From positions 1-64,000 of IMG/VR virus record IMGVR_UViG_3300037448_000016: a DNA stretch of 64,000 nt. One strand, 5' to 3'. How positions within the stretch are numbered: position 1 is the stretch's first letter; the number at the start of each line of letters is the position of its first letter. A program made the translations under genes and the position numbers. This document shows, piece after piece, positions 1 through 64,000 of the stretch. The notes under the pieces are model-generated. The model was not told the DNA's origin, made no database searches, and worked only from the letters and a program-made list of their open reading frames with translations. Origin of the DNA: a virus (taxonomy: Duplodnaviria; Caudoviricetes).

Positions 1-54
1 CCGGCGCGAGACGCTCCGGCTGCTGCTGGCGGCCATTGAGCGGCTGAACAAGTA

Positions 55-351
55 ATGTCCCGCAGGTCGACGTCCCGGCCGGGCTCGTACGGCGCGACCG
101 CGAATCAGGCACTGCGGGGGACGGTCGGCAGCCGGGCGTCGTGGGGAGGGGTCAGCGGCATGGACAACGTCCCGGCGGGCCAGCGGTGGGATCAGGGTTT
201 CGGGGTCCGCCAGGACGACGACGGCGAGAAGTACGTGCCGTGGCTGAGCGAGCGGCGCGCGATCGAGCACTGCGTTCTCGCGGCCAAGGCGGGCTTCACG
301 CTGGACGTCGTTGAGCGGCCGACCGGCGTATGGGCCGTGGTGCGCCGATGA
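55..351 (+). CDS. hypothetical protein
   Basis: TAATG overlap with the upstream partial ORF (ends at 55) and ATGA overlap with the next gene. Confidence 0.55.
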   Translation: MSRRSTSRPGSYGATANQALRGTVGSRASWGGVSGMDNVPAGQRWDQGFGVRQDDDGEKYVPWLSERRAIEHCVLAAKAGFTLDVVERPTGVWAVVRR

Positions 352-527
352 CGTGGCTGTGGATCGCCCTGGTCTGCTGGTCCACCGTCGCGGTGGCCAT
401 GGCCTGGGCCTCGCTCGAAGAATGGGAGTCGGGGCGCCGGGCTCCGGCCGTCGTGGGGCTGGCGTACAGCCTGGGGGCGTCCGGCCTGGTCGTGCTGATT
501 CTCAGAATGCTGTGGTCGAGGAGTTGA
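348..527 (+). CDS. small two-TM membrane protein
   Basis: ATGA coupling; MTWLWIALVCW... with two hydrophobic segments. Confidence 0.65.
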   Translation: MTWLWIALVCWSTVAVAMAWASLEEWESGRRAPAVVGLAYSLGASGLVVLILRMLWSRS

Positions 528-553
528 CAACTCGTTGACCACTCCTGTAGGCT
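524..553 (+). promoter_or_regulatory. sigma70/HrdB-type promoter TTGACA-N18-TAGGCT, probably leaderless into ATG 561
   Basis: Direct reading; second TGACC lies 11 bp after the first TGAC. Confidence 0.8.
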
Positions 554-560
554 CCTGGAT

Positions 561-1292
561 ATGACGACGACGAAGAACACCCCGAGCACCCGGCTCCTGG
601 CCTTCCAGCAGCCGATCGCGCAGATCGCGGCAGTAGCCATCGTCGCCGCCGCGATCGTCCTCACCTTCAGCGGCACCGTGGAGTTCTGCGAGCGTCACGG
701 TGCCGCTGGCTGGCGAGGTGTCTCCACGGCGGCCATCACCGACGTCACCGTGCTGATCGGGATCCTCTGGCCCCGGCGCCCGCTTCAGGGCCTCGCCGCG
801 CTGGCCGCCATCTTCACCATGCTGGCCAACCTGGGCCACGCCTCCCCCGGCCTGTCCGGCGTCGCGGTGGCGCTGATCCCGCCGGTCGGCGCGATCCTGA
901 TGGTCGGCGCGCTGGAATACGTGATCAAGCACCCGCTCGACGTGCCGGACACGAACGTCGAGATCACCACCACCGTGATCTTCGACGAAGGCGCGCAGCA
1001 GGAGGCCGAGCGGCTGCGCCTCCTGGTCGAGCAGATGCGGGCCGAGATCGATGCCCTCCAGGTGCAGCCCGAGCAGCCCGAGGTCGAGGCATCCCGCCCG
1101 AAGGCCATCAGCCCTCGCCGTGGAGGGCAGGACCCGCTGCGGGACGTGTGGGACGCGAACGGCCGGACCTGGGACCTGGCCCGGGTCCAGAAAGAACTGA
1201 CCGCCGCAGGCCGTAACGGCGAACTGCGCCCGGCGCGCGAGGTGCTGCGCCGGTGGAACAAGTGGGCCGAGGCCCAGAACGGAGCGAAGTGA
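561..1292 (+). CDS. multi-TM protein with coiled-coil/basic C-terminus, DUF2637/Spd-like
   Basis: Four hydrophobic helices followed by a charged helical tail; architecture typical of actinomycete mobile-element membrane proteins. Confidence 0.6.
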   Translation: MTTTKNTPSTRLLAFQQPIAQIAAVAIVAAAIVLTFSGTVEFCERHGAAGWRGVSTAAITDVTVLIGILWPRRPLQGLAALAAIFTMLANLGHASPGLSGVAVALIPPVGAILMVGALEYVIKHPLDVPDTNVEITTTVIFDEGAQQEAERLRLLVEQMRAEIDALQVQPEQPEVEASRPKAISPRRGGQDPLRDVWDANGRTWDLARVQKELTAAGRNGELRPAREVLRRWNKWAEAQNGAK

Positions 1293-1426
1293 TGGCGACG
1301 ACTCAGGAGCAGGTCAATCGCGCGGTGCGCGAACTGGACCACGCGCTCTACCTGCTCGGATCGGAGGTCTCCCCCGTGGTCGATTCGGTCCGCAAGGCAC
1401 AGGAGATTCTGCGCGAAGGCCGGTAA
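1292..1426 (+). CDS. small hypothetical protein (44 aa)
   Basis: TGATG coupling; MATTQEQVNRAVRELD... Confidence 0.6.
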   Translation: MATTQEQVNRAVRELDHALYLLGSEVSPVVDSVRKAQEILREGR

Positions 1427-1457
1427 CGATCCACCTTCTCAACGGGCTGTCAGCGAC

Positions 1458-1487
1458 TTGACAGCCCGTTGACCATTTCGGTAACAT
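1458..1487 (+). promoter_or_regulatory. promoter TTGACA-N18-TAACAT
   Basis: Same motif with 11-bp-spaced TGAC repeat; followed by (GAC)n leader and GGAGG RBS. Confidence 0.75.
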
Positions 1488-1515
1488 TCCTGTTAACGAC
1501 GACGACGGAGGAATC

Positions 1516-2037
1516 ATGAACCTGACCAGAAGGCTGGCGCTCGGCGCCGGGGCCGCAGCGCTGGTGCTCACCGGCTGCTCGGTGCAGTCGGCGCCCCCGC
1601 AGTACGAGCAGGTCTGCCTCACCCCGCAGACGCTGGTGGTGTACGCGCTGACCGGCTCGTGCCCCTGGACCCCCTACTACGTGCCGTACGGCTACTTCTA
1701 CGCCCACCCGGCCTACTTCTCGCCGGGGCACACCACCAACATCACGTACATCAACGCCAGCCACGCCACCACGACCCGGCCGCGTACCGCGACGATCTAC
1801 TCCGGCACCGGCCGCAGCCAGACCGCGACGTCGGTGTCCGGCGGCAAAGTCTCCGGTACGAAGACAGTGAAGGCCGGTTCCAGCGGACTGATCAAGCCGG
1901 GCAAGACCTACAAGGCCGCGACCGGCTCCACGGCGGGCGTACCCAAGAAAACAGGCGGCCTGTTCGGCTCCTCCAGCAGCCGGAAGTCCTCCTTCGGCTC
2001 CGGCACCCGCTCGGTCTACAGCGGACGGCGCAAGTAA
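1516..2037 (+). CDS. putative lipoprotein with low-complexity K/S/G/T tail
   Basis: Signal peptide with lipobox LTGC; strong RBS GGAGG. Confidence 0.75.
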   Translation: MNLTRRLALGAGAAALVLTGCSVQSAPPQYEQVCLTPQTLVVYALTGSCPWTPYYVPYGYFYAHPAYFSPGHTTNITYINASHATTTRPRTATIYSGTGRSQTATSVSGGKVSGTKTVKAGSSGLIKPGKTYKAATGSTAGVPKKTGGLFGSSSSRKSSFGSGTRSVYSGRRK

Positions 2038-2267
2038 TGGGCTGGGGGACGCCGGACAGCGTCATCGTCCAGAGCGGCACCGTCCGGCGCTTGCTGGTCT
2101 CTTTCGAGATCGACAGGGGCAACGGCGACGTCCGGCGCGGCCGGGCCGAGGTCGAGTGGACCGGCCCGGTCGGCGGCATGGACGACATCGTCACCATGGA
2201 GGCTCTGATCGGTGAAGGCGAAGGTGGCAGCGTGGCCATCACCGGCTGGCAGCAGTTCGAGGACTAG
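2037..2267 (+). CDS. hypothetical protein
   Basis: TAATG coupling; MGWGTPDSVIV... Confidence 0.6.
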   Translation: MGWGTPDSVIVQSGTVRRLLVSFEIDRGNGDVRRGRAEVEWTGPVGGMDDIVTMEALIGEGEGGSVAITGWQQFED

Positions 2268-2286
2268 AGTTCGAGAATCTCGACCG

Positions 2287-2310
2287 GACCCCCGCCTCTG
2301 TGCGGGGGTT
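2287..2310 (+). terminator. intrinsic terminator-like hairpin
   Basis: ACCCCCGC/GCGGGGGT stem followed by TTCGTCGTT. Confidence 0.55.
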
Positions 2311-2327
2311 TCGTCGTTGTAGACATG

Positions 2328-2357
2328 TTGACAACTAGTTGACCACGAGAGTAGGAT
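2328..2357 (+). promoter_or_regulatory. promoter TTGACA-N18-TAGGAT
   Basis: Direct reading; 11-bp-spaced TGAC repeat. Confidence 0.8.
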
Positions 2358-2359
2358 TC

Positions 2360-2542
2360 ATGGTGACGGACGACGAGATAGACCGCCTGAGGGAGGCATT
2401 CATGCAGGAAATGTCCGAGACTCACTGCGGGAACACCTGGTACGGCCCGAACGCGAAGGTGGCGCTGGCCGACCACATGGCAATGAACCATCTGCGCGGT
2501 CACGACGAGACACCGCCGCCGAAAATACCGGAGCGTAAGTGA
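2360..2542 (+). CDS. small hypothetical protein
   Basis: Directly after the promoter; GTGA overlap with the next gene. Confidence 0.6.
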   Translation: MVTDDEIDRLREAFMQEMSETHCGNTWYGPNAKVALADHMAMNHLRGHDETPPPKIPERK

Positions 2543-4161
2543 GCCTGACCAAGTTGGAGCCCGAGCAGCGGGCGGTGGTGATCGACCGCGCTCGTGATGG
2601 GCGTGGCCGGATCCACTGCGCCGCCTGCCGTCGGGTGGTCCACAAGGGCGGGTTCGAGATCGACCACATCGTGCCCGAGATCGAGTCCACCCCTGAAATG
2701 CGCTCCGACCTGCGCAACCTCCAGATTCTCTGCAAATTGAAGGACGGTAATGGCTGCCACGCCCGCAAGACACGCAAGGAGGCCAAGCGCTACGCGCGCC
2801 TCAACCGGCCGTCACGTAACTGGGCCCTCATCCGCTGGAGCGCCTTCGGTGCGCTGGCCACGGGTGCGTACGGCGTTCAGGGGCTGGGCGAACTGCCTGA
2901 ATACGTCACCGGCGAGCGGATCGCCTACGGCCTGGGCGGAGTTCTGGCAGGCTACTTCTGCACCAAAATAGTCCAGAATGCTTTCGGGACCGCGCGCCCC
3001 CTGGAAAACAATCGGCCCGCCCCGGTTCCAGAACCTGAGATCGTCCCGGTCGAGCGGATCGAGGCCAGCGTCCGCGAACTGGTCGGCGCGAAAGGGTCCG
3101 TCAAGGTCATCGACGTCACCGACCGGCCCCGGGCTTTCACGCTCACCTACGCCGGGACCGGCTTCCCGGCGCGCGACACCGACAAGCGGCTCGACCTGGT
3201 GCTTCAGGTCAGCACGGCGATCGGCGGCCGGTGGGAAGCCGACTGGGACACCACCAGGGACCGTGTGCGCCTCACAGAGCGCCCCGTTCAGCCTCCCCTG
3301 ATCCACCACCCCGGGCTGGCTCCCGAGCGCCCCTGGTACCTGCTGCCGGTCGCTCCGGGGGTGTCTTTCAACCTGCTGGACACCAGCCACATCCTGATCG
3401 CGGGCGAGACGAACTCCGGCAAGACCGCGATGCTGCGCTCGATCATCGTGGCCGCGCTCGACTCGGCCCGCCGCGACGACAGCGTGCGGGTGATCCTGGT
3501 CGACCCCAAGCAGATCGAATTCCTCGGCTTCCGGGGCTGGGCGGGAGTCCACCGGATCGTGCGCAAGCCAGCCGACCTGTGGGACATCGCCTTCGCCGTG
3601 GAGAAGGAGATGAAGCGCCGGTTCGATGCGCTGGCCGACGACCAGGTGCCGCTGTCGAGCCACCCCAAATGGATCGTGATCTTCGACGAGTTCGAACAGT
3701 ACAAGATCCAGGTGGAGCGGTACTGGCTGACCGAGCAGGGCGACGACGGCAAGCCGCTGAAGAAGACCGGCCAGCGGATGTGCCCCCCACTGGTCGCCAT
3801 CGCCTCGGTGCTGGCCATGGCCCGCCGCGCCGGGATCCATCTGGTGATCAGCACGCAGAGCCCCGACGCGGACGTGTTCGGCAAGTCCGCGATCCGCCAG
3901 AACATGCCCGGCCGCGCCACGGTCGGCGCCATCGACGAGTTCCGCGCCCGGATGATGTTCAACGACTCCTCGGTGGGGCGTGACGTGCCGAGCAAGTCGA
4001 AAGGGCTGGCCACCTTCCAGATCGGGGACGGAAAGCCCACCGAAAGCCAGACGTTTTGGTTGAGCGACCCCGCCGATGCCGATCCGAACTACACCAACAC
4101 CCAGGAAGACTGGGCCAACCTGGTCCGCCTAGGAATGCCGAAAGAGTTGATGCCCGTATGA
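2539..4161 (+). CDS. HNH-domain / transmembrane / FtsK-SpoIIIE-family ATPase fusion
   Basis: N-terminal CAAC...EIDHIVP...NLQILC...CHARK (HNH); two TM helices; Walker A GETNSGKT, ILVDPKQIEF, Walker B VIFDE, ARRAGIHLVISTQ (FtsK). Confidence 0.85.
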   Translation: MSLTKLEPEQRAVVIDRARDGRGRIHCAACRRVVHKGGFEIDHIVPEIESTPEMRSDLRNLQILCKLKDGNGCHARKTRKEAKRYARLNRPSRNWALIRWSAFGALATGAYGVQGLGELPEYVTGERIAYGLGGVLAGYFCTKIVQNAFGTARPLENNRPAPVPEPEIVPVERIEASVRELVGAKGSVKVIDVTDRPRAFTLTYAGTGFPARDTDKRLDLVLQVSTAIGGRWEADWDTTRDRVRLTERPVQPPLIHHPGLAPERPWYLLPVAPGVSFNLLDTSHILIAGETNSGKTAMLRSIIVAALDSARRDDSVRVILVDPKQIEFLGFRGWAGVHRIVRKPADLWDIAFAVEKEMKRRFDALADDQVPLSSHPKWIVIFDEFEQYKIQVERYWLTEQGDDGKPLKKTGQRMCPPLVAIASVLAMARRAGIHLVISTQSPDADVFGKSAIRQNMPGRATVGAIDEFRARMMFNDSSVGRDVPSKSKGLATFQIGDGKPTESQTFWLSDPADADPNYTNTQEDWANLVRLGMPKELMPV

Positions 4162-4442
4162 GAAGGCACCATTTTGTTCCGAAACCGCTCGATGCCTGGT
4201 CCTGCGCCGAAGACGGGTGCGATTACAGCCCGGAGTATTTCGTCCACAAGCCGCCGAGTGAGGGGTTCCTGTTGCGGATGCAGCGCTCGACCCGGAGGGC
4301 GATGAAACTGGACGACGATCTTGAAGTGCTGCCTGGACTCACCGACCAGCAGCGCTATGCCGTCAGCGTCACCGTCCGCGACCTGGCCCAGAAGTTCCAC
4401 ACCGAGTACCTGAAAGCCAAGAAGACCCGGGAGGAATGGTGA
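4158..4442 (+). CDS. hypothetical protein
   Basis: ATGA coupling; MRRHHFVP... Confidence 0.6.
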   Translation: MRRHHFVPKPLDAWSCAEDGCDYSPEYFVHKPPSEGFLLRMQRSTRRAMKLDDDLEVLPGLTDQQRYAVSVTVRDLAQKFHTEYLKAKKTREEW

Positions 4443-4606
4443 CCTACAGCCACGCCGAAGTGATTGCCAACATCGAGAAAGCGATCAAGGAAGGCCGCGC
4501 CGCTCAGGCCGCAGGCCAGCAGGCCAGCGAGAACCCCTATCCCCCAGCGAGCCGGTACGGCTCCTGGTGGAACGAAGGCTGGTACCGCGAGCAGGAGGGG
4601 AAATGA
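4439..4606 (+). CDS. ribosome modulation factor (Rmf)-like microprotein, 55 aa
   Basis: GTGA coupling; A..EG..A..AG...NPY......WWNEGW resembles the Rmf CPY...W..GW motif. Confidence 0.6.
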   Translation: MTYSHAEVIANIEKAIKEGRAAQAAGQQASENPYPPASRYGSWWNEGWYREQEGK

Positions 4607-4953
4607 GCGACCGGCTGACCGAATGGTCTGATGTGAAGCGGGAATTCGACCGCTACGAGTTCACCTGGCCACAGTTCAAGATCGAACTGGTACGGCCGTT
4701 CGCGACTGATTGGGGCCCCGCCGGTGAACTGGCCTCGATCCGGCTCAGCATGTGGGTGCGCGACACCTACAACCCCGAGCGTGTGGCGGAGGTCGTCACC
4801 TACCGGACGGTCCCGTTCGCCCTGCCCACCGAGATGTTCGGACGCTGGTTGCTGGCTGGCATCCGCGAAGTCATCGACCACGAGATCCGCGAAAACTTCA
4901 AGCAGGACGGCGTTGTCATCTTCGACCCCCACAAGGAAGGAACCCGCTCATGA
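4603..4953 (+). CDS. hypothetical protein
   Basis: ATGA coupling; MSDRLTEW... Confidence 0.7.
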   Translation: MSDRLTEWSDVKREFDRYEFTWPQFKIELVRPFATDWGPAGELASIRLSMWVRDTYNPERVAEVVTYRTVPFALPTEMFGRWLLAGIREVIDHEIRENFKQDGVVIFDPHKEGTRS

Positions 4954-5147
4954 GAAAAGGAACGAGAGTTCGGCTGGTCGGAAAAGCCTGGCGGGAGGAA
5001 TGGCGCGGCCTGACCGGCACCGTCACCGACGACGATTACGTCGGGGTGTTCGAGGTCACCGTGGACGAACCGCCGATGTCGGCGCTGTTCAACCGTCCGG
5101 CTGGTCCCGTCATGGCCGATGCCAGCGAAGTGGAGGTGATCGCGTGA
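4950..5147 (+). CDS. small SH3/KOW-like beta protein (paralog 1)
   Basis: RKGTRVRLVG..W.GL.GTV pattern. Confidence 0.65.
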   Translation: MRKGTRVRLVGKAWREEWRGLTGTVTDDDYVGVFEVTVDEPPMSALFNRPAGPVMADASEVEVIA

Positions 5148-5338
5148 TCCGGAAAGGTGTAAGGGTCCGTCTGGTCGGCGACGTCTGGCTTCCCGAATGG
5201 AGTGGCCTGCCCGGCACGGTGATCAGCGACCGCTTCAACGGCTATTTCACGGTACAGGTCGACAACCCGCCCGCCAGCGCAATTTTCGGCGGCGAGGTCA
5301 TCGTCCACCAGGACGACCAGGTCGAGGAGATCGCGTGA
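5144..5338 (+). CDS. small SH3/KOW-like beta protein (paralog 2)
   Basis: RKGVRVRLVG..W.GL.GTV, similar to the upstream gene; perfect GGAGGTGATC RBS. Confidence 0.7.
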   Translation: MIRKGVRVRLVGDVWLPEWSGLPGTVISDRFNGYFTVQVDNPPASAIFGGEVIVHQDDQVEEIA

Positions 5339-5784
5339 TCATCATCCCGGACGCCGCCGAAGCGCGGCTGACCTGCGACCACCAGGCGATGACCGTCCAC
5401 GTCAAGGACGTCAACACCGAAACGGTGTCGGACGGCTTCCACACGTTCGGAGAACTGTACGACCAGCGGGCGCACCTGCTCGCGCTGGCGACCGCCCTCA
5501 GCCAGATGACCACGTACCGGTCCAGGCGACACGATGACGGCACGATGTTCGGCGGAATGTTCTGGGTCGGCACCGAGTCACCCGGTCGCGACGACGGGCC
5601 CCGGCCGGTCACCTTCCACATCGGTCAGAAGCACTGGGCCCTGTTCGATCACGCCGTCACCCTGGACAAGGCCCCGCCGTTCGACGGCCACACCCCGGCC
5701 GACGTCATGCACTCCATCGACGAGTGGATCGCGTGGCTGGCCACCTGGAACATGACCCGCCGGGACGGGAAGGAGATCCAGTGA
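5335..5784 (+). CDS. conserved phage protein (SDGxHTFxELY...FDGHT motif)
   Basis: Motif recognised in translation; coupled start and stop. Confidence 0.7.
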   Translation: MIIIPDAAEARLTCDHQAMTVHVKDVNTETVSDGFHTFGELYDQRAHLLALATALSQMTTYRSRRHDDGTMFGGMFWVGTESPGRDDGPRPVTFHIGQKHWALFDHAVTLDKAPPFDGHTPADVMHSIDEWIAWLATWNMTRRDGKEIQ

Positions 5785-6302
5785 CCCTGCTGATCACGCT
5801 GGGCCTGCCCGGCTCCGGAAAGTCGACCGAGGCTCGCACGTGGCAGGCCAACGGCCGCCTCGGCGAGCCGATGCGGGTCTACCTGGACCGCGACAACCTG
5901 CGCGAAATGCTCTGGAACGAAACGGGTCTGCTCACGCAGCAGAAGGAGATGGCCGTCACCGTCGCTCAGCATTCCATGCTCCGCCAGTTCCTGGTCAACG
6001 GGTACGACGTGGTCATTGCCGACACCAACCTGCGCATCGACCGGCATCTCGTCCTGGTGGACATCGCTCACGGGCTGGGGCATTCCGTGCAGTACGCCGA
6101 CCTGCGCCACGTCCCGGTAGAGACGTGCATCGAGCGGGACGAGCAGCGCCGTAAAGGCGGCGGCCGGTACGTCGGCCCCGACGTCATCCGTGACATGGCG
6201 AAGCGTTACGGCCTGCCGGTACCGGAAGGCTACGGCATCTCACCGAGCGCCCTGATCAGCACCTTCGGAGTGTTCAACTCCACGGACGGGAAGGACTTCT
6301 GA
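5781..6302 (+). CDS. polynucleotide kinase-like P-loop kinase (AAA_33)
   Basis: GLPGSGKST, DRDNLR, VIADTN, CIERD..R motifs as in the T4 PNK kinase domain. Confidence 0.85.
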   Translation: MTLLITLGLPGSGKSTEARTWQANGRLGEPMRVYLDRDNLREMLWNETGLLTQQKEMAVTVAQHSMLRQFLVNGYDVVIADTNLRIDRHLVLVDIAHGLGHSVQYADLRHVPVETCIERDEQRRKGGGRYVGPDVIRDMAKRYGLPVPEGYGISPSALISTFGVFNSTDGKDF

Positions 6303-6469
6303 TGGATTTCAACCAGGACGACCGGGTCTGGCACCGCGCCCGGCAGATGGCCGGGACGTACATCATCAAGGACGACTACGAGACCTCGTACGTCGAGTTC
6401 GACGACGGCGACACCCTGCGGATCACCACCGCGATGTTGGAGCCGTACGCCGGGCAGGAACGGAAGTAA
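6302..6469 (+). CDS. small hypothetical protein
   Basis: TGATG coupling; MDFNQDDRVWHR... Confidence 0.65.
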   Translation: MDFNQDDRVWHRARQMAGTYIIKDDYETSYVEFDDGDTLRITTAMLEPYAGQERK

Positions 6470-6627
6470 TGGCCAAGATCACCAGCCAGCAGATCAACCA
6501 GGCGCTCTGGCCGCTGATCGAGGCGGCTGACGAGACCGGCAAGTACGCGGGCGTCGAAGGATCGATCGTTGTCGAGCGGATGACCCGCGCCGTCCAGCGG
6601 GAACTGCCCGCCGAATTCACGAACTGA
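6469..6627 (+). CDS. small hypothetical protein
   Basis: TAATG coupling; MAKITSQQIN... Confidence 0.6.
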   Translation: MAKITSQQINQALWPLIEAADETGKYAGVEGSIVVERMTRAVQRELPAEFTN

Positions 6628-6677
6628 AAGGAAGTGATCATCATGGATTACAAGCCCCCGTTCATCTGATCGCAACC

Positions 6678-6716
6678 ACGAAGGCCCCGCACCGGATTGC
6701 CGGTCGGGGCCTTCGT
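6678..6716. terminator. hairpin between convergent operons
   Basis: ACGAAGGCCCCG...CGGGGCCTTCGT inverted repeat. Confidence 0.7.
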
Positions 6717-6734
6717 GCCGTTCAGTAGCTGATC

Positions 6735-7601
6735 TCAGTATCCGTGCTCGGCCTTCCAGGCGTCAAATGCGGTGCGCATCCGGCCCGCCTTTGTGATGCG
6801 GCTGAGAATCGTCTTCTCCCAGGCGTCCCCAGCGGCCACCAGTGCCGCGTCAGCGGTCTGCGGGACGGGGGTCGGCCCCGGGGCGGGGGACGACAGCGGG
6901 ACCAGCCAGGTGACGTCGCCCTGGTCGGCCAGCGACTTCGCGAAGTCCTCGAACGAGATCCAGGCGACCCCGGTCTGCTGGTAGCCCCAGGCGCCCCAGT
7001 GGTTGCGGAACCACAGCCGCTCGGCAGCGGCCTCCACCTTGTAGAGCGACAGTTCGTGCCCGCCCCGGACCGTGCCGGTGTACGTCACCTGGCCGGTGGC
7101 CTCGTCGACGTCGTCCATGCCGGTCATCCAGTTGGTGCCCCACAGCGCCGGGCCGGTCGACAGGCCCCGCAGCGCGGCCTCGGCGGTGAACGTGTGCTGG
7201 TACCCGCTGGCCAGCCTCCGCTTCACGGCCACCTTGGCGGCCGTGAGCCCGTCGCTACCGGTGTCGTCCGGCGGGTAGGTGCCCGGGTAGGAGTCGGCCA
7301 CCGTCTCGTCGTGGTAGAACGCCAGCGGCCAGTCCTGCGTACCGGAGATGACCTGCTGCACCACCGGCAGCGGCAGGGTGGCGAGGAAAGGGTCGGACGC
7401 CAGCACCTCGTCGGCCGACTGCGCGGTGCAGGAACCGATCAGCCCCTGGTCGAGCGTCTGCATGAGGTGGCATTTCCACTCCACGGACTCCACGGCGAGG
7501 CCCGTCACGTCCTTGGCGTACAGCGCGCTACGGGCGTCGTGGTTGATGTGCCGTTTCAGTCGCGGGTCGTCGCTGTGGATGCGGATCTTCAGATCGTTCA
7601 C
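6735..7601 (-). CDS. papain-like (C1) cysteine protease
   Basis: DQGLIGSCTA (Gln, catalytic Cys), GGHEL (His), RNHWG..WG (Asn). Confidence 0.8.
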   Translation of the reverse strand: MNDLKIRIHSDDPRLKRHINHDARSALYAKDVTGLAVESVEWKCHLMQTLDQGLIGSCTAQSADEVLASDPFLATLPLPVVQQVISGTQDWPLAFYHDETVADSYPGTYPPDDTGSDGLTAAKVAVKRRLASGYQHTFTAEAALRGLSTGPALWGTNWMTGMDDVDEATGQVTYTGTVRGGHELSLYKVEAAAERLWFRNHWGAWGYQQTGVAWISFEDFAKSLADQGDVTWLVPLSSPAPGPTPVPQTADAALVAAGDAWEKTILSRITKAGRMRTAFDAWKAEHGY

Positions 7602-7662
7602 GTGCTCCTCCAGGTCCCGGGTACCCCCGGCCGCGTCGGCGGCGACCGGGGGCGCCCTGAGC

Positions 7663-7926
7663 CTACTGGAGCCCTTGCAGATACTTGAAGACTGCCGGGT
7701 GGACCACCAGCACCCGGCCGGTCACCGCCGAGATGACGATCCGGTACCGGAGCACCTCATACGGCTGATCGAACGGCGTGGCCGCCTTCACGAAGTCCAG
7801 TTGGGGGACCTGTTGCTGCGGGATGTCCATGAAGATGGCATTGCTACGGATCATGATCGACTCACCGTCACGCACCCCCGGCTCAAGGATCGTCGCGGAA
7901 ATCGTCTGGGGCTTCAGAGCGGTCAT
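7663..7926 (-). CDS. hypothetical protein
   Basis: TGATG coupling, RBS AAGGAG. Confidence 0.65.
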   Translation of the reverse strand: MTALKPQTISATILEPGVRDGESIMIRSNAIFMDIPQQQVPQLDFVKAATPFDQPYEVLRYRIVISAVTGRVLVVHPAVFKYLQGLQ

Positions 7927-8750
7927 CAGTTCTCCTTACGGATTGACAGCCCGATGGCGGGCGGGAACGCTACGGCGAGCGCCTGAGTGAGGTCCGGCGC
8001 CATGCCCAGGTCGCCGTCCGAGGCCAGCACGATAGCCATGTGCTTGACGTGGCCGATCATCTCGCGCCGCAGCGCCCCGGCGCCGGGGGCTTCCCGGATG
8101 ATCTCGACGCGCCGGATCCGTTCTATCGGCAGCATGGTGGGCTTGTTCCGCTGACGGGCGTCCGGCGTGAGGCTCACCATGCTGCCGATGGTCTCCGTGA
8201 TCCGCGCCGTGGTGCTGGACAGTTCATCCTCAGGCTTCCGGACCCCCCGGTAGAAGATCTTGACGTAGTTGCCGGGGAACAGGGCGTACGGCGCTTCGGG
8301 TTCCTCCACGGCGGCGGCGACCTTGCTGAAAATGAGCCGGGCCTCCTGCACTTCCTTGACGCCGATGGCCCGCAGCGTCAGCCGCCAGGCTCGGGCCGTC
8401 GGCTGTGCCCCCCGTAGGCTGATGATCAGGTACGGCAGCGACAAGTCCCGGGCGGCTGAGATGTCGTCGTTGGACATCCGCGCCACGGTCGTCGGGTGGC
8501 TGTGGAACGTGGCCACCACGTCGAGCCCCGGCTTCTCCCGGTCGAGCGTGGTGTAGAACCTCAGAATCTCTTCGTCGTCCATCTTGTAGTGACCCACCGG
8601 ATCGGGGTGGACGTTCATCATCGGCACGACTTCCGTTCCGAGTCCTTCTGCCCCGACGATGAAACCGCAGGCTTCGCGCGGTTTGCTGTTCTGGCAGAAG
8701 GCGATCGCCTGACGCATCGCGTCGGCGGTCAGGTACAGCGGCTCGTTCAC
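7926..8750 (-). CDS. JAB/MPN+ metalloprotease with C-terminal extension
   Basis: REACG ... FHSHPTTVARMSNDD = E...HxH-x7-S-x2-D JAMM motif. Confidence 0.85.
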   Translation of the reverse strand: MNEPLYLTADAMRQAIAFCQNSKPREACGFIVGAEGLGTEVVPMMNVHPDPVGHYKMDDEEILRFYTTLDREKPGLDVVATFHSHPTTVARMSNDDISAARDLSLPYLIISLRGAQPTARAWRLTLRAIGVKEVQEARLIFSKVAAAVEEPEAPYALFPGNYVKIFYRGVRKPEDELSSTTARITETIGSMVSLTPDARQRNKPTMLPIERIRRVEIIREAPGAGALRREMIGHVKHMAIVLASDGDLGMAPDLTQALAVAFPPAIGLSIRKEN

Positions 8751-9244
8751 AGTTGGCCTCCCAGTTGATACCCGTAGAACAGAATTAGGAGAGCCCCCGC
8801 ACCCTGCATCAATCTGATATATACCGTTTCACCTCGCTCCCCCGTAACCATCCATCCCAGCGACACTTTCCGGTCGCTGAGCGGGTAGAAGAACCCCACA
8901 CCTTGCACGGTCAGCAGGTCGCACACCACGTGCGCCAGCCAGCCGGTGGACACCGCGAGCCCAGTGGTCGGCAGGATGAAAAATCCCACCAGCCAGCCGA
9001 ACCCGACGACAGCGAAGATCGAATGCATCCCCATCCGGTGGCCCCCCGCGAGGCGCCGGATCAGCCACGGGAATCGCCCGAGGTTTCGCCCCGCCGTGGA
9101 GGACGAGTGGTCCAGGTCTGGCAGATGCGATGCGATCATGGCGATCGGGAACCCCACCACCACGGCTTTCCAGTCGGGCAGAAGGAAGGGGACCGTCCCC
9201 AGCCATGCGACCTGACTGGTGACGATCCCCGCCTTCGCGTTCAC
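8747..9244 (-). CDS. membrane metal-dependent hydrolase (YbcI/YdjM-like)
   Basis: LPDLDH, HRMGMHS, AHVVCDLLT..GV motifs and TM helices. Confidence 0.8.
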   Translation of the reverse strand: MNAKAGIVTSQVAWLGTVPFLLPDWKAVVVGFPIAMIASHLPDLDHSSSTAGRNLGRFPWLIRRLAGGHRMGMHSIFAVVGFGWLVGFFILPTTGLAVSTGWLAHVVCDLLTVQGVGFFYPLSDRKVSLGWMVTGERGETVYIRLMQGAGALLILFYGYQLGGQL

Positions 9245-9636
9245 TCTTTCGGCAGATCAGTCACATCGGCCCGGATCACGGTGGGGTTGGCCGGGCGGCC
9301 GTTCTGGGTCCGGTAGGTCGGGCGCGGGCGGCCGATGGTGCCGCCCCGGTAGAGGCTGTTCAGCACGGAGCGCAGGGCGTCGCGCTCGGCCTTGTCGCGG
9401 GCCTTGCGCTTCTGCCGGGCCATGACGATGACGGCCAGCCACCAGTCCATGGATATTCCGCCCATCAGAATGCCGACGAGAGTTATCCAGGACACGTAAC
9501 GGTCGTGGCTGTCCTGGCCAACCCCACCGATGATCTTGTCGAATCCCCAGATGATCGAGAAGATCACCAGGCAGTGGAGCAGGAAGGAGAACACAACGCC
9601 CGCGTTGTGGGCGGCTTGCTGCGGTGTGCGGGCCAC
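9241..9636 (-). CDS. two-TM membrane protein
   Basis: Hydrophobic segments; GTGA coupling. Confidence 0.7.
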   Translation of the reverse strand: MARTPQQAAHNAGVVFSFLLHCLVIFSIIWGFDKIIGGVGQDSHDRYVSWITLVGILMGGISMDWWLAVIVMARQKRKARDKAERDALRSVLNSLYRGGTIGRPRPTYRTQNGRPANPTVIRADVTDLPKE

Positions 9637-9639
9637 GTC

Positions 9640-9969
9640 CTAGACCTCCAGGTTCCAGATGTAGACCGTGATGCCTTCGATCGAGCCGGACCGGGCCTGG
9701 CCGAAGCCGCCCTCGGCCGGGACGCGGAACCGCTCGCCAACCAGCGCATCGAAGCCGAGCGCGTTGGCCAGGTGCTGGCGGTGACCGGCGTCCTTGACCC
9801 GGATGCCCAGGCCCCGCTCCGTGTCGTACTGGAACGAGGTGATCGCGTCCCGCAGGTGCGGGCGGCGGGCGGCGGCGGCCAGCACGAGGCTGGTCACGGC
9901 CAGGCCGGTGCCGATGTCGGCCGGGTCGGGGTTGACGCTGTAGAGCGTGGTGCCAGTCGTCTGAGTCAT
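9640..9969 (-). CDS. hypothetical protein
   Basis: First gene after the promoter and (GAC)n leader. Confidence 0.7.
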   Translation of the reverse strand: MTQTTGTTLYSVNPDPADIGTGLAVTSLVLAAAARRPHLRDAITSFQYDTERGLGIRVKDAGHRQHLANALGFDALVGERFRVPAEGGFGQARSGSIEGITVYIWNLEV

Positions 9970-10001
9970 GATGACCTTCTTTCGTCGTCGTCGTTGGTAC
10001 G

Positions 10002-10031
10002 ATCCTACATGAACTGACCAGAAGTTGTCAA
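10002..10031 (-). promoter_or_regulatory. promoter TTGACA-N18-TAGGAT
   Basis: Read on the minus strand. Confidence 0.75.
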
Positions 10032-10038
10032 CTCTTTG

Positions 10039-10212
10039 TCAGAACCACCTGAACGGGTTGTCGGCCCAGCGCACACGCACGGCATGGTCATCGTTGGCCT
10101 CGGCAGTATGGAACCACCGGCCAGCGCTCGGAACGGCTGGTGTCAGCAGGAACACGATCTCCCCGAGGCACTCGGTACATACGTCCCGGTTGTCGTACGC
10201 CGTATCGTCCAT
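10039..10212 (-). CDS. small Cys/His protein
   Basis: TGATG coupling; MDDTAYDNRDVCTEC... Confidence 0.55.
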   Translation of the reverse strand: MDDTAYDNRDVCTECLGEIVFLLTPAVPSAGRWFHTAEANDDHAVRVRWADNPFRWF

Positions 10213-11207
10213 CAGAAGCCGAGCGGATCGTCCACCGTGAGCGTCACCGGATCCGGGTCGCGGTCCACGATCATGGCCAGCCCATCGCGGTTGAACGCGA
10301 GGAACTTGCCCGCCTGCGGATTGGCCTGGTCCTCCACGGCGCGGTTGTGCGCGTCGCGGTCCGCCCGCTGCTTCTCGTCCAGGTGCCGCTTGCGGATCCA
10401 TGGCAGCCGTAGCGCGGTGTGGCCCCGGGCGATACTGGCGTCGAGGTACCCCCGCTCGACGATTCCCGCGTCGGCCAGCGCGCCGAGCACCTCGATGTAG
10501 CGAGGCCAGGAGACCGGCTTGTCGATCACCAGGTGCCAGTGCCCCGGCGTGGACGACGGAACCAGCCGCACCGACTCGTCCACATCCAGGGCGACAACGT
10601 GCATCCCCTGGTTCGGGCCCGAGGCGATCTCGGACGACCAGACGTGCGATTCCTCGATCGGGGCCTTCTCCCGCGATTCGTTGACCATGGTGACGTCGTA
10701 ATCGTGATCGTCTTTAGTCGATGCGTAGTTGAAATCCACCCGGTAGGTGGGGTGCTCGAACTTCGACAGGTTGCCCATCACGGCGTCCATCTCCGTGGCG
10801 GGAGGCAGATCCGGCGCTGGCTTCCAGAGGTCCCCCCAGTCTTCGTGCATCAGGTCGGCGTTGTCGGCCAGCGCCCCGGCGCGCAGGCGCAGCGGGATCT
10901 CCCCCTGCGACCAGACGTTGTTCGACTCGACTTCGGTGCCGTCCATGAACCGGAAGCGCATGATCCGCCCACCGTGCCCGAGGAACGTCTTGTGCCGCTC
11001 GGCCGACATCGGGTTGATCACGTAGTGGCGGCCTTTCGCCCGGGCGACCCGCAGGCCGTCCGGCGTCACGTCACCAGCAGCGGCCCAGGCCAGTTTCTCG
11101 GCCCAGAAGGCGTGCAGGTGGTCCACGGACGGATCGCCGTGGACGGCGGCCATCTGCTGATCGGTGAGGTACTGCGCCGACTGGCCCTGCCTGTACTTGA
11201 TCGCCAT
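10212..11207 (-). CDS. two-domain protein; C-terminal half has AEP (primase-polymerase)-like motifs
   Basis: HVVALDVD ... SSTPGHWHL resemble AEP hDhD and sxH motifs; N-half has the GxHY..G.GGR..RF.DG....NVWSQG.IP phage motif. Confidence 0.55.
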   Translation of the reverse strand: MAIKYRQGQSAQYLTDQQMAAVHGDPSVDHLHAFWAEKLAWAAAGDVTPDGLRVARAKGRHYVINPMSAERHKTFLGHGGRIMRFRFMDGTEVESNNVWSQGEIPLRLRAGALADNADLMHEDWGDLWKPAPDLPPATEMDAVMGNLSKFEHPTYRVDFNYASTKDDHDYDVTMVNESREKAPIEESHVWSSEIASGPNQGMHVVALDVDESVRLVPSSTPGHWHLVIDKPVSWPRYIEVLGALADAGIVERGYLDASIARGHTALRLPWIRKRHLDEKQRADRDAHNRAVEDQANPQAGKFLAFNRDGLAMIVDRDPDPVTLTVDDPLGF

Positions 11208-11638
11208 CAGTTGTCACTCCAATCCTGGTATCCGTCAGTGGCTTCCATCTTGCGGAACGCGGCGTTCTGCTCGTCCATGTGCTCAGTCGAAGACAGCGCG
11301 GTGAGTTCGACCGGCTCGTCGTACAGGTACTCGCGCCAGTCCAGGTCGGGCGGCACCTGACCCATGAAGTTCTCGATCGCCTCGTGGGCACTCGTACCGA
11401 ATGGGTCGCGCTGATCCAGCATGGACGTCGGCACGTAGTAGCCACCCCAGGGCGTGTCGCCTTCGGTGGTGTAGTGCGCCTCGTCACCGGCCACTGCGTA
11501 GAGCGAGAAGGAGTGGTGGCGCTGGACGCGCTCTGATACCACCAGGTGGCCTTCGTATCCGTCCTTCATGAACGAAGGACGGTTCAGGGTCCGGCCGTCA
11601 TACCGGCCGCCCCGCAGAGTCAGTTTGGCTGTCGTCAT
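11207..11638 (-). CDS. hypothetical protein
   Basis: Leaderless-like position after the promoter; TGATG coupling downstream. Confidence 0.7.
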   Translation of the reverse strand: MTTAKLTLRGGRYDGRTLNRPSFMKDGYEGHLVVSERVQRHHSFSLYAVAGDEAHYTTEGDTPWGGYYVPTSMLDQRDPFGTSAHEAIENFMGQVPPDLDWREYLYDEPVELTALSSTEHMDEQNAAFRKMEATDGYQDWSDN

Positions 11639-11644
11639 GCCCTG

Positions 11645-11673
11645 ACCCTACGCTCTGGTCAGTGCGTTGTCAA
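11645..11673 (-). promoter_or_regulatory. promoter TTGACA-N17-TAGGGT
   Basis: TTGACAACGCACTGACC, identical core to the promoter at 61478. Confidence 0.75.
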
Positions 11674-12245
11674 CTCTTTATCCAGCGCTGAGCGGGGGGA
11701 TTCTCGTAGTAGGCCACCACGGCGCGGGCCTTCTCCAGCGTGTTCACCACGGGCAGCACCGCGAGGTTGCACCCGTACTCCCCGGGGTCCAGCAGGCCAC
11801 GCACCTCGCCGGTGACGTGGTCGTGGTCAACGGCCAGCCGCTTCGATACGCTGCGGCGTCCACAGATCGCGCACCGGCCCCGCTGCTTCAGGAACAGGAT
11901 GTCGTAATCGTCCGGGGTGAACGGCCGTCCGTTGATAACGTACGTCCGGGTCAGCATGGTGGCCCAGGCCCGGCTGTTGGTGCAGACCAGGCAGCGAGCC
12001 GCGCCCTTGCCGCAGTCGCTCAGCCGGACGAAGGTCTGGCAGCCCGAGCACCAGCGGCGTCCTGGCGGCCACTGAGCGCCCTGAACGCGAGCCACGTGCA
12101 GTTCGACCGGGATGGCCCGGCGGCGCCAGTCGGCGCGAACCTCGCGCTCCTCCGGGGCCAGCCTGGACGTCTGGCACTCGTAGCACTTCTGGCCACCCGG
12201 CGCCCGGTCGGCGCGGTGACAGGTCGAGCAGGGTGGGCGGGCCAT
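11670..12245 (-). CDS. recombination endonuclease VII-like protein
   Basis: QRGRCAICG...LAVDHDHVTGEVRGLL...CN plus N-terminal Zn-finger CxxC pairs. Confidence 0.85.
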   Translation of the reverse strand: MARPPCSTCHRADRAPGGQKCYECQTSRLAPEEREVRADWRRRAIPVELHVARVQGAQWPPGRRWCSGCQTFVRLSDCGKGAARCLVCTNSRAWATMLTRTYVINGRPFTPDDYDILFLKQRGRCAICGRRSVSKRLAVDHDHVTGEVRGLLDPGEYGCNLAVLPVVNTLEKARAVVAYYENPPAQRWIKS

Positions 12246-12262
12246 GATTCTCCCCAACGAAA

Positions 12263-12302
12263 AACGACCGCCGACACCTTCCCAGGTCGGCGGTCGTTCT
12301 TT
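12263..12302 (-). terminator. intrinsic terminator
   Basis: AACGACCGCCGAC/GTCGGCGGTCGTT 13-bp stem with T-run on the minus strand. Confidence 0.75.
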
Positions 12303-12316
12303 TCGGATGGTACTGG

Positions 12317-12673
12317 TTACGCCTGCGGGCTGTCCGCCACCGGAAGGCGGAACTGGACGGCGTTCTCAGTTCCCGGGCTGTGCGGCGCGTCGTGCTCGGC
12401 CTCCGCGTCTGCCTCGCTGACCACCGGCGCACCGGCCACGTTGTCGTGAGCGTCCAGGAACGCCTTGGTCTGCGTGACCCGGCCTTCGGCGGCGCGGACG
12501 TCGGCCTTCGCGTCCTCCAGCACCTTCAGCGCCTTGTCCGCCTTGGCCTGAAGGCCGTCCTTGCCCTCCTTGCCGGTGATCTTCTCGGCCAACTTGTCCC
12601 GGGCCGCGATGGCGTCGGCGTTGGACTTGACCAGAGTGGCGCGGTACTTGTCCGCGTCGAACGTCTTGGGCAT
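12317..12673 (-). CDS. coiled-coil hypothetical protein
   Basis: RBS GAGGAG; MPKTFDADKY... Confidence 0.7.
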   Translation of the reverse strand: MPKTFDADKYRATLVKSNADAIAARDKLAEKITGKEGKDGLQAKADKALKVLEDAKADVRAAEGRVTQTKAFLDAHDNVAGAPVVSEADAEAEHDAPHSPGTENAVQFRLPVADSPQA

Positions 12674-12801
12674 GGTGTGCTCCTCATGAGAAATTGGTTC
12701 AAAGATGTTGTGCGGGGTACCTTTACGGCTGGTCATACGCCGACTCCCGCTGCCCGGCCCGGAGCCCGGCCGCCGGAGGGGTGGCGGCCGGGCTGGTCGT
12801 A

Positions 12802-13581
12802 CTAGAAGGGGACGTCCGACTCCCTGATCGAATCGACCGGAGCGCTGGCCGGGATGGCCGCCCACGGGTCTTCGTTCTTCGCGGTGGCGGGCGTGGCCCA
12901 CGGGTCGTCACCGAGGCTGGCCGCCGGGGCGGCAGCCTTCGCTTCGGCCACGTAGCGGTCGACCACCGCGAGGGTTTCGGGAGTCGGCATCTCGATCTTC
13001 ACCGAGAAGCGGTTCGTCTCACCCTCGTTGCCGCCCTTGTTCGGCTCCCGCTTGTCCAGCCGGACCGAGAACTGCATCCCTGGCAGCGTTGCCCGCTGCC
13101 CGAGCGCCTTCAGGGCCTCGTTGAATTTGATCGGGATGTCCGGTCCGTCGATGAAGTACCGGCGCAGGCCGTCGTCGACGAACTCTGGGTTCTCGTTGGC
13201 CCGCTCCTTCGCCTTGCCGGAGAAGAACTCCTTGGCGCGGAAGGTGGTCAGCACGGTCAGAACCTTCATCGGCACGCCCTGGGCTTCCTTCAGCGCGGCG
13301 TCACCGTGGGCCCGAGCGAACTCGGCCTCGGTCATCGGGCCACGGTTCGGGTCGCTCTGCGGGGGCCACACCAGGAAGCCCTGCGGCGCCCCGGCGGTCT
13401 TGTCACGACCCTTGCCCCGGCGCTGCTTGACCTCGTACCCCTTTTTGGGGGCCGCGATCGGAGCCGGGGGCAGGATGATCCCGGTGAACACGTCACCCGG
13501 ATCGGAGTACTTCCAGGAGACAGCCTCGGGACCAACGGCCCCGCCTTCGCTGTCGTCCCAGTCATCACGTAGTTCGGCCAT
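12802..13581 (-). CDS. probable single-stranded DNA-binding/annealing protein
   Basis: Acidic flexible tail with DDPW, EDPW and terminal DVPF; located among replication genes. Confidence 0.6.
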   Translation of the reverse strand: MAELRDDWDDSEGGAVGPEAVSWKYSDPGDVFTGIILPPAPIAAPKKGYEVKQRRGKGRDKTAGAPQGFLVWPPQSDPNRGPMTEAEFARAHGDAALKEAQGVPMKVLTVLTTFRAKEFFSGKAKERANENPEFVDDGLRRYFIDGPDIPIKFNEALKALGQRATLPGMQFSVRLDKREPNKGGNEGETNRFSVKIEMPTPETLAVVDRYVAEAKAAAPAASLGDDPWATPATAKNEDPWAAIPASAPVDSIRESDVPF

Positions 13582-13659
13582 CAGTGCCTACTTTCGGTGT
13601 GGAAACAGTTTGCCATTCGAGTGCAAGTATCACTTTACATGACCCAGTCAGGAAGTCAA

Positions 13660-14031
13660 CTAGACGGCCGGTCCAAGCGCGCGATCGCGGACGTATTCGA
13701 TGTGCTCGAACAGGTCACCGATGGCCAGCCCCTGGTGATCGGTCAGGTGCTCGTACGCCCCCAGCGCGGTCAAGGCGACGTCCAACAGTTCCTTGCCGAC
13801 ACCGATCAGCGCGTCGCTGTCCTGCGGCTTGCGTGGGTTCTGACCGGTGAAGGCGATGAACGCGGCGATCACCTCGCCAAATTCTTCGCCGATCTTGGAG
13901 ATCCGGCCCCACGTGGCGGCCTCCCGGTCGCGGGCCGCGTTGCGCGGGGCCTCGTCGATCCACCGGCTGATCGCCACCAAGGACGTGGCGGCAACCGTCG
14001 CGGGGGCCTGGTCATACGTCGGGTAGTTCAT
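13660..14031 (-). CDS. MazG-like nucleotide pyrophosphohydrolase
   Basis: KIGEEFGEV...KELLDVALTA = EExxE...ExxD motif. Confidence 0.75.
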   Translation of the reverse strand: MNYPTYDQAPATVAATSLVAISRWIDEAPRNAARDREAATWGRISKIGEEFGEVIAAFIAFTGQNPRKPQDSDALIGVGKELLDVALTALGAYEHLTDHQGLAIGDLFEHIEYVRDRALGPAV

Positions 14032-14261
14032 GGTCGTCCTCCTAGGTACGGGGTGAGGCTGACGTCCACTCCGCTGTTGTCCGCCCGGCGGCGAGCCTGC
14101 TCGGTGATGAACTGGACTTGATCGAGTTGATCTGGCGTGCTGTCGCTGGAGATCGTCAGGTAATCGGCGATCTCCCGGTCGGTTATCCCTGGAGAGAACT
14201 CTCGGTGACCATCCAGCCATCGAGCAGCCGCCCGCAGTAGGTCGATCCGTTCGGGCGTCAT
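14028..14261 (-). CDS. hypothetical protein
   Basis: ATGA coupling on both sides. Confidence 0.6.
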   Translation of the reverse strand: MTPERIDLLRAAARWLDGHREFSPGITDREIADYLTISSDSTPDQLDQVQFITEQARRRADNSGVDVSLTPYLGGRP

Positions 14262-14494
14262 TCGTCCTCCAACGGTCCGTACAGGTCAGGGAACTCGCGC
14301 CGGTTGCGCTCGTTATCGGGTCTGGTCTCCAGCCACATCTGTCCCAGACGCTGCTCCATCGCGGCCTGGTTCCAGAGGACCCGGATGGGGGTCTCCTCGG
14401 CGAGGCGAACCGCGTCTTCCAGCATGGCATTGTCGATGTACTCGGTGGTTGGGTCGCTCACAGGACGACACCTCCATTGTCCATCGCGTTGCAA
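14258..14494 (-). CDS. hypothetical protein (start uncertain)
   Basis: Fills the gap in the coupled operon. Confidence 0.5.
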   Translation of the reverse strand: MQRDGQWRCRPVSDPTTEYIDNAMLEDAVRLAEETPIRVLWNQAAMEQRLGQMWLETRPDNERNRREFPDLYGPLEDE

Positions 14495-15639
14495 ATGGTG
14501 CTGGCGTATTTCAGCAGCGCGCCGTCGTTGTCCGTCCAGTCCGGGACCGGGTGCTGACGGTACAACTGGCGGATCTGATCGGACGTCGTGCAGGCGTCGA
14601 TCATCTGGTACAGGTCCGGCGCCGGGGTGAACGGGGACAGCCAGTTCTTGATGTTGCGGTGGTCTTTCACGGCTGGGACTGTCTCCACGGCGGCCTTGTA
14701 CCCCTTGGCGATGTCGGTCCAGATCGCCTGGCCATGACCGGTACCGGCCGGGAGCGAGAGAGTGATGGCCAGGTGCGGGCAGACGTCAGGGATGTCGTAC
14801 CGGGTCGCGCCGAGACCATCAGCCCACGGAACGTACTGCTTGCCGTGTGCGTAGATCGCTTCCTGCACACCCCACGACGCACCGTTCCACTGCACGGACT
14901 CGTTCTTTCCGGACTTCAGGTCACCGACGTAATGCCGCCGTCCGCACTGCTCGCCGGTCTTCTCGTTGATCACCATCAGGCACGGCCTGTACTTCCACAG
15001 CCGGTCGAATGTCCCTGCGAGCCGGACGTGATCGTGGTAGCCCCACTTGTTCAACAGTGGGCTGCCATCCTTGTCGAACCGGGGCTCGTCGAACGCGACG
15101 AAGCATTCCACTCCCGGCCGCCCGTCCGGCATGGTGGCGATCTCGAAGTACTGGGTGAGCCGCTTCCACGCTTCCAGGTCCGCCCGGAAGTCGTCACCCG
15201 GATCGACGGGCAGGCCGAGATCCCAGCGCTCGGTGATCGTGTGCAGCGCGGTGCCGACCCGGTCGGCCGAACTCACGATGCCCTTAGCCTTCTCGTACAG
15301 TTCGTTGTGCTTGCGCTTGGAGTCGCTGTCCTGTTCGGACGGGCCCAGCGCGGACCGCTCGGCTCGCAGCGCCTTGGACTGGTCACCGTAGTCGAGCATC
15401 GCCGAAACCACCATGCGCACCTCCCATTTGGAGAGGTTCGTGGTGTCCTCGACTTTCTTGCCGTGCGAAGAGGGACGACCGTAGAAGATCGCCTTGGAGC
15501 CGTCCGGCAGCCAGATCTTCGGCCGCCCGTCTTTCGGGTTGCGATGGACCGTGATCGAGTCTTCCACCCGGGGTGGCCGCTCGTATCCGTTCACCTGGGA
15601 GGCCGTAGCGTTGTCCCAGTCGTCGCGCAGTTTTGTCAT
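14458..15639 (-). CDS. PD-(D/E)XK exonuclease (RecE/Cas4-like)
   Basis: GTALH, AGTFDRL, VGDLKSG, Q.AIYA motifs. Confidence 0.75.
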   Translation of the reverse strand: MTKLRDDWDNATASQVNGYERPPRVEDSITVHRNPKDGRPKIWLPDGSKAIFYGRPSSHGKKVEDTTNLSKWEVRMVVSAMLDYGDQSKALRAERSALGPSEQDSDSKRKHNELYEKAKGIVSSADRVGTALHTITERWDLGLPVDPGDDFRADLEAWKRLTQYFEIATMPDGRPGVECFVAFDEPRFDKDGSPLLNKWGYHDHVRLAGTFDRLWKYRPCLMVINEKTGEQCGRRHYVGDLKSGKNESVQWNGASWGVQEAIYAHGKQYVPWADGLGATRYDIPDVCPHLAITLSLPAGTGHGQAIWTDIAKGYKAAVETVPAVKDHRNIKNWLSPFTPAPDLYQMIDACTTSDQIRQLYRQHPVPDWTDNDGALLKYASTICNAMDNGGVVL

Positions 15640-15651
15640 AGGCTCATTGTC

Positions 15652-16062
15652 TCACTGACCGCCGACAATCGGCATCGATCCGGTCTCGGCGAAAGGGTCA
15701 CGTCCCGCTACTCGCGCAAGGTATTCCGCTTCGCGTACCCGCTGCTCGTCGTGGGTCCGCCACGCCGTGGAGGACAGATGCGCGACGTCGATCCAGTGCT
15801 TCTCCCCCTCCATTTCCACGAGGGTCCGGCGGCGGAATTCGGCGAGCGTCCAGATGCGCATCACGCCCCTCCGGTTGCCCCGCAGCCAGAGTTCGGCACC
15901 TTCGTAGTGCCGGAATTTTGCCACGATCCGCAGGCCGATCGGGTAGGCGTCCTCCACCACGACCCAGGTGCGATGGGCGTCATCCTTGAACGCCTGCAAG
16001 GCATCGACCCAGCGGTGCCAGTAGACACGGTGCTTCACGTGCTGCCTCCACAGGAGCCTCAT
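15652..16062 (-). CDS. hypothetical protein
   Basis: ATGA coupling. Confidence 0.6.
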   Translation of the reverse strand: MRLLWRQHVKHRVYWHRWVDALQAFKDDAHRTWVVVEDAYPIGLRIVAKFRHYEGAELWLRGNRRGVMRIWTLAEFRRRTLVEMEGEKHWIDVAHLSSTAWRTHDEQRVREAEYLARVAGRDPFAETGSMPIVGGQ

Positions 16063-16352
16063 CCTTTCAGCCCCAGTCTGCGGCGGACCTTCTGGAGCGC
16101 TGTCCAGCGTTCGATGCCGACGTTCCTGTGGTTGCTGTAGTCCTCCAGCATGGAGATGGCCAGCGCGTCGGCCGTGCGGAAGTCGTTGAAGTCAGTGACC
16201 ATCTTGGTCACCGCCTCGGTGCTCATCGAGACGGATTCGGGCTGCGTCTCAGGCCAGATGATCCGCAACTGGCCGGTGTCGGTGTTGCGCTGGATGATCG
16301 GCGTGCCGTCCGGCGGAACCTCGGGGGGAGGCTTGTTCTTTCGCGTTGTCAT
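16059..16352 (-). CDS. hypothetical protein
   Basis: RBS GGAG; MTTRKNKPP... Confidence 0.6.
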   Translation of the reverse strand: MTTRKNKPPPEVPPDGTPIIQRNTDTGQLRIIWPETQPESVSMSTEAVTKMVTDFNDFRTADALAISMLEDYSNHRNVGIERWTALQKVRRRLGLKG

Positions 16353-16392
16353 CGGCTGCTCCAATGGGGTGGACACGGATCGTCGAGACTCC

Positions 16393-16422
16393 ATTGTCCA
16401 CCCCTTGACAGCAAGTTGTCAA
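16393..16422 (-). promoter_or_regulatory. promoter TTGACA-N18-GACAAT with inverted TGTCAA in the spacer
   Basis: TTGACAGCAAGTTGTCAA palindrome-like site. Confidence 0.6.
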
Positions 16423-16423
16423 C

Positions 16424-18697
16424 TCACGTGGCGTACGGTTCCGGCACCGGATCGGCAGCGTTCCGGACGCCACCACCCTTGATCTTCAGTCCCACCACGA
16501 ACCACGTTCCGGACGACTTCACCCGATGGAAGCCAGCGTTTTCCAGGCGGGAGTAGAACTCCCCGGCTCTCAGGCGGCCGTTCCCGTTGCGGTCGGCCCA
16601 CATCTTGTAGGTCGAGTAGCAGGTGGTCTGTAACTCCCGGTGGTCTTCGGTGAGCGTGCATTCCTCTTCGACCCACTGCCGAACCTGGTCTATCTTCGTA
16701 GCGAAATCCGCCTCGCCCTGGGCCACTTCGCCTTCGGACTTGAAGTTACGCCGGACCATCAGGACCCGGAGCGCCTCCACGGCGCGGGCGGCGACGGCCG
16801 GGAGTTCGGCGGCCAACTTGTCGTCCAGATCGGGATCGACTTCGGAGTCGGTGATCTGGCGGTCGAACTTGATGATCTTCCAGCGGCGCAGGTAGCCGAA
16901 TGACGTGTCGGCCGAACCCGGGGCCTTGTTCGCGCTGAACATCGGTACGGCCCAGCACGTGTAGCGGAACGACTGACGGTGTTTCTCCTCAGCGTCGAGC
17001 ATGTCGCCGCCGGTGAGTTTCTTGAACTTGCCGGTGTTCTCCTGGAACGTGGGGTCGATGTCCCCGGCCAGGTTGGCGATCCGGCCGAACAGGCTGGCAG
17101 CGGCGAACCGGTTGTTCGACAGCGAGTCCAGGTCCACGGCGGCGCAGTTCGCCGGGCCGAGCATGTGCTCGATCACCCGCATCAGCGTGCCTTTCCCGTT
17201 GCGCCCGTTGCCCAGCAGCATGAACGCCACCTGAAGCGGGTTGCCCGAGAACAGCATGTAGCCGAGCATTTCCCAGGTGTACTCGATGTAGTCGGGGGAG
17301 AGGATCTGGGACAGGAACTTGTCGAACAGCGGGGTGTCCTTGTCGCCCGTCCAGGCGAGCGGGAACTGCACGGTGGAGCCGAAATGCGGGGCGTGGTCGA
17401 TGAGTTCCCCGGTACGCCAGTCCAGCATCCCGTTCGTGAAATTCATGTAGTCCGCGATCGGCTCGACGTTGATCTCGCCGGTGTAGTGCCGGACCATCGT
17501 GGCCGCGTTGGAGGCGTGGTTGCCCCGGAAGCGCGGGCCGAGCAGCCGGACGGTGCGGGCCTCGACGACGTGCGGGTCGGACTTCCAGACGCCGTTCTTG
17601 TACGACCAGAACCCGCCGTCGCGTCCCCACAGCAGCGGGCCCATGTCCATCGCGTCGCGGGCCAGCAGTTCGGCGTCGATCCCTTCCTTGCCGAAGTACT
17701 CGTCAGGCCGCCGTGGAGGCTGCCAGGACGTCGTCACGCTCACCGGCGCCGTGGTCTGCACGCTGGCTTTCTGGGCGGCGTCCTTGGCTGCGAGCCGCCC
17801 CTGCACCTCAGCCTTGCGCTTGACCGGATCGGTGGCCAGCGCCTGCGAGACGGCCCAGGCGATGACCCCCTTGAACTCGTTGCGGGGGAACCGGTCCCCG
17901 GCCATGTACGCCTCGAAATCCTGCCACAGACCGTCGATCACGGACTGGGCCGGGTAGTACCCGGCGCGGGCCTCGCGCATCCCCCAGACCGCTGCCCGGA
18001 CCAGCGCCTCGTGCCGCGAGCCCCGGGCGTCGGTGCAGTCGTCCACGAACTTGGCCAGTACCGGCTTCAGCAGGTGGGCCATCTCGGAGTGGTTGTTCTC
18101 CGCGATGAAATCGGCCACCGTCTTGTCGTCGGCCACGTCTTCGGCCCGCTGGCCGTTCGGGAGTTTCGATGAGATCTCCGGCGGCAGAACGGGAACCTCA
18201 CCGGTGCGCACCCAGTGGTAACGCCCGTGGTCCTTGGTGTGGGCCGAAGGCGCGACGACGATGATGCCGTTGGTGCCGCGCACCTCACCGAATGCCTGCC
18301 CGAGTTCGCCCCGCCCGTTGCCGAGGACGCGCCCTTCCGGGACGGTGAAGATGTAGTGGCCCCGGCGCGGGTCGTTGTCCCGGGTGGACTGGAACGGCGC
18401 TGAGAGCAGGTGCGGAACAAGATCTTTCGGGAAGTCGTCCGGCGAGTCGACGTCCAGTGCCACGGCGCCGGACCGGCCGACGTGCAGGGCGAGCATCAGG
18501 TTGGTGCCCGCGAACCAGTCCGCGATCTCCATCGGATCGTTGGACGTCTTGTGCTGCCACTTGTTCCCGAGGATTTTCGCCGGGCGCTTCGTGTCGGGCT
18601 CGACGGGAAGCACGTACCAGCCAGCCCGCGCGTAAGCGATTGCGGCGGTGATGATATCGGCGTCGTCTGTGACCTCGGGAATGCGCAACGCTGTCAC
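16424..18697 (-). CDS. bifunctional primase-polymerase / D5-like SF3 helicase
   Basis: N-terminal Prim-Pol (GWYVLPV, ALDVD, GHYIF); C-terminal GNGRNGKGT, GRIANLAGD, FKKLTGGD, SANK. Confidence 0.92.
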   Translation of the reverse strand: MTALRIPEVTDDADIITAAIAYARAGWYVLPVEPDTKRPAKILGNKWQHKTSNDPMEIADWFAGTNLMLALHVGRSGAVALDVDSPDDFPKDLVPHLLSAPFQSTRDNDPRRGHYIFTVPEGRVLGNGRGELGQAFGEVRGTNGIIVVAPSAHTKDHGRYHWVRTGEVPVLPPEISSKLPNGQRAEDVADDKTVADFIAENNHSEMAHLLKPVLAKFVDDCTDARGSRHEALVRAAVWGMREARAGYYPAQSVIDGLWQDFEAYMAGDRFPRNEFKGVIAWAVSQALATDPVKRKAEVQGRLAAKDAAQKASVQTTAPVSVTTSWQPPRRPDEYFGKEGIDAELLARDAMDMGPLLWGRDGGFWSYKNGVWKSDPHVVEARTVRLLGPRFRGNHASNAATMVRHYTGEINVEPIADYMNFTNGMLDWRTGELIDHAPHFGSTVQFPLAWTGDKDTPLFDKFLSQILSPDYIEYTWEMLGYMLFSGNPLQVAFMLLGNGRNGKGTLMRVIEHMLGPANCAAVDLDSLSNNRFAAASLFGRIANLAGDIDPTFQENTGKFKKLTGGDMLDAEEKHRQSFRYTCWAVPMFSANKAPGSADTSFGYLRRWKIIKFDRQITDSEVDPDLDDKLAAELPAVAARAVEALRVLMVRRNFKSEGEVAQGEADFATKIDQVRQWVEEECTLTEDHRELQTTCYSTYKMWADRNGNGRLRAGEFYSRLENAGFHRVKSSGTWFVVGLKIKGGGVRNAADPVPEPYAT

Positions 18698-19212
18698 TGG
18701 CCCTCCAGGGGGTAAGCGAAGGGAGCCACTGAGTGGAACTGGCGGGCCATCCGGATCGTCTGCCAGGTTCCGGAGCGCGCCGACTTCGGGTGGGCCTCAG
18801 GGTACTCCGGGAAGCCACAGAGCACGTTCGACCAGCGCACGATCTCCAGGTTGCGGTCGGCGTACGTCGTCCCTGGCGGCATGAACCGCACGGTGATCTT
18901 GGTGTCGTCCGGAACGGCGTCGCTTTCCCACCACCGGATGACCCGGCTGATGCCGCTAGGCACCAGGATCAGGTGCGGCACGTGCGGGAAGACCTGGCTT
19001 AGCCAGAAACCGACGCGGTAGTCGATCCCGATGCAGGCTCCGGTGACGAAGCCTTTCGGGGTGCGCGGCAGCAGGGTGAGCCGGGCCTGGACGATCGCGG
19101 CGTGCTGCTCGTTCCTCAGGGGATCAAGACGTGACCCACTCCACCCGATAATCAGGTCTCGTGGTGGGGGCCAGGCTTGACCACTAGATGTGGGGTCGTC
19201 AATACTACTCAC
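18694..19212 (-). CDS. SLOG-superfamily (DprA/YspA-like) protein
   Basis: IGWSGSR, FVTGACIGID, YADRNLEIV, RSGTWQTIRMA. Confidence 0.7.
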   Translation of the reverse strand: MSSIDDPTSSGQAWPPPRDLIIGWSGSRLDPLRNEQHAAIVQARLTLLPRTPKGFVTGACIGIDYRVGFWLSQVFPHVPHLILVPSGISRVIRWWESDAVPDDTKITVRFMPPGTTYADRNLEIVRWSNVLCGFPEYPEAHPKSARSGTWQTIRMARQFHSVAPFAYPLEGQ

Positions 19213-19336
19213 AGCGGCTCCTCACAAGCCAAGCGGACCCTCATCAACCGGCAGGTGATGGGGGTCCGTACTTTTGTCCGGTCGGATGAACATACACCCG
19301 ACCGGACCGACCAGGGATCCCTAGCGCATACTTTTC

Positions 19337-19609
19337 CTACGCGAGGACACCGTCCTGCTCGACCGGCTCCGGGACGTCTTCGCCGGTCATCAGCGCGACG
19401 CCAGCCGCGACCAGTTCGTCAAAGGTCTTGCCGCGCGGCACCTCGCCGTCGTTCGCACCCTGGGTCAAGCCGAAGGTGTGGTTGATCGCGAACCGCATGA
19501 CAGCGGCCTTGGAGATGCCGAGTCGCTGGTCGAGCGCGTCGACCAGTTCGGTCTGGGTCTCAGTGCCCACGTAGGGGCGCTGGCTGGGGTAACGGCCACC
19601 GATAGCCAT
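19337..19609 (-). CDS. small DNA-binding regulator (RHH/CopG-like)
   Basis: YVGT...LVDALDQRLGISKAAVMRFAI strand-helix-helix pattern; RBS GGAGG. Confidence 0.6.
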   Translation of the reverse strand: MAIGGRYPSQRPYVGTETQTELVDALDQRLGISKAAVMRFAINHTFGLTQGANDGEVPRGKTFDELVAAGVALMTGEDVPEPVEQDGVLA

Positions 19610-19654
19610 GTTGTCCTCCTGTGGACAGAGCGTTGTCGAGTGCTTGCAGGTCAC

Positions 19655-19691
19655 ACCATAGTTGACGTCATGTCAACCTGTCAACTAGACT
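19655..19691. promoter_or_regulatory. overlapping divergent promoters (minus: TTGACA-N18-TATGGT; plus: TTGACG-N18-TAGACT)
   Basis: Both read directly from 19655-19691. Confidence 0.75.
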
Positions 19692-19719
19692 GCACCTACG
19701 ACGACACGAGGAGATGCAT

Positions 19720-19866
19720 ATGGACCCGAACGCCTGCCTGAAACGGCTGCGAGACGCCGTGAGCAACAGCGACAGCGAGGAGGCCGCCGAACTGCGCGCC
19801 GCCCTGCGCACCTGGGTGGGCCTCGGCGGCTTCGAGCCGTCCGACCGCACCTGGAGGGACGCCTGA
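19720..19866 (+). CDS. 48-aa protein MDPNACL...GGFEPSDRTWRDA
   Basis: RBS GAGGAG; TGATG coupling. Confidence 0.7.
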   Translation: MDPNACLKRLRDAVSNSDSEEAAELRAALRTWVGLGGFEPSDRTWRDA

Positions 19867-20024
19867 TGACCACCCTTCAGCGCGTCAACCGGTTGCTCCG
19901 CCAGGTCAAGGAAGCCCGCGCCAAGGGTCTCCACAGCGAAGGTGACGCGCGGATGCGCGAACTGCATGACGTGGTCGAGGAGACCGGCGTCGAGCCCACC
20001 GACATCTACTGGAGGAAGGCATGA
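19866..20024 (+). CDS. 52-aa protein ending GVEPTDIYWRKA
   Basis: Coupled; RBS embedded in the upstream gene end. Confidence 0.7.
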   Translation: MTTLQRVNRLLRQVKEARAKGLHSEGDARMRELHDVVEETGVEPTDIYWRKA

Positions 20025-20170
20025 CCCCTGACGAGACCCTGGTCGAGATCCGCTGGTCGATGAAGGAAGGCTTCTTCGACTCCGCCGCGAACTTGCGGCG
20101 CATCCTGCGCGAAGGCGTCGAGTCCGGCGCGCTGCCCGAGCCGTCCGACCCCACCTGGAGGGAAGCGTGA
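20021..20170 (+). CDS. 49-aa protein ending LPEPSDPTWREA
   Basis: ATGA coupling. Confidence 0.7.
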   Translation: MTPDETLVEIRWSMKEGFFDSAANLRRILREGVESGALPEPSDPTWREA

Positions 20171-20481
20171 CCTTCCACAGCGCCGCCCAGGACATCCGCT
20201 CCAGCACGATCGTCCAACTGGACTACCAGACCCGCACGCTGATGAACGACCCCGATGCGGGTGAGTTCGTCGGCGGCAACAGTCCGGCCGTCGTCCAGAC
20301 CGGACTGTCGGTGCTCAATGAGACGATGGACTGGTACGAGAAACTGGTGACCCAGACGCACAACGGCCGCCTTGCGCCGTATGCCGCACGCGACCTGCCG
20401 GAAGACGAGCAGGATGCTTACAAGAACGCCAAGCACCAGTTGAAGGTGCTGAACGCACTGTACGGCCCGCAGAAAGCCTGA
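20167..20481 (+). CDS. hypothetical protein
   Basis: GTGA coupling. Confidence 0.7.
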   Translation: MTFHSAAQDIRSSTIVQLDYQTRTLMNDPDAGEFVGGNSPAVVQTGLSVLNETMDWYEKLVTQTHNGRLAPYAARDLPEDEQDAYKNAKHQLKVLNALYGPQKA

Positions 20482-20517
20482 CCCAACGAGAGCCCAAAAG
20501 GCACAGGGAGCACGAAT

Positions 20518-21561
20518 ATGACTACCACTCGCACCGAGAACCAGATCGACCACATCGCGCTCGTGGTCGATGCCTCCGGCTCCATGAGTCACCTGGCCCG
20601 CGACGTGATCAAGGTCGTGGACAACCAGATCGCCTACCTCGCCAGCCGTTCCAAGGATCTGGACCGCGAGGTGCGGGTCAGCGTCTACACCTTCGACGAC
20701 ACGGTGAAGTGCGTGATCTTCGACAAGGACGTGCTGCGGATGCCGTCTATCCGCGACCTCTACCGGATCGGCGGCATGACCGCGCTGATCGAGGCCACGA
20801 TGAAGTCGCAGGAAGACCTGGCTACCACCAGCACGATCTACGGTGATCACGCCTTCCTCACCTACGTCATCACGGACGGCGCCGAAAATGCCAGCCGTCA
20901 TCGTCACGCCAGCCAGATGCGCTCCATGCTGGCCGGTCTCGCCGACAACTCGACGCTGGCCACGCTCGTGCCGGACCACCAGGCTGTCGATCGGGCCGTC
21001 CGGCTGGGTTTCCCGGCGGACAACATCGAGGTCTGGGACGCTTCATCCACGGCGGGGCTGGTGCGGGCTGGAAGCCGGATCCAGCAGGCGACCGACACCT
21101 GGATGGACAACCGCAGCAAGGGAATCCGCTCCACGAAGACCCTGTTCTCCACCGGCCCAGAGGTACTGAACAAGGCCACCGTGACCGCCGCACTGACCCC
21201 GCTGCCGATGGACAAGTACTCGCTGATCCCGGTCATGCCGGACGGCGTCCAGAAAGGCGACAAGGTCCGGGTCGACAAGTTCATCCGGGAAGACTGCGGC
21301 ATGACCTTCAGGCTCGGCACGGTGTACTACGAGTGGAGCAAGAAGGAGACGGTGCAGCCGCAGAAGCGCCTGGCCGTCGTCCAGAAGTCCACGGGCAAGG
21401 TGTTCGTCGGCACCGGCGACGAGGTCCGGCAAATGATCGGCCTGCCGTCCCTGAACACCCGCGAGGCTCCCAAGGCGAACCCGGACTTCACCGTGTTCGT
21501 CCAGTCGACCGCCCCGAACCGCAACCTGGTTCCGTTCACCAAGGTTCTGGTGATGCTCTGA
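20518..21561 (+). CDS. von Willebrand factor A domain protein
   Basis: VVDASGSM (MIDAS DxSxS), GGMTAL, ITDGAENAS. Confidence 0.85.
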   Translation: MTTTRTENQIDHIALVVDASGSMSHLARDVIKVVDNQIAYLASRSKDLDREVRVSVYTFDDTVKCVIFDKDVLRMPSIRDLYRIGGMTALIEATMKSQEDLATTSTIYGDHAFLTYVITDGAENASRHRHASQMRSMLAGLADNSTLATLVPDHQAVDRAVRLGFPADNIEVWDASSTAGLVRAGSRIQQATDTWMDNRSKGIRSTKTLFSTGPEVLNKATVTAALTPLPMDKYSLIPVMPDGVQKGDKVRVDKFIREDCGMTFRLGTVYYEWSKKETVQPQKRLAVVQKSTGKVFVGTGDEVRQMIGLPSLNTREAPKANPDFTVFVQSTAPNRNLVPFTKVLVML

Positions 21562-21725
21562 TGGCCAGCGAGTTGGCCTGGCAGGTCGCGGAACTGGAAG
21601 CGATCAAGCAGGCGACCGCCGTCGTCCGCAGCAAGATGACCCAGATCCGTCAGCGCAACTCAGGTGCCGACCCGATCAAGGTCAAGGTCGTTGACGTCGA
21701 ACTGGATGTCCAGGTGGCCGGATGA
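21561..21725 (+). CDS. small hypothetical protein
   Basis: TGATG coupling. Confidence 0.55.
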   Translation: MASELAWQVAELEAIKQATAVVRSKMTQIRQRNSGADPIKVKVVDVELDVQVAG

Positions 21726-22225
21726 CCAAGGTGCATTGGGCGACCGTCCAGATCGGAGACATTCTCCGGCTGGGCGGTTTCGCCTATGAGGTGATGGCCG
21801 AGGATCGCGTGGCCAACACGGTGACGGTGCGCAAGCCGGACGGCAGCCTGTTCACGAACGCCCGGCCTGACGCGCTGGTGGAGCGGATCTTCTCCGCCGA
21901 GGAGGCCATGTCGAACGCCGAGTCGGTCATCGTGACCCGGCTCGGCGGGGTGGTGTCCGGCCGCCAGCGCGCCGACGGCTCGTGGACCATGCCGGAGTCG
22001 TACCCTGAGCCGGGTAGCCTGCTCGCGCACCTGATGATCGGCCACGGGATCACCGAGTGGTCGGAGATCGATCCGGACGACGGTGGCACCGAGAGCCTGC
22101 GGGCCGTCACGAAATACCACGCCAGGAAGCACGATCCGGGCGCCAAGCAGGGCGAAGGCTACCTGCCTCACGTCCACGACCCGCTATTCCTAGGGAGCAC
22201 AGAACATGTCCGTCAGTCATCCTGA
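21722..22225 (+). CDS. hypothetical protein (His-rich C-terminus)
   Basis: ATGA coupling. Confidence 0.7.
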   Translation: MTKVHWATVQIGDILRLGGFAYEVMAEDRVANTVTVRKPDGSLFTNARPDALVERIFSAEEAMSNAESVIVTRLGGVVSGRQRADGSWTMPESYPEPGSLLAHLMIGHGITEWSEIDPDDGGTESLRAVTKYHARKHDPGAKQGEGYLPHVHDPLFLGSTEHVRQSS

Positions 22226-22493
22226 GTACGGGGCGCCGCCGATCGAGCGGCCCAACATGGAGAAGATCTGGGACAAGGCGCGGGCCGACGCGCGGGCGGA
22301 GGGTGCTCAGGAACGAGCCACCCTCCGCCGCGAACTCCATCACCAGACGCTGACCTGGCTGGAGACGACCTTCCCCAAGACGAAACTCACGGTCGCTCAG
22401 AAGGATTCTCTGGCTGAGGTGTTCGGGCTGGGTCCAGTACCAGCCGGACTGAGCCCGGACTCAGACCCAGCAGGGCAATCTCGGCTTCCGTAA
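22206..22493 (+). CDS. hypothetical protein
   Basis: RBS GGGAG; last gene of the rightward operon. Confidence 0.6.
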   Translation: MSVSHPEYGAPPIERPNMEKIWDKARADARAEGAQERATLRRELHHQTLTWLETTFPKTKLTVAQKDSLAEVFGLGPVPAGLSPDSDPAGQSRLP

Positions 22494-22716
22494 AGCCGTA
22501 CTCCCGCAGGAACTTGCGCGCCCTGCCGGACACCTGACGTTTCGGGCAGCCGCCCTCGTGGATCGCCACGAGGGCGGCTGTTTTTTCTGCCTGGGCCACG
22601 GCGAGCCGGGCCTTCGCTTTCAGCACGGACAGTGCCGCAGCGGACAGCCGTTCCATCGGGCTCTGCTCGATCGGCCGGGTCGCGAAGTGTGGCGGTGGGG
22701 GCATCTTGTCGACCAT
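22387..22716 (-). CDS. hypothetical helical protein, last gene of the conjugation cluster
   Basis: RBS TAGGAG before MVDKMPPP... Confidence 0.6.
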   Translation of the reverse strand: MVDKMPPPPHFATRPIEQSPMERLSAAALSVLKAKARLAVAQAEKTAALVAIHEGGCPKRQVSGRARKFLREYGFTEAEIALLGLSPGSVRLVLDPARTPQPENPSERP

Positions 22717-22724
22717 GGGTGCTC

Positions 22725-23678
22725 CTAGTGCTTCACTGAGACGTGGACGTGGTTGACGTGGTCGAGCGTGTCGCTGTGCCCACCGGAAGGGTGGGCGTAA
22801 GGGCGCCATTGCCCGGTCTCGCTGGTGAAGATCCGCTTGTTGAAGATGACGTAGTGCCCACCGACCTGGGCCAGGTTCGCGGCCCAGTAGTCCGCTATCT
22901 CCTGTCCGAGGTCGTGCTTGTCGGCGGATCGGTAGTCGCTGCCCAGCATGATGTCCACGGCGTTTCCGGTCGCGTGGTCGGACAGCGTGCCGGTGCCAGC
23001 GATCGTGCGGTAGGCGTACCCACCGATCGAGGAGATGCACGGCGGCGGGTTCGTGGCGCAGCCCCAGTCTTTCAGCGTCAGGGCTTTGATGTTCTCCGCG
23101 CGGGGGCGTAAGCCGTCGCCCCCTTGCGGTCCACTCCCCGGATCGGACAGCGCTCCGTCCGCCACGGCGTTGCAGTCCAGACCGAGCCCGTCGACCGCCT
23201 CCTGAGCCGCCCCGATGAACTGCCGGTACGATCCTGACCAGAACGTGACCCAGGGAGAGAAACCATGCGCATCGGTCCATATCTGGAAGGCCACCGAGGC
23301 ATTGAAGGCTGGATCGTGCCAGTCGCCGTGCGCCAGAAGGGCCGCGTGTACCGAGTTGATCTGCCACAGGCCGTAATCCGTGGACCCGTTGGTGTTCAGA
23401 TTCGTGATATTTGCGTTCCATCCGGACTCCGCGTGCGCAATGGCCACAGCAGTGACCAGGTTGTCTCCGCGAAATCCAGCGGCCAGCGCGGCTTTCGCTA
23501 CGGCAGCACCATCGCTGGCCGCGTGCCCCGTGATGGAGCACGCCTGGCTGGCCGGACCGCCGCCGAGAGCCAGCGATGGAACCGGCGGAGCGCCGCCGCC
23601 CGGCAGGCCCGTGAACAGGACCGCCAGGACGGCAAGGGCCGCCGCACCGGCCAGCGCTAGGCGCTTCAATCCGCCCAC
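22725..23678 (-). CDS. conjugation-associated cell-wall hydrolase: lytic transglycosylase plus C-terminal M15-like Zn peptidase domain
   Basis: Signal/TM; AIAHAESGWN..DYGLWQIN (SLT catalytic Glu); SDHATGNAVD...HVNHVHVS. Confidence 0.85.
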   Translation of the reverse strand: MGGLKRLALAGAAALAVLAVLFTGLPGGGAPPVPSLALGGGPASQACSITGHAASDGAAVAKAALAAGFRGDNLVTAVAIAHAESGWNANITNLNTNGSTDYGLWQINSVHAALLAHGDWHDPAFNASVAFQIWTDAHGFSPWVTFWSGSYRQFIGAAQEAVDGLGLDCNAVADGALSDPGSGPQGGDGLRPRAENIKALTLKDWGCATNPPPCISSIGGYAYRTIAGTGTLSDHATGNAVDIMLGSDYRSADKHDLGQEIADYWAANLAQVGGHYVIFNKRIFTSETGQWRPYAHPSGGHSDTLDHVNHVHVSVKH

Positions 23679-24142
23679 GTCAGGCCGGTGCAGAGCCAGT
23701 CGCCGGAGACGACGTCCATCGTGACGAGCAGCGCGCCCCGGTTGGTGGGTACGCTGATCTCCTGCTCGGTCGGGCCGTCTTTCGACACGGTGGCCGAGCC
23801 GGTGATCACGGCATCCTTGGGCGCCTCGTTCGTCGTCAGGTCTTCCAGCACCGGCGGGGAGTACAGGTCGTCGTTCATCACGCCCCGGAACCAGCCGTCA
23901 ACGGCGCTGATGGCGTCAGGGACGGCCGATCCGTGGGCGGGCCAGGTGAACGGGTCGGTGCCGGACGGCGATGGCGTCTGCGGGGTGTAGACGGGCGGCC
24001 GGGGCCCGGCCGTCGTGGTCGGGCTCGCTTCGGTCTTCGGGCCGGGCAGGTGGCTGACCGACCGGGCGATGTTGAACCCGGCCAGCACAGCGATCACGGT
24101 GAGCAGGGCGGCGATGGTGATTCTCTGGCGGTTGTTGTTCAT
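23666..24142 (-). CDS. single-TM protein, VirB8/TcpC-like candidate
   Basis: N-terminal TM, Pro-rich linker, small alpha/beta domain; position in the operon. Confidence 0.5.
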   Translation of the reverse strand: MNNNRQRITIAALLTVIAVLAGFNIARSVSHLPGPKTEASPTTTAGPRPPVYTPQTPSPSGTDPFTWPAHGSAVPDAISAVDGWFRGVMNDDLYSPPVLEDLTTNEAPKDAVITGSATVSKDGPTEQEISVPTNRGALLVTMDVVSGDWLCTGLTWAD

Positions 24143-26016
24143 GGCGTGCCTTCCGGGTCGCTGGTGCTGGTGTCGAACATCTGACGGTGCCTGTTCTGCG
24201 CGGCTTTACGCGCTTCCTCCCGGTCCTGCTCGGCGGCCATCCGGGCGTATTCCTCACGGACCACGTCCAGCGGCCGGGTGTAGAACTCGGTCTGCGTGTT
24301 GGCCGGTGGCGGTACCGGGTCCGGAACGAACTCCTCACCGGCCTGGGACGGCCGGTACAGCACCGCGCCGGGCGCCTCCGAGCCCTCGTCGTCGCTGGGC
24401 TCGGAGGCGGGTGCGGCCTGAGCCGAGGTGAGGTAAGACGTGACGTGGGCGTGGGCGTCACGGACCCGCTCCATCCGCTCCTCGTGCTCCTCCTCGCTCT
24501 CCCGCGCCCCGGCGGCGGCGCCCTTGCTGACGGCCCAGGCCATGGCGCCGATGCCGGTGACCTTGCCGACCACGTGCCGGACCAGCCTGCCGTGCCCGCG
24601 TATGCGACCGGCGCTCATCAGCGCGAGCGCTTTCCGGTCGGGCCGCAGCGCCGTCCAGAAAATGAAGACACCCAGGCCCATCAGCAGGAAAGACACCCAC
24701 GTCGGCCAGCCCGGCTGCATCACGGCCTCGGTGTAGACGGTATAGAGCCAGGTCCCGATCGCTGCGGTCACCACGATGCCGAGCGCCTGCGACGTGGTGT
24801 CGAGCAGCCCCTTGCCCGTCCGGTGCCCCTGCGGAGTGACCAGCCACGGCGAGGCGAGCAGCCAGACGATCCCGAGGATGGCCAGCAGCAGGATGCACAT
24901 GATCATCAGGAGGTTGGCGAAGATCCGGAAGAACGCCACCGTCAGCGCGAACGCCATCTCGTACAGCGCCGGGCCCGACCCGGCGGCCTGCTCACCGGTC
25001 AGCCACCGGTACGCCGCCGGGTCGGAATCTTTCACCTCACCAGCGATCTTCTTAAACGCATCCGACTTCTCTTTCAGCAGCGCCTGGCGATCCTTGATCC
25101 GTTCCTCGCGATCGGCCTTGTCCTTGGCGAGCGCCGGGTCGGTGGCCTGGGCTTGGGCCCAGGTGATCCGGGTGGCGGCCAGCAGCGCCGGGCCGTACGT
25201 GCGGGCGGTGTCAGACTCGTCGGTGCCGAACGTCCGCCGCAGCCAGCCGTCGTAGTGGATGGCCTCCATCGCCCGGTCGGTCGCGGCCTGGGCCGGGGAG
25301 GCGCCTTCGTACAGCGACGAGGTCACCGCACCGACTCCGGCCTGCGTGCTGGTCGCCACCTTCGTCGGGGCCATGATGACGAAACCACCGATCAGCAGGA
25401 CGATCATGACCCAGGTGATCTGGCTCATCACACCCGCCGTGTCGCCGCGCTTGGCGCGCCGGAACAGCATGACGGTGCAGAACAGCAGCCCCAGACCCAG
25501 GAACGGCAGCAGGATCCGCTTGGAGATCACCGTGATGGCCTTGTTCGCCAGCGTGCCGAGCAGTTTCGTCACCCAGGACGGATCGAACGCGAACCGGCTG
25601 GTGGCGTCCGCCGCCGCCGTGGAGGCTTGCCCGATGCCGACCAGTTTCCTGGCCAGCGACTCGTCACCCCAGGCGTTCAGGTGCTTGCCCCAGTTCGTCA
25701 CGTTGATCGAGCAGCCCAGGTCGTAGGTGAACGGCGACATTCCGGAGAAGCCGCTGGTCTCGTACAGGTGCGCGGGGTCGACCGGCTTCTCCCCGACGTC
25801 CGGCGGGTCACTGGGCCGGTCGGCGAACAGGCCGGGCACGCCGACGCTGGGCAACTGCGGTACGGGCGCGGACGGCTGGCAGACCCCCGGCAGGGCCTTC
25901 TCCACGGCGAGGGGCTCCGCCGCCTGGGCCCGGGAGCCGAGCGCGATGCTGAGCAGTACCGCGAGCAGCAGCACGCCGGAAGCGATCCGGCCGATGGTGG
26001 ACTTCAGGATCCTCAT
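24139..26016 (-). CDS. polytopic membrane protein, VirB6/TrbL/TcpH-like
   Basis: Signal peptide, multiple TM helices in two clusters, soluble tail; ATGA-coupled to VirB4. Confidence 0.75.
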   Translation of the reverse strand: MRILKSTIGRIASGVLLLAVLLSIALGSRAQAAEPLAVEKALPGVCQPSAPVPQLPSVGVPGLFADRPSDPPDVGEKPVDPAHLYETSGFSGMSPFTYDLGCSINVTNWGKHLNAWGDESLARKLVGIGQASTAAADATSRFAFDPSWVTKLLGTLANKAITVISKRILLPFLGLGLLFCTVMLFRRAKRGDTAGVMSQITWVMIVLLIGGFVIMAPTKVATSTQAGVGAVTSSLYEGASPAQAATDRAMEAIHYDGWLRRTFGTDESDTARTYGPALLAATRITWAQAQATDPALAKDKADREERIKDRQALLKEKSDAFKKIAGEVKDSDPAAYRWLTGEQAAGSGPALYEMAFALTVAFFRIFANLLMIMCILLLAILGIVWLLASPWLVTPQGHRTGKGLLDTTSQALGIVVTAAIGTWLYTVYTEAVMQPGWPTWVSFLLMGLGVFIFWTALRPDRKALALMSAGRIRGHGRLVRHVVGKVTGIGAMAWAVSKGAAAGARESEEEHEERMERVRDAHAHVTSYLTSAQAAPASEPSDDEGSEAPGAVLYRPSQAGEEFVPDPVPPPANTQTEFYTRPLDVVREEYARMAAEQDREEARKAAQNRHRQMFDTSTSDPEGTP

Positions 26017-28601
26017 ACCAGTTCCCCTTCGCGGTAGGCCCATCCTTCGGCACCGGCCGGGGTGGGGTTGGTCAGGACGACGTTACGCAGCGCCTGGTGA
26101 TAGTCGACGTCGACTTTCAGGCCGCCGACTCGCCCGTCCGCGTCCAGGTGGACGAACTCGCCGGGGCGTCGGGTCGAAAGTTCCATCAGCACACGGGCAT
26201 ACGACTTGTCCTCGATGTGGAGGATCGACAGCATCGCCTCGGCTGGTTCCGGGTTGGCCATCCGGCCGACGAACGCACCGGCCAGGAAGTTGCGCAGTTC
26301 GCCACCCATCATCTCGTCGGTGACGTTTTTCAGCCCGAGGTACACCGCGATGTTCCACTTGGAGTGGTCACGGCCCAGACGGTTCAGTTGCCCGCGCCCC
26401 GTTCCAGTGTCGAGCAGGTCCTCGGCTTCGTCGAAAATGCCGATGGCCCGTTCGTGGCGCGGCTTGCTGAACAGCAGCCGGTCCGTGTAGAGCGACGTCA
26501 AAAGGAGGATCGGGTCGGCGGCGTGCTCCGTCGCCGTCCAGTCGACCCGGTCCGAGGAGTCCGGCGCCCGGCGGATCCCGGGGGTCGAGATCACGGTCAG
26601 ACCGGAGTATGACGCCGGAGAAAAGTCGTCGGTCGACTTCTCCGGGGGGAACAGCAGGCGGAACAGCGGCATGTCGGCAGCGTCCCGCAGCGCGGCCGAG
26701 ACCTGGTCGGCGTGCTCGTCGCCCAGGGTCTCCAGCCCGTTGATCAGGTCCCACATCGTCGCGTACTGCGTCCAGCGGGTCAGGCCAGCCGCCCGGCGCA
26801 GCGCCCCGAAGGTGGCGGGGTGCCCGTACAGGTCGGGGGTCAGGCACCGCCGGGCCACATCGATCGTCAGGGCCCGGCGCTGGGCCAGCGCCTCGTCCTC
26901 CGACGTCGCCGAATCCGAGTCGTAGCGGATCAGGCTCGGCGGGTTCAAGATGCCGCGCTCGCCTTCGAGCAGGTTCAGCGAGCGGCTGATCCCCCGCAGT
27001 TCCGGCATCTGGCACAAGGCCATCATCGGGCCGGACGGGTCACGGGCGACCACCCGGCCACCGCGCCGGGCGCCGTGGTAGGCGATCGACTCCAGCAGCA
27101 CCGACTTGCCGCCGCCGAGGGTGGACACGACCGCCCACATGTTCTGCGAGCGGCCCAGTTCTCCCCGGCCTTCGGTGGCGTACCACGGGTCGTGCATGAC
27201 CGGGCGCCGGGCGGCCCCAAGCGTGAAGCCGATGTACGGGCCCCGGCCGTCCCCGATGGCGCTGGACACGTTCGGCATCCCGGCGGCCAGGTAGGACAGC
27301 CGGACCTGACGCTGGTAGCCGCTGGTGTCGTAGGACTCGCCGGGGACCGTTTCCCGCAGTCGCATCGCCTGGCCGTGCGCGGCGGTGAAATCCATCCGCA
27401 TCGCGCCGGAGCCGTACAGCCGCCGGAAGGCGTCGGCCCGCTCCTCACAGGACTGCTCGGCCGACTTGACCACCCGCCCGTCCCGCTCGCGCGTCTCCTC
27501 ACCGACGATGATCGCGTTGATCGTCCCGACGAACCGGGCCGCGTACCGGGGCTGGCCGGTGGTGACCTGGTCGCGGATCTCCTTGGCCAGCGAGATACCC
27601 CGCTCGGTGTACTCGGGCGGCAGTTCGTCGAACAGCCGGTAGGTGTCGTTGATGTTGATGGCCTTGTTCAGGTCGAGGGTGGCCTGCTTCGCCAGTTCCT
27701 CGCCGGAGCGGATCCGGCCCTGCAACGACCACTCCACGGCGATGGGGGAGCCGTCCGAGTCGACCAGACGCTCGGCGAACGCCTGCCACGGCTCCAGCCC
27801 GTTCTCCGGGTAGTGCAGGTCGGCCAGCCGCGCGGCGGTCAGCACCTGCACGTGCCGGGTCTGCTGCACGCCGTCACGCCATGCCGTGACCTCGACCGTG
27901 CGGTCGAAGCGTGACTCGGCCCACCGCACGTCGTTGGACAACTCGGGAAGGTCACGCACGTCCCAGCCGGTCTCGGCTGCACGCATGGGGGCGGGCATTC
28001 CGGGGGCCAGCGAGCGCTCGTGGATCCAGCCCTGCTCGCGCTCGGTCATGCGTACGGCACGCCACCCGGTCACGGCGTCATGCACACGCTTCTCCTCCGC
28101 CAGAAGCGTGCCGACCTCCGCCGACACGGGCGTGCCCGTGCGTGCGTGCGTGAGGATCTCGCCCCGCACGTCACGGCCGGGCTCCACCGTGCCGACCGTG
28201 AACCAGCGGAAGACGATCTTGTCTTCCATGCCGGACGCCCCGATCCGCCGCTGCATCCGCACCAGGTAGTCGTCCCAGGTCTCCCCGTCCACATCCGGTA
28301 CGGGAGCCGGGGTGCGCCGGTCCAGGTCGGCGGCCCAGGCCGCAACGGGGTGCGGGCGGTTCGTGACGCGCTCCCTGAAGTCCCGGCCCGCCAGTTCGGC
28401 CCAGACGTCGGCCGACGCCTCAATGAGCCCGCTACGGGCCTCCAGAGGCATGAAGTCCCAGCGGGACGCCCCGATCCGGTACCCGGCCCAGACCCGGCCG
28501 TCGCTGGCCACCACCAGATTGGAGACGATCTGCCGGACACCCGGGGCGATCTGAGCGTGCATCGGAGCCGAAAGGTCGGCTTTCGCCTTACGCCAGATCA
28601 T
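26013..28601 (-). CDS. virB4: VirB4-like conjugation ATPase (ConE/TcpF type)
   Basis: About 860 aa; Walker A STLGGGKS, VVARDPSG, LNLLEG..GILNP, Walker B GIFDEAE, GEFVHLDADGRVG. Confidence 0.8.
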   Translation of the reverse strand: MIWRKAKADLSAPMHAQIAPGVRQIVSNLVVASDGRVWAGYRIGASRWDFMPLEARSGLIEASADVWAELAGRDFRERVTNRPHPVAAWAADLDRRTPAPVPDVDGETWDDYLVRMQRRIGASGMEDKIVFRWFTVGTVEPGRDVRGEILTHARTGTPVSAEVGTLLAEEKRVHDAVTGWRAVRMTEREQGWIHERSLAPGMPAPMRAAETGWDVRDLPELSNDVRWAESRFDRTVEVTAWRDGVQQTRHVQVLTAARLADLHYPENGLEPWQAFAERLVDSDGSPIAVEWSLQGRIRSGEELAKQATLDLNKAININDTYRLFDELPPEYTERGISLAKEIRDQVTTGQPRYAARFVGTINAIIVGEETRERDGRVVKSAEQSCEERADAFRRLYGSGAMRMDFTAAHGQAMRLRETVPGESYDTSGYQRQVRLSYLAAGMPNVSSAIGDGRGPYIGFTLGAARRPVMHDPWYATEGRGELGRSQNMWAVVSTLGGGKSVLLESIAYHGARRGGRVVARDPSGPMMALCQMPELRGISRSLNLLEGERGILNPPSLIRYDSDSATSEDEALAQRRALTIDVARRCLTPDLYGHPATFGALRRAAGLTRWTQYATMWDLINGLETLGDEHADQVSAALRDAADMPLFRLLFPPEKSTDDFSPASYSGLTVISTPGIRRAPDSSDRVDWTATEHAADPILLLTSLYTDRLLFSKPRHERAIGIFDEAEDLLDTGTGRGQLNRLGRDHSKWNIAVYLGLKNVTDEMMGGELRNFLAGAFVGRMANPEPAEAMLSILHIEDKSYARVLMELSTRRPGEFVHLDADGRVGGLKVDVDYHQALRNVVLTNPTPAGAEGWAYREGELV

Positions 28602-29577
28602 CGATCTCCCCCTGCCGGACAGCGGCCTCTTCGGCAACGGACACCATGGCTTCGTACGCCTGACCGAACTCCGAGCGCTGCACGCAGAACACGCTCCCGG
28701 TCTCGGTGTTGAACACGACGACCGTGCCGTCTTCGAGCGGCACGCCGTTGGCCGTGACCGCTGCACGCACGAGCACCTCCGTGCCCGTGCCGTCCGCGTG
28801 CAGCACGCGCTTCATCTGCACGCGCGTGACCTGCACGCTGGCCCCCCGGTCACGCAACCACACCAGCACGTGCTGGCCGAGGCGCTCGTCGCGTGCAGTG
28901 GAGTCGAACAGCATCGCCTCCACCACGGGCCTGCGTTCCCTGTACTTGATCACCATGATGTCCTCCGGGTCGTAGTCGTTCAGGCTGGCCATGAAGTCGA
29001 GCAGGACCTGGTCGGCCTGCTCCGTGTCGAGAACGAGGGGAAGGACCTCCACGGCGAGGGGGGTCCGCAGCGGGGCGACACCGCGCCACTGCTCCGGCAG
29101 CGTGCGCAGCCAGAAGGTCACCGGCCGGTTCCCGTCGATGAACGGGCGGGCCTGGCGCACCAGCAGGAACGCGACCAGCACGGCCAGCGGCCCGGCGGCC
29201 CAGAACGGCGACGGGAAGATCCACTTCGCCGGATTCGGGACGATCACGAGGCCGAACAGCACCGCCACCCCAGCGATGACCACCTGGCCCCGCCTGCGGG
29301 CCGCTGCGGGCCTGGAGAAGGTCAGGCGGGCCAAGTGGTCCAGGGCCATCCCGTTGGCCGCCCAGCGGCCGAACAGGGCCGCGCTGAGGCCGACGATGCC
29401 GCCTACCGGGACCACCAGCCACAGCAGGGCGAACAGCACCGGCACCGACAGCAGGCCGATCGCCCACTCGGTGTACGTCGCGTCGAACGGCCAGCGCCAC
29501 GCACCGGTCGGCCCCAGCCACGGCGAGCGCAGATTGCGCGAGGCGTCCTCGCTGCGCTGGATCACCGCCACAACCAC
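28588..29577 (-). CDS. TcpE/VirB3-like membrane protein fused to a phage-type C-terminal domain
   Basis: N-terminal multi-TM part directly upstream of VirB4; C-terminal KYRERRPVVEA...F..AYE domain with an internal RBS; the start may be 29565. Confidence 0.6.
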   Translation of the reverse strand: MVVAVIQRSEDASRNLRSPWLGPTGAWRWPFDATYTEWAIGLLSVPVLFALLWLVVPVGGIVGLSAALFGRWAANGMALDHLARLTFSRPAAARRRGQVVIAGVAVLFGLVIVPNPAKWIFPSPFWAAGPLAVLVAFLLVRQARPFIDGNRPVTFWLRTLPEQWRGVAPLRTPLAVEVLPLVLDTEQADQVLLDFMASLNDYDPEDIMVIKYRERRPVVEAMLFDSTARDERLGQHVLVWLRDRGASVQVTRVQMKRVLHADGTGTEVLVRAAVTANGVPLEDGTVVVFNTETGSVFCVQRSEFGQAYEAMVSVAEEAAVRQGEIDDLA

Positions 29578-29657
29578 CGATCGAACGCCTCCACCGCGAC
29601 GAGCCCGGCCAGCACGGCACCGGCCAGCACCCCCGCCACGAACAGCACGGGCCTCAC
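29562..29657 (-). CDS. 31-aa single-TM peptide
   Basis: GTGA coupling; VRPVLFVAGVLAGAVLAGLVAV... Confidence 0.5.
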   Translation of the reverse strand: MRPVLFVAGVLAGAVLAGLVAVEAFDRWLWR

Positions 29658-30052
29658 TCCGGCTGCCCGTCGCGCGACGGCTCCGGGCCGAACCCGGCCG
29701 ACGTGAGCACCTGCTGGAAGGCGTCGAGCGCTGAACCGCTCGTGAGCGGCCGGTTGAGCGCTGGCGCCCCGATCCGGGCGAATCGGATCTCCAGGTTCAT
29801 GAGCCCGTGGCTGACGAGGTGGTCGACCTCCACGTTGGACAGCGTCCACACCGTGGCGATCGGCTCGGCGAAGAAATGCGCCTTCAGCGCGTCCGCGATC
29901 CCGTCCGGCAGGACGCTGGCCGGGACACGCCTGGGGAGGGACGGCCGGTCTCGTTCCGGGCCGCCCTCGCTGAACGTCAGGGTGACGTCGTCGATGTAGT
30001 TGCCTTCCACCTCCCGGCGGAAGTGGCTGAGGTGGTACTTCAGGTCGCTCAC
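29654..30052 (-). CDS. hypothetical protein
   Basis: GTGA coupling. Confidence 0.65.
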   Translation of the reverse strand: MSDLKYHLSHFRREVEGNYIDDVTLTFSEGGPERDRPSLPRRVPASVLPDGIADALKAHFFAEPIATVWTLSNVEVDHLVSHGLMNLEIRFARIGAPALNRPLTSGSALDAFQQVLTSAGFGPEPSRDGQPE

Positions 30053-30348
30053 TTGCTCAGGAAGGGGACGGACCAGCCGAGGAACGCGGCGGCGAAGGCC
30101 AGGCCGGTACCGGCGATCCCGATCGCGCCGGGGATGAGCGCGAGCAGGGTGGCGCCGACGATGTCGAAGATCTTGCGGGTGTTGCCCTTGCGGGCGTGCC
30201 CGGCGAGCGCTGCGAGCGTGATCCAGATCAGAACGAGGCTGATCCCGAGCAGCAGCAGCGCGCGGGCCTTGTTCAGAGTGCTGTTCGGCGTGAAATCGCC
30301 GGTGGCGGCCAACTCGGTGGCGGCCTGGAGAGCCTGCACGTGGGTCAT
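30049..30348 (-). CDS. small two-TM protein, VirB2/pilin-like
   Basis: 99 aa, two hydrophobic helices linked by ARKGN; first gene of the operon, RBS GAGAGGGG. Confidence 0.6.
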   Translation of the reverse strand: MTHVQALQAATELAATGDFTPNSTLNKARALLLLGISLVLIWITLAALAGHARKGNTRKIFDIVGATLLALIPGAIGIAGTGLAFAAAFLGWSVPFLSK

Positions 30349-30377
30349 GGCTTAACCCCTCTCGCTAGTGGGCTATC

Positions 30378-30408
30378 AACATAACACGTGTAGTCAGGCC
30401 GTTGTCAA
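30378..30408 (-). promoter_or_regulatory. promoter of the conjugation cluster, TTGACA-N19-TATGTT
   Basis: TTGACAACGGCCTGACT shares the phage-wide 11-bp TGAC repeat. Confidence 0.65.
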
Positions 30409-30446
30409 CCCGCCGTACGCGGTGCGTAACCGTCACAGGGCGCGGA

Positions 30447-30690
30447 ACCAGGGATTTTTTGGCAGGGACAGGGAAATTCAAAACACAGGCTCTATGGGCA
30501 CATAGGAGCAAATAGTTTCTGGAGTCCCTAGAGACCCTCTGAGCACGAAAAAAATCCCTGGCAGGGAGAAAACTTCCCTAGCCGGACGGCGCCAGCGGCG
30601 CACCCGCTACGCCGCGGAGGCAGTCCGCTACCCACTGCGACGGCAGGGAGAAATGCGAAAGGGGCCAGGATCGAAAAATCCCTGGCCCCT
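30447..30690. repeat. cluster of CAGGGA repeats with A/T tracts in both orientations
   Basis: CAGGGATTTTTT, CAGGGAC, CAGGGAAA, AAAAAAATCCCTG, CAGGGAGAAAA, CAGGGAGAAAT, AAAAATCCCTG. Confidence 0.6.
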
Positions 30691-30691
30691 T
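30659..30691 (-). terminator. terminator of the late/lysis operon
   Basis: AAGGGGCCAGG/CCTGGCCCCTT stem just after the holin stop. Confidence 0.7.
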
Positions 30692-30703
30692 CGTCACGCT
30701 CGG

Positions 30704-31069
30704 TTACCGGGTTGCGGTGTGCCCGAGCACCCGAACGCCGTAGTGGTCAGCCACGTTGGCCACGGTGCCGACCTGGATGGCGCCGACGAACGCGATCAGG
30801 ATGGCCGCCCGCTCCGCAGGGGAGATCACGCCGTCCGTCCAGGCGTCCACTACGGCCAGCACGACCGCCGTGAAGATGGCGATGGCCTCCTTGGCGTTGG
30901 GCTGGGTGACGGTGTTGGCCTTGAAGTACACCGCCAGCGCGCCCAGGAACGTCACCACGGCGCCGATGACCACCGGCCGGGTAAAGTCCCCGGCGATGAG
31001 CGCGGCGGCCCCAGTGGAGCCCAGGACGGCGATGAGCGCGTACTGAATTGCTTTCGCTGCGTAATCCAT
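30704..31069 (-). CDS. holin
   Basis: 121 aa, four TM helices, immediately after the endolysin. Confidence 0.75.
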   Translation of the reverse strand: MDYAAKAIQYALIAVLGSTGAAALIAGDFTRPVVIGAVVTFLGALAVYFKANTVTQPNAKEAIAIFTAVVLAVVDAWTDGVISPAERAAILIAFVGAIQVGTVANVADHYGVRVLGHTATR

Positions 31070-31092
31070 TGCTTACTCCTACGTCGCCCGGC

Positions 31093-31815
31093 TCAGCCGG
31101 TCCACTTGATGCCGAGGGCCTTGCAGGTGAGCGGGCCCACGGCGGGATTCCTGTGATCCGCCCGCAGCGCGGGGGATGGTGAGTGCAACTTGAACGACTG
31201 CACCGCAGCCGTCGTCTTCGGGCCGAAGTCGCCGTCTGCGGTCAGCCGTGCCTTGGCCACCGCGTTCAGCGTCTTCTGGAGCAGGATGGTCGAGCGGTGA
31301 TGGGACGTACCGGGCACCAGCACGAACGAGATCGACTTCGTCGGGGTCTTCGCTTCACGGGCCACGCGGATCTTCTTGGCCAGCGCGGCGACCGCTGCCT
31401 TACCCGCGTTGATCTCGAAGTGCATCTCGTCCTTGCGGGAGGTGTAGTGCCCGCCCCAGCGGACCACACCGTCGCAGAAGTCGAGGATCTTGTCGATCGC
31501 CGCGACCTGTTTCGTGGTGAACGTGCCCCGGGCCGCCAGCGGGTGCTGGGGGGCGTTCAGATCGATCGCCGTACCGCTGGCGTGGTTGGAGATGGCCGTG
31601 GAACTGCCCCGGATCGTGCGGGCCGCGTAGCCCCAGCAACCGGGGACGACCAGGCGCTCAACGGTCTTGTTGAACTCGTCCGCGACGTAGATCAGCACGG
31701 TGGCGACGTCGCCGGGCAGGATCGGCAACTTCACGGTGGTGGCGCCGGGCACGATGAAGGTGGCGATGTCGGCACGAGCGACGACCGGCCACCCGTTCTG
31801 GCTGTGATCGGTCAT
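31093..31815 (-). CDS. endolysin: M15-family peptidase plus PG-binding domain
   Basis: SQNGWP, WGYA.R.IRG, SNHASGTAID, RWGG, DEMHFEI; LQKTL...DGDFGPKT..AV..F. Confidence 0.9.
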   Translation of the reverse strand: MTDHSQNGWPVVARADIATFIVPGATTVKLPILPGDVATVLIYVADEFNKTVERLVVPGCWGYAARTIRGSSTAISNHASGTAIDLNAPQHPLAARGTFTTKQVAAIDKILDFCDGVVRWGGHYTSRKDEMHFEINAGKAAVAALAKKIRVAREAKTPTKSISFVLVPGTSHHRSTILLQKTLNAVAKARLTADGDFGPKTTAAVQSFKLHSPSPALRADHRNPAVGPLTCKALGIKWTG

Positions 31816-31919
31816 CAGTCATCCACCCCTTCAGGGAACTCGTCGGGGTCGGCGTAGTCATCCGGCTCGACGGCGGTGTCGTCCGGGTCTGTCACTTCCT
31901 CGCTCGGCTGGGTGCTCAT
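31815..31919 (-). CDS. 34-aa acidic peptide
   Basis: Coupled on both sides; MSTQPSEEVTDPDD... Confidence 0.5.
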   Translation of the reverse strand: MSTQPSEEVTDPDDTAVEPDDYADPDEFPEGVDD

Positions 31920-32302
31920 GGTGTGTGGTCTCCTAGGCTCGGGCGCTCCTTCAGATGGCGCACCTGTTCCAATAATGACTCGTATCGCCGGGCAAAATCG
32001 TCCCGCTCTGCCCGAATTTGCGCTTCCAGACGATTGATGTCGCTTATGTACCGCTGGCGCTCGGCATTGAACTGGGCCCGCTCCTCCGCGAGAGTCGTCC
32101 TCAGCCGGGCGTTATCCTCCGCGAGTTCGTCCCGGGCCCGCGCGATCGTGGCGATCGAGGCGTCCACGAAAGTATTTTGCGTGATCTCCTTGGGCGGGCG
32201 GTTCTTCCAGTCCTTATAGGTCTCGTAGGCGTACTTGGCGCCACCACCGGTCATGAGGACGGTGGCGATAGCGACCCAGGGGTCTGGCGTCGAATTAGGC
32301 AT
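31916..32302 (-). CDS. single-TM coiled-coil protein (lysis accessory)
   Basis: N-terminal TM and heptad region; position before the endolysin. Confidence 0.7.
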   Translation of the reverse strand: MPNSTPDPWVAIATVLMTGGGAKYAYETYKDWKNRPPKEITQNTFVDASIATIARARDELAEDNARLRTTLAEERAQFNAERQRYISDINRLEAQIRAERDDFARRYESLLEQVRHLKERPSLGDHTP

Positions 32303-32717
32303 CAGTTGTTCCCGAGGTCCGTTCCATCTCCTTGACCAACGCCGACTCGCGATCCTTAAGCCACCACCCCCTCAGGAGGCAGACGGCCGACAGCATTGCG
32401 AGGAGCCCGGCGACTGCTCCGCCCCGGCTCCAGCCCGACGTCCCGACCACGGTGGCCGCGTACGCGACCATTGTGGCTGAGAACAGATACATCCCACGGG
32501 CAACGGTTCGGTACCGCTTCTTCCAGAAGATCCCGCTCATCACCGAAACCCCGGCGATCAGCATCAGGACGCCCAGCCCCATCATGACCGCCGGGGGCAG
32601 GCCCCTCAGCGAACTGCTCGGCGGCTGCCCCAGAATCACCTCGACGGCGATGTAGAGACCCCATGCCGTCATGCCGCTCTCCAGAGGGAACTCGGCAAGG
32701 TTCCGGGGGAACGTCAT
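32295..32717 (-). CDS. four-TM membrane protein (lysis cassette)
   Basis: Hydrophobic helices; start may be slightly upstream. Confidence 0.65.
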   Translation of the reverse strand: MTFPRNLAEFPLESGMTAWGLYIAVEVILGQPPSSSLRGLPPAVMMGLGVLMLIAGVSVMSGIFWKKRYRTVARGMYLFSATMVAYAATVVGTSGWSRGGAVAGLLAMLSAVCLLRGWWLKDRESALVKEMERTSGTTDA

Positions 32718-32772
32718 CAGCAGGATCTTCCGTTGCAGACGGGCGCGGGCGGTAATCAAAAGAGGCTCCAGT

Positions 32773-33528
32773 TCACAGGATTCGCACGATGTACGGCAGC
32801 GAAAGGTAGGGCGGCATGTTGTTGTGCGCCGTGCCGGACCCCACAGATGAGTGAGTGTGCCCGCCGTTCGCGCTGGAGGTGTTCGAGCCGGACGGGGTCG
32901 GCAGGAGCGTGCCGAACAGGTCAGCCGTCTTCGAGCGGTTGTCCGTGACGTACGACTGCACAGTGTGCGTATGGTCGCCCACCCCTCCGTGATCATGGGC
33001 GGGCAGGTTGGCCACGGTCAGCGTGGCGGTCTCGGCCCCGCCGGTGGTGGCCTGCGCGTGGCTGGCCGACACGCCGAGCGGGAACTTGCCTCGCAGGTCC
33101 GGCAGGTTGAAAGTGGTTGACCCGTCGCCGGTCCCGTACGCGGTTCCCATCGTGGCGAACGCGACCGGGTAGTCCGTCCGGCTGATCGCTGAACCGTCGC
33201 AGACGGCCCACCCGGCAGGCGCCGTGGAGCCAGCGAACGGCATGATGGCCCCGATCGGGTTGGCGCTCGACTCGCCGGACAGCCGACCCCCGACGATCCA
33301 TACTGATGAGTATTGAAGCAACCACACACGGTCACCAACATGGAGGAAGGTGTCTTCGGAGCGCGACACCCAGCCGGTACCGGTCTCCGACGTCTGCACC
33401 TTGCCGCCCGCCCCCGCGTCCACTGCCGTGATGGTGGCGAATCGCATGGTCAGCGGGCGATCTCCCGACGTCGACAACTGGTCGGCCAGTTTCTCGATCG
33501 CGGTGGCGTTCGCCGATGAGTCAGCCAT
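32773..33528 (-). CDS. minor tail protein with tail-collar domain
   Basis: PIGAIMPFAG..APAGW..CDG..ISR..Y...FNLPDLRG..HNNMPPY. Confidence 0.85.
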   Translation of the reverse strand: MADSSANATAIEKLADQLSTSGDRPLTMRFATITAVDAGAGGKVQTSETGTGWVSRSEDTFLHVGDRVWLLQYSSVWIVGGRLSGESSANPIGAIMPFAGSTAPAGWAVCDGSAISRTDYPVAFATMGTAYGTGDGSTTFNLPDLRGKFPLGVSASHAQATTGGAETATLTVANLPAHDHGGVGDHTHTVQSYVTDNRSKTADLFGTLLPTPSGSNTSSANGGHTHSSVGSGTAHNNMPPYLSLPYIVRIL

Positions 33529-34645
33529 TGCTGGTGAAGCCTCCCAGGCCGATCTGCTGGCAGAGCAGCCGGACGTGATCACCTTGGGTGTTGATGATCG
33601 GAATGGTGCCGGACTTGATCAGGTAATCGGCGTTGATCTTGGTCCGGGGATCGATGATGGTGATCACGTCCCCGACGTCGTGCTGCGGCCCGCCGCGCGT
33701 GAAGATCTCGACCCTCTGCGGCATGTTGGTGACCCGGGGGAACAGGCCGTTGGCGATGTCGAGAGCCTGCGCGGACGTCGTGATGAACTCGCTGTAGTAC
33801 CCGTACGGACGGCGGCCGAACGGCCCCAGGGAGTACGTCGGGCTGGCCGGGTTGACGTCCCAGACGGCCACGGCGAACGAGGTGTGGTCCGGGTTGGCGC
33901 CTTTCACGATGACCCCGGAGTTGACGTCGGTGTTGTCCCACGTCTGCTCACTGGAGATCAGCAGGCCGTTCGGCCCCGTCGCGTAGGTGATTCCGGTGCG
34001 CTCCTCGGTGAACGGCTCGATGACCGCCGTCCCCAGCGGGTCGAAGTAGAACACCATGTTCGTCGCCTTGCAGATGTCGGAGATCCCGTCCCATGGGGAA
34101 GACAGTTGCGGCAGAATGGTTTCGCTGAGCACGTATGCCGAAGGCGTGACCCGGACCGGAACGGTGGGCAGCCGGTCCGCCATGATCATCGCCAGGCCGG
34201 TCGAAGCCAGCGTTCCGGCCGGGATGACGAACGGGGTCTCGAACTGAAGCGCCCGCAGGTGGTCGAGCCGGTCGAATCCCTTGACCTCGATCTTGGTCCC
34301 GGCCTCGTTCGCCCGCGTCGCCGGGGAGACCAGACCGAACACGCCCATCGGGACGTACTCGTAGTCACCGATGCTCGGGATGTAAAGCCCCCGGTAGATA
34401 CGGATCTCGGTACCTTTCGGCGCCAGCAGGTCAGTGGCCTGGCTCGGCGTCAGCACACCGTCCGCGTCCACCAGGGTGAAGTGGGCTTCCCGCCGGACCG
34501 CGACGTTGTCCAGGCTGACGTACCCCTGCACGATGACGTCCAGCGCGGTGACGATCTCGTTGCCGAAAATCACCTCGATGTACGTCTTCCACCGGCGCGA
34601 GTTCGAGAGCAACTGTTCCTTGTAGAGTTCCGAAACCGCCCACAT
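33521..34645 (-). CDS. minor tail (baseplate hub-like) protein
   Basis: Second gene after the tape measure; actinophage hub-type size and composition. Confidence 0.75.
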   Translation of the reverse strand: MWAVSELYKEQLLSNSRRWKTYIEVIFGNEIVTALDVIVQGYVSLDNVAVRREAHFTLVDADGVLTPSQATDLLAPKGTEIRIYRGLYIPSIGDYEYVPMGVFGLVSPATRANEAGTKIEVKGFDRLDHLRALQFETPFVIPAGTLASTGLAMIMADRLPTVPVRVTPSAYVLSETILPQLSSPWDGISDICKATNMVFYFDPLGTAVIEPFTEERTGITYATGPNGLLISSEQTWDNTDVNSGVIVKGANPDHTSFAVAVWDVNPASPTYSLGPFGRRPYGYYSEFITTSAQALDIANGLFPRVTNMPQRVEIFTRGGPQHDVGDVITIIDPRTKINADYLIKSGTIPIINTQGDHVRLLCQQIGLGGFTSNG

Positions 34646-34646
34646 A

Positions 34647-37600
34647 TCAGATCACTTCGACATAGTCGACGTCGATCTGGCGGTGCCGCTGCTGGTACAC
34701 GTTGTACTGCCTCCGGATGAGCCGCGCCTTGAAGGTCTTCCCGTTCGGCTGCTGGACGATGAAGATCGACGTGGAGCGCAGCACGGAGACGACCGCCTCG
34801 ATGTCGGTCGCGTAGGTGAAGATCGTGATGGTGCCGGTCGCGGCCTGCTCGCCCTCGGTATCCACGATCGGGTACTCGCGTCCCGAAGGGTGGCTGATGC
34901 TGGACTGCTCGTCGTCGATCCGGTGGTGGTTGGTCACCAGGGCGTACAACTCGTTGTCCGGCACGCTCAGGTCCCGGATCCCCCAGCGGTCGGCATCGAT
35001 CGTCAGCGTGGCGACCAGGCTGACGGCGCTCTCCACGGCGGAGCCGCCACCGGCGTCCACGTCGGTGAAACCCCGGTAGGAGACTTCCGTGTTGAACGGC
35101 ATGTACCGGTCGATCGCACTGGCCTGCTGCGCCAGGGTCGGCTTCACCCGGTCCAGGATCTGGGTCCAGGTCAGCCCGCCGTCGTCCGAGCGCTCCACCC
35201 GTACCGTCTGCGTAGCGGAGTAGCCGCCTGGCTGCCAGGCCACGGTCCGGCCTGGGTGGAACGAGGGGAACGCGCTGTAGAAGATCTCTCCACCGGCCGT
35301 CGCGCCCAGGATCTCGAACACGACGCGGGCCAGCACGGCGCCGACCGGCGCCACGTCGGTGACGAACGCCTGGACGTAGAACGTCGAATTGATGGTGAAC
35401 TGGTTGCCGACCGACTCGCTGATCAGCGTGCCGGTGCCATCGTCGGCGTCGTACCAGCGGATCCTCACTCGCGCCGACCGGCTGGCCGACGCACAGCGCA
35501 GCGAGGAGAGCGCGGTGTACGCGACCCCCGCCACCACGGGGAACGACAGCGGCCCGTTCGGCTGGACCTGACCGTACGGTGCCAGCGGGGGCGAGCCCGG
35601 CTTCGTCCGCACGCCGACGAGCCCCGCCGCCACGGAGGTGATCTTCACGCCCTGGTACAACTGGTTGACCGAGTCCGAAACCTGCTGCACGACAGTCGAA
35701 TTAGCGTCGTTCTCCCAGCCGTCCGAACCGTCGTTCTGCGCTGTCGTCAGGAACGACGACTGGGCCAGGATGCTCAACTGGGTGAACGGGGCCTGGGTCA
35801 GGAAGTCGACACCGTCGATCGTCTCGATCAGCGGGCCGGACGGCGGCGTGATCGAGATCGAGAACTGGGTGTAGACCCAGGCCGACTGCACTCCGGTCGC
35901 GCTGGTCGAGCGGACGTACGCCCGGTACGTCGCCCCGTTGGTCAGCGGGACGCCAGTGCGGGTGGAGCGGGCGATGGCCGAAGACACCACGCCGGAATCC
36001 CACGTCGCCGTGGTGACGTCGGGGTCGATGCTGGCCTGCTCAAGGATGATCTTCACCTGGTAGTCCCGCTGCGCGTCCAGGCTGGTGTACGTCCAGCCGA
36101 CCAGCGGGGTGGAGTCACCGAACACCAGCCCGGAGGGCGACGTCGGCGTGACGGCCGGGGCCGTGGTGGCGACCACGGTGCGCCCCGTGGCGAAGGCGCT
36201 GTTCGAGCCGGTGGACGATTTGGTGCTGACCGACCACACGTACGTGGTGCCGGTCGTCCACTTCCCGGCCGGGAAGATGGCCTGCGTCGGCGTGGCCGGT
36301 ACGGTCGTGTTGTAGACGACCCCGGCCTGCCACGCCTGCGTGCTGACGTTCCAGTACTCGGTGGTGCTGGAGTAGATCCGCCGGAAAGCCCACGCCTGCT
36401 GGGTGTCCCCGGGGGAGACCGGGTTGTAGGTCCAGGAGAAGACCTGGCCGACCGCGAGGTCGGCGCTCGCCCCCGACGCGGGGGAGACCAGCACCGGAGC
36501 GCTCGGGGCGCGCACGAGCGCGACCAACTGCTGGTAGTAGATCTGCCACGTCGTGCCGCCGCCCTGGGCGTAGATCATGTCCACGCTGTCACGGCTCGGG
36601 TGCCGGACCAATTGGATCTTGCCATCGTCGCCGGTGCTCGGCGGGGCCTGCGATACCGCGACGGCCCAGGCCGACCAGGTTGTCGTGGCGCGGGTGAACT
36701 TCGACCAGCGGATATCGCCGTCCGTGGCGTCGTAGTAGGCCAGGTAGACGTCACCGGTGGTCGGGTCGCACGACAGCGACAGGCCCAGCACGTTGCCGGT
36801 CCCGCCGGGCGCGGCCGGAGGGTTGCGTGCGGTGGGTGCCGCGACGCCGTCCCATTCGTAGACGTTGATCGTGGCCGACGTCTTGCTGTAGGCCACCATC
36901 AGCCGGGAGCCGTCCCAGACGGACGCCAGCGCGGTGTTCACCAGGTCGCCGGTGTCGACAGTGACCGGCGCGTCCCAGGTCCAGGTGCCGCCGGAGTAGA
37001 CCGCCCGGTTGAGCCGGATCGGGGCGCTACTGGCCTGCACGCCGGTGGTGAAGAAGATGTGAGGGGCGGCGGACGGCGTCCGGCCGTCACCGTTGTGCGC
37101 GAACTCCAGGGTGCCGTACTGATTGGCCTGAAGCCCGCTGGACGGGCCGGTGGCGGTCGTGACGACGCTCAGGGCACCCGAGGCACTGACGGCCACCCGT
37201 GAGACCTGTGAGCCACCCGTGGGGCCCTGGGTGAACTCGACGAACGCGACCCAGCCGGTGCCGTTGCGGAACGCCACGACGTCGGACTCGACACCGAGCC
37301 GCCCCGCCGCCGGGGAGATCGTCAGCGTGGTCCAGGACCAGCCTGGCGACGTCGTGCTGGTACCGGTCGGCGTGCCCCGGGCGTAGATGACCACCTGGGG
37401 GTTGTTGGACCAGACGATCCACGAGAGGTGCGCGTAACCGTCCGCGTCGATGAAGAACGACGGCACGGCGGTTGGCTGATTTAGGCCCAGGTCACTCGTC
37501 CCGGCGTAGGCCCACGAGTTGCCGCCGTCCACCGAGCGGAAGAACTTCGCCATGCCGACCGTTCCGGCCGCCACGATGCAGGCCCACATCGACCCGTCCG

Positions 37601-37676
37601 GGGCGAGGTCGAGCCGTTTCTCCGGGGAGCCCTGGAGCGAGTCGCCGTGGTTGCCATCCGTGATCTTGGTGGCCAC
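34647..37676 (-). CDS. large minor tail protein (repeat/FN3-like domains)
   Basis: 1009 aa, T/S/G-rich beta protein directly after the TMP. Confidence 0.75.
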   Translation of the reverse strand: MATKITDGNHGDSLQGSPEKRLDLAPDGSMWACIVAAGTVGMAKFFRSVDGGNSWAYAGTSDLGLNQPTAVPSFFIDADGYAHLSWIVWSNNPQVVIYARGTPTGTSTTSPGWSWTTLTISPAAGRLGVESDVVAFRNGTGWVAFVEFTQGPTGGSQVSRVAVSASGALSVVTTATGPSSGLQANQYGTLEFAHNGDGRTPSAAPHIFFTTGVQASSAPIRLNRAVYSGGTWTWDAPVTVDTGDLVNTALASVWDGSRLMVAYSKTSATINVYEWDGVAAPTARNPPAAPGGTGNVLGLSLSCDPTTGDVYLAYYDATDGDIRWSKFTRATTTWSAWAVAVSQAPPSTGDDGKIQLVRHPSRDSVDMIYAQGGGTTWQIYYQQLVALVRAPSAPVLVSPASGASADLAVGQVFSWTYNPVSPGDTQQAWAFRRIYSSTTEYWNVSTQAWQAGVVYNTTVPATPTQAIFPAGKWTTGTTYVWSVSTKSSTGSNSAFATGRTVVATTAPAVTPTSPSGLVFGDSTPLVGWTYTSLDAQRDYQVKIILEQASIDPDVTTATWDSGVVSSAIARSTRTGVPLTNGATYRAYVRSTSATGVQSAWVYTQFSISITPPSGPLIETIDGVDFLTQAPFTQLSILAQSSFLTTAQNDGSDGWENDANSTVVQQVSDSVNQLYQGVKITSVAAGLVGVRTKPGSPPLAPYGQVQPNGPLSFPVVAGVAYTALSSLRCASASRSARVRIRWYDADDGTGTLISESVGNQFTINSTFYVQAFVTDVAPVGAVLARVVFEILGATAGGEIFYSAFPSFHPGRTVAWQPGGYSATQTVRVERSDDGGLTWTQILDRVKPTLAQQASAIDRYMPFNTEVSYRGFTDVDAGGGSAVESAVSLVATLTIDADRWGIRDLSVPDNELYALVTNHHRIDDEQSSISHPSGREYPIVDTEGEQAATGTITIFTYATDIEAVVSVLRSTSIFIVQQPNGKTFKARLIRRQYNVYQQRHRQIDVDYVEVI

Positions 37677-37685
37677 GTCGTCCTC

Positions 37686-40600
37686 CTACCTCCGCTGAAT
37701 TGCGTTCAGCAACTTGTCTGCCAGTTGGTCACCAGCGCCCGAGATGGCCGCCTGCACCTGGACAGCGGAGGCGTTGTCGCCCACAGTGACCTGGACCGCT
37801 CCGGAGGCTACCTGAATGGTAGCCGCCCCGGCCCCGCTGGCTGGCCGGACGCTGCTCAGCCCGGCGTTGGCGATCTGATCGAACGCCGCCGAACCGTTCA
37901 ACTGGAGGGTCATCAGGTCAGCGATGTCCTTGGCCGCTGTGGCGATGGCCGGAGTCGAGTTGGCGATACCGGCGGCCAGGTCCTCACTGAAGTGCTGGCC
38001 ACGGATCTGCGTCCAGCCCTGCCCGGACAATGGGCCGGTCACGGCGGGCGAGCCTGGCAGCAGGTCGGTGATCTTTTTGACCGCGCCTTTCACGGCGTCC
38101 AGTGCCGAGCCCAGCCCGGACAGAATCCCCTTGGCGAAATCCTCCATCAGCGCCCGGCCTGCCGACAGGAAGCGGCCCGCCGAGCCGGTAATCGCTGAAA
38201 CCATCCGGCCGATCCCAGAGGAGACCGCCGAGACGGTACTGGAGAAGCCAGATTTCACGGCCGACACGATGTTGCTCATCCCGGTCCGCACCGCCGACAC
38301 CATGTTCGACCAACCGCTGCGGACAGCGCTGACGATGCTGGACAGAACGCTGGTGAACGTCGAGTGAATCGCATTCCAGGTCGAACTGATCACCGAGTGG
38401 ATCGCTGACATCGCGGCCGAGATGAGGCTGCGCATGGTGGACCAGGCCGAACTCACCCCGGCCACGATCGCGTTCAGCGCGGCGGTGAAAATCGCCCTGA
38501 TAGCGGCCCAGGCGCTCGACAGGATCGACTTCCAGGTGTCGGCCGCCGCCGTCAGCCCGGAAACGATGAGCGACCAGGCGGCTTTCAGCAGGGCGACGAT
38601 GGCATCCCACGTAGCCTTGCTCAGCGAGACGATCGTCTTCCAGGCCGCCGTCAACCCGGCCACGACCGCGTTCCATCCGGCGACGAAAATGGCGATCACT
38701 GCGGCCCAGAAAGCATTGATCCCGGCCTGGATCGCGTTGACCGCACCGGTGAAGATGCTCGTGATCAGGTTCCACGCCGCCGTGACGCCAGAAGTGATGA
38801 GAGACCAGGCGGTCTGTGCGGCGGTTTCCAGCCCGGCCCACATGGCGGCCCAGACCTGAAGCAGCACGGCGCCGAAGGCCACGACGATACCGATGACGAC
38901 CTCCACGGCGGCGCGCAGCAGGCCGAAGATGATCGTCCAGACGCCCTGGAGGATCAGGACGATCCCGTTCCACATCGCGGACCAGTCACCGGCCAGCAGG
39001 GCGCCGAAGAAGGTGATGATCCCCTCGATGATCAGGATCGCCCCGGAGATCACCGCCTTGATGGCGTCCCAGACGCCCTGAAGGATGATCAGCATCCCGG
39101 GCCAGATCGTGCTCCACAGGCCCGTGATGAACGCCAGCCCGGCCTGGAAGATGGCCGATATGACCGTCCAGGCGGCGGAGAAGAACGTGACGATGTTGTT
39201 CCAGGCGGCCTGGAAGGTGCCCGCGTTCTTGCTGGCCCAGTCCCGGATCTGGTTGAACTGCTCGATGACGAAGCCGACCACGGTGGCGACCACCGGGCCG
39301 AACGTGCTGCTCAGCCAGGCAGCGACCGCCCCCAGCCCGCCGACGATCGCGGTGAAGACGGTGGATGCGAACGCCAGGACCGCACCGGCGACCGCGTCCA
39401 CGACGGTACGGAACGTCTGAAAATGACCGTAGGCGTAGATAATCGCTGCCGCCAGGGCGACCACCGCGAGCACCACCAGGGTGATGGGCGAGGTGATGAG
39501 CGCCAGAGTCGAGGCGAACAGTCCGGCGCCGACTTCCGCCACACCGAACGCGACCGCGATCGACTCGACCAGGCCGATGACCGCCGTGATGGGGCCCACC
39601 ACGGCGAGGAACGCCGCCGCGAGCCCGGTCGACAGGAACGCTATGGCCACCAGGTGGGGCGCGATGTCGGACGCCACCTTGATGAGATCGAAGATCCGGG
39701 AGACGACGAAGACGATCCCCTCACCGACCGGCGCCAGCGCCCGGACGAGGGAGACGAACCCCTGGGCGAACGCCCCGATCAGCGCGAGCACGGCCGGGGT
39801 CTGGTCACGGATGTACTGCACGAAGTCCTGGAACGACGTGTTCGTGGCCAGGTTCGTGGCCCACTCGGCGAACCTGGCCGTCATAGCCTCCAGCCCGCCG
39901 GAGAACGAGACGGACAGCGGCATGAAGCCACTCACCAGACCGGCGAACGCCTTCAGAAGGTTGCCGATCGAGCGGCCCAGCGACTCCAGCATCGGCTTCG
40001 CCTGGCTGCCGACCATGCTGATGAACCCCTGCCAGAACGGGCCGGTCAGCGCGGACACCGCCGAGCGCTCCAGGTCCAGGAAGGCGTCGGCCGCGCCTTT
40101 CACGATCGGGGCCAGCGACGGCAGGAGCCCGCCGAGGCCGCGTAGCCCTTCCTGCGCGATCTGGAAGATCTCCGGCTGGAACTGGGCCGCGAACGTGTGC
40201 CAGGCCGCCTGAAACGCCTGGATCGACTTCACCATCTGCTGCTGCGCCGGGGTAAGGGAATCCATGATCCCCTTCAACTTGGTCAGCGCGGCGTCCCGTT
40301 GCGCGTCGGTGGTGGCCTGGTTGTACTGCAACTGCGCGGCCTTCATCTTGGTCAGCGCCTGAGTGACCGGCGAGAAGACCGACACTGCAACGGCGCCGAA
40401 CAGTCCGGCCGCCACGCCCGCGACGGTAAGTTCGGCGGCGAGCGCGGCGATCCCACCGACCGCGACCGCACCGATCGGGATCAGCGCCGGGGCCAGCAGC
40501 AGAACGGCGGCGACCAGCCCGCGCATGTTGCCTGACGCCCGGTTCGACGTCGTGCCGAGCCGGTCCATGGACTGCTCGGCCTCATCGATCGGCCCCCGGT

Positions 40601-41234
40601 TGATATCCACGTCGATGTCGATGCTTTCGGCCCGCACCCGATCGATCTCGGCCTGGAGACGGGCGATGGCGGCAGCCGCGTCGAAGTCGACGTCGATCAC
40701 CACGTCCTCTTCGCCGAGGCGATTGACTTCCTCGTCCAGCGCCGCGACATCAGCCTCAGCCGCCGCCGTGTCGACGTCGACCTCAACGTCCACATCGTTG
40801 AGTTCGTCGAGATTCTCACGTAGATCATCGATCTCCGCCGTGGCCTCGCCGGTGTCGACGTCGACCTCAACGGTCTCGTCCGACAGGTCGTTGAGTTCCT
40901 GCTCGATCTCATCGAGCGCGGCCCGCGCCTCATCGGTGTTCAGGTCGATGTCGACTTCTTCGTCCGACAGGTCGTTGAGTTCCTGCCGGAGTTCGTCCAG
41001 CGCCGCTTCGGCCGGTTCGATATCGGCGTCGACTTCCACGTCCTCGTTACCGAGGGCTTCGAGTTCGGCTTCCAGTTCGTCGATCGCGGCCTGGGCCTCG
41101 GACGTGTCCGCGTCGATGTCGACCTCGGGGTTCTGCCCCTCCAGTTCCCGGATCAGTGCGTCCAGGCGCAGGATCGTCTCAGTCGCGTCGTCTTTAGCGT
41201 TGATCTGAACGTCGAGTTCAGCGACTGTCGGCAT
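37686..41234 (-). CDS. tape measure protein
   Basis: 1182 aa, Ala-rich with W/F-periodic repeats; follows the tail chaperone. Confidence 0.92.
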   Translation of the reverse strand: MPTVAELDVQINAKDDATETILRLDALIRELEGQNPEVDIDADTSEAQAAIDELEAELEALGNEDVEVDADIEPAEAALDELRQELNDLSDEEVDIDLNTDEARAALDEIEQELNDLSDETVEVDVDTGEATAEIDDLRENLDELNDVDVEVDVDTAAAEADVAALDEEVNRLGEEDVVIDVDFDAAAAIARLQAEIDRVRAESIDIDVDINRGPIDEAEQSMDRLGTTSNRASGNMRGLVAAVLLLAPALIPIGAVAVGGIAALAAELTVAGVAAGLFGAVAVSVFSPVTQALTKMKAAQLQYNQATTDAQRDAALTKLKGIMDSLTPAQQQMVKSIQAFQAAWHTFAAQFQPEIFQIAQEGLRGLGGLLPSLAPIVKGAADAFLDLERSAVSALTGPFWQGFISMVGSQAKPMLESLGRSIGNLLKAFAGLVSGFMPLSVSFSGGLEAMTARFAEWATNLATNTSFQDFVQYIRDQTPAVLALIGAFAQGFVSLVRALAPVGEGIVFVVSRIFDLIKVASDIAPHLVAIAFLSTGLAAAFLAVVGPITAVIGLVESIAVAFGVAEVGAGLFASTLALITSPITLVVLAVVALAAAIIYAYGHFQTFRTVVDAVAGAVLAFASTVFTAIVGGLGAVAAWLSSTFGPVVATVVGFVIEQFNQIRDWASKNAGTFQAAWNNIVTFFSAAWTVISAIFQAGLAFITGLWSTIWPGMLIILQGVWDAIKAVISGAILIIEGIITFFGALLAGDWSAMWNGIVLILQGVWTIIFGLLRAAVEVVIGIVVAFGAVLLQVWAAMWAGLETAAQTAWSLITSGVTAAWNLITSIFTGAVNAIQAGINAFWAAVIAIFVAGWNAVVAGLTAAWKTIVSLSKATWDAIVALLKAAWSLIVSGLTAAADTWKSILSSAWAAIRAIFTAALNAIVAGVSSAWSTMRSLISAAMSAIHSVISSTWNAIHSTFTSVLSSIVSAVRSGWSNMVSAVRTGMSNIVSAVKSGFSSTVSAVSSGIGRMVSAITGSAGRFLSAGRALMEDFAKGILSGLGSALDAVKGAVKKITDLLPGSPAVTGPLSGQGWTQIRGQHFSEDLAAGIANSTPAIATAAKDIADLMTLQLNGSAAFDQIANAGLSSVRPASGAGAATIQVASGAVQVTVGDNASAVQVQAAISGAGDQLADKLLNAIQRR

Positions 41235-41238
41235 CCTG

Positions 41239-41744
41239 CTACACCTTCGTTCTCGTTATCCCGTGGCCATTTTCGACTCCTTGCGCTGCCAAGGCCCACC
41301 GCATCCACACGACTGGCTTCTCGGCCAGATCCCAGGGCGGCACGCCGAGGTAACGTGCCGCCTGGATCAGCGAGAACCACATGGGCACCTCACCCATCGT
41401 GCCGTCGGTGGCCGCCCACCGGCGGAGGGCCTTCAGGCTTCCCCCGGCGAGTTGTCCTCCCGGATCGCGGTCGTGATCTTGTTGTAGATCGAGATCGGGA
41501 CGTCCATCATGGCCTCGGCGTCCGCGATGTCGATCGGCTCGCCGCTGTTCCCCGTGAGATCCCAGGCCACCAGCAGACCCTGCATCTGCGCGACGACCCG
41601 GCGGATGTTCTTCTCGTCCGCCTTCATCGCCTCGATCTCACGGGGCGTCCAGTTCGGGGGCCGGTACTGAACATTCAGCACGCCCCCACCGTCGAACTCG
41701 ATCTTCAGGTCTTTCGGGTCACCGAGTGCTTCATTGATCCGCAT
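41239..41744 (-). CDS. tail assembly chaperone: short form 41433-41744; long form via -1 frameshift at GGGGGAA (41439-41445) ending at 41239
   Basis: CCG GGG GAA GCC TGA; the -1 frame is open for 67 codons (...YLGVPPWDLAE...). Confidence 0.8.
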
Positions 41745-41778
41745 GGTTCTTCCTTGCCGACGAGGAGTTGTTGACGGA

Positions 41779-42792
41779 TCAGAGCGTAGCGGTCGTGGTC
41801 ACGACCTCCGCGTGGAACGCCTTGGCCCACGTCGGATCGTAGACGCCACTGAAGGTCCACTCCACGGCGAAGACTCCGTCCTCGTCGCTCATGGTGCCCA
41901 CGTCGGTGATCTGACCGGCCACGTCCAGGGTGACCTTGTGGTTGACGATCAGCGGGGTTCCGCCGGTGCCGGTGTAGATGTTCGGGCCAACGCCTTCCAG
42001 CCGCATGAACACGGTGGAACCGGCCCGCAGCGCGACCAGGCTGGCCATGCCCTGGGCGTCGGCCTCCTGCGTCACCTTCATCTCGATCGTCGGCTCGGTC
42101 TCCACCGTGGCCACGAACGAGGTCTGAGCCGCGTCCACGACCCATAGTGGGTCGTACCGATCTCCGATCGTCAGTTCACCTTTCAGCGTCCGGAGCATCT
42201 TGGTGGTGCCCAGCGACGCCGCCGTGGAGTCCATGTAGAAGGACAGTTCGGACGGCCGGACCGGCAACTGGGCCAGGATGGTCGGGCTCGCGGTGAGGGT
42301 GACGCCGTCCTGGAGAGACTTCCCGAAGACCTTCCCACCGAGTTCGATCTTGTCCCGGCTCCACTTCCAGGAGTACTCCTGGAAGATCATCCCGGCCGCG
42401 CGGTGCGCACGGAACGAGGAGCCCTGCTCGATGGTGAAGGTCTTCGGGGTGTCGTCGTTGAAGTTGGCCGAGTCGAAAGCCCACTTCGTGGCCCCGGTCG
42501 GCGTGGCGCCGTCCGTGATCCCGGTGACCACCGGCGAGTTGATTACCGAGGACAGCGCGTATGGCAGTTCCGGGTAGACGGGCATCCCCGACAACTTGCC
42601 CTCGACCCACTCCTTGCCGACGATCTGCGCGTTGGCGTATTTCTGGCCGTCGGGCTTCAGGGCGTTGACGTCGATCGAAGGCCCGATCTCGAACCCCATC
42701 GACCCGAGCCGCTTGTTGGCGGCGACGGCGGTGCCCGGCGTGGTCTCCACGCCAATCTGCGCCGCCTGAGTGATACTTGACCTCTCTGCCAC
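41779..42792 (-). CDS. major tail protein
   Basis: 337 aa, IGVETTPGT N-terminus; position before the chaperone. Confidence 0.85.
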   Translation of the reverse strand: MAERSSITQAAQIGVETTPGTAVAANKRLGSMGFEIGPSIDVNALKPDGQKYANAQIVGKEWVEGKLSGMPVYPELPYALSSVINSPVVTGITDGATPTGATKWAFDSANFNDDTPKTFTIEQGSSFRAHRAAGMIFQEYSWKWSRDKIELGGKVFGKSLQDGVTLTASPTILAQLPVRPSELSFYMDSTAASLGTTKMLRTLKGELTIGDRYDPLWVVDAAQTSFVATVETEPTIEMKVTQEADAQGMASLVALRAGSTVFMRLEGVGPNIYTGTGGTPLIVNHKVTLDVAGQITDVGTMSDEDGVFAVEWTFSGVYDPTWAKAFHAEVVTTTATL

Positions 42793-42866
42793 TTCAACTC
42801 CTAGGTGTGATCGTTATGCGTTCGGCCGAGTGACAGAGAGCGTTGACACTCACTGCGGCGAGTCTA

Positions 42867-44474
42867 CTAGGCCGCCGCCAGCCCGAGGCTGGCGAAGTAC
42901 TGCGCCCGCGTGAGCGGGTTGTTGGAAATCAGATCCGAGACGATGTAACTGTTCGGGTCATCGAAGTAGGTCTCGTACGCCAGATCGCCAGCGTGCAGGG
43001 CGAAGTAGGCGATGTACCGCTTGACGTACTCGGCATCGTCACCGCCCGCGTTGCCCTGCCACTGGCAGCCGGACACACTGCACGCCACGCCCCACTCCGG
43101 TACTGACCACTTCTTGCCGTTGGCCAGCGCGTAGGTGCGGGATTCGTCCAGCCGGTTGAAGGCCGTCAGGTGCGAGTTCCAGCCGGAGCCGGACGACGTC
43201 ACCGGCGGCCAGGCGTCGTAGGTGTCGACCCCGAAGATGTCGACGTTCGCCTTGACCGCCTGGAACGCCCGGCGCGAGCAGTAGTTCGGCGCCGCATACG
43301 TGCCGCTGCTGCAACCGGTGGTCTGGTCCCCGCCTTCGTTCGGGTTGAAGTCGACCCGCAGGCCGGGGCAGCCCGCTTTCAGGCCGGTGGCGACCGCCTT
43401 GAACCGGGCGACCCAGGCGGTGTAATTGGCCGCCGTCAACGCGGCGCCGTTGGATCCGGCGCCGTCCGAGAGGTTCATCTCCCAGTCGAGCCGGACGATC
43501 GGCGTGGTGGCGTCTACCGAGCAGACGCTGGCACCGATGGTTTGACCTTGCGCCTGCGTCATGAACGCGCCGTCACTGGTCCACGTGGTCAGCGCGAGGA
43601 CAAGGTCCTGACGAAACCCGTTGAAATTGGTCGGCAGGCTGGCTTTCCACTGCGCCGGGGCGTTCTCCGTCGCAACGGTGTTGCGGGTGGCGTAGACCAG
43701 CACGTTGTCGAGCGCGCGGCCCTGCCGGACGATGGAGGTGAAGTTGTTCTCCAGCGTCGGATCGTTGTCGGCCCAGACTCCGGAGGACCAGGGCAGTCCG
43801 GAGACCCGGCCGGTGACCGGGGCGCTCGTCGTGGTCGCTGGCACCGTCGTGGTCGGCGGGGCGGTTGTGGTCGGCGGCGGAGTCGCGGCGGCGGCCGGGA
43901 TGACGGTGGTTGACACCTGCTTGTTCCCGCTGGCGTAGACGGCCTGGACGAAGACGGTGTACGCCGTCCCGTTGATCAACTTGTCCAGGGTGACGCTCAG
44001 CGTGGTGACCGGCTGCACCTCGGAAGTGAAGGCGCCGTAACCGGTGCTGTCGACACCGTTTCGGCCGTAGACGTACCCGGTCGGTGTGCCGCTCACCGGC
44101 TTCGCCCACGTCAGGACGATTTTCTGATCACCGGCCGTGGCGCTAAAACTGGACGGCAGCGTTCCGTCCGTGGTCGGAGTAGGGCTCGCGGTGGTCGGTA
44201 CCGGGTCAGCCGTCGTGGTGACCGGCGGCGGCGTCGGGCTGATCGTCGGTGTTGCGGTCTGCGTCGGGCTTGCCGTGGTAGTGGCCACCGGAGGCGTGGT
44301 GGCATCCGGGTGGGAAACGATGTAGTTGCGTACCGTTTCGTTGGCGTCCAGGGCCTGCTGCTGGGTCGGGTCGGTGATGGCCGTGCTGGGCTCCACGGCG
44401 AAGGCGACGCCGCCGACGAGCGCGGCGGTGGCCGCGACGGCGATCACCGCACTCCACGGGCTGATCTTCCTCAT
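42867..44474 (-). CDS. secreted FN3 plus GH26-like glycoside hydrolase
   Basis: Signal peptide, T/P linkers, FN3 (LTW..P...Y.Y...L.NGT.Y.V.V.A), RLDWEMN, DFNPN, GVDTYD, KKWSVPEWG. Confidence 0.75.
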   Translation of the reverse strand: MRKISPWSAVIAVAATAALVGGVAFAVEPSTAITDPTQQQALDANETVRNYIVSHPDATTPPVATTTASPTQTATPTISPTPPPVTTTADPVPTTASPTPTTDGTLPSSFSATAGDQKIVLTWAKPVSGTPTGYVYGRNGVDSTGYGAFTSEVQPVTTLSVTLDKLINGTAYTVFVQAVYASGNKQVSTTVIPAAAATPPPTTTAPPTTTVPATTTSAPVTGRVSGLPWSSGVWADNDPTLENNFTSIVRQGRALDNVLVYATRNTVATENAPAQWKASLPTNFNGFRQDLVLALTTWTSDGAFMTQAQGQTIGASVCSVDATTPIVRLDWEMNLSDGAGSNGAALTAANYTAWVARFKAVATGLKAGCPGLRVDFNPNEGGDQTTGCSSGTYAAPNYCSRRAFQAVKANVDIFGVDTYDAWPPVTSSGSGWNSHLTAFNRLDESRTYALANGKKWSVPEWGVACSVSGCQWQGNAGGDDAEYVKRYIAYFALHAGDLAYETYFDDPNSYIVSDLISNNPLTRAQYFASLGLAAA

Positions 44475-44476
44475 GC

Positions 44477-44914
44477 TCACTCCTGATGTCCCGCGCTGGC
44501 GCGGATGCGGAAAATGCCGCCAAGGTGGCGGTACTGCACGCCTTCGTCAATCTCCGGGTAGGAAACGACACGCTCCCTGATGCTGGAGAGCGAGCCGCCC
44601 CCCAGCGTCACCACCGTGTTGGGCAGGTGGAACAATGCGTCGATCCGGTTGGCGGCAGCACGCACATCGTCCCATGATCCGCTGGCCGCCACCGCCTTGA
44701 TCACGTACAGGTTCTCGGTGGAGATCCGGTCCCCACCGGCCGCCGTGATGACGTCGACCGTCGAATTCATCAGGAAGGTGACGTACGGCGGGGTGAGCGG
44801 AGTGGCCGACAGCGTGCCGGAGATCGAGTCCACGCCGACCAGCGCGAGGATCTGTGAGTCGCTGGCCAGCCGGTCGTAAATCCAGGGCTCGACCATGTCG
44901 ACGGTTTCGATCAC
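44477..44914 (-). CDS. tail terminator
   Basis: PPYVTF motif, 145 aa, canonical position. Confidence 0.75.
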   Translation of the reverse strand: MIETVDMVEPWIYDRLASDSQILALVGVDSISGTLSATPLTPPYVTFLMNSTVDVITAAGGDRISTENLYVIKAVAASGSWDDVRAAANRIDALFHLPNTVVTLGGGSLSSIRERVVSYPEIDEGVQYRHLGGIFRIRASAGHQE

Positions 44915-45264
44915 TGGGCGTCACACGCCTCGGACACGGCCTGGCTCATTTCCTCGATGTAGCGCGGCCGGAACACTTCCGACGTCGGCCCAACGATCGG
45001 CCGGGCCGCCTGCTTGATCGTCCCCCACTCCTGAAACCGCGAGTAGAAGCCATGGCCTCGGTTGTAACCGATCCATACCTCAGCGTGAAGATGTCTGCGC
45101 CCGGCGTCCGTGGTGACCCGGCGGACCATGCCCGTGTCGACCCAGAGGATGCCTTTCAGGATCAGCGCCAGCCCTTCTGCGGCCTCACCGACCGCGTCGT
45201 CCATCCGGCGCGGCAGTTCCTCACCGATCGCGCCGAGGTGGTTGTACCGCACCGTCCAGCCCAT
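44911..45264 (-). CDS. HK97 gp10-like neck protein
   Basis: VDTG...YSRFQEWGT..AARP motif. Confidence 0.8.
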   Translation of the reverse strand: MGWTVRYNHLGAIGEELPRRMDDAVGEAAEGLALILKGILWVDTGMVRRVTTDAGRRHLHAEVWIGYNRGHGFYSRFQEWGTIKQAARPIVGPTSEVFRPRYIEEMSQAVSEACDAQ

Positions 45265-45639
45265 TCAGATCACCTCCTGTGCGATGCCGTACCGGCACAC
45301 CGTGGCGATCTCGGACGGCGGCGTGATGTTGCGGACGATCCGCCACAGCCCGGCCTGAGTCAGGTTGCGGACCCGGTCGCCTTCCGCGAAGTCGTCCGCC
45401 CCGACGGCGACCTCCAGGATCAACTCGATCCGGCCGAACACCGAGTCGAGTTGCAGGCTCGGGTCGTTGTCCTTGGGCTGGACGAACCGGCACTTCAGGT
45501 CGGTGTTCCGCTCGGTGAACGTCTCCTTCTTACCGCCGGTCGAGTCCTTGACGATGGCCCGGTCCTGGATCCGGCACACGTCAAGCAGGGTCGTGCCGAC
45601 AAGGCGACGACCCGAGTTGACGATCGACCGGATGCTCAT
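45265..45639 (-). CDS. head-to-tail stopper (head closure)
   Basis: DSTGG.K..F, GDRV motif; position. Confidence 0.7.
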   Translation of the reverse strand: MSIRSIVNSGRRLVGTTLLDVCRIQDRAIVKDSTGGKKETFTERNTDLKCRFVQPKDNDPSLQLDSVFGRIELILEVAVGADDFAEGDRVRNLTQAGLWRIVRNITPPSEIATVCRYGIAQEVI

Positions 45640-45642
45640 GGA

Positions 45643-45807
45643 TCAGTCCTTGGGCAGAGGGATGTTGTTCTCGGCGAGGAAGGCTCGGTGCTTGTCACTG
45701 ATCGCCTCGCTGTACGGCCGGGCCGGGGGCGCGTCCGCCATGTAATCGACCTCGGTCTCAGTGGGGACCGGCGTCTCGTCTTTCGCCTGCTTACCAACGG
45801 TGGCCAT
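45643..45807 (-). CDS. small hypothetical protein
   Basis: RBS AAGGAG; 54 aa. Confidence 0.6.
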   Translation of the reverse strand: MATVGKQAKDETPVPTETEVDYMADAPPARPYSEAISDKHRAFLAENNIPLPKD

Positions 45808-45816
45808 CGGAACTCC

Positions 45817-46116
45817 TTAGTGGGTTGGGATGAAACTGGGCTGGACGTCGACGATGTACTCGTTGACGGCGTCGACGATCCCCACGCCTTCGGCGCGGAA
45901 CGCCCACTGGCCGGGCTCGTTCACCAGCACCGAACCCTCGTAGGCGCCGGTGCTCCGCCGGGTGTACGTGGCCGCAGGGTAGGTGAGGGTCGACACCACC
46001 CCGGACGGCGAACTGGCCGTCAGGGTGACGATGTTGGGGTCCTGCGGAACGCCGTTGAGACGGAAGATCGTTTCGATCAGCACGCGCTGGCCGACGAAGG
46101 TGGGGAAGTAGGCCAT
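45817..46116 (-). CDS. small Ig-like virion protein
   Basis: TGATG coupling; GAY.G....EPG.W.FR beta pattern. Confidence 0.6.
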   Translation of the reverse strand: MAYFPTFVGQRVLIETIFRLNGVPQDPNIVTLTASSPSGVVSTLTYPAATYTRRSTGAYEGSVLVNEPGQWAFRAEGVGIVDAVNEYIVDVQPSFIPTH

Positions 46117-47189
46117 CAGTCTCTCCTGTGCCGGACGGTGACGGTGGCGCGCTGAAGCAGTTGCATCGCAACGAGACCGGGGCGGCCGAAGACGCGCCCG
46201 ACGTTGACAGCGACGAGCGCACCGGCCGGGGCGATCGCACCGGACATCTTCCGGATTCCACTCCGGATCATGTTGGCGCCGGGCGTAGCGGCACCGGCGA
46301 AATTCTTCCGGGCCTGCTTCAGCAGGGTGGCGGCCGGGGTGATGGTACCGGCGAACGCCTTCGGGACGACCTTTTTCAGCGCGCCAGCCGGGGTGATGGC
46401 ACCGGCGAATGCCCGGGTGACGACCCGGAGCGCTACGAGCGCCCCGGTCGGCGTGGTGGCGCCGGTGAACTTCTTGCCCGCCACCTTCACCAGCGTGGCG
46501 CTCGGCGTGATCCCGCCCGCCGCCGCGAGCGTCGCCTGCGACGGCGTCTCGGTGTCGTGCAGGTCCACGTTGTCGATGAAGAAGTTCTTCGATCCGGTGC
46601 TGCCGGAGTTGGTCGTGAAACCCCAATACCCGGCCGTGTTCACGGTGTGGGTGTCGGTGGTGTTGATCTGCCAGGAGGACGTCGGCTCCGAGCCGCTAGC
46701 CAGCCACGTGCGGGCCTTTAGCGTCTTCGTGCCGGTGCCGCCGAACACCGCGATCCGGGTCCGGACCGTAGTGCCAGCGGTGAAACCATGGGTGTAGGTG
46801 ACCAGGTCGTGGCCGGAGTAGGTCGAGGTCGTCTCGGTGTATGACAAGGTCATGTCGCCGGACGCGAGCGTGAACGCATACCCGGACGCGGTGTCGACGG
46901 CCGTGGGCGTCCGGGCCCAGACGGCGGGGAACTGGTCGTTCAGCACCGGAACGACCCAGTCGAACACGATCTCGCTGTTCAGCAGGGCCGACGTCAGCAG
47001 CCGGACCGACGTCCGGTTGCCGGTCACCGTGCCAGTGGCGATGCGGCCCTGGTTGCCCTGGATCGTCGCACCGCCACCGGTGCCCTGGTTCAGGGCGATG
47101 GTCCAGTTGGTCGAGTTCCAGGCCGCGCCGTTGGAGCCGGTGAACGTGTCCGGCACGGCACCGTTGGGCATCAGGTCAGTACCGGTCAC
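46116..47189 (-). CDS. putative virion fibre/lectin-like protein with C-terminal G-x-x-T-P repeats
   Basis: RBS GGAGGTGA; DTFTG..W..W, GYWG; repeated AGxITPAGAL. Confidence 0.65.
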   Translation of the reverse strand: MTGTDLMPNGAVPDTFTGSNGAAWNSTNWTIALNQGTGGGATIQGNQGRIATGTVTGNRTSVRLLTSALLNSEIVFDWVVPVLNDQFPAVWARTPTAVDTASGYAFTLASGDMTLSYTETTSTYSGHDLVTYTHGFTAGTTVRTRIAVFGGTGTKTLKARTWLASGSEPTSSWQINTTDTHTVNTAGYWGFTTNSGSTGSKNFFIDNVDLHDTETPSQATLAAAGGITPSATLVKVAGKKFTGATTPTGALVALRVVTRAFAGAITPAGALKKVVPKAFAGTITPAATLLKQARKNFAGAATPGANMIRSGIRKMSGAIAPAGALVAVNVGRVFGRPGLVAMQLLQRATVTVRHRRD

Positions 47190-47236
47190 GATTCACCTCC
47201 GATCGGATCGACAACGGATTGACAACGAGTTGTTGC

Positions 47237-47968
47237 CTAACCTCCGGCCGTAATCGTGAAATCGTATGTGGCCTGCAATGACTCGCCGCTGGCCAGGTTG
47301 ACGGCCGAGAACAGTGTGCGGTCCAGCATGGTGCCGCCAGCGACTGCGGCCTGGCTGAAGATCCCGTGCTCGGTCAGCGCGACGGTGGCCGACACCGAGA
47401 TCGTCGCTGCGGTCTCGAAGACGTTCGAGTTACCGGCCTGCTCACCGAGCGATCCGGTGGGGCGCGTGTTCGCGGAGGCGTACTGCGTGGTCAGTTCGGT
47501 GACCAGCGCGGTCTGGCTGCTCGCCTCCGCCGTGGTGCCCGTACCGACCCCGTGGTACTTCAGATTCTCCAGTTCCGTCAGGTTCTGGAAGGCGTCCACG
47601 ATGAAGTTGACCCCAGCCGTGGTGACGACCCGGCACCCGGCCAGGCCGAGATCCTGTTGACGCCCGTCCCGGTCGACGGTGGCCAGCCAGAGATGGCCGA
47701 CGATGCTCAGGGCGCCACCACGCCGGGCATCCTCCACGGCGGCCTGTGCGGCGAGCGAGCGCTCGAAGATCTCCGCGTTCGCTTCCTGCCACTCCAGCCT
47801 GCGCCGGACCGGTCCGGGCCGCAGGAAGCCGGGCAGGGCCAGGCCGAGCCCCTTGGGACCGCCACCGTAGTGCAGCGCGTCGTCCACCGTCTTGATGGCC
47901 GGACGCTTCAGCAGCGCGGGGATACGCGCCGTGCGCAGGCCGCCGGAAGGGATCATCTCGTTGTTCAC
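47237..47968 (-). CDS. putative virion structural protein
   Basis: RBS AGGAG/GTG; VTTAG...GVGTGTTA.....TAL...TEHGIF motif seen in virion proteins. Confidence 0.6.
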   Translation of the reverse strand: MNNEMIPSGGLRTARIPALLKRPAIKTVDDALHYGGGPKGLGLALPGFLRPGPVRRRLEWQEANAEIFERSLAAQAAVEDARRGGALSIVGHLWLATVDRDGRQQDLGLAGCRVVTTAGVNFIVDAFQNLTELENLKYHGVGTGTTAEASSQTALVTELTTQYASANTRPTGSLGEQAGNSNVFETAATISVSATVALTEHGIFSQAAVAGGTMLDRTLFSAVNLASGESLQATYDFTITAGG

Positions 47969-47976
47969 TGCTACTC

Positions 47977-48438
47977 CTATGCCCAAGGCCAGGGCGTGCG
48001 CCGGTACGGGGTGGACGTAATCAACTGCCGGGACTTGACTCTGGTCGGGATGTAGCCCTCGGACTCCAGCACGGCTGCGTCGATGGCGTCGAGGTCGGCC
48101 TGGTCGATGTAGATGCCGGAACCGGCATCCGTGTCGAACGAGACGCCGACCGAGCCATCCGCGCCGATCTGCTGCTGGGTGTTCACGTCGGGATTGCGCA
48201 TGAAGCGGATGACGGCTTCGCACATGGCGATCTTGATCAGCGATTCAAGGTCGGCGTGCTGCTGGATGTGCGGCGCGGTGTCGACCGGCATGGCGTCCAG
48301 GAACGCTTCCAGTTTCGGGCGCAGGATGCGCATCTTCACCTGCGCCTGGGCCAGCCGCGTTGCCGCGACCGGAGTTTCGTCATCGTCAAGGGGACGCCAC
48401 ATCGCCACGATGTCGGCGGTGCTCACATCGAACGACAT
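47977..48438 (-). CDS. head-to-tail adaptor
   Basis: DI.AMWRPL..E...A; AVIRFMRNPD...Q.G..S motif. Confidence 0.8.
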   Translation of the reverse strand: MSFDVSTADIVAMWRPLDDDETPVAATRLAQAQVKMRILRPKLEAFLDAMPVDTAPHIQQHADLESLIKIAMCEAVIRFMRNPDVNTQQQIGADGSVGVSFDTDAGSGIYIDQADLDAIDAAVLESEGYIPTRVKSRQLITSTPYRRTPWPWA

Positions 48439-48463
48439 GGCGTCCCCTCTCGGACTTCTCGGG

Positions 48464-48832
48464 TTACTTGCTGGTGGGCGTGTGGACGACGGTCTCCGGG
48501 TTCGGAGTACCGGCGTTCACCCCGGCCAGCGTGTAGGCCGAGTTCGGGACGGCCTTCGCGCCACGTGCGCCCCGGAAGCCCTGCTCGGTCTCTTTGGCGA
48601 TGCGCTCGTGGACCGACTTCTGCGCGGCGGCCATGCTCGGCTCGTCCGCGATGTGGTCGGCGGGCAGTTCGTCCACGCCCCGGGGCGGGTTGGTGGACAG
48701 GATGCCGGTGACGGTCTGGTTGGGCTGGAGGTAGCGCGGGTCGACCGGAGCCACCTCCGGGCCGTTCGCGGTCACGCCGTCTGCCGGGGAACCGGCCTGC
48801 GGCTCAGTGGGCTTGCGGGGTGTCGTAGCCAT
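48464..48832 (-). CDS. hypothetical protein
   Basis: TGATG coupling; ends GF.G......Y..AGV..G.P.PET. Confidence 0.6.
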   Translation of the reverse strand: MATTPRKPTEPQAGSPADGVTANGPEVAPVDPRYLQPNQTVTGILSTNPPRGVDELPADHIADEPSMAAAQKSVHERIAKETEQGFRGARGAKAVPNSAYTLAGVNAGTPNPETVVHTPTSK

Positions 48833-49230
48833 CAGTCGTTCCTCCCGAAGGTGACGTCGATCTTTCCGCCCGGGTCGACCAGGCCGGTGCCGCCGACTGC
48901 GGCGGACCGGAACTCCAGTTCGTCCCCGGCGGCCACGACCAGATCGCTGGCTGTGGCGGAGTTGGTGAGCGTCTTCTCGTCGAATGCGACGAGGTTGACG
49001 CCGGACACCAGCGCCAGACTGGCGACCACCGTGGTGCCGGTGCCGTCCTGCTTGCGGTTGACGAGGCTCAGCGTCCGGCTGGCGGGGCTGGCGGCGCCGG
49101 TGACGGCCGCAACCGGTGTGTAGGTCACGCTGACCACGACACCGGTGTACGGAGCCTCCACGATGACGCTGGAGGTGGCCAGGATGGTGCTGGCCGGGAT
49201 GGTCTCGCTCTTGACGTTCTGCTGCGGCAT
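48832..49230 (-). CDS. capsid decoration-like protein
   Basis: 132-aa beta-rich protein immediately after the MCP. Confidence 0.6.
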   Translation of the reverse strand: MPQQNVKSETIPASTILATSSVIVEAPYTGVVVSVTYTPVAAVTGAASPASRTLSLVNRKQDGTGTTVVASLALVSGVNLVAFDEKTLTNSATASDLVVAAGDELEFRSAAVGGTGLVDPGGKIDVTFGRND

Positions 49231-49233
49231 GAC

Positions 49234-50262
49234 TCAGGCTCCCAGGGTGCGCAGGTACCCGACCGGGTAGCGGGTGCTGCCGTCCGGGTTGTCGTTGTTG
49301 ATGGTGTTGGCCACCTGCCAGCCGATCCGGAACTTGAGCCGGAGCGCCTGCATGTCCTGCTGCGGCAGGTTGTAGACGATGTTGTTCTGGTCGTCGGTGA
49401 TGACGCCCTCGGTGATCAACTTGTACTCGATCCCCGACTTCACGCCGATCACGAACTGCGACCAGTCGCCACCCATCAGGGCCACGCCGTTCACGCCCGC
49501 GCCACCGGCAGCGGGCCACAGGCCACGCATCGGGTAGAGGATCGGAACGCCGTCCACGGCGAGCAGGTTGCCCGCCACCCGGCCCTCGTCCAACTTCCGG
49601 CCCTGGGTGTCACGAGCCGAGCGGAACCGGGCTCGGGTGGTGATCGGAGAGAGGTAACCGGTGATGTCGTACCCGTCCTCTTCCACCTTGCTGATCAGCG
49701 CGTCCAGGTCGCCCATGAACCCACCGGCGGCAGTGGCGTGCGAGCCGACGTCGATGTAGTTCCCGGCCGCAGCGGCAGCCGCAGCGATGTTGGTGGGGAA
49801 GGACGACGGGGCGTTGGCGCCGAAGAACACGGCCGAGTCGAGCACCCGAGCGAACGCCTCCACGATCAGCGGCTGCGCCTCGTCCCAGATGTTGACCGAG
49901 ATGTCGTCCATGACGTTGTCCGCAACGGGCATGATCACGGCGATCTCTTCGATGGTCAGGTACTTGTTCGACCAGGCCATCTCAGTGGTCTGCTTCAGAC
50001 CGGTGTCGCCGGACACCCAGTACGCGATCGGCAGCGCGGTGAGGATCGGGAAGCGCATCGCGTTGCCCTGGACCGGGATCGGGCGGAACATGCTCAGCAC
50101 CGCCGACCCCTGCGTGGCCTTGCCGAGCATCTCGTTGGAGACCTGCTCGGGAATCAGGGCCTGGACGTCGGAGCGGGTGGTGAGGCTGTCGAAAGCGCCC
50201 CCCGAGAAGCCGAAAATCGGCCGCCCATCGGAGCGGAAGCCCAGGGGCTTGGAGTGGTTCAC
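49234..50262 (-). CDS. major capsid protein (HK97 fold)
   Basis: ALIPEQVS.E, AYWV...GLKQTT, GDWSQ, NLPQQDMQALR...RIGWQV. Confidence 0.9.
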   Translation of the reverse strand: MNHSKPLGFRSDGRPIFGFSGGAFDSLTTRSDVQALIPEQVSNEMLGKATQGSAVLSMFRPIPVQGNAMRFPILTALPIAYWVSGDTGLKQTTEMAWSNKYLTIEEIAVIMPVADNVMDDISVNIWDEAQPLIVEAFARVLDSAVFFGANAPSSFPTNIAAAAAAAGNYIDVGSHATAAGGFMGDLDALISKVEEDGYDITGYLSPITTRARFRSARDTQGRKLDEGRVAGNLLAVDGVPILYPMRGLWPAAGGAGVNGVALMGGDWSQFVIGVKSGIEYKLITEGVITDDQNNIVYNLPQQDMQALRLKFRIGWQVANTINNDNPDGSTRYPVGYLRTLGA

Positions 50263-50306
50263 TGCGTCTCCTACGGAGGTCAGGCGACCCCCGGACGGAG
50301 GCCGCG

Positions 50307-50987
50307 TCAGCCGCGCTTGTTGCGCGAGGCGCTGCGGAGGAAGTTGTCCATCGACGGCTTGCCGGTCGCGGTCTGACGCGCGCCCAACTCGAAGTCGGTG
50401 TCACCTTCCTTCTTCTTCACCCAGTGACGCTTCAGATCGGCCAGCACACGCAACTCACGGTCGATGTGCTTGACGTCGGGCCTGCCGTCGTCTCCCACGA
50501 AATCGTCCGCCTGGTCCCGGAAGTAAGCCACGACGTCGTCCGGGTCCTCGAAGATCCCGGCGGCGCGAGCCTCCACCTTGGCCAGAGCGATCATCCGGTT
50601 GGCCTGAGTCGTCGCTTTCGACTCGGCTTCCTTGGTGATCTTGGCGAGGTCGATCTGCTGGTCACCTGAAGCGGAGCCGTTGCCCTTGCCCTTGGTGCTG
50701 AGAATGTCTTTCAGCGCGTCCAGGCTGGTCACTCCGGCTTCACGCATCGCGACCTTGTACCCACGCGCTTCAGCGCGGGCCGCCTTGTGCGCTTCGCGCT
50801 CTGCTGCGAGAGCCTTCTGCACCTTGGCCAGGTCGGTCTCCGGCTTGTCGTCCGCGTCCTTATCGTCCGCGTCCTTGTCGCCGTCGTCGTCGCCCCCACC
50901 GTCCCCATCGCCTTCAGCGCCGGACATACCCCAGATCGGGCGTCCGTCGAGCCGAAAACCGAGTGGGTAGACAAGTTCGATCGACAT
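50307..50987 (-). CDS. capsid scaffolding protein
   Basis: Acidic G/D-rich N-region, coiled coil, DP.D.V motif, basic C-terminus; directly before the MCP. Confidence 0.8.
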   Translation of the reverse strand: MSIELVYPLGFRLDGRPIWGMSGAEGDGDGGGDDDGDKDADDKDADDKPETDLAKVQKALAAEREAHKAARAEARGYKVAMREAGVTSLDALKDILSTKGKGNGSASGDQQIDLAKITKEAESKATTQANRMIALAKVEARAAGIFEDPDDVVAYFRDQADDFVGDDGRPDVKHIDRELRVLADLKRHWVKKKEGDTDFELGARQTATGKPSMDNFLRSASRNKRG

Positions 50988-51097
50988 GCGTTGCTCCTTG
51001 GGTGTCGACGGCCTCACGCCGTCCGATCTGGTCCGTGGGCATCATGCCTACGAAGTTGGTAGGACATCACGTCCTGTCAAGGTGAAATATAGCGCAC

Positions 51098-52150
51098 CTA
51101 CCTGGCCGGACCTCCAGTGATGTATCCGAAGCGGCGCAGCAACTCGATCGCCTTGTCCTGGTCGCCGTCCGCTTCCTGATAGATCTGATACGGCGTCGGA
51201 CGGCGAGACTGCTCACTGCGGTACCCGTACCCGCCGTTCTTACGGGCCAGTTCCATCGTGTACCGGCCGCCGTCCGCGATGTACGTCGCGCCGCCGCGCT
51301 GAGCGTTGATGACCCGGTCGATCGCCGCTCCGTCGCGGACGGCCTGGGCCTGCGGGCCACCGAAGTACCGGTTCTGCTCGGCCTCGGTCAGCGAGTTGAA
51401 GTAGATCATCGGGTCGGTGAGAATGTCGCTGGCGTTCGCCTCGGAAACGCCTATGTGACGGCAGTCACAATTTGGATGTCTATAGAAGCCCTCGTTCCAG
51501 CGGAAGAACTTCCCGGCCAGCGCTACGCAGCGCCCGCACGACGGCGGATTGAGCACGCGGATCCAGCCCAGTGCGACGTCCTTGCCGTTCTGGTCCCTGG
51601 GCCCGGCCACCACGATGCTGACCTGCTCGGCCTCCCGCGCGGCATCGGCCGCCTGGGTCTGGGTGACCATCCGCAGCCAGTCGGCTCCACGGCGGGAGCC
51701 TTCGGCTGGCGGCCTGCCCTCACGCTCGGCCCGGCGCAGCGCCACCACAGCGCCAGCCAGCAGCGACTCCAGATCGCGCCCGTCACTGGCCCGGCCCGCG
51801 AACTTGAGCGGATCCAGGTCGGGACCGGTGTACGTCAGCCCCTGGAGCGCCATGACCTGCCGGACGTAGGTGTTCGAGTGCCGGGCCATCAACTCCTGGA
51901 GCATCGACACCAGGACGTAGATCTTCTCCCCGATGCCGGACTTCCACGACGCGATGGCCTTGCCGGTCTCGATCGTTGCCCAGGCTGCGAGGACGCTGGC
52001 GATCATCGCCGCTGTCGCGGCCTGCTGCTCAGCGATGTACTGGGTGCTGGTGGCCAGGATTTCCGCGCTGCCCGGCCGCTTCAGGGCCGCGCCCGGATTG
52101 ACCGGCGGCGTCTCGGCCCCGCCCGGCCGGGCCAGCGGCTGAACGGTCAC
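51098..52150 (-). CDS. minor head protein (MuF-like)
   Basis: W.RVLNPPSCGRC..LAG....HPNCDC. Confidence 0.8.
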   Translation of the reverse strand: MTVQPLARPGGAETPPVNPGAALKRPGSAEILATSTQYIAEQQAATAAMIASVLAAWATIETGKAIASWKSGIGEKIYVLVSMLQELMARHSNTYVRQVMALQGLTYTGPDLDPLKFAGRASDGRDLESLLAGAVVALRRAEREGRPPAEGSRRGADWLRMVTQTQAADAAREAEQVSIVVAGPRDQNGKDVALGWIRVLNPPSCGRCVALAGKFFRWNEGFYRHPNCDCRHIGVSEANASDILTDPMIYFNSLTEAEQNRYFGGPQAQAVRDGAAIDRVINAQRGGATYIADGGRYTMELARKNGGYGYRSEQSRRPTPYQIYQEADGDQDKAIELLRRFGYITGGPAR

Positions 52151-53829
52151 GTCGTCGCGGGCTTAGGGGCGTTCGGGCGGCGCTTGGCCGCGCTCGCGCT
52201 GGACTGGCCGCCGGACTGGCCGCCCGGGTTCGGGTTGCCCGCTGGTTTCTTCCTGGCCGGGGCCTGCGGCTGGCCGGTCTGCGTGCCGGTCGGCCCGCCA
52301 CCGGCCGGGGCCGGGCCAGCCACCGTCGCGGCAGCCTGCCGGAACCGGTCCGCGAGCACCACGGTGGCGTCACCGGCGGCGGCGCGGGCCATCTTGTCCT
52401 CCAACATGTCCTTCCAGCGCTCCACCTCGACCGGGCTGGCGCCCCAGCGCTCCCAGAGCGCTTCCTCCGGCACGCCCAGGTCGGCCATCTTCAGCAGGGC
52501 GTCGACCAGTTCGCCCTCGGTGCGGAACTCCGGGTTGCGCCACATCGGCTCGTAGTACTGCTGGGTGTTTTTCAGGTCGCCCAGCCCGGCCAGTTTCCGG
52601 ACCTGCGTGGCGCTGCCGACCAGCCCGCCCTTGTGCCCGCGCTGGCGCTGCTTCACCTTCGCCACCAGGCCGGACTCGCTGGCCTTCAGGGTGTCGCCGT
52701 TGACGTTGTTCATCTCGCCGAGGAGGTACTGCGCTGGGGTCCGGCTGCGGGAGGCGATGTCCTTGACGTCTTCGGGCTTGGCATTGATGTAGCCCTGAAG
52801 GTCGGCCGCCGAGAACTGACCGAACCGTGTCTCGACAACCTCGGTGGTGACCATCCGGTCGCGGCCCACCTCGATCGGGGGCGTCGGGTTGCCGGAGGCG
52901 TCCTCTTCCGGCCAGCCGGTCGCCCACTTCTGCGGGAACGCGCCGTAGTCCTGCGTCATCAGCCGGTCCGCGATCGTCTTGACGATCCGGTCCTGGCTGT
53001 CGGTCAGGTCGTACAGTTCGGACTGGCCGCCGGTCAGCAGCCGGGGGTTGTTCGGCAGTTCCCAGAACGGGACGATGCCCTGCGTGTTCGGGCTGGCCGA
53101 AGCGTCCTGGTTCTGGTTACGGAACTCCCACACCGGCGACACGATCTCGGACAGGCCACCGAACTGGCTGGGGATCACCGGCATCCGGTGCTCGGAGCCG
53201 TCCGTCTGGAACTTCCAGAGCACCTTGTCCAGGTAGAGCGTGGCGAACACGACGCCGGTCCACTCGTCCTGGAAGACCTTCAGCGCCGCGCGGGCCTTGC
53301 GCCGGTTGGTGCCCGGCACGAACGCCATGATCGTCTGGCTGGAATGCTCCACCGTCCAGATCGGCGTGCTGGAGTCCTCGGGGTTCGGCGCCACCGCGAC
53401 GTAGGAGACGCCAGTGATCGCGGCCTCCAGGAATCCCATGTCCATCTGAGAGTCCATCTCGTTGGCTTCCCAGATGCGCAGCAGTTCGTCGTCCACGATC
53501 GGCATGTCCGCGTCCTCGGAGTCCGCGTCCGGTGCGATCGACCCCTGCCCGGCCGGGCCGCTGCGCCGGGTCGACAGCCGGAAACCGTCGATCGCCATCC
53601 GCTCGCACTGCGCGTCGATGACCAGGCCCATGTAGTTCGCTCGCGCCATCTTCAGGATCCGGCGGAACTCCTCGGCGGCCTGCGGCGCGAGCCACGGGAG
53701 CGGGAAGTCGCCCCGGTAGTAGTCGTCCCACTTGTTGATGAGTGGACGACGGTTGAGCAACTCCTGATACAGCCGATTGACCCACCAGACAGGCTGACCA
53801 ACCTTGTAGGCATCGAGGCTGATCGCCAT
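52147..53829 (-). CDS. portal protein (SPP1 gp6-like)
   Basis: YYRG, ANYMGLVID, GFR, SGESL-like NGDTLKASE; follows terL. Confidence 0.9.
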   Translation of the reverse strand: MAISLDAYKVGQPVWWVNRLYQELLNRRPLINKWDDYYRGDFPLPWLAPQAAEEFRRILKMARANYMGLVIDAQCERMAIDGFRLSTRRSGPAGQGSIAPDADSEDADMPIVDDELLRIWEANEMDSQMDMGFLEAAITGVSYVAVAPNPEDSSTPIWTVEHSSQTIMAFVPGTNRRKARAALKVFQDEWTGVVFATLYLDKVLWKFQTDGSEHRMPVIPSQFGGLSEIVSPVWEFRNQNQDASASPNTQGIVPFWELPNNPRLLTGGQSELYDLTDSQDRIVKTIADRLMTQDYGAFPQKWATGWPEEDASGNPTPPIEVGRDRMVTTEVVETRFGQFSAADLQGYINAKPEDVKDIASRSRTPAQYLLGEMNNVNGDTLKASESGLVAKVKQRQRGHKGGLVGSATQVRKLAGLGDLKNTQQYYEPMWRNPEFRTEGELVDALLKMADLGVPEEALWERWGASPVEVERWKDMLEDKMARAAAGDATVVLADRFRQAAATVAGPAPAGGGPTGTQTGQPQAPARKKPAGNPNPGGQSGGQSSASAAKRRPNAPKPATT

Positions 53830-53843
53830 GCCGTCCTCCAGTT

Positions 53844-55526
53844 TTAGTACGCGCGGGCCTTACCCTTGGCTCTGGTGAGGCGCCGGGCCGGTCGCCATGC
53901 GTCAGGACCGATGGCGTGAAGATCGGCGGCTGCCTCGTGGGCCAGGGTATCCGCCATCGCGATGTCAATCTTCTGGTGTGCGCTGGGCTTGCCCAGGATG
54001 TACTTGTCGCCCGGCTTGGCCACCTTCCGCGCTGAGGAGATGTGCAGCGCGGCCACCGCGTCCGCGTCGTGCGTGCTGCGGCCCGATTTCAGGTCGTTGA
54101 AGGCCCGTTTCAGCGCGAGGAACATGGCATCGATGCGCCAGGTGTTCCACTCGAAGACCTCCTCCTCGCCGTACGCCAGGGCCCAGTCACCGATCTCCGA
54201 GCGCCAGTCCCTCGGGTCGCAGTAGAAACGCCGCAGCCGGTATCGCGTGGCGATCTCGTCCACGCACGCCTGCACTTCGCCGCGCGGGATGGAGCCGCCC
54301 CACTCGGCCGGGTTCCAGTAGGCCGGGCGCCGGTCGGGGCCGTAGTGCGGGGTGAAGCGGTAGCCGTCCTGCGTCTCCAGCCGGATCGCGGTCCAGTCGT
54401 CGTTCTCTGAGCCGTCGAAGCCACCGGCGACCGCCGTGCCGTCCGGCGGCTCGGGGCGGGTCTTGTCCTCGTGAGCCTCCCAGAGCGCGTCCTCGATCCA
54501 CTGGCCGAGGCCCGCCACGATCCGGTTGCCGTAGAACCGCTCGGCCATGCCCGGGTCGGTCAGGATGATCTCTTCGGCCTCCGCGTTGACTGCGGACAGG
54601 TCGACCCACCACGAGCCCCGGTAGACGTGCCGCAGGATGCGCATCCGCTCGCGCTTGTCGGTGAACGACAGGTGCGCGGGGGCGAGCCGGTGCAGCCGGA
54701 AGATGTCCTTCTTCACCCGGCTGGACAGTTCGGTCTGCTGGGCCACCGAGTTCTCGGACGGATCCCAGCCGTTGGTCGTCTCCACCACGCGCCCGGCCAT
54801 ACCGGAGACACCACGGCGCTGGGTCTGCGCGACCTTCACCATGTTGCCGCCCTTGCCGTCTTTCGACATCGGCAGCCACAGGCCGACCTCGTCCTGCGGG
54901 ACGAACGTGACGCGCTGGCCGAGCCGGGACTGGTTGTTGCTCGTCACCCGGTCGATCCGGCCGTCTTCCGGCAGCCGGATGAACTCCTCACCGGTGCGGG
55001 GGATGACGTTGGTCAGCGGGCCTTTCTCGATCATCGGGCGCAGCGCGTCCCAGACGTTCCCGGCCTGTTCCTCGGAGAAGGCGGTGATCTGGATCAGCGG
55101 CGTCGGCCGGACGGCGCCCATCGGCTCGCCGCGCTCGTACTCGTACTCCCAGCCGCACGGGCAGCCGTTGTCGTCGCAGCGGTAGACCTCGCCGCCTTCG
55201 GCCCAGCCCGCGAACATGCTCGGGCCGACCGCTTCCAGGCAGCACTGAGCCGCCGTCATCGGGCCCTTGCCCGCCTTCTGCGGCATGACGACCTGCGAGC
55301 GCCGGTACCAGAACGCCGGGGCCCCCACCGCCGGGGAGCGGGTCAGACGCGCCGTCGGCTTCACCCGGTAGTGGTTGAGGAAAAACCACTCCTGCCAATC
55401 GGCCAGAAGATACGGCTCACCGGCCGAAAACTGGTCCGGGATAACGCAGTGCGCTTCCACCCAGTCGACCGTGATGAACATCGTCGGCCATTCGACGACG
55501 AACTGGTCCGGGTCTTGCGGCGGCAT
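53844..55526 (-). CDS. terL: terminase large subunit
   Basis: PQKAGKGP Walker A, IQITA.SEEQA, FVPQDE, GFDGSENDD.TA nuclease, KID..MA..LA. Confidence 0.92.
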   Translation of the reverse strand: MPPQDPDQFVVEWPTMFITVDWVEAHCVIPDQFSAGEPYLLADWQEWFFLNHYRVKPTARLTRSPAVGAPAFWYRRSQVVMPQKAGKGPMTAAQCCLEAVGPSMFAGWAEGGEVYRCDDNGCPCGWEYEYERGEPMGAVRPTPLIQITAFSEEQAGNVWDALRPMIEKGPLTNVIPRTGEEFIRLPEDGRIDRVTSNNQSRLGQRVTFVPQDEVGLWLPMSKDGKGGNMVKVAQTQRRGVSGMAGRVVETTNGWDPSENSVAQQTELSSRVKKDIFRLHRLAPAHLSFTDKRERMRILRHVYRGSWWVDLSAVNAEAEEIILTDPGMAERFYGNRIVAGLGQWIEDALWEAHEDKTRPEPPDGTAVAGGFDGSENDDWTAIRLETQDGYRFTPHYGPDRRPAYWNPAEWGGSIPRGEVQACVDEIATRYRLRRFYCDPRDWRSEIGDWALAYGEEEVFEWNTWRIDAMFLALKRAFNDLKSGRSTHDADAVAALHISSARKVAKPGDKYILGKPSAHQKIDIAMADTLAHEAAADLHAIGPDAWRPARRLTRAKGKARAY

Positions 55527-55828
55527 TACCGGCTCAACGCGGCGGCGCGCTCCGGGTCGAACGAGTTCGGCACGTCAACGGTCCAGCGGCTGGCCACCAG
55601 CAGGTAGTCGCCACCCTCCACCAGATCGGAGCCGCGCCGGATGTAGAACTCCGGCGGACGGTCCAGACGCAGCCGCCCACCGACCTCGCGTGCGACCTGC
55701 TCGGCCTTCACCCGGCACCGCTCGACAACGTCCGCAGCCAATGCGTTCTTCCTCGCCGTGGAGAAGAGGTTCTCGGCCAGCATCGCCTCGTTGATCGCCA
55801 GTTCGACGTCCATCTTCACGGTCTTCAC
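55526..55828 (-). CDS. hypothetical protein
   Basis: RBS GGAG; TAATG coupling to terL. Confidence 0.6.
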   Translation of the reverse strand: MKTVKMDVELAINEAMLAENLFSTARKNALAADVVERCRVKAEQVAREVGGRLRLDRPPEFYIRRGSDLVEGGDYLLVASRWTVDVPNSFDPERAAALSR

Positions 55829-55830
55829 GG

Positions 55831-56127
55831 TTACTCCAGGGTGAGCGGTGGCATCGGCCACAAGGGGATCGGCACGGCAGCCGACTGCCGGGCTCGCTGG
55901 TCCCCCACCGGCAGGATAGCGACATTGGCCCAGCGCACCGTCGTGTGACCACCGTGGCCGTGGACCGCTCGGGCCTGGTCGATCGAATCCCAGAGCGCCG
56001 TGGAGGGGGTCGCGGTCAGCCAGCGCAGCGCCACGCGCCCGTCCGTGAACTCCACCCCCTCCGCGACGATCCCCGTGCCGGACACGCCGCTGACGTCGAC
56101 CTCCCTCACCAGATGGAACGGTCGCAT
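55831..56127 (-). CDS. conserved small phage protein (DVSGVSGTG..AEGVEF.DG...HGH.G)
   Basis: Recognisable motif; TGATG coupling to terS. Confidence 0.75.
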   Translation of the reverse strand: MRPFHLVREVDVSGVSGTGIVAEGVEFTDGRVALRWLTATPSTALWDSIDQARAVHGHGGHTTVRWANVAILPVGDQRARQSAAVPIPLWPMPPLTLE

Positions 56128-56711
56128 CAGAAGGGGATATCTCCTTCGGGCTCCTGCTCGTCGCCGTGCTCGTCGGTCTTCGGCAGGTCCTCGTCGGCCG
56201 TGGGCGGCACGACGGTGAACTTGTTCCGGCTGCCCTTGGGGCGGCCGACCGGTCGGCCGGTGGGCACGTAGTTGCTCGGCGGGGCGCCGGAGCGGATCGC
56301 CGAATCGAGCAGTTCCGCTTCCCGCGTGCCGTCGATGACGTACCGGCCGCTGGCCAGCGCCGCCGGGGTGAGGAACAGGTCGTTCGACAACTGCCGGACG
56401 AACATCCGGGCCTGCGCACCGGCCTTGGGGTTCATCGCCTCCAGGTAGGTGCGGACGTAGAACGCCACCAGGTCGTTGGAGCGGTCCATCTCCCAGACCA
56501 GCGCCTGGGGGAGCGTCCACACCTCGCGCCACTTCAGCAGTTCGTCCTCGTTGGGCTCCGGAACGGCAGCGGGCCACTCCGGAGCCTCAGCGAGGCGCCC
56601 CGCCGCAGGGAGTTTCGTCCACTCCTTGCCGTCCCGGTTGCGCTTCAGTGCCTGCATGTCCGGCGCCGGTCCGCTACGGACTCGTGCGCCGCCTGATCCT
56701 GGTCCGCCCAT
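56127..56711 (-). CDS. terS: terminase small subunit (actinophage type)
   Basis: GG.GSGG.R.RSGPAPD..AL.R.R; W..W..PQA..W; L.LTP.A. Confidence 0.8.
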   Translation of the reverse strand: MGGPGSGGARVRSGPAPDMQALKRNRDGKEWTKLPAAGRLAEAPEWPAAVPEPNEDELLKWREVWTLPQALVWEMDRSNDLVAFYVRTYLEAMNPKAGAQARMFVRQLSNDLFLTPAALASGRYVIDGTREAELLDSAIRSGAPPSNYVPTGRPVGRPKGSRNKFTVVPPTADEDLPKTDEHGDEQEPEGDIPF

Positions 56712-56720
56712 CCCCCCAGA

Positions 56721-57725
56721 CTAGCGCCGCAGGTCGAAGACCTGGTTCTTGATGACCAGGGGCTTATCCTCGGGGCCGCGAACGTGGTCGTTGATCCAGA
56801 TTCGCTTGCGCTCTTTCCGGCCTTCACCGTGGGCCTGCCAGCGCCAGAACCCGCGTACCAGCCAGCGGTGCGACCACTCCACGGCGCTGCCTTCGGCCTC
56901 GTCGGGCCGCTTGGCGTACCGGTGCTTGCGCAACTCCACGACGGTCACCTTGGAGTCTTTCGGCATCCGGGCCTTCTTGAGGCCAGGCTTCACGCTGGGG
57001 TGAGGCCGCTGCGTGCTGACCACGGTGATCTGCTGGTCGATCATCAGCCAGAAGGCGTGCAGCAGCCGGGCCGTATTCGTGACGGGCATCTCCGCGATGT
57101 TGCCGCTGATCTCGACCGGATCGTGAGCGTCGCCCCGGCTGACGTATTCAGGCAGCACGGACGGCCCGAGCGACAGACCGTTGGGCCGGGAGACGATCTG
57201 GGTCCAGCGCCACCGGCCGAACACCTTCTGGCTCACGCTGGACGCCACCGCCGTGGTCACGCCTTCCTCAGGCCGGTCGACGGCGTCCATCATCAGGATG
57301 TAGGTCACTCCGGTTGCGCCAGCCCGCCAGAGGATCCAGTCGACCCAGGTATCGATCTCGCCCACGATGATGCGCAGACCGCCGTCGAACCGGACCAGCC
57401 CCGACGACGACGGCGCGAGCGCCGCATTGGTCACGTCGGACTCGTCGAGTCCCTCGGCGGCGTGCTGGATCACCTTGGTCATGTCGGCGGACACGTGGAA
57501 CGCCTCAGCGTTGCGAGCGATGACGCTGGTGTCATGGGCCAGTTCGGCAGCGATGCGGAGTTTCTCCCGCTCCTGGATCGGGAGCAGCACACCACTGAGC
57601 CGTTCCCTCGTCGCGGTCTGGTAGAAGAACCGCGCGGTGTAGATCATGAATTCGTCGTCCTGGAAGCGGCGGAGCAGATCCGCCTGCGCTTCAAGGACTT
57701 TCGCCGGTGCCATCTTCGTCGCCAT
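56721..57725 (-). CDS. hypothetical protein with C-terminal HRWLVRGFWR.Q..G.GR..RK.IWI motif
   Basis: 334-aa ORF; leaderless start 5 nt after the -10 box. Confidence 0.75.
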   Translation of the reverse strand: MATKMAPAKVLEAQADLLRRFQDDEFMIYTARFFYQTATRERLSGVLLPIQEREKLRIAAELAHDTSVIARNAEAFHVSADMTKVIQHAAEGLDESDVTNAALAPSSSGLVRFDGGLRIIVGEIDTWVDWILWRAGATGVTYILMMDAVDRPEEGVTTAVASSVSQKVFGRWRWTQIVSRPNGLSLGPSVLPEYVSRGDAHDPVEISGNIAEMPVTNTARLLHAFWLMIDQQITVVSTQRPHPSVKPGLKKARMPKDSKVTVVELRKHRYAKRPDEAEGSAVEWSHRWLVRGFWRWQAHGEGRKERKRIWINDHVRGPEDKPLVIKNQVFDLRR

Positions 57726-57730
57726 GGTTC

Positions 57731-57760
57731 ATTGTAAGCGTCCAGTCAGTGACTTGTCAA
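57731..57760 (-). promoter_or_regulatory. promoter TTGACA-N18-TACAAT, leaderless
   Basis: Near-consensus; 11-bp TGAC repeat. Confidence 0.8.
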
Positions 57761-57764
57761 CTAC

Positions 57765-57885
57765 TGGACAAATAGAGAGAGGCCGATCGCATGGCCTCTT
57801 CAGGCGTTTGCGTTCGGCCCCTCTCGGCGGCGGCCAACCCTGGGATGAGGTTTGACGACGACGACCCAGTTTCGCAGCACCGCTG
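57765..57885 (-). ncRNA. putative sRNA with GUCGUCGUCGUC loop
   Basis: Upstream TTGACA-N17-CATAGT; CUGGG/CCCAG stem with 20-nt loop; GAGA tetraloop hairpin; GAGGCC/GGCCUC terminator-like hairpin; no ORF. Confidence 0.5.
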
Positions 57886-57891
57886 TGGTCA

Positions 57892-57920
57892 ACTATGGGC
57901 GATGGTCAGCCCGTTGTCAA
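57892..57920 (-). promoter_or_regulatory. promoter TTGACA-N17-CATAGT
   Basis: TTGACAACGGGCTGACC phage motif. Confidence 0.55.
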
Positions 57921-57921
57921 C

Positions 57922-58236
57922 CTAGACGCGCGAGGTCGGCTCACCAGCCGACACCACGATCTCGGTCACCTCGCCGGTCACGACGTCAATCGCCAGGCTG
58001 CCCTGGAAATTGACCGTGCCGTCGCCGTCCGGGTCGTCGTTCACGGTCACGACGGCGGTGCCGAGGGTTCCCGTGGTGACGACCAGCGCGGTGCCGTCGC
58101 CGTTGTCGGTCAGGGTCAGGATCGACTCGTCGTCCACCGTGAACGCCAGGCCGGTCGGCTGGATCGGTACCGGGTTGCCAGCGGCATCCACACCGGAAAC
58201 GGACAGGGTGACCTGCTGGGAATCGAGCAGTTGCAT
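57922..58236 (-). CDS. small Ig-like acidic protein (the ORF may extend to 58488)
   Basis: RBS AGGAG before MQLLDSQQVTLSV..DAAGNP; beta-sandwich pattern. Confidence 0.7.
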   Translation of the reverse strand: MQLLDSQQVTLSVSGVDAAGNPVPIQPTGLAFTVDDESILTLTDNGDGTALVVTTGTLGTAVVTVNDDPDGDGTVNFQGSLAIDVVTGEVTEIVVSAGEPTSRV

Positions 58237-58844
58237 GGTGACGTCTCCTAGGTGAGCGGAACTCGCCGGGCGGTGCTTCCGCTTCCGGCGGTGAGGGTTT
58301 CCAGAGAGTGGGCGGCTGGTGACAGGACCGATCGTCCAATGCACCCCTCCACGGCGAGGCGGGCCCGCGAGCGGGACAGCGGTCGTCGTGGTGGTCACCG
58401 TCCAGCCGAGCGGGAATTGGCTCGACAGGTCCATGAGTGGCAATTCGATGACGCACCTCCCGGTAGCGAAATCAGGGTGCCACAGCAACGGCCGAACGGG
58501 CGAGTACGGACACAGAAACGGCCCACCGGGGTCGAGTCCGGTGAGCCGTCCTGCCAGACAGATAACACGCTGTCAACCGTGGCGTTTACCGGCCGCTCGC
58601 CCTGTCCGCCGTGCGGCTACGATCCAGTCATTGACCGGGCGCGATGTCGCAACGGTTTCCAGATCTGGGATCCTACACCGGATGGTGCCCGGAGCGCACC
58701 CCGCCGGGCCGGGTGGAACGACGGATCTGGAGCACCACTCCATCACCGTCGAGTGCTGGGCCGCGATCCGGGTTCCACCCCGGGCCGACCGTATGGCGCT
58801 CAGTTCGCAGTCTCTGGCCTTGCGGCGTAGTGCTGCTCACCTTC

Positions 58845-58907
58845 TGCGTGCCCCTGCCGGTCTCGAACCGGCTCGACGGGTGCTCCACCGTCTTTAACCT
58901 AATGGGC
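58845..58907 (-). ncRNA. tRNA-like module (T-arm GCCGG-TTCGAGA-CCGGC, stemless D-loop)
   Basis: GCCCAT/AGGGGC acceptor-like stem, TAGGTTAAA, GACGG/CCGTC arm. Confidence 0.5.
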
Positions 58908-59084
58908 GCGTCCGCCCGGGGCTTGCGACCGGCGGTAGGCACCGGGAGGAACCGAAGTCCCCCATCGGGGAGACGCTATGCGCCCCGAACCCATACCACC
59001 GGCCCACCAGGCACTGCCGTCCTCGGTCTCCGGGTCTGGAACCAGGTTCCTTTACGGCTGGACCTACACGCGGCAGTGCTTGGC

Positions 59085-59159
59085 TGGTGGAGCCCCAGGG
59101 AATCGAACCCCAGTCGGTTTCCGCCGAGATAACTCGGCCCCCTGCTGCCAGCGTGCCCC
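59085..59159 (-). ncRNA. tRNA-Ala-like / tmRNA tRNA-like-domain RNA with encoded ACCA
   Basis: GGGGCAC...GG-TTCGATT-CCCTG-GGGCTCC-A-CCA; G3.U70 pair; no canonical D stem or 7-nt anticodon loop. Confidence 0.65.
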
Positions 59160-59230
59160 TTGACCCTCAGCGTCCGCCGGAGGATCGCTCCAACGCTGCG
59201 AGGGTACAGCCGGTTGGGGCTGCGAGACAC

Positions 59231-59271
59231 AGTCTTCCACGCTTGACTGGACGCTGTCAAGGTTTTGTCAA
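59231..59271 (-). promoter_or_regulatory. tandem TTGACA x2 (11 bp apart); promoter TTGACA-N18-AAGACT
   Basis: Direct reading. Confidence 0.55.
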
Positions 59272-59774
59272 TTGCCAATGCGGTCTCGCTTGTCCAGGTT
59301 GCAGCCCAAATGAGCCAGTTGGACATTGGCCAGCACGTGCTTGCCACCGCGCGAAATCGGGAACCGGTGATCGAGGCTTTTGCTCGCTCGATCCGGATAC
59401 TCCAGCGTCATATCCACCAGTCCGCCGCAGAGACGGCACGTCCAGCCGTCGCGGCGGGCGACCTCCGTCAGCAGGATGCGCTCACCGGAGTCCATCTGTG
59501 CTCGGCGCCGGTGGTAGGCATCGCGGCGCCGGTCATTCCAGCCACCAGCCGATTCGTACTCGGCCGCGTAGTCCCGAGGCGGACGTGACTCTTTCAGGTG
59601 GGTGTTGCAGAGACCTTTCGCGCGATGCGGCCGGTTGCAGGATTTCCGCGAGCAACGGCGGGGGTTCGCTCGCTCCTGGCATTGCTTGCAGCAGTACAGC
59701 CTGGGGCGGCCAGATCCGGTACGGAATGGGAGCAAATTGGCGCATGGAAAGGCTTGACAGGTCGTTGTCGTCAC
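59268..59774 (-). CDS. HNH endonuclease (packaging-associated type)
   Basis: RDGWTCRLCGG...SLDHRFPISRGG.H...NVQLAHLGCN. Confidence 0.85.
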   Translation of the reverse strand: MTTTTCQAFPCANLLPFRTGSGRPRLYCCKQCQERANPRRCSRKSCNRPHRAKGLCNTHLKESRPPRDYAAEYESAGGWNDRRRDAYHRRRAQMDSGERILLTEVARRDGWTCRLCGGLVDMTLEYPDRASKSLDHRFPISRGGKHVLANVQLAHLGCNLDKRDRIGN

Positions 59775-60145
59775 GGCTTCAGCCTACCAGTTCACGCTCC
59801 CCCGTGCGACGCCCCGACAATCAACTGACAACTGACTATTTGAACCAACTTGTGGAAAAAGTGCTCTCCCCCTTAGGTCCAGGCGCGCGAGGCGGGGAGG
59901 GGGCGCCCCCCAGGGTGGGGCCCGAGCCGAGCCGGAGCCGCAGCCCCGAGGCGCCCTGTGGTCAGCCGCTTGACAAGCCGTGGTCAGCCGTGAGAGGGTG
60001 GCCCCATGCCGCAGTGAGGGGCACCCGGAAGGGGCTCGCACAGCAGCAGCAGCACCCCCGCTGCACCCCTGCACCGCACGGAGCCTCGCTCCCTCTGCAC
60101 AGCACGGGTCCGGAGGGGCAGGCACCACAGCACGGCAAGGCAGGC

Positions 60146-60176
60146 TTGACAAGCCCCTGACAAGGGCTGGTAAGGT
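60146..60176 (+). promoter_or_regulatory. promoter TTGACA-N19-TAAGGT
   Basis: TTGACAAGCCCCTGACAAG repeat. Confidence 0.6.
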
Positions 60177-60410
60177 ACGACCAGCACCACCGAGGACCGC
60201 ACTACATGCAAGAGCCGTGTGCCGAAGGCGCCCGTGAGCGGACCCCCTGCGACAGGACCCCCTTGTCGCTAGCAGGGACCTACGCTCCGAGCCACGCTAG
60301 GCCGTACGGAGGGTGAGGGTTCCCAACGCTGAAACGCGGGAACGCCGTAACCGACCACAGGGGAGTCCTGTGGGAGGGGCGTTCAAACCGGGCGGACGGA
60401 ACGCGATCCA

Positions 60411-60463
60411 CCCCCCCGGACCTACGGAACACGGTAGGCGGGCTGCGAGAGCCGCCGGGGGGG
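60411..60463 (+). repeat. diverged copy of the three-way-junction element
   Basis: CCCCCCCGG/CCGGGGGGG, CCTAC-GGAACACG-GTAGG, GGC-TGCGAGA-GCC. Confidence 0.55.
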
Positions 60464-60475
60464 CTAGTCAACGGC

Positions 60476-60505
60476 TTGACAAGCCGCTGACAAGCACGCT
60501 AAGGT
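60476..60505 (+). promoter_or_regulatory. promoter TTGACA-N18-TAAGGT
   Basis: TTGACAAGCCGCTGACAAG repeat. Confidence 0.75.
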
Positions 60506-60550
60506 TCCACCACGACGACGACGCACCGACACCGCCCCTGGAGGCAACCA

Positions 60551-61090
60551 GTGAAGTACCGCCGCACCCGGACCACTCGCACGGCCAAGATCGTGATCGG
60601 CCTTGCCGCAGCAGCAACGGCGATCGTGAGTCAGACACAGCACGCCGAAGCCGCCACTACCGACAGCGTGGCCTGGGGCAAGGCGCTCACGCTCTGCCAG
60701 ACCGTGAAAGCGTATGGACCGCACGAAGAGTGCGTGGTCGGCGCCACCGTGAACGCCACGGGGAGGGTGCTGACCGGCGACGACTATCACATGAGCAAGA
60801 CGGGGCTGGTCCTGGACCACGCCACCCGGCCGATCACGTCAACGGTGAGCAAGCCGACCACGGCGGACAGGGCTCGCATGGTGACGGCGAACGCCGAGTG
60901 CAAGAGCGTGCCGAACCATACCGTCAAGTGGTCAGCATGCATCACGGGCAGTGCGAACGCCAACGGTGGTGACACGGCTTTCGTGACGTCGGCTGACTGG
61001 TTCGCCATCCGGGTACGTCAGCACGTGGGGTACACATGGAAGGCGTACGCCGTCCACCACGCTCACGCTCTGGTCACGCCCCTGCCGTAA
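60551..61090 (+). CDS. secreted Cys-containing hypothetical protein
   Basis: Signal peptide (KYRR...AEAA), RBS GGAGG. Confidence 0.7.
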   Translation: MKYRRTRTTRTAKIVIGLAAAATAIVSQTQHAEAATTDSVAWGKALTLCQTVKAYGPHEECVVGATVNATGRVLTGDDYHMSKTGLVLDHATRPITSTVSKPTTADRARMVTANAECKSVPNHTVKWSACITGSANANGGDTAFVTSADWFAIRVRQHVGYTWKAYAVHHAHALVTPLP

Positions 61091-61096
61091 GGCACA

Positions 61097-61145
61097 GGCC
61101 GGAGGACCGCGAACACGGCGGTACGGCTCGACACCTCCTCCGGCC
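61097..61145 (+). repeat. 49-nt structured intergenic element, copy A
   Basis: GGCCGGAGG-ACCGC-GAACACG-GCGGT-ACGGCTCGACACCT-CCTCCGGCC. Confidence 0.85.
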
Positions 61146-61179
61146 ACTCGACCCACCAACGACGAAAGCGAGGCGCGAC

Positions 61180-61470
61180 ATGAGCGAACGGGTCAGCACG
61201 GGACGTGTCCGGCACCTGCTCAGCGAGGAGGTGGAACGGGCCGTCACGGAAGCGATCGAGTACGGCAAGGTACCGAGCAACGCCGTGGCTGCCACGATCG
61301 CATCGTGGTACCAGACGCCAGGGGGCCATGGGCTCACGTTCGCCCTGCTCCAACAGGGCAGCGAGGTGCTCCGCGAAGACCTGAGCGACGCCATCACGTC
61401 CGAGAGCGCCGAGAGCGCCGAGCACGACCGCCACATGTGGACTCTGAGCATGTGGATGGAAAGCCGCTGA
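61180..61470 (+). CDS. hypothetical protein
   Basis: MSERVSTGRV...; RBS GAGG. Confidence 0.7.
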   Translation: MSERVSTGRVRHLLSEEVERAVTEAIEYGKVPSNAVAATIASWYQTPGGHGLTFALLQQGSEVLREDLSDAITSESAESAEHDRHMWTLSMWMESR

Positions 61471-61477
61471 CAGCGAC

Positions 61478-61507
61478 TTGACAACGCACTGACCAGCACG
61501 GTACGGT
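61478..61507 (+). promoter_or_regulatory. promoter TTGACA-N18-TACGGT
   Basis: About 44 bp near-identical to the site at 62295. Confidence 0.8.
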
Positions 61508-61536
61508 TCAACCACCGACGACAACGAGGAGTGACC

Positions 61537-61818
61537 GTGAGCCACAGGTACGTGATGGACTTCCATCCACACGACGGAGCGCCGACCGGGCCGATGATGG
61601 AAGAGGTCAGCGAGAGCGAGGTTCTCGCCGGACGGTCCGGATCGGGTGAGGAGTTCCGCCGCCGGACCCGCAACGAAGGCGAGGAAAAGCCGCCCGTGGA
61701 CGGCGGATCATGGGCCGACCTGTACGACGCCGAAGCGTGGGACGGCGTGTCCTACGGCTACCCGGTCTACCGGCTCACCTGGAACCGGAACCGATCGATC
61801 CACATCGAATCCCACTGA
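61537..61818 (+). CDS. hypothetical protein
   Basis: RBS GAGGAG then GTG. Confidence 0.7.
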   Translation: MSHRYVMDFHPHDGAPTGPMMEEVSESEVLAGRSGSGEEFRRRTRNEGEEKPPVDGGSWADLYDAEAWDGVSYGYPVYRLTWNRNRSIHIESH

Positions 61819-61824
61819 ACCCCA

Positions 61825-61875
61825 GCCTCTGGCAGCGCACCTCGACGGCGCTACGGCTCGAATCCGGCCAGGGGC
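61825..61875 (+). repeat. structured intergenic element, copy B (51 nt)
   Basis: GCCTCTGGC-AGCGC-ACCTCGACG-GCGCT-ACGGCTCGAATCCG-GCCAGGGGC. Confidence 0.85.
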
Positions 61876-61907
61876 ACGCACACCACTCCGACAACGAAAG
61901 GCCCATC

Positions 61908-62123
61908 GTGATCAAGGTCATCGACTCCATCGTTCGGCTCAGGAGTTCCGTCAACGGAAACCCGCGCTACGAAATCACGTTCACCGACGGCACGGTTGCC
62001 CGTACTGCTTCCGATCACCAGTTCGCTACCTTCGTCGAGAACCAGGGAATGCGGAACGGCGACACGGTGCGGGTCGAGATCAACGGTAAGGGCACGATCT
62101 CGCACATGGAGCCGAAGTCCTGA
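61908..62123 (+). CDS. small OB-fold-like hypothetical protein
   Basis: RBS GAAAGG; S.NGNPRY.ITF.DG motif. Confidence 0.7.
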   Translation: MIKVIDSIVRLRSSVNGNPRYEITFTDGTVARTASDHQFATFVENQGMRNGDTVRVEINGKGTISHMEPKS

Positions 62124-62152
62124 CCACGGCAGCCGCCCCGACGACGAAAGGC

Positions 62153-62287
62153 ATGGCGATGCAACGGTATGACGTGCTAGACGACAATGGAGACGTCTTG
62201 GAGTCGTTCGATTCCTGGGCCCTGGCGAACATCAAGGCGCGAGAGCACAGATTCACGGTCCGCGACAACATGCCGGATGAGGACTGA
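62153..62287 (+). CDS. small hypothetical protein
   Basis: RBS GAAAGG; MAMQRYDVLDD... Confidence 0.55.
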   Translation: MAMQRYDVLDDNGDVLESFDSWALANIKAREHRFTVRDNMPDED

Positions 62288-62294
62288 CCAGCAG

Positions 62295-62324
62295 TTGACA
62301 ACGGACTGACCAGCACGGTACGGT
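62295..62324 (+). promoter_or_regulatory. promoter TTGACA-N18-TACGGT with three TGAC at 11-bp spacing
   Basis: TGAC at 62285, 62296 and 62307. Confidence 0.8.
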
Positions 62325-62358
62325 TCAACCACCGACGACGACGAAACGAGGCCACACA

Positions 62359-62673
62359 GTGAGAATGCATTTCGACAACGTCCGAGAGCGTGACCTGCGG
62401 GAAGCGTTCCAGGAAGCCGACATCCCGCACGCTTCGCTCACCATCAAGGGTGAGCATTCCAGCCGCTCGCACCGGACGGCTTTCGAGGTCCGGCTCACGG
62501 GTGACGGCATCTCCAACGGCCGGAAGACCCAAGACGGGCAGGACTACGCCGCGACGTACGACGAGTGGGGCGAGTTCATCTCGCGGCTCTACGACCGCGA
62601 CGTCACCGCGAAGATCGGCCCGTACACCTCCCGGGCCGACTTCCAAGACCGAACCGGCAGCCGGTACACCTGA
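62359..62673 (+). CDS. hypothetical protein
   Basis: RBS GAGG; ATYDEWG.F...L motif. Confidence 0.7.
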   Translation: MRMHFDNVRERDLREAFQEADIPHASLTIKGEHSSRSHRTAFEVRLTGDGISNGRKTQDGQDYAATYDEWGEFISRLYDRDVTAKIGPYTSRADFQDRTGSRYT

Positions 62674-62679
62674 AACCCG

Positions 62680-62728
62680 GCCTCTGGCACCGCGAACACG
62701 GCGGTACGGCTCGAATCCAGCCAGAGGC
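62680..62728 (+). repeat. 49-nt structured intergenic element, copy C
   Basis: GCCTCTGGC-ACCGC-GAACACG-GCGGT-ACGGCTCGAATCCA-GCCAGAGGC. Confidence 0.85.
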
Positions 62729-62785
62729 ACGCAAGGCAAGAGCGGAAGTCCTTGCCTCCCACCCCAACTCACCCAGGAGAGCACC

Positions 62786-63028
62786 ATGCGCTCACTGTCC
62801 AGCATTGCCAACGAGATCGAAATCCTATGGTCCGCGAAAGGTTCCGGCGTCAACTACGCGGCACGCCCCTACCTAGACGCCATGAAGACCCTGACCACGG
62901 TCGATGACCGGTACTACGACGACTCTGCCAAGTCGATCGTCCTCTACTTCCTGAGCAACGCTTCAGGGTTCCGGGGCGAACGCGCCAAGGAGATTAAGGC
63001 CGAACTGAAGTCCATGATCGGCAAGTAG
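62786..63028 (+). CDS. conserved small phage protein (A.PYL.AM..L...D.Y..D...SIVLYFL.N...RG..A..IK.EL)
   Basis: Recognisable motif; RBS AGGAG. Confidence 0.8.
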   Translation: MRSLSSIANEIEILWSAKGSGVNYAARPYLDAMKTLTTVDDRYYDDSAKSIVLYFLSNASGFRGERAKEIKAELKSMIGK

Positions 63029-63034
63029 AACTCA

Positions 63035-63083
63035 GCCTGGCGGACCGCGAACACGGCGGTACGGCTCGACACCGCTGCCAGGC
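63035..63083 (+). repeat. 49-nt structured intergenic element, copy D
   Basis: GCCTGGCGG-ACCGC-GAACACG-GCGGT-ACGGCTCGACACCG-CTGCCAGGC. Confidence 0.85.
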
Positions 63084-63115
63084 ACGCACACCACCCCGAC
63101 GACGAAAGGCGCATC

Positions 63116-63271
63116 ATGACCGAACAGGGCAAGTGGATCATGTGGGCCGATCCCAAGCGCGGCACTCAGCCGCTGGGAACGATCCTGTCCAGCGACGACG
63201 ACACCATCACGTACCAACCGCGTTTCGGGCGGCCGATCACGGTCAAGCGGGCCGAAGTGAAGATCCGCTGA
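63116..63271 (+). CDS. small hypothetical protein
   Basis: RBS GAAAGG; 51 aa. Confidence 0.6.
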   Translation: MTEQGKWIMWADPKRGTQPLGTILSSDDDTITYQPRFGRPITVKRAEVKIR

Positions 63272-63405
63272 TGCCACGTCCAGCCGGATCATTGGCCACG
63301 TGCCCGACCTGCAACGCCATCGTGCTGATTACGCCCAAGGGCGTGGTCAAGCATTTCCCGGGAGCGACCGACTGCCCCACCGAGGGCACTACGCTTAACC
63401 AGTAG
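63271..63405 (+). CDS. small Zn-ribbon-like protein
   Basis: TGATG coupling; CPTC...H...C. Confidence 0.55.
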   Translation: MPRPAGSLATCPTCNAIVLITPKGVVKHFPGATDCPTEGTTLNQ

Positions 63406-63435
63406 TTGACAACTCCCTGACAACTCCGATAGCCT
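63406..63435 (+). promoter_or_regulatory. promoter TTGACA-N18-TAGCCT, leaderless into ATG 63442
   Basis: TTGACAACTCCCTGACAAC repeat. Confidence 0.8.
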
Positions 63436-63441
63436 CCCATC

Positions 63442-64000
63442 ATGACGACGACGAAAGGTGCTCCCGTGGCAACGCTGGCCGACATCCTCCCCTCCGAGAC
63501 TGCGATGGTCCGGAACATCCTGAAGGTCTACCGTTCCGCCACCGACGCGCAACGAGGCCAGGGAATGGCCTGGTACGACGAGGCGCACAGCCTGGCGGTT
63601 GCGCTGGACCCGGAGAACCCGATGCGAGCAGCCGGTGTCATCTCGGCGCTCTCCCCTCGGATCCAGTGGTCGTACAACCAGAAGTTGGCCATCCGGCTGT
63701 ACGCCGACGGCGTGCTGACCGGCGGCTGCCTGCCTGCGAACTACACGAAGGCGAACAAGATCTTTAACGGGGCCGACGTGATGGCCACGCTGAAAGCACC
63801 CAAGACGCAAGCGTTCGCCGCGACCATTGCCAATCCGGCAGGCGATCACGCTCCCGTGATCGACCGTCACGCTTTCAGCGTTGCCGTCGGATACGCCAGT
63901 ACCGACGACGACACGTCGATCCTGGGACGCAAGGGGGCGTACGACCTGTTCGCCGGGGCGTACCGGAAGGCAGCGAAGCGGGCCGGGATCAGCCCGAGCC
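63442..64000 (+). CDS. conserved phage protein, partial (WY..A...ALSP...W..N...IDRHA); possibly HhH-glycosylase-like fold
   Basis: Open frame running off the window end; alternative GTG start at 63466; fold call is weak. Confidence 0.6.
   Translation, partial: MTTTKGAPVATLADILPSETAMVRNILKVYRSATDAQRGQGMAWYDEAHSLAVALDPENPMRAAGVISALSPRIQWSYNQKLAIRLYADGVLTGGCLPANYTKANKIFNGADVMATLKAPKTQAFAATIANPAGDHAPVIDRHAFSVAVGYASTDDDTSILGRKGAYDLFAGAYRKAAKRAGISPS

Follow-up and report, generated by a model that had tools for sequence, protein, structure and literature searches.

A tailed actinophage encodes a protein, hereafter P0001, in which a phage-type HNH nuclease domain, a two-helix hairpin and an FtsK/SpoIIIE-type motor are joined in one chain, and homology and genomic linkage tie it to the FtsK-like ATPases of VirB4-type secretion systems. 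From the sequence comparisons below, we consider it moderately probable that P0001 serves the T4SS of this phage, which is of the VirB4 type (monoderm, Tcp-like), as its coupling and DNA-translocating ATPase. The genome is that of a complete 77.9-kb siphovirus-like actinophage, uncultured and from soil; the window, in what follows, is the whole 64-kb stretch that was analysed. Among the sequencing runs listed for it, a soil metagenome, perhaps the source sample, is the sole one to contain it in full; two further soil runs contain a small share, and none is an RNA run.

Domain architecture of P0001

The P0001 gene (positions 2539–4161, plus strand; 540 aa), delineated with the ORF list, Pfam, PHROG and AlphaFold2, sits in an early rightward gene array among small genes of the host-takeover type. 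Its GTG start codon shares bases with the TGA that ends a small ORF just before it (GTGA), so translational coupling of the two is likely. The small ORF, recognised from the sequence and the ORF list, encodes about 60 residues from an ATG at 2360 (2360–2542, plus strand) and had no match in a Pfam search. With a GC3 of 0.88, P0001 is typical for genes of this phage, whose genome is 66% GC. The AlphaFold2 model has a mean pLDDT of 85, with most of the motor at 86–97.

The HNH domain occupies residues 1–90 (2539–2808, plus strand), as judged from Pfam, conservation, structural alignment and the model. Pfam HNH matches residues 27–78 at 23.9 bits (cut-off 21.4), and several HNH PHROGs match residues 18–96. 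H43, N60 and H74 make up the beta-beta-alpha-metal motif and C27, C30, C65 and C73 the Cys4 zinc ligands; all seven residues, together with D42, are invariant in 22 relatives that share 43–73% identity. The modelled domain has strands at 39–43 and 61–65 and a helix at 73–88. It aligns with the nicking enzyme GVE2 HNHE (PDB 5h0m) such that DH, N-LQ-LC and CH-RKT fall in register and H43, N60 and H74 pair with the tested residues H93, N109 and H118. By sequence, the domain is of the phage [CxxC]2 type and is a predicted nuclease; characterised phage proteins of this type nick DNA and serve as packaging cofactors (PMC5304195). The cos-type HNH proteins (GVE2 HNHE, HK97 gp74 type), which share the subtype and the DH, N and CH-RKT register with P0001 and whose characterised members nick DNA and act alongside a DNA-pumping ATPase (PMC5304195; PMC3592412), are free-standing, soluble and encoded beside terminase genes, whereas the HNH of P0001 is covalently joined to a hairpin and a motor.

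The hairpin (residues ~95–148; 2821–2982, plus strand), delineated by AlphaFold2 and hydropathy, follows a K/R-rich stretch and is modelled as two long helices, 95–117 and 125–148, at a pLDDT of 59–72. Kyte-Doolittle maxima over 17 residues are 1.0 and 1.2 in P0001 and range from 0.65 to 2.7 in the 22 relatives, with the second helix usually more hydrophobic than the first; a 19-residue window with a threshold of 1.2 does not call the hairpin of P0001. Similar two-TM hairpins are present in TcpA and in two plasmid homologues (from Streptomyces and Brevibacterium). Given its moderate hydropathy, the hairpin is probably a membrane anchor, and the K/R run before helix 1, read by the positive-inside rule, would place both the HNH domain and the ATPase in the cytoplasm.

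The motor (residues ~171–520; 3049–4098, plus strand) comprises an alpha-like subdomain and a RecA-like ATPase, as recognised by Foldseek, a PDB profile search and Pfam. FtsK_SpoIIIE (PF01580) matches residues 282–370 at 50.3 bits (cut-off 24; E 2.7e-13), and PHROG 1358, 'FtsK/SpoIIIE-like', matches residues 276–510. Walker A reads GETNSGKT (residues 289–296; nt 3403–3426, plus strand) and Walker B contains D383 and E384 (nt 3685–3690, plus strand); G289, T291, G294, K295, T296, D383 and E384 are invariant in the 22 relatives, as are T439, P442, D443 and A444, while Q440 and S441 are almost invariant. In one relative (P0009) an intein interrupts the P-loop between the K and T of the Walker A GKT. 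The architecture read in the earlier note from the DNA alone is thus borne out for the HNH motifs and for an intact FtsK ATPase (Pfam, PHROG and invariant residues), while its two TM helices are only probable. That note's proposal also depended on functional HNH catalytic residues, and these are intact and invariant.

Family membership and relatives

P0001 is a member of the FtsK/SpoIIIE ATPase family (PF01580; FtsK-HerA superfamily) with the alpha+beta motor fold. Residues ~170–540 of the AlphaFold2 model have TcpA (6o1x; E 1.5e-17) as their best Foldseek match and FtsK motors next (6t8o and 2ius; E ~1e-14, target-normalised TM ~0.6), and a PDB profile search with P0001 found FtsK at 1e-16 and TcpA at 9e-12. 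Against narrower models P0001 scores 40 bits for NCBIfam FtsK (cut-off 1566) and 21.3 bits for NCBIfam plasmid_TraB (cut-off 800), and TrwB_AAD_bind gives a sub-threshold P-loop match of 12 bits (cut-off 20.5). Pfam FtsK_gamma and FtsK_4TM have no match in the protein, which ends about 20 residues past the motor. In our tree the phage family forms a single clade (SH-aLRT 99) that is sister to actinobacterial plasmid proteins (98), and chromosomal FtsK, TcpA and pIJ101 TraB all lie outside the two; TcpA and TcpB of pCW3 branch apart from this phage and plasmid clade, and a 145-row tree places P0001 in the same position. Judged by sequence, P0001 is not a chromosomal FtsK, a TcpA, a TraB or a protein of the VirD4/TraG type.

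Comparison with characterised motors is consistent with this placement. Chromosomal FtsK/SpoIIIE shares PF01580, the alpha+beta motor fold, Walker A and B and the arginine motifs with P0001, which lacks the 4-TM N-terminal domain, long linker and gamma (KOPS-reading) domain; motor identity is 26–29%, and the chromosomal proteins form a separate, strongly supported clade. TcpA (C. perfringens pCW3, PDB 6o1w–6o1z, with kin of the Tn916/ICEBs1 type), the best structural match, is likewise an FtsK-like motor without gamma; two TM helices form its N-terminal part, which the hairpin of P0001, of moderate hydropathy, may resemble. Both are encoded with a VirB4-type T4SS that has no VirD4, and the partners of TcpA in its monoderm T4SS are a VirB4 (TcpF), a VirB6-like protein (TcpH) and a hydrolase (TcpG) (PMC3548315; PMC12857230). 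TcpA is nevertheless ~20–26% identical to P0001 (BLASTP E 2e-6), lacks a nuclease and has a dedicated relaxase (TcpM). TraB (pIJ101, pSVH1, pSG5) is a membrane-associated FtsK-like hexamer that moves dsDNA between actinobacterial cells relaxase-free (PMC3548315; PMC12857230); according to the literature it works without a VirB4 T4SS and reads clt repeats through a C-terminal winged helix, and it has no HNH. The similarity of pIJ101 TraB to P0001 is weak (BLASTP E 9e-8). The likeness to TraB and TcpA drawn in the earlier note therefore extends to a probable mode of action and not to family membership, as the trees group P0001 with neither. The FtsK-like proteins of cultured phages (Cluster J mycobacteriophage Omega gp203; SPO1-like Bacillus phages) are, like P0001, motors of unknown role, but they are 25–30% identical to it over the motor only, no HNH or T4SS is reported for them, and those of Cluster J have no membrane domain and keep gamma (PMC3706429).

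The nearest non-fused homologues, which match residues ~140–540 with E-values of 1e-26 to 1e-40, are FtsK/SpoIIIE proteins of 630–920 aa encoded next to VirB4 operons. These operons, observed in plasmids from Streptomyces, Brevibacterium, Glutamicibacter, Rhodococcus, Cutibacterium and Mycobacterium, usually start with a conjugal transfer protein and small proteins; VirB4, a polytopic protein and a hydrolase come next, and the FtsK-like protein stands last. The operon-ending proteins WP_023164825.1 (Brevibacterium pAP13), WP_243088960.1 (Streptomyces sp. 891-h) and WP_015298200.1 (Mycobacterium sp. JS623 pMYCSM03), members of the sister clade, are nearest to P0001 over residues ~140–540 and accompany the same VirB4, polytopic protein and hydrolase module; they are annotated only generically and we found no characterisation of them. 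In those of Streptomyces and Brevibacterium, as in P0001, a two-helix hairpin in the N-terminal part precedes an FtsK-type motor. The plasmid proteins differ in having no HNH motif, with a short tail before the hairpin where one is present, in an extra C-terminal ~140–200 aa that P0001 lacks, and in adjoining the T4SS operon on a plasmid, whereas P0001 is encoded by a tailed phage ~20 kb from its operon.

All relatives of P0001 are metagenomic. Two large clades, comprising dozens of 50%-identity clusters, have the HNH in the same place, with the same hairpin behind it, in virtually every member. Four metagenomic elements (L025, L027, the 145-kb NCBI contig L111 and the 74-kb contig L112) encode HNH-fused or HNH-like-fused homologues directly downstream of VirB4, the polytopic protein and the hydrolase, and the VirB4 and polytopic protein of L027, L111 and L112 are homologues of the phage proteins. 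P0001-type genes are also found together with a VirB4 homologue on single contigs, in at least six separate lineages of phage (G000, G001, G002 and contigs of 74,575, 54,154 and 42,059 bp); related phages have a common backbone, however, so that co-occurrence among them does not count as independent evidence. HNH-FtsK homologues on L026, L028, L029 and one more short contig lie in phage-like arrays with a YdjM gene; these four are neither support nor counter-example on the presence of a T4SS. More distant HNH-FtsK proteins that have a gamma domain adjoin an Mrr-type restriction nuclease (P0138).

Scanning IMG/VR with the single protein gave no relatives, and an alignment-based scan gave two, plus five HNH-only matches; a scan with the clade-2 alignment, which used a generic Walker-A pattern only and so is uninformative on clade 2, returned motor-only matches of 22–33% identity and no full-length relative. 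VirB4 is present in all three IMG/VR genomes that have the gene. The GTDB species representatives yielded one distant motor-only match and one true relative (L023), whose 13-kb contig in a Mycobacteriales MAG is a weak hint of the host. Among 50,697 cultured-phage records, no protein matched P0001 at 80% query coverage or more (best E 1e-14). The earlier note had proposed P0001 as a coupling motor, a claim that comparative genomics supports in that its relatives end VirB4 operons and HNH-fused homologues stand behind VirB4 modules; T4SS-free phages carrying the gene, which would have told against it, were not found.

The phage secretion operon and the role of P0001

The VirB4-type (monoderm, Tcp-like) secretion operon of the phage (22725–30348, minus strand), recognised by Pfam, TM counts and plasmid matches, begins with a 99-aa two-TM protein (30049–30348) and two small ORFs and continues with a 329-aa membrane protein (28588–29577), a VirB4/AAA_10 ATPase (26013–28766; Pfam AAA_10, E 2e-14), a 634-aa polytopic protein (24139–26043), a 158-aa protein (23666–24142) and an SLT_3 lysozyme-like hydrolase (22725–23678; Pfam SLT_3, E 9e-20), all on the minus strand. 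Both the VirB4 (E 1e-84) and the polytopic protein (E 8e-24) have matches in the conjugation module of a Streptomyces plasmid; the 329-aa, 132-aa, 95-aa and 158-aa proteins of the operon belong to no Pfam or PHROG family and match nothing at the plasmid loci. A 121-aa protein (30704–31069) considered as a pilin (DUF4134, below cut-off) was rejected and is read as a probable holin because it adjoins an M15 endolysin.

P0001, encoded on the opposite strand, is the sole FtsK- or VirD4-like candidate in the 77.9-kb genome. VirD4 families (T4SS-DNA_transf, TraG-D_C, TrwB) have no match genome-wide, and Rep_trans, Relaxase, TrwC and Mob_Pre are absent from a six-frame search of all 77.9 kb, such that the lack of a VirD4 and a relaxase described earlier for the window holds, for the families searched, across the whole genome. 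A promoter-like motif, TTGACAAC-N3-YTGAC, lies upstream of the small ORF and the P0001 gene (2328–2343, plus strand) and again upstream of the secretion operon (30393–30408, minus strand). The window contains 15 copies of it, where 0.08 would be expected, and since it precedes ~15 transcription units it is weak evidence for co-regulation specific to P0001 and the T4SS.

If P0001 is indeed the coupling ATPase, its FtsK-type motor would form a hexamer on the cytoplasmic side of the membrane. A ring of two-helix hairpins would hold the hexamer there, and it would dock to the channel of VirB4 and the polytopic protein and pump phage DNA toward a neighbouring cell. That DNA would probably be double-stranded, as proposed for TraB and TcpA. 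Six N-terminal HNH domains would lie beside the membrane-proximal mouth of the motor, where a cut or nick could give the motor a free end or could end transfer; motor and nuclease would be paired as in a terminase, but for export through a membrane channel. Against this reading, P0001 has neither a gamma nor a winged-helix DNA-recognition domain and lacks the C-terminal extension of its plasmid homologues. Moreover, no integrase or partition genes (ParA/B) were found in the genome, so the phage looks virulent, and it is hard to see what such a phage would gain from conjugation-like transfer. (A ParB_N match at 20875–21069, minus strand, was rejected, as it scores 12 bits, contains an internal stop and is antisense to a conserved gene.)

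The HNH domain might also stand in for the relaxase, families of which have no Pfam match in P0001, and such a replacement is plausible. HNH cleavage is, however, hydrolytic and leaves no covalent 5' protein-DNA adduct, so the domain cannot pilot DNA as a relaxase does. The idea is weakened further by the plasmids: ~70% of those matched by the P0001 motor or the phage VirB4 are typed as having no relaxase, and five of the six inspected are typed non-mobilizable, with FtsK-like proteins that lack the HNH motif in a motif scan. As HNH-free relatives thus mostly have no recognised relaxase either, the lack seems general to the system type and the fusion need not be a relaxase substitute.

The same plasmids make an unknown relaxase family plausible, and with it an unlikely but coherent alternative in which P0001 is still the T4SS coupling ATPase, with the same linkage in its favour, while the substrate is ssDNA produced by an unrecognised phage relaxase or rolling-circle initiator and the HNH is an accessory for trimming, concatemer resolution, ending transfer or attack on recipient or donor DNA. 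Among the phage proteins is one that resembles ArdC (ArdC N-terminal domain, E 5e-9); during conjugation, ArdC proteins shield the single-stranded DNA that enters the cell. Many phage ORFs have no family match, and the relaxases of TcpA-type systems are atypical ones (MOBT, MOBM) that escape standard profiles (PMC3548315; PMC12857230). Set against this are the empty six-frame relaxase search, a fold nearest to the FtsK/TcpA type, for which dsDNA transport has been proposed (PMC12857230), and the strict conservation of the HNH beside the motor in two large clades, which suggests a core role.

Conflict systems commonly pair a nuclease with an ATPase of the FtsK-HerA superfamily, and a somewhat smaller likelihood attaches to P0001 being a T4SS-independent, membrane-anchored nuclease-translocase that excludes superinfecting phages or plasmids, or reels in and cuts the host chromosome. 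The early array with its host-takeover-type neighbours, the predicted anchor on a non-specific-looking motor without gamma and the Mrr-type nuclease beside the distant gamma-bearing proteins would suit this role; the closest homologues, HNH-fused or not, are nonetheless consistently the terminal gene of VirB4 conjugation modules, and neither the cultured-phage records (no close homologue) nor the IMG/VR genomes (VirB4 in all three) offer a T4SS-free carrier. We regard as improbable a DNA-metabolism helper unrelated to secretion, acting in concatemer resolution, genome segregation or packaging. Cultured phages do have FtsK-like genes of unknown role (PMC3706429) and [CxxC]2-type HNH proteins are packaging cofactors (PMC5304195), but this phage already has a separate HNH ORF (59271–59783) beside its packaging genes and a complete large terminase, the cultured-phage motors are the distant ones described above (without a membrane domain and with gamma in Cluster J), and the tree puts P0001 among T4SS-linked proteins. 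Very improbable, finally, is a selfish homing endonuclease gene fused in frame by chance, with no part in ATPase function: actinophages commonly carry free-standing HNH homing endonucleases, and the P0009 relative contains an intein, yet a homing element would be sporadic, whereas HNH and hairpin are fixed, with invariant catalytic and zinc residues, in essentially all members of both clades.

A probable nuclease-fused coupling protein in tailed phages

DNA transfer by conjugation and DNA transfer by phage infection are regarded as distinct routes. To our knowledge, all T4SS coupling proteins described so far are of the VirD4 or TcpA family and rely on a relaxase that is a protein of its own. 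A T4SS nomenclature review of December 2025 divides coupling proteins (T4CPs) into these two families, and the word 'nuclease' is absent from it (PMC12857230). We found no description of an HNH-fused coupling protein or of a T4SS-bearing tailed phage in the open-access literature searched. P0001 joins a coupling-type FtsK motor to a conserved nuclease, falls in a clade distinct from TcpA, TraB and FtsK, and has its gene in complete tailed-phage genomes that also hold the remainder of a conjugation channel.

Tentatively, and with less confidence than we place in the coupling role itself, we suggest that a virulent-looking tailed phage may have domesticated a complete monoderm conjugation channel, with the HNH-FtsK protein as an 'export terminase' that would cut replicating phage DNA and pump dsDNA, relaxase-free, into neighbouring cells. 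This would be a second route of spread, independent of virions and receptors, and P0001 would represent, next to VirD4 and TcpA, a third kind of coupling protein, one that a large number of uncultured actinobacterial elements also have. Such transfer would also provide a testable relaxase-free VirB4 case, bearing on dsDNA transport by FtsK-like coupling proteins, and would explain the many VirB4-bearing actinobacterial plasmids typed 'non-mobilizable'. Were the role instead exclusion or attack on neighbours, it would still be an undescribed use of a T4SS by a phage. As its sequence reads, this phage may move DNA between cells in an undescribed way, and if the machine transfers phage DNA, the phage would spread without virions or receptors.

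A conserved nuclease-motor fusion

The HNH-FtsK gene (positions 2539-4161, + strand) starts at a GTG that shares bases with the TGA stop codon of the small ORF before it and encodes a protein of 540 aa, hereafter P0001. Its GC3 of 0.88 matches that of the other genes in this 66% GC sequence. Pfam detects an HNH domain at residues 27-78 (23.9 bits against a cut-off of 21.4) and FtsK_SpoIIIE at residues 282-370 (50.3 bits against a cut-off of 24), and PHROGs assigns residues 18-96 to several HNH families and 276-510 to 'FtsK/SpoIIIE-like protein'; among NCBIfam models, only FtsK, EccC, TraB and TraD matched, all sub-threshold. AlphaFold2, run with 22 relatives, yields a model (mean pLDDT 85) that contains a beta-beta-alpha unit (residues 39-43, 61-65 and 73-88), two long helices (95-117 and 125-148, pLDDT 59-72), a Pro-rich disordered linker (~150-170) and a confidently predicted alpha+beta motor (171-530). 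The earlier note had described an HNH domain, two transmembrane helices and an intact FtsK ATPase. ORF, Pfam, PHROGs and model agree on the nuclease and the motor, whose motifs are present, but the helices are only probably transmembrane because their hydropathy is moderate. The K/R-rich stretch ahead of the first helix suggests that the HNH domain and the motor are both cytoplasmic.

A word-indexed search recovered 23 close relatives (43-72% identity), all metagenomic and on contigs of up to 75-79 kb; 22 have 539-562 aa and one is an 891-aa intein form. Invariant in the family alignment are the HNH catalytic residues (D42, H43, N60, H74), the zinc cysteines (C27, C30, C65, C73), Walker A (G289, G294, K295, T296), Walker B (D383, E384) and a T439/P442/D443/A444 block, and the hairpin varies in sequence with its hydrophobicity kept throughout. 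In the 891-aa relative, P0009, a LAGLIDADG-type intein of ~335 aa (Pfam matches to Hom_end/LAGLIDADG) splits the Walker A GKT between K and T, a point where inteins are classically found in ATPases that have to stay functional. When the HNH domain is aligned to the nicking endonuclease GVE2 HNHE (PDB 5h0m), H43, N60 and H74 line up with H93, N109 and H118, mutation of which reduces nicking (PMC5304195). The earlier note had envisaged that the HNH residues might be non-functional; their invariance, together with this alignment, therefore argues against dead catalytic residues.

The phage genome and its secretion operon

The IMG/VR record, of which the window is the first 64 kb, is rated 100% complete, and an exact 127-bp terminal repeat closes the 77,934-bp assembly. 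By gene content this is a siphovirus-like actinophage, with genes for a large terminase (~55% identical to that of Arthrobacter phages), SPP1-type portal, protease, major capsid, tape measure and collar-domain fibre, and further genes for an M15 endolysin, a Prim-Pol/D5 primase, an exonuclease and endonuclease VII. The large terminase is a single 560-aa ORF (53844-55526, - strand); Arthrobacter phages, Isolde among them, are the closest cultured relatives, and there the annotation divides it into an ATPase gene and a nuclease gene. The match to these phages falls in two pieces, and the halves match separate PHROGs.

The VirB4-type secretion (T4SS) operon lies at 22.7-30.4 kb (- strand), downstream of the lysis genes and behind its own promoter-like motif. 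It encodes a 99-aa two-TM protein, two small ORFs, a 329-aa membrane protein, a 917-aa VirB4/AAA_10 ATPase, a 634-aa polytopic protein, a 158-aa protein and an SLT_3 hydrolase. That no VirD4 or relaxase accompanies these genes, as had been noted for the window, holds genome-wide for the families searched: a six-frame search of the whole genome found neither VirD4 families (TraG-D_C, T4SS-DNA_transf) nor relaxase families (Rep_trans, Relaxase, TrwC, Mob_Pre), and it likewise found no tyrosine or serine recombinases, ParA or ParB. P0001 is the sole FtsK-like protein of the genome. Its gene is one of a long run of rightward genes, most of them small, that extends from ~60.5 kb over the record end to ~6.6 kb.

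A shared motif stands ahead of the HNH-FtsK gene, at 2328, and ahead of the T4SS operon, at 30393. This motif, TTGACAAC-N3-YTGAC, occurs 15 times in the window at no more than one mismatch, against 0.08 expected, mostly upstream of gene starts and on the same strand as the gene; the other copies are at 524, 1458, 11658, 16407, 47208, 57745, 57905, 59256, 60146, 60476, 61478, 62295 and 63406. It is probably the phage's own class of promoter or operator. Since GC is uniform, the phage motif precedes both loci and at least five other phage-size contigs carry a P0001-type gene together with VirB4, a chimeric assembly is unlikely.

Other genes of the early region near P0001 encode a WDGH-domain protein, an AAA_33/zeta-toxin-like kinase and a Prok-JAB protein beside a YdjM gene (5197-6302, + strand; 7926-8750, - strand). 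The YdjM-family inner-membrane hydrolase gene itself (8747-9244, - strand; E 4e-21) recurs a few kb from HNH-FtsK homologues in nine further loci (L002, L003, L023, L026, L028, L029, L111, L112 and one further contig), and in the pCW3 locus a gene called 'metal-dependent hydrolase' by annotation alone directly follows tcpH (L018:36482-36976). YdjM may be an unrecognised accessory of this type of T4SS. Beyond the window, at genome positions 72668-73531 (L017:8668-9531, - strand), lies a gene for a 287-aa protein that combines an ArdC N-terminal domain (E 5e-9) with a weak match to M78/IrrE peptidases. ArdC-type proteins shield the incoming single-stranded DNA of conjugative plasmids, so such a gene is suggestive in a phage with a T4SS.

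Relatives of the motor in phages and on plasmids

Among 50,697 cultured phages, no relative covers at least 80% of P0001, and the best matches are FtsK-like genes of SPO1-like Bacillus phages, with ~27% identity over the motor. The best plasmid matches are actinobacterial FtsK/SpoIIIE-domain proteins (E to 7e-32 by tblastn and to 5e-40 by BLASTP). In all six plasmid-type loci inspected (Streptomyces sp. 891-h, Brevibacterium pAP13, Glutamicibacter pGnpA106, Rhodococcus opacus PD630 plasmid 3, Cutibacterium modestum and Mycobacterium JS623), the FtsK-like gene stands beside a module ordered as 'conjugal transfer protein', small proteins, VirB4-like ATP-binding protein, large membrane protein, peptidoglycan hydrolase, small protein and FtsK-like protein; on the Streptomyces and Rhodococcus plasmids it adjoins the module on the opposite strand. 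Compared with the Streptomyces module, the phage VirB4 gives E 1e-84 and the phage polytopic protein E 8e-24. Some of the plasmid FtsK-like proteins (Streptomyces, Brevibacterium) begin with a two-helix hairpin, as P0001 has, but an HNH motif was seen in none, and they carry 140-200 additional C-terminal residues. MOB-suite classes 269 of 385 and 110 of 150 matches, actinobacterial plasmids with the VirB4 and FtsK-like module, as 'non-mobilizable'.

P0001 is assigned by sequence to the FtsK/SpoIIIE family and the HNH superfamily, and it falls outside the FtsK-proper, TcpA, TraB and VirD4 groups. A maximum-likelihood tree of the motor (28 rows, LG+C20) recovers the phage family as a single clade (SH-aLRT 99). 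The plasmid T4SS-linked proteins are its sister group (98), and chromosomal FtsK (100), TcpA/TcpB and pIJ101 TraB stand apart. The comparison proposed earlier thus separates P0001 from FtsK, TcpA and TraB and joins it to the FtsK-like proteins of plasmid secretion loci. Structurally, the closest PDB entry is TcpA, the coupling protein of pCW3 (E 1.5e-17), ahead of FtsK motors, with EccC/EssC next.

An exhaustive HMMER search of 1.84 billion representatives returned 373 homologues at E <= 1e-30, and a 145-row tree of the best matches resolves a superclade in three parts, apart from FtsK, TcpA and TraB. Clade 1 comprises compact HNH-hairpin-motor proteins, including P0001, with longer HNH forms (P0137 and P0138/P0148, the latter of 950-975 aa with an FtsK gamma domain). 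Clade 2 holds proteins of 590-830 aa, most of them undetected by the narrow HNH model. When these are aligned, most have a zinc-ribbon and after it an HNH-like C..C / DH / C..CH motif, together with a basic stretch and one hydrophobic segment. Clade 3 is HNH-less and includes all six plasmid references. Long contigs with members of clades 1 and 2 include those of P0145 (127 kb) and P0153 (133 kb) and two JGI contigs of 77.7 and 78.9 kb. P0138 and P0148 are metagenomic, and a gene for an Mrr_cat restriction-type nuclease follows that of P0138, a hint that part of the wider family may serve in defence rather than transfer.

A probable coupling role and its alternatives

Three homologues, P0144 (L027), P0147 (L111, a 145-kb NCBI contig) and P0152 (L112, 74 kb), are encoded directly downstream of VirB4, a polytopic protein, a small protein and a hydrolase, the VirB4 and polytopic proteins being homologous to those of the phage. 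P0137 (L025) follows a truncated 612-aa ORF, a small protein, an SLT/NlpC hydrolase and a faint-DUF2637 protein. Homologues of P0001 stand in the place taken by TcpA-like or VirD4-like proteins in other conjugation loci. Further family members occur in phage-like arrays on short contigs, and among the elements found, no complete one carries a P0001-type gene without a VirB4 module, which speaks against a gene widespread in T4SS-free phages. The homologues' locus position, the lack of any other candidate in the genome and the TcpA/FtsK fold support P0001 as the coupling-type, DNA-translocating ATPase of the phage T4SS. Of the earlier proposal, a coupling motor and a DNA-nicking activity in one chain, comparative genomics thus supports the motor well; what follows goes beyond that role. 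In its probable way of working, P0001 most resembles TcpA, which is the coupling motor in a monoderm VirB4 system, and also TraB, a pump for double-stranded DNA that acts without a relaxase. A double-stranded substrate is plausible, given the FtsK/TcpA-type fold; TcpA has been proposed, and TraB shown, to transfer such DNA (PMC12857230; PMC3548315). The motor would be a hexamer whose twelve hairpin helices hold it to the membrane and whose six HNH domains lie beside its membrane-proximal opening. These domains might supply the motor with the nick or DNA end it requires, or end transfer, turning the terminase logic of pump plus nuclease to export.

The HNH domain could plausibly substitute for a relaxase, although HNH hydrolysis leaves no covalent pilot protein and P0001 has no DNA-recognition domain. 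A further point against such substitution is that about 70% of the plasmids matched by the P0001 motor or the phage VirB4 are typed without a relaxase, and the whole system type may use an unrecognised relaxase or none; an accessory HNH acting alongside such an unrecognised relaxase seems unlikely. For a phage in which no lysogeny module was detected, transfer would also have no obvious pay-off. Exclusion of superinfecting phages or attack on the host by a T4SS-independent nuclease, the alternative raised earlier, is slightly less likely still. A helper in replication or packaging is improbable: a second, free-standing HNH-like ORF with C..C, DH and N motifs (59271-59783, - strand) lies upstream of the packaging genes, the arrangement of cos-type phages, and the fused HNH is therefore not the packaging HNH. 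That the HNH is simply a selfish element is very improbable.

Neither a coupling protein fused to a nuclease nor a tailed phage equipped with a VirB4 system was found described in the searchable literature, itself incomplete. Beyond this phage, current plasmid typing may miss a whole class of probable conjugation systems.

Follow-up and report, generated by a model that had tools for sequence, protein, structure and literature searches.

How an operon of type IV secretion system (T4SS) type comes to lie in a tailed-phage genome, and what a phage might do with it, are the questions raised by an 8-kb stretch of a 77,934-bp IMG/VR virus record, of which the window analyzed here comprises bases 1-64000.

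The phage genome and the operon

The completeness of this record is 100% according to CheckV, and its 127-bp terminal repeat resembles an overlap left by the assembler, which makes the assembly circular. The virus is a tailed phage of high-GC Gram-positive bacteria with a complete genome of about 78 kb. Its structural arm, on the minus strand, comprises terL (53844-55526), portal, protease, scaffold, tail proteins and collar fibre, and includes the major capsid protein (49234-50262) and the tape measure (37686-41234). A lysis module on the same strand consists of an M15 endolysin (31093-31815) and a holin-like gene with four transmembrane (TM) helices (30704-31069). The central observation of the first-pass annotation, a T4SS-type operon within a phage genome that has head, tail and lysis modules, is thereby confirmed. 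Searches of the genome for tyrosine or serine recombinases and for ParA or other partition genes gave no match, and no att-like repeats were found flanking the cassette, which agrees with the earlier statement that integrase and att-like duplication are missing. The phage looks virulent because integrase and partition genes are absent.

Two terminator-like hairpins with T-runs (30555-30695, minus strand) separate the holin-like gene from the operon promoter. The first, at about 30660-30695, reads GGGGCCAGGGAT...ATCCTGGCCCC followed by TTTCG, while the second (30555-30567) was located by a hairpin scan. The promoter itself (30378-30408, minus strand; TTGACAACGGCCTGAC...TATGTT) stands some 30 nt in front of the first ATG and combines a TTGACA -35 element and an extended AC-N4-TGAC element with a TATGTT -10 element. 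As had been proposed, this is a motif shared across the phage: TTGACAACNNNNTGAC, with at most one mismatch, occurs at 15 sites in the window versus 0.21 expected, and a relaxed pattern yields 25 sites genome-wide with a TAnnnT -10 element at constant spacing. These motifs place transcription of the cassette under a promoter of the phage itself. The promoter type is not early-specific, since further sites of it, at 57760 and 57920, stand in front of the packaging and structural arm.

On the minus strand the cassette encodes, in order, proteins of 99, 132, 329, 862 (VirB4), 634, 158 and 317 aa. Junctions between the genes overlap by 4-31 nt and therefore fit translational coupling, and all reading frames are intact. 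In brief, the 8 kb amount to a minimal T4SS channel cassette of monoderm type, which is intact and made up of a small 2-TM protein, a 3-TM protein in the VirB3 position, VirB4, a VirB6-like protein, an anchored NTF2 protein resembling VirB8, and a cell-wall hydrolase; the Gram-positive type of channel set recognized at first pass is upheld.

Components of the putative channel

The cassette ATPase is a two-domain, 862-aa protein of VirB4 type (26013-28601, minus strand; Pfam AAA_10, 2.1e-14), in which Walker A (GGGKS) and Walker B (DEAE) are both intact and the catalytic residues are invariant across 18 homologues. Among NCBIfam models the closest was that of TcpF, a conjugal transfer ATPase (3e-12), matched far under its cut-off (45 vs 1100 bits). 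An AF2 model (pLDDT 80.7) was matched by Foldseek to full-length R388 TrwK/VirB4 (8rtd, 7o43) over about 850 columns, with an E value of 1.6e-18 and a TM score of 0.53-0.61.

The VirB3, VirB6 and VirB8 labels are assignments by likeness of fold or feature, family-level sequence matches being absent. Upstream of VirB4, the 329-aa protein (28588-29577, minus strand) carries three TM helices and a soluble domain. In an alignment of relatives its N-terminal 3-TM region (about 165 aa) is conserved, being kept in 9/9 phage relatives and, outside phages, in the cassettes L015 and L016, and its soluble C-terminus is variable. This protein is a candidate VirB3/TcpE/PrgI-like partner of VirB4. Its atlas match scored 0.79, with PrgI and TcpE clusters at 0.76-0.78, which is a lead only, and a predicted complex with the VirB4 N-terminal domain reached 0.59 against 0.00 for the best control, a mark attained by 58/80 solved complexes and 2/110 mismatched pairs, although scores of 0.60 or below are wrong more often than right, so that the support is weak. 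The earlier "TcpE-like" label, given this sub-threshold feature match and complex prediction, is retained as a lead.

The VirB6-like polytopic protein (634 aa; 24139-26043, minus strand) has a signal peptide, about five TM helices and an acidic tail, and its probable start codon, the ATG at 26016, overlaps the stop codon of VirB4. It gave no direct Pfam match, but resembled actinobacterial clusters in the atlas (feature score 0.96, structural TM 0.71), in which PF04610 TrbL is found in 11-25% of members, and the ORF that follows VirB4 in the cassettes of the plasmids and the MAG is its homologue (E 1e-20 to 4e-46). The VirB8-like protein (158 aa; 23666-24142, minus strand) consists of an N-terminal TM helix, a Pro-rich linker and an extracytoplasmic NTF2-like domain, the C-terminal domain being modelled by AF2 with pLDDT >90. 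The best VIA-align rows for this model were DotI (Z 9.5), R64 TraM (9.4) and IcmL-like (8.9), followed by pIP501 TraM (8.4), PrgL (8.2) and VirB8 (8.2), with these T4SS rows interspersed with generic NTF2 folds. By hhalign it also matched the "YbjP/YqhG" protein at the equivalent position of a Streptomyces plasmid cassette (93% probability, E 2.6e-7).

The 317-aa cell-wall hydrolase (22725-23678, minus strand) joins an SLT_3 domain to a C-terminal LAS-type metallopeptidase-like domain. Pfam matches (SLT_3 8.8e-20, SLT 2.8e-7) and the motifs AESG and HxxxD...HxH, read directly, lead to its prediction as a secreted or anchored bifunctional analogue of VirB1/CwlT/TcpG. The SLT domain is kept in eight relatives, with the second hydrolase domain exchanged in some; non-phage cassettes terminate in C40, CHAP, VanY or M23 hydrolases.

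The first operon gene encodes a 99-aa protein with two predicted TM helices (30049-30348, minus strand) and has homologues at the equivalent position in six related phage contigs. It gave no NCBIfam match, and its sole Pfam match, TMEM_230_134 (0.0028), is sub-threshold. The protein occupies a VirB2/TcpD-like position, and both this putative family label and the previous "pilin-like" one, which was drawn from the 2-TM topology alone, are leads. Next in order, the 132-aa soluble protein (29654-30052, minus strand) is a variable insert outside the conserved core, with no homologue in related loci and no family match. A possible 31-aa TM micro-ORF (29562-29657, minus strand), whose GTG overlaps the upstream stop codon, had been listed as a "TM peptide" but lacks a conserved counterpart in relatives. 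The unit ends with a conserved 108-aa ORF (22387-22713, minus strand) without a family match, homologues of which lie 3' of the hydrolase gene in five relatives. A longer frame at 22387-23541 was rejected as a gene; it runs out of frame over the hydrolase gene, and only those last 108 codons look real.

Inheritance and counterparts of the cassette

The channel genes are carried by all known relatives of the phage, and the cassette core is present in the same order in nine independent related phage contigs from different samples. VirB4 identity to the phage relatives is 41-71%, versus 52-76% for the adjacent 1009-aa tail protein, and 10/10 phage VirB4s fall within one clade of 12 in a tree. Shared order, tail-like divergence and a single VirB4 clade therefore speak against a chimera, a nested ICE or a recent insertion. 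Within a clade of tailed actinobacterial phages of about 70-83 kb, which are devoid of integrase, partition genes and a recognisable relaxase, the cassette is a core module passed on by vertical descent. It is accordingly very improbable, and largely refuted, that the locus is an assembly chimera, a fragment of a nested ICE or plasmid, or a functionless, decaying passenger. Such an origin is favored by a G+C content (0.69-0.71) slightly higher than the genome average of about 0.66 and by homologues on plasmids and in a bacterial MAG, but equal G+C is found in other regions of the phage, frames and catalytic residues have been preserved, neither recombinase nor flanking repeats were detected, and the closest relative, L005, keeps the same phage-type promoter motif upstream of its homologue. 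The first-pass annotation had itself raised a chimera, a nested ICE and an ATPase outside VirB4 as ways in which it could be wrong; the nine-contig synteny, the lack of recombinases and the full-length VirB4 fold dispose of all three.

That annotation had also matched the gene set to Tn916, ICEBs1 and pCW3. The Gram-positive type stands, but the closest counterparts are uncharacterized actinobacterial plasmid cassettes, namely those of Streptomyces sp. 891-h (NZ_CP050694), pSM17C (NZ_CP029341) and Gordonia pSMJS1.2 (NZ_CP123383), for which no experimental test was found in the literature. These plasmids and an Actinomycetota MAG chromosome have the gene order of the phage, with two small membrane ORFs, VirB4, a polytopic protein of 600-850 aa, an NTF2-like protein (anchored, about 170 aa) and a hydrolase, and their VirB4 homologues are 25-39% identical to that of the phage over >90% of its length. 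The Streptomyces sp. 891-h order is FtsK, ParA, two small ORFs, VirB4, an 848-aa ORF, NTF2-like protein and C40 peptidase; pSM17C has a gene of a T4SS coupling-protein family immediately upstream of the cassette, and in pSMJS1.2 FtsK adjoins it. In the MAG, a chromosomal copy (VirB4 39% identity) sits amid ordinary metabolic genes. MOB-suite classed all three plasmids as non-mobilizable, so that surroundings lacking a relaxase are the norm for cassettes of this type. Whereas the plasmid cassettes directly adjoin an ATPase of FtsK or VirD4 type and their replicons carry ParA but no virion genes, the phage cassette lies 3' of lysis genes in a complete tailed phage, and its FtsK is HNH-fused and about 20 kb away. 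The hydrolases differ as well, SLT plus LAS peptidase in the phage versus C40 or CHAP in the plasmid type.

Among better-known systems, the MPF-FATA part lists comprise pCW3 TcpC-TcpH with FtsK-like TcpA, Tn916 Orf13-Orf21 and ICEBs1 ConB-ConG/CwlT. The phage resembles these in its small TM protein, VirB4, VirB6-like, VirB8-like NTF2 and bifunctional hydrolase components, in local gene order and in having a candidate for their FtsK-class coupling ATPase. However, it lacks relaxase and oriT, its similarity to the Firmicutes systems is at the level of fold only, and the carrier is a virion-forming phage without integrase rather than an ICE or plasmid. Virion and conjugation genes also share one replicon in E. 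coli p1002-1, described as a recent fusion of a conjugative plasmid and a phage-plasmid (bioRxiv 10.1101/2025.03.14.643293); the phage cassette, in contrast, is an old, lineage-wide core module, and plasmid maintenance genes are absent.

DNA export and its alternatives

The FtsK-like gene noted at 2539 is real and encodes a 540-aa, membrane-proximal HNH-FtsK/SpoIIIE-type translocase (2539-4161, plus strand; Pfam FtsK_SpoIIIE 2.7e-13, HNH 4.7e-5) with an N-terminal HNH domain, Walker A GETNSGKT and two weakly hydrophobic segments at residues ~95-146. Its PDB sequence matches include the FtsK motor (3.5e-10) and 6o1z ("DNA translocase coupling protein", 2.9e-6), which we take to be pCW3 TcpA. 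The protein is full-length in 4/4 related phage genomes (37-47% identity), is 29-30% identical to the FtsK beside the VirB4 cassette of the Streptomyces and Gordonia plasmids, and is a candidate coupling protein or DNA motor. Consistent with the first-pass annotation, relaxase searches of the phage genome (TrwC, Relaxase, Rep_trans) gave no match; no oriT was recognized, nor was a clt-like array of 8-bp repeats detected. The genome does contain an ArdC-N-like gene, and such genes are typical of conjugative elements.

The leading proposal, held tentatively and at somewhat less than even likelihood, is that the putative channel exports phage DNA in a contact-dependent manner with HNH-FtsK as the motor. 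In an infected cell, the hydrolase would open the peptidoglycan locally, VirB4 together with the 3-TM, VirB6-like and VirB8-like proteins would assemble an envelope-spanning channel, and the HNH-FtsK motor would drive phage DNA along this channel into a cell in contact or an adjacent hyphal compartment. The exported DNA would probably be in double-stranded form, as it is in transfer of the TraB/FtsK type, and this would account for the lack of a relaxase; Streptomyces TraB/Spd offers the corresponding actinobacterial concept of relaxase-independent dsDNA transfer with an FtsK-like motor. On SLP2, the co-transcribed membrane, ATPase and hydrolase genes SLP2.19-23 are likewise needed for transfer (PMC2782261, PMC12857230). 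The same promoter motif at 2328-2343, upstream of the HNH-FtsK gene, would support DNA export in that one promoter type serves both this gene and the cassette. Counting against it are the failure to find a relaxase, an oriT or a clt-like array, the distance of about 20 kb between the two, the presence of FtsK-like ATPase domains in T4SS-less phages as well, the assignment of the VirB3, VirB6 and VirB8 parts by fold or feature, and the virulent appearance of the phage, which would give a donor cell only a short life.

Proteins, too, are exported by T4SSs, and protein-only T4SSs are established, which weighs against DNA export. The main rival, considered unlikely, is that the channel delivers phage effectors into neighbours or onto the cell surface, with HNH-FtsK serving an unrelated role; such effectors would kill competitors, or prime or disarm future hosts. 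A T4SS channel half without relaxase and an FtsK gene unlinked to the cassette fit this explanation, and cargo or adaptors might be supplied by the variable parts of the operon, namely the 132-aa ORF and the C-terminus of the 3-TM protein. However, no likely effector bearing a known secretion signal came to light, the closest cassettes, on plasmids, directly adjoin DNA-translocase or coupling genes, and HNH-FtsK is retained together with the cassette in every relative examined (4/4).

Also possible, but unlikely, is that the cassette works inside the infected cell or mycelium without transfer to a separate recipient; it might move or partition DNA across septa or into spores, or act in completing genome entry, in superinfection exclusion (of phages or plasmids) or in breaching the envelope at lysis. 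The chromosomal copy in its metabolic neighbourhood in the MAG is in keeping with such a role, and two precedents have been reported. In S. coelicolor, the chromosomal cmdABCDEF genes, encoding VirB4-like CmdB and five membrane proteins, affect chromosome segregation and sporulation rather than plasmid transfer (PMC2782261). In the virulent siphovirus SPP1, the gene for gp32, an early ATPase (about 836 aa) that is not essential, lies beside those for small membrane proteins; gp32 was likened by HHpred to TrwB, VirB4 and FtsK, gp31-gp32 being a putative translocon (PMC6316719). Neither ATPase, however, is detectably homologous to the phage VirB4 beyond the P-loop: the SLP2 ATPase, used as a stand-in for the cmd type, gave no tblastn match and an hhalign probability of 15%, and for gp32 (hhalign 0.3%) a relationship is undetectable. 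The SLP2 FtsK matches the phage FtsK weakly (22% identity, 2e-5), and SPP1 lacks VirB6-like, VirB8-like and hydrolase partners, its gp33 being a beta-helix protein. Moreover, the extracytoplasmic hydrolase, VirB8-like and VirB6-like proteins of the phage point to an outward-facing channel, and PADLOC defence models match no cassette protein, generic P-loop similarity aside.

Under the DNA-export proposal, infection would gain a route that needs neither virions nor receptors, in addition to the usual release of virions. Taken together, the channel genes and a plasmid-type DNA pump suggest that this phage may have, besides virions, a direct cell-to-cell passage for DNA or proteins.

Genome context and structure of the operon

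The first-pass annotation had described a type IV secretion system (T4SS) channel operon within a complete tailed-phage genome, a description that was confirmed with corrections to several gene calls and labels. The 77,934-bp IMG/VR record, of which the window represents bases 1-64000, was rated 100% complete by CheckV and has a G+C content of approximately 66%. Its ends are identical over exactly 127 bp (window 1-127 and genome 77808-77934). As 127 bp is a common maximum assembler k-mer length, this "direct terminal repeat" was read as a k-mer overlap and probably marks a circular assembly, not the true virion ends. The head, tail, and lysis modules, previously described as intact, were all identified by PHROG and Pfam scans and form a full virion and lysis arm on the minus strand. 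This arm comprises the large terminase (53844-55526 (-)) together with portal, prohead protease, and scaffold; the major capsid protein (49234-50262 (-)) with head-tail adaptors; the tape measure (37686-41234 (-)) with distal tail proteins and a collar fiber; an M15 endolysin (31093-31815 (-)); and a holin-like gene with four transmembrane (TM) helices (30704-31069 (-)). The terminase is nearest to those of Arthrobacter phages, with 55% identity, and all of its other matches are actinophages, which points to an actinobacterium as the host. It is encoded as one 560-aa ORF that matches two separate PHROGs (19179 and 21277); in its closest relatives, from Arthrobacter phages, the ATPase and nuclease domains carry separate gene annotations. 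The remaining arms encode a PrimPol-D5 helicase, an endonuclease VII (11670-12257 (-)), a deubiquitinase-like Prok-JAB protein (7926-8750 (-)), a DEAD helicase, and an ArdC-N-like protein; an AAA_33/zeta-toxin-like kinase is located at 5724-6302 (+).

Downstream of the holin-like gene, two terminator-like hairpins are followed by a promoter at 30378-30408, after which seven minus-strand genes overlap or abut one another. The first of these encodes a 99-aa protein with two TM helices, and nothing beyond this topology backs its earlier label of "pilin-like". A 31-aa ORF formerly listed as a "TM peptide" shows no conservation in relatives and was set aside. The ORF first called at the end of the operon (22387-23541) overlies the true hydrolase gene (22725-23678) in the wrong frame, and only its 3′ third (22387-22713) looks real, being a plausible and conserved small gene.

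The proposal that the operon promoter carries the promoter motif of the phage was upheld, the motif TTGACAAC-N4-TGAC occurring 15 times in the window versus 0.21 expected. With a relaxed pattern, the genome-wide number of sites is 25, and at every site a TAnnnT -10 element lies 18-19 nt after the -35 element. A strict sigma-70 scan of the operon region returned no promoter, the phage motif having this 18-19-nt spacer and TAnnnT -10 element. Since the motif also stands before the packaging and structural arm, it represents a general promoter type of the phage and is not early-specific. The closest phage relative retains it 5′ of its first cassette gene. Within the window, TTGACA-AC-N4-TGAC sites followed by TAnnnT lie at 524, 1458, 2328, 11673, 16422, 30408, 57760, 57920, 59271, and 60146-63406, and ten further such sites lie beyond 64 kb (25 in total). 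Many of the sites are found 6-10 nt ahead of a ATGACGACGACG-type start, a proximity that suggests leaderless or very short-leader mRNAs. Palindromes are present at some promoter sites (e.g., 1439-1472), and the extended promoter element may therefore double as an operator.

Predicted components of the channel

The 862-aa ATPase matches Pfam AAA_10 at 2.1e-14, and TcpF, the conjugal ATPase of pCW3, is its sole NCBIfam neighbor, with a score far under the family cut-off. Profile searching against the PDB returned a P-loop match only, so a search at the level of the fold was needed. The AF2 model built from 18 homologues (pLDDT 80.7) matched full-length R388 TrwK/VirB4 in Foldseek over approximately 850 columns (E 1.6e-18, TM 0.53-0.61), and the next matches, DndH, HerA, and TrwB, cover only the C-terminal half of the ATPase. 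Both Walker A (GGGKS) and Walker B (DEAE) are invariant among the homologues. The predicted fold and the conserved motifs identify this protein as a VirB4 with both the N-terminal domain and a RecA-like C-terminal domain and with intact Walker A/B motifs, as the first-pass annotation had proposed, and speak against a grouping outside VirB4.

The 634-aa protein encoded after VirB4 has a signal peptide and approximately five TM helices, a topology and position that fit a VirB6/TrbL-like component. Pfam and NCBIfam scans gave no direct match for it; its nearest actinobacterial clusters in the atlas (feature score 0.96, structural TM 0.71) are partly annotated as TrbL/VirB6, TrbL being carried by just 11-25% of their members. 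In the model of the 158-aa protein, a linker connects a TM helix to an NTF2-like domain whose pLDDT exceeds 90. A profile search of this anchored protein against the PDB yielded nothing. Structural comparison with VIA-align retrieved DotI (Z 9.5), R64 TraM (9.4), an IcmL-like protein (8.9), pIP501 TraM (8.4), PrgL (8.2), and VirB8 (8.2), with generic NTF2 proteins within approximately 1 Z unit of these VirB8-family matches. Judged from its model, the protein resembles VirB8 in fold and architecture only.

The gene directly upstream of VirB4 encodes a 3-TM protein, a candidate VirB3/TcpE/PrgI-like component, whose first ~165 residues are conserved. Its profile search against the PDB produced chance GPCR matches only, and its atlas scores (0.76-0.79), including the feature similarity to PrgI and TcpE clusters, are below threshold. 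A contact of this protein with the N-terminal domain of VirB4 was predicted with a median of 0.59 versus 0.00 for the best control, a pass at 0.60 or under being weak; at least 67% of the contacts agree, with a partner pLDDT of at least 59.

The hydrolase combines an N-terminal signal/anchor with an SLT_3 lytic transglycosylase domain (8.8e-20) and a C-terminal LAS-type HxxxD...HxH peptidase-like domain, and provides the cassette with the dedicated peptidoglycan hydrolase (VirB1/CwlT/TcpG-like) that characterizes a T4SS channel. The SLT domain is conserved and the second domain (22725-23200 (-)) is swapped among relatives (compared with loci L007-L010), the LAS-peptidase part being found only in the window, in the closest phage relative L005, and in loci L002, L006, and L012. 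Hydrolases of the non-phage cassettes bear C40, CHAP, VanY, or M23 domains.

The cassette in phages, plasmids, and chromosomes

Proteins 40-64% identical to the phage VirB4 were found in metagenome assemblies only, several of them on contigs of 74-83 kb. The same synteny, which the first-pass annotation had suggested looking for in other phage genomes, was found in nine related contigs, where the conserved core, to which the 132-aa ORF does not belong, appears largely complete with its order kept; homologous tail genes adjoin this core in eight of the nine. VirB4 has diverged in step with the adjacent 1009-aa tail protein, with respective identities of 71/76, 57/58, 52/55, and 41/52%. In a tree of 136 VirB4 relatives, 10/10 phage VirB4s fall inside one clade of twelve, the contigs of the nearest outgroup sequences being too short for a distinction between phage and plasmid. 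The reported lack of an integrase and att-like flanks also held: searches for tyrosine and serine recombinases (Phage_integrase, Resolvase) found none in the genome or in four relatives, and no direct repeats beyond short chance matches flank the cassette. The shared synteny, matching divergence, single clade, and lack of recombinase and flanking repeats mark the cassette as a native part of the phage genome and exclude a chimera, a nested ICE, or a recent passenger. Among 50,697 phage records, neither a megablast search with the 8-kb stretch nor a tblastn search with VirB4 revealed a cultured phage relative with the cassette, the one match being weak and to a 6-kb Enterococcus fragment. No description of the lineage was found in the literature.

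Outside phages, the plasmid of Streptomyces sp. 891-h has the order FtsK, ParA, two small ORFs, VirB4, an 848-aa ORF, an NTF2-like protein, and a C40 peptidase. On pSM17C, the gene immediately 5′ of the cassette is annotated as belonging to the T4SS coupling-protein family, and an FtsK gene adjoins the cassette of Gordonia pSMJS1.2. Homology between phage and non-phage cassettes extends over VirB4, the VirB6-like protein, the NTF2-like protein (hhalign 93%), and, weakly, the N-terminus of the 3-TM protein. All three plasmids were typed as non-mobilizable by MOB-suite, so the lack of a recognizable relaxase is usual for this type of cassette. A scan of a genome collection recovered a single relative, in the chromosome of an Actinomycetota MAG (CAWIXB010000001.1), within the last ~20 kb of a 3.75-Mb contig. 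This chromosomal copy (VirB4 identity 39%; hydrolase of the CHAP type) neighbors TetR, RibD_C, luciferase-like, and hemerythrin genes, and its flank within these ~20 kb contains no FtsK gene and no phage gene. With 340 protein clusters related to VirB4 at E <1e-30, the actinobacterial VirB4 cassette appears to be widespread but unstudied.

Among known systems, the SLP2 transfer cassette and the chromosomal cmdABCDEF of Streptomyces are close in concept to the phage cassette (PMC2782261). SLP2 returned no match in a tblastn search with the phage VirB4, and in hhalign the SLP2 ATP/GTP-binding protein reached 15% probability with just the P-loop aligned. The SLP2 cassette is not supported as the closest relative, its ATPase, the one compared, sharing only the P-loop with the phage VirB4. 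SPP1 gp32 represents a loose precedent (PMC6316719); as a VirB4 homologue it was rejected (hhalign probability 0.3%), and gp33 is a beta-helix protein. "Conjugative phage-plasmids" have been reported in E. coli as plasmid-fusion products (bioRxiv 10.1101/2025.03.14.643293).

A candidate DNA motor and possible roles of the channel

The FtsK-like gene earlier placed at 2539 was substantiated as encoding a protein (2539-4161 (+), referred to as HNH-FtsK) that combines an N-terminal HNH domain with an FtsK-type ATPase and has two weakly hydrophobic N-proximal segments. Among solved structures, it is related to the FtsK motor and to PDB 6o1z ("DNA translocase coupling protein"), an entry that we take to be TcpA of pCW3. 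HNH-FtsK shows 29-30% identity to the cassette-adjacent FtsK genes of the plasmids, is kept at full length in 4/4 related phage genomes searched, and is preceded by a promoter motif of the cassette type. The gene is not linked to the cassette and is only a candidate for the coupling role; export of proteins through the channel is a serious alternative to export of DNA.

As previously stated, no relaxase is recognizable: six-frame searches of the whole 77.9-kb genome gave no match to the three profiles used (TrwC, Relaxase, and Rep_trans), and several 240-390-aa ORFs have no family assignment. Neither the relaxase nor the oriT that mark a self-transmissible conjugative system is recognizable. 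A search for clt-like 8-bp repeat arrays detected only G+C-rich coding 8-mers, with nothing convincing near the FtsK gene. ParA (AAA_31) had no match in the genome, and a single ParB_N match was sub-threshold and out of frame. A phage-plasmid was rejected, as virion genes are present but neither ParA (AAA_31) nor an integrase gave a match, and the replication genes are of the PrimPol-D5 type. A defence system was likewise rejected, PADLOC detecting generic FtsK/P-loop and HNH similarity only and no model matching the cassette. Outside the window, a 287-aa protein with an ArdC N-terminal domain (4.9e-9) is encoded at genome 72668-73531 (-) (locus L003:14668-15531), preceded by the phage promoter motif at 73567. 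The ArdC N-terminal domain is an anti-restriction, ssDNA-binding domain typical of conjugative plasmids.

Phages and conjugative elements are treated as separate transfer routes, limited by receptors in the former and by cell contact in the latter. That a phage lineage has kept an intact conjugation-type channel and a plasmid-type DNA motor among its core genes, despite ~50% protein divergence, implies an advantage of the channel for the virus itself. We tentatively favor a reading in which phage DNA is exported on cell contact through a T4SS channel built by the phage, with HNH-FtsK as the motor; a role of the cassette within the infected cell is also a serious possibility. A bolder proposal, which we consider rather unlikely, is that the lineage spreads by two routes, in virions and by a conjugation-like passage of its dsDNA genome that is driven by FtsK and independent of a relaxase. 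By this second route, the phage would deliver its own double-stranded genome via the phage-encoded T4SS channel into touching cells or neighboring hyphal compartments. If true, such a route would bypass receptor-based resistance, in a lineage of apparently virulent phages. Should the channel move phage DNA, assumptions about host range and receptor-based resistance would need revision, plaque spread in mycelial or aggregated actinobacteria would have to be rethought, and the classification of viromes and plasmidomes would need to be revised; if proteins are exported instead, the cassette would represent a phage-encoded contact-dependent secretion system.

What the first reader, a model, noticed from the sequence alone, without database searches (positions are those of the whole stretch)
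57765..57920. Putative sRNA antisense to a (GAC)n leader shared by many early transcripts
Seen (1): transcript starts or RBS regions repeatedly contain ACGACGACG-type runs: 561 ATGACGACGACG, 1495, 9981-9995 (minus), 19698, 60510, 61517, 62139, 62335, 63098, 63442. Seen (2): a motif-type promoter at 57892-57920 points into a ~120-nt ORF-free segment whose CUGGG/CCCAG stem displays a 20-nt loop UCGUCGUCGUCAAACCUCAU, followed by a GAGA-loop hairpin and a terminator-like hairpin. The loop region is perfectly complementary over about 10-11 nt to the leaders at 561, 1495, 9985, 60510, 62335 and 63442. Inference: one trans-acting sRNA silences a whole class of early mRNAs through a common seed, as an early-to-late or dormancy switch.
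Basis: partly seen in the sequence, partly recalled or inferred. Interest (0 to 1): 0.8.

Follow-up and report, generated by a model that had tools for sequence, protein, structure and literature searches.

The report
Phage small RNA antisense to mRNA 5' tags
A soil actinobacterial phage and its relatives carry a conserved ~110-nt non-coding RNA gene whose hairpin loop is the exact antisense of a short (ACG)n tag found at the very 5' end of a dozen or more phage mRNAs, many of them leaderless. This points to one small RNA controlling a whole set of phage genes through a shared tag.

Summary
At 57768-57920 (minus strand) a promoter of the phage's repeated two-box family (TTGACA-17-CATAGT) is followed by an ORF-free ~110-nt unit. 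It has stems P1 and P2, a 20-nt loop UCGUCGUCGUCAAACCUCAU and a long terminator hairpin (fold z -4.4).

Nine related metagenomic phage contigs (large terminase 71-89% identical), representing seven distinct sequence versions, carry the same unit directly upstream of the packaging genes. The loop core UCGUCGUCA never changes. The stem enclosing it takes six or seven different, always complementary, sequences. Indels rule out a conserved reading frame.

The complementary tag (A)UGACGACGA sits at the predicted +1 to +12 of transcripts from the same promoter family. Six of the 10 genomic TGACGACGA copies fall in 0.34% of strand space. Twelve of 23 promoter-proximal 5' ends rank in the top 1% for pairing with the loop.

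In a diverged relative, all 12 promoters of one class start with ATGACGACGAC, and the only other copy of that 11-mer is the antisense of the RNA loop.

Best reading (about 0.6): a trans-acting antisense RNA that pairs with 5'-terminal tags and blocks translation. Whether it represses, and when, is inferred. No RNA data exist. It matches no Rfam family.

The parts
57892..57920 (-). Promoter of the RNA: -35 TTGACA, second box CTGACCA, -10 CATAGT. It starts 2 nt after the stop codon of the upstream 104-aa gene.
   Evidence: Consensus scan, 10 of 12 matches. Member of the 23-copy two-box family.
57827..57884 (-). 5' domain of the RNA. P1 pairs 57878-57883 with 57827-57832. P1b pairs 57872-57874 with 57835-57837. 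P2 pairs 57865-57869 with 57840-57844. The predicted 5' end lies about 7 nt after the -10 box, right at the foot of P1.
   Evidence: Covariance model R1 hit at 57827-57885, 72.1 bits, E 1.7e-15. MFE and partition-function folds. Covariation counts.
57845..57864 (-). 20-nt apical loop UCGUCGUCGUCAAACCUCAU. The invariant core UCGUCGUCA is at 57853-57861 and is the proposed seed.
   Evidence: The core is identical in all 10 loci. Mean unpaired probability is 0.79 for the core against 0.37 for the whole RNA.
57768..57825 (-). Long imperfect terminator hairpin (57775-57825) followed by CUAUUUGU.
   Evidence: Terminator scan and fold. Every relative has a different but equally strong hairpin at this place.
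57723..57760 (-). Neighbour, not part of the RNA: a second family promoter (TTGACA-18-TACAAT) with a leaderless ATG at 57725 that opens the 334-aa gene and the packaging block. Its 5' end, AUGGCGACGAAG, carries no tag.
   Evidence: 11 of 12 matches. Duplex energy only -16.5, background fraction 0.025.
561..573 (+). Predicted target: leaderless 5' end AUGACGACGACGA, after promoter 524.
   Evidence: (-22.9 kcal/mol, background fraction 0.0005).
1495..1507 (+). Predicted target: 5' leader AACGACGACGACG, directly abutting the ribosome-binding site GGAGGA, after promoter 1458.
2364..2377 (+). Weaker predicted target: leaderless GUGACGGACGACGAG, after promoter 2328 (HNH-FtsK operon).
   Evidence: (-19.2, background fraction 0.006).
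9981..9995 (-). Predicted target: 5' leader AACGACGACGACGAA, after a variant family promoter (TTGACAAC..TAGGAT at about 10031-10003).
19698..19710 (+). Imperfect tag ACGACGACACGA, next to the ribosome-binding site GGAG, after a TAGACT -10 box.
60511..60523 (+). Predicted target: 5' end CACGACGACGACG, after promoter 60476.
61516..61528 (+). Imperfect tag CCGACGACAACGA, next to GGAG, after promoter 61478.
   Evidence: (-15.1, weak).
62333..62344 (+). Predicted target: 5' end (AC)CGACGACGACGA, after promoter 62295.
63442..63454 (+). Predicted target: AUGACGACGACGA at the predicted +1, after promoter 63406.
   Evidence: (-22.0).

Best explanation
The locus encodes a stand-alone non-coding RNA of about 110 nt. 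I call it the anti-tag RNA.

**Layout.** A sigma-70-type promoter starts transcription at the foot of stem P1. P1 and P2 hold out a 16-20-nt loop whose invariant core is UCGUCGUCA. A long intrinsic terminator ends the RNA.

**Proposed action.** The loop pairs in trans with the (A)UGACGACGA(CGA) tag at positions +1 to +12 of a dozen or more phage transcripts made from one promoter family.
- On leaderless mRNAs the duplex covers the 5'-terminal start codon.
- On short-leader mRNAs it abuts the ribosome-binding site.
- The most likely result is therefore a block to ribosome binding, possibly with cleavage of the duplex.

Messages without the tag escape. These include the packaging and structural operon that starts right after the RNA's terminator. 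The RNA is stable and base-paired at its 5' end, so it could build up during infection, or persist in a carrier state, and progressively shut down the tagged set of genes.

**Shown by sequence analysis:** the unit, its conservation and covariation, the absence of a conserved ORF, the enrichment and position of the tag, and the retention of RNA and tag together in relatives.

**Inferred:** transcription start sites, expression, pairing in vivo, repression rather than activation, and timing.
For: 1. **Promoter-to-terminator unit with a significant fold.** z is -4.43 in the window and -3.2 to -6.4 in eight relatives.
2. **Conserved position.** The same unit sits directly upstream of the phrog_226 gene that precedes the large terminase, in L002, L003, L004, L005, L008, L009, L010, L012 and L013. 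Model R1 scores 61-85 bits on eight loci.
3. **Covariation.**
   - The core UCGUCGUCA is invariant, while P2 reads CUGGG/CCCAG, UCCGGG/CCCGGG, CCCGG/CCGGG, CAUCC/GGAUG, CGCCUGG/CCAGGCG or CACG(U)/(A)CGUG.
   - Alignment A5: 90.8% of cells paired against 35-65% when partners are slid. Five pairs changed on both sides. 0 of 500 shuffles reach the covariation score.
4. **Not coding.** There are 2-nt indels between versions, and the loop-ATG to gene-ATG distance is 93, 95 or 97 nt.
5. **Tag statistics in this genome.**
   - 6 of 10 TGACGACGA copies lie in 0.34% of strand space, p 3e-13.
   - 12 of 23 promoter 5' ends are in the top 1% for duplex energy.
   - The tag keeps the same distance from the -10 box whether it is coding (leaderless AUGACGACGA) or untranslated (AACGACGACGACGGAGGA).
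6. **Independent genome G002 (the record holding L009).**
   - All 12 promoters carrying the box TGCAATGATTGCACC start with ATGACGACGAC.
   - That 11-mer occurs 13 times on both strands. The 13th is the antisense of the RNA loop, CGUCGUCGUCAU.
   - The late-gene start there is untagged (-12.8 kcal/mol, background fraction 0.09).
7. **Other relatives.** Tags also occur at promoters in L012, L004 and G001.
8. **The loop core is accessible.** Unpaired probability is 0.52-0.80 against about 0.3-0.37 for the whole RNA.
Against: - There is no expression evidence of any kind, and start sites are predicted only from -10 spacing.
- In this genome the RNA uses the same promoter family as its proposed targets. 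It would therefore be made alongside them, and one gene would have to titrate a dozen or more transcripts. That requires much greater stability, which is untested.
- Two tagged leaders (60511 and 62333) place the tag 25-35 nt upstream of the ribosome-binding site, outside the ribosome footprint. For these, pairing would act on stability if at all, and could even protect the 5' end.
- Homologues are few: 10 loci giving 7-8 distinct sequences, all from one clade of uncultured soil phages.
- For the commonest version of the RNA (the L013 type) no early region is available, so its tags could not be checked.
- In the complete relative G001 the contig ends inside the gene next to the expected locus, so presence there is unknown.
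Confidence: 0.6

Rival explanations
1. **Cis-acting late-operon leader.** The unit works in cis. It is either an always-on promoter with a terminated leader that gates or insulates the packaging and structural operon (like lambda PR'-6S RNA-tR', or an HK022 put-type antitermination RNA), or a leader whose loop senses tagged early mRNAs and then lets polymerase read through.
For: - It always sits immediately upstream of the packaging genes.
- The terminator ends 10-30 nt before the first late gene.
- It has the promoter, structured RNA and terminator layout of known antitermination leaders (established knowledge of lambda Q and HK022 put).
Against: - In every relative a -10-like hexamer lies 5-7 nt before the first late ATG and there is no ribosome-binding site. 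That gene therefore looks leaderless, and a read-through transcript would translate it poorly.
- In the window a complete second promoter (11 of 12 matches) and an extra 334-aa gene lie between the RNA and the packaging genes.
- A purely cis role does not explain why the loop is the exact antisense of the tag, including in G002.
Confidence: 0.15
2. **DNA operator sites.** The (GAC)n run is a double-stranded DNA site for a phage or host DNA-binding protein that sits just downstream of promoters, in the manner of stoperators. On this view the copy in the RNA locus is simply one more such site, in the opposite orientation.
For: - The tag keeps a fixed distance from the -10 box whether or not it is coding.
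- Asymmetric repeated sites with transcription-linked orientation are known in Cluster A mycobacteriophages, as stoperators (cited in PMC3203893).
Against: - A DNA site needs no flanking hairpin. Yet the reverse copy is always in the loop of a stem that changes sequence while keeping its pairing, and always inside a promoter-terminator unit.
- The reverse copy occurs once per genome, at a conserved position.
Confidence: 0.1
3. **Translation or stability element with the RNA as competitor.** The tag is chiefly an unstructured 5' end that favours 70S binding, or one that pairs with rRNA. The RNA would then act as a mimic or competitor, or target host transcripts instead.
For: - GAC repeats cannot self-pair, which suits leaderless initiation (inference).
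- From memory, and unverified here, bacterial 16S rRNA contains GUCGUCA in the helix 34 region.
- Cluster K start-associated sequences (SAS) have likewise been proposed to act in translation initiation (PMC3203893).
Against: - A 7-mer shared with rRNA is within chance expectation.
- The host is unknown, so neither its rRNA nor its transcripts could be examined.
- This view does not by itself predict a conserved antisense loop.
Confidence: 0.08
4. **Coincidence.** The GUC run in the loop is a chance or low-complexity feature of a GC-rich genome and has nothing to do with the GAC runs at 5' ends.
For: GAC, ACG and GTC runs also occur inside coding regions of this 66% GC genome, for example at 57402 and 50892.
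Against: - Only 4 TGACGACGA copies lie outside the promoter windows in 156 kb of strand space. One of them is in this 20-nt loop.
- The core is invariant across 10 loci while its flanks change.
- The 13-of-13 result in G002.
Confidence: 0.03

Closest known systems
Phage immunity antisense RNAs: P1/P7 c4 RNA and satellite P4 CI RNA
   Same: These are small, structured, phage-encoded RNAs. A loop-exposed sequence pairs with short repeated complementary sites in phage transcripts and shuts down a block of phage genes. This comparison rests on established knowledge recalled from memory.
   Different: - There is no sequence or structure match. Rfam, which holds a C4 family, gave nothing even at E<=10.
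- c4 and CI are processed out of the operon they control and act on two sites in that operon's leader.
- Here the RNA has its own promoter and terminator. The sites are the extreme 5' ends of a dozen or more separate transcripts, many of them leaderless.
[quoted passage not shown]
   Same: - A short asymmetric motif is repeated 11-19 times next to start codons of non-structural genes, in one orientation.
- It often lies just downstream of a repeated SigA-like promoter cassette with repeats (the ESAS).
- K1 phages have exactly one copy in the opposite orientation.
- Its function is still described as unknown.
   Different: - The motif is different (GGGATAGGAGCCC) and overlaps the ribosome-binding site rather than the transcript's 5' end.
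- No antisense RNA has been proposed for it.
- My side check found the reverse copy of Anaya in a stem-flanked loop inside a conserved ORF-free gap. The exact antisense match holds only in subcluster K1.
Lambda PR'-6S RNA-tR' late leader (Q antitermination) and HK022 put RNAs
   Same: A short, terminated, structured transcript from a strong promoter, placed immediately upstream of the late genes.
   Different: - Those act in cis on the polymerase that made them, and the late genes have no promoter of their own.
- Here a separate -10 box and a leaderless start follow the terminator.
- Here the loop is antisense to other transcripts.
Bacterial multi-target sRNAs with loop seeds (6C RNA of Actinobacteria; RsaE/RoxS of Firmicutes)
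   Same: Hfq-independent sRNAs of Gram-positive bacteria that present a short conserved motif in hairpin loops and pair with many mRNAs at their translation-initiation regions.
   Different: - Those are host-encoded, with C-rich seeds that pair with G-rich ribosome-binding sites.
- No Rfam hit to them was found here.
- Here the target is a dedicated tag written into the phage's own 5' ends.

Membership tests
Trans-encoded base-pairing small RNA (functional class) | Independent transcription unit: its own promoter and intrinsic terminator | tested here: met
   Promoter with 10 of 12 matches and a terminator hairpin. The same layout is seen in nine relatives. This is prediction only, with no RNA data.
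Trans-encoded base-pairing small RNA (functional class) | No conserved reading frame | tested here: met
   2-nt indels between versions. Loop-ATG to gene-ATG distance is 93, 95 or 97 nt. The antisense-strand start codon is not conserved either: TTG in the window, CTG in L012.
Trans-encoded base-pairing small RNA (functional class) | Conserved secondary structure supported by compensatory changes | tested here: met
   90.8% of cells paired, 5 pairs changed on both sides, 0 of 500 shuffles as high. Six or seven different P2 stems.
Trans-encoded base-pairing small RNA (functional class) | Conserved single-stranded seed complementary to sites enriched at translation-initiation regions of several mRNAs | tested here: met
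   Invariant UCGUCGUCA in the loop. Enrichment p 3e-13, and 12 of 23 5' ends in the top 1%. G002: 12 of 12 promoters.
Trans-encoded base-pairing small RNA (functional class) | The RNA accumulates and changes target expression through pairing | not testable with these tools
   No RNA run is listed for this DNA. The phage is uncultured.
P1/P7 c4 RNA (Rfam C4) and P4 CI RNA | Match to the family's sequence and structure model | tested here: not met
   No Rfam hit above noise at E<=10 on 57000-58600, and none at gathering score on the whole window.
P1/P7 c4 RNA (Rfam C4) and P4 CI RNA | Processed from the leader of the operon it represses, with target sites in that same leader | tested here: not met
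   It has its own promoter. The complementary sites are spread over 14 or more separate promoters across the genome.
Lambda-type late leader (PR'-tR' with Q antitermination) | Late genes depend on read-through of the leader terminator and have no promoter of their own | tested here: not met
   A full second promoter lies at 57760-57731 in the window. In the relatives, -10-like boxes sit 5-7 nt before the first late ATG, with no ribosome-binding site.
Lambda-type late leader (PR'-tR' with Q antitermination) | A Q-like antiterminator gene and its binding element in the promoter | not tested
   No search for Q-like proteins was made.
Cluster K SAS/ESAS system | 13-bp motif GGGATAGGAGCCC 3-9 bp before start codons | tested here: not met
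   The motif here is (ACG)n at the transcript's 5' end. The resemblance is one of logic, not homology.
Any described RNA family (Rfam 15) | Score at or above a family's gathering threshold | tested here: not met
   nothing at the locus.

The most novel reading that the evidence does not exclude
'Tag plus anti-tag' may be a general way for actinobacteriophages to organise gene expression. The phage writes a short tag into the 5' ends or start regions of a chosen set of its mRNAs. It also encodes a single small RNA whose hairpin loop is the antisense of that tag, giving it one post-transcriptional switch over the whole set: a timer, or an RNA-based immunity.

If so, the same logic could explain the start-associated sequences of Cluster K mycobacteriophages, unexplained since 2011. 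Their single reverse-oriented copy lies, in Anaya, in a stem-flanked loop (GCGCGG-CCUCCUAUCCC-CGCGC). That loop is inside an ORF-free element conserved across 165 Cluster K phages.
Probability: 0.25. Interest if true: 0.9.

Novelty: new variant of a known kind. Interest (0 to 1): 0.78.

Why it matters
**What is new.** Phage antisense RNAs are known, but almost all act on one neighbouring gene or one operon leader. Here the sequence evidence points to a single RNA matched to a tag carried by a dozen or more separate phage transcripts. In many of them the tag includes the start codon of a leaderless mRNA. That would be a regulon-wide translational switch encoded by a virus, and a rare case of an sRNA aimed at leaderless initiation, which is common in Actinobacteria.

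**It is cheap to test.** A tagged leaderless reporter, with and without the RNA, plus seed and compensatory mutants, can be run in Mycobacterium smegmatis or Streptomyces.

**A wider use.** It offers a concrete hypothesis for repeated start-associated motifs of unknown function in well-studied mycobacteriophages.

**Practical side.** A 9-12-nt tag paired with a 110-nt RNA could serve as a portable, orthogonal knock-down module for high-GC Gram-positive bacteria.

Tried and rejected
- **Close relatives by DNA or by neighbouring protein.** Megablast of the locus against 50,697 phage records found nothing. Searches with the neighbouring 334-aa protein, the exact loop and a strict promoter pattern in viral contigs also found nothing. 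Relatives came only through the large terminase.
- **Wider pattern scans.**
  - The metagenome scan with the conserved 5' motif gave 24 hits. Only 2 were real (L046 and L059, both near-copies of known versions). The rest were chance matches inside coding regions.
- **Bacterial genomes.** A terminase search gave only 48-50% relatives, in Mycetocola and Actinomyces MAGs, so neither host nor prophage copies were found.
- **tRNA, tmRNA and Rfam.** No tRNA or tmRNA and no Rfam family.
- **Limits of model R1.**
  - It did not detect the diverged L009 and L010 versions. These were placed by position, promoter, loop core and terminator.
  - The MAFFT and model alignments leave the P2 stems of L012, L004 and L005 out of register. 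The 'not paired' cells therefore understate the pairing.
- **Small peptide or leader peptide (Val-Val-Val-Val frame).** Rejected because of frame-breaking indels.
- **A leaderless mini-gene on the opposite strand (ATGACGACGACG...).** Rejected. The start codon is TTG in the window and CTG in L012, and no family promoter lies upstream.
- **Expression.** No RNA holder is listed among public runs.
- **Literature.** Searches found no description of this RNA or of a GAC tag.

Full report
**Setting.** The window is the first 64 kb of a 77,934-bp viral contig with 127-bp direct terminal repeats and about 66% GC. The large terminase (53844-55526, minus) is at most 55% identical to those of isolated phages, the nearest being Arthrobacter and Streptomyces phages. 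This is therefore an uncultured actinobacteriophage, and the only public runs that hold it are soil metagenomes.

The finding lies in the 196-bp gap between two minus-strand genes. Upstream is a 104-aa Ig-like gene (57922-58236). Downstream is a 334-aa gene (56721-57725), followed by a phrog_226 gene (56127-56711) and the terminase.

**The observation.**
- A sigma-70-type promoter, TTGACA-17-CATAGT, lies at 57920-57892 on the minus strand.
- It belongs to a strikingly regular family, TTGACAAC-N3-4-(C/T)TGAC(C/A)A-N6-7-TAnnnT, of which I count 23 copies in the genome.
- From about 57884 the transcript would form, in order:
  - stem P1 (GCGGUG/CGCCGC);
  - stem P2 (CUGGG/CCCAG);
  - a 20-nt loop, UCGUCGUCGUCAAACCUCAU;
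  - one long imperfect hairpin (57775-57825);
  - the tail CUAUUUGU.
- The fold is -60 kcal/mol, z -4.43, and no shuffle folds as well.
- No tRNA, tmRNA or Rfam family matches.
- A second family promoter (57760-57731, 11 of 12 matches) follows the terminator and places the ATG at 57725 at the predicted +1. The 334-aa gene therefore looks leaderless.

**Relatives.** DNA searches and the neighbouring protein found nothing. The terminase brought in 13 viral contigs at 65-89% identity. BLASTN and reading by eye then found the same unit in nine of them:
- L012;
- L002, L003, L008 and L013 (the last also seen as metagenome contig L046);
- L004 and L005;
- L009 and L010, in a more diverged form.

In all nine it sits between an unrelated upstream gene and the phrog_226 gene (ATGGGTGGA...) that precedes the terminase. 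In the window's genome the 334-aa gene, with its own promoter, appears to be inserted between the RNA and that gene. More distant contigs, at about 50% terminase identity, show no such element.

**Structure versus coding.**
- Each homologue folds into the same P1-P2-loop-terminator layout, with z from -3.2 to -6.4.
- The loop core UCGUCGUCA is identical everywhere.
- P2 reads CUGGG/CCCAG, UCCGGG/CCCGGG, CCCGG/CCGGG, CAUCC/GGAUG, CGCCUGG/CCAGGCG or CACG(U)/(A)CGUG.
- On the model-based alignment of eight loci, 90.8% of cells pair, against 35-65% with slid partners. Five pairs change on both sides, and no shuffle in 500 reaches the covariation score. This understates the signal, because three P2 stems are out of register in that alignment.
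- Terminator hairpins differ entirely in sequence but not in strength.
- Two-nt indels, and loop-ATG to gene-ATG distances of 93, 95 and 97 nt, rule out a conserved frame.
- An ORF on the opposite strand is excluded too, because its start codon is not conserved.
- The core is mostly unpaired in the ensemble, 0.52-0.80 against about 0.3-0.37 overall.

**The tag.** Downstream of the family promoters, 6-8 nt after the -10 box, the DNA very often reads in one of two ways:
- ATGACGACGA(CGA), a leaderless start encoding Met-Thr-Thr-Thr. Examples: 561, 63442, 64776, and on the minus strand about 70877, 72185 and 73531.
- (A)ACGACGACGACG followed by a ribosome-binding site. Examples: 1495, 9981-9995 (minus), 76705. 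The runs at 60511 and 62333 lie further from the site.

The motif keeps its distance from the -10 box whether it is translated or not, so it is selected at the nucleic-acid level.

The numbers:
- Six of the ten TGACGACGA copies on both strands lie in the 23-nt post-promoter windows, which make up 0.34% of strand space (p 3e-13).
- One of the other four is the antisense of the RNA loop.
- Twelve of 23 promoter-proximal 5' ends fall in the top 1% of 25,970 background windows for duplex energy with the loop.
- The untagged promoters are those of the RNA itself, the late operon, a large ORF-free region (59271) and a few others.

**An independent replicate.** G002, the 39-kb record that holds L009, has a different promoter design: TTGACAA-N-GTGCAATGATTGCACC, a palindromic box over the -10.
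- All 12 such promoters are followed at once by ATGACGACGAC.
- That 11-mer occurs 13 times on both strands. The 13th is the antisense of the L009 RNA loop, CACACGUCGUCGUCAUAAC.
- There the loop also covers the A and U of the start codon, as it does in the L013, L004 and L005 versions (GUCAUG).
- In the window and L012, where many tags sit in leaders, the loop continues differently (GUCAAAC, GUCAGCG). This fits co-evolution, but it is anecdotal.
- The RNA promoters of L009, L010 and the L013 group carry a different palindrome (TTGAC(A/T)A-N4-6-TTGTCAA) from the tagged promoters. In those phages the RNA and its targets are therefore probably under different transcriptional control.
- Tags at promoters are also seen in L012, L004 and G001.

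**Mechanism.**
- The simplest account is a trans-acting antisense RNA whose loop pairs with 9-12 nt at the extreme 5' end of the tagged transcripts.
- For leaderless mRNAs this hides the 5' AUG that 70S ribosomes need. For the short leaders it abuts the ribosome-binding site.
- I therefore favour repression of translation, with the untagged late operon escaping.
- For the two leaders whose tag lies far from the ribosome-binding site, an effect on 5'-end-dependent decay is as likely, in either direction.
- Timing (a stable RNA that accumulates) or an immunity role are inferences.
- A purely cis role as a late-operon leader does not fit well. The first late gene has its own -10 box and no ribosome-binding site, and a cis role would not explain the antisense match.
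- A DNA-operator reading does not explain the covarying hairpin.
- Chance is excluded by conservation and by the G002 count.

**Comparison with known systems.**
- In logic this is closest to the P1/P7 c4 and P4 CI immunity RNAs. It is not a member of those families: there is no Rfam match, it has its own promoter, and its targets are spread over many transcripts.
- The tag resembles the start-associated sequences (SAS) of Cluster K mycobacteriophages. Their function is still described as unknown (PMC3203893, PMC11373665, PMC12699233). Pope et al. noted one reverse-oriented SAS per K1 genome.
- I checked Anaya.
  - That reverse copy (record 59870-59882) lies in the 385-bp ORF-free gap between gp96 and gp97 and reads GCGCGG-CCUCCUAUCCC-CGCGC on the transcribed strand.
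  - The region folds with z -4.3.
  - It is conserved in 165 Cluster K phages, with an invariant TTTTAGACT box upstream.
  - Outside K1 the loop stays C/U-rich but is no longer an exact anti-SAS, so this is a lead and not a result.

**Verdict.** The element is a new, conserved, structured RNA gene. Whether it represses, and when it acts, remain open. No expression data could be obtained.

Noticed in passing
window 58500-59271 (minus strand): About 700 nt with no codon-position GC signal, downstream of a family promoter at 59271-59243. It contains a tRNA-like piece at 59089-59142 that ends ...GGGGUUCGAUUCCCUGGGGCUCCACCA. The weak Rfam hit there is mascRNA-like (20.4 bits, E 0.63), and ARAGORN calls nothing. 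This may be a large structured RNA, or an attachment-site remnant of a host tRNA or tmRNA 3' end.
   Followed up: partly
whole genome; in the window e.g. 524, 1458, 2328, 10031(-), 11673(-), 30408(-), 57760(-), 57920(-), 59271(-), 60146, 60476, 61478, 62295, 63406: A 23-copy promoter family with two direct TTGAC(A/C)A boxes about 11 bp apart, so on the same face of the helix, ahead of a TAnnnT -10 box. The second box looks like an operator for an unidentified regulator. The same family drives coding genes, the small RNA and the long ORF-free region.
   Followed up: partly
window 61095-61157, 61845-61911, 62678-62764, 63033-63119: Repeat families D3 and D4 (CCGCGAACACGGCGGTACGGCTCGA...) lie between early genes. 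Two copies are followed by CCCCGACGACGAAAGG and an ATG, that is, a 9-nt GAC run next to the ribosome-binding site with no two-box promoter upstream.
   Followed up: no
G002 (record of L009), e.g. 27805-32196 (+) and 37278-38852 (-): Twelve near-identical promoter cassettes, TTGACAA-N-GTGCAATGATTGCACC|ATGACGACGAC. A perfect palindrome (GTGCAAT-G-ATTGCAC) overlaps the -10 box, and the first 7-8 codons are semi-conserved.
   Followed up: partly
Mycobacterium phage Anaya JF704106, 59,780-60,010 (L081 34780-35010), and 165 Cluster K phages: A conserved ORF-free element with an invariant TTTTAGACT box, a covarying hairpin and a GCGCG/CGCGC stem. In subcluster K1 the loop, CCUCCUAUCCC, is the reverse complement (12 of 13) of the start-associated sequence. 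It is sometimes annotated as a hypothetical protein.
   Followed up: partly
window 56721-57725 (minus): A 334-aa gene (phrog_15934, unknown function) with its own leaderless family promoter sits between the RNA and the phrog_226 gene. It is absent from that position in all nine relatives, so it looks like an insertion.
   Followed up: partly
window 2539-4161 (+), 16424-18697 (-), 59268-59774 (-), 7926-8750 (-): Pfam hits seen while looking for an integrase: an HNH-FtsK/SpoIIIE fusion, a Prim-Pol/D5-type primase-helicase, a lone HNH gene inside the ORF-poor region, and a JAB-domain protein. None of the ten large ORFs scanned was an integrase.
   Followed up: no
L013 1466-1495, L002 2163-2190, L010 1334-1362, G004 40058-40090: In these relatives the RNA promoter overlaps a palindrome, T(A/T)GAC(A/T)A-N4-6-TTGTCAA. 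The same palindrome also marks a pair of divergent promoters elsewhere. This suggests the RNA is controlled by a different regulator from the tagged genes.
   Followed up: no
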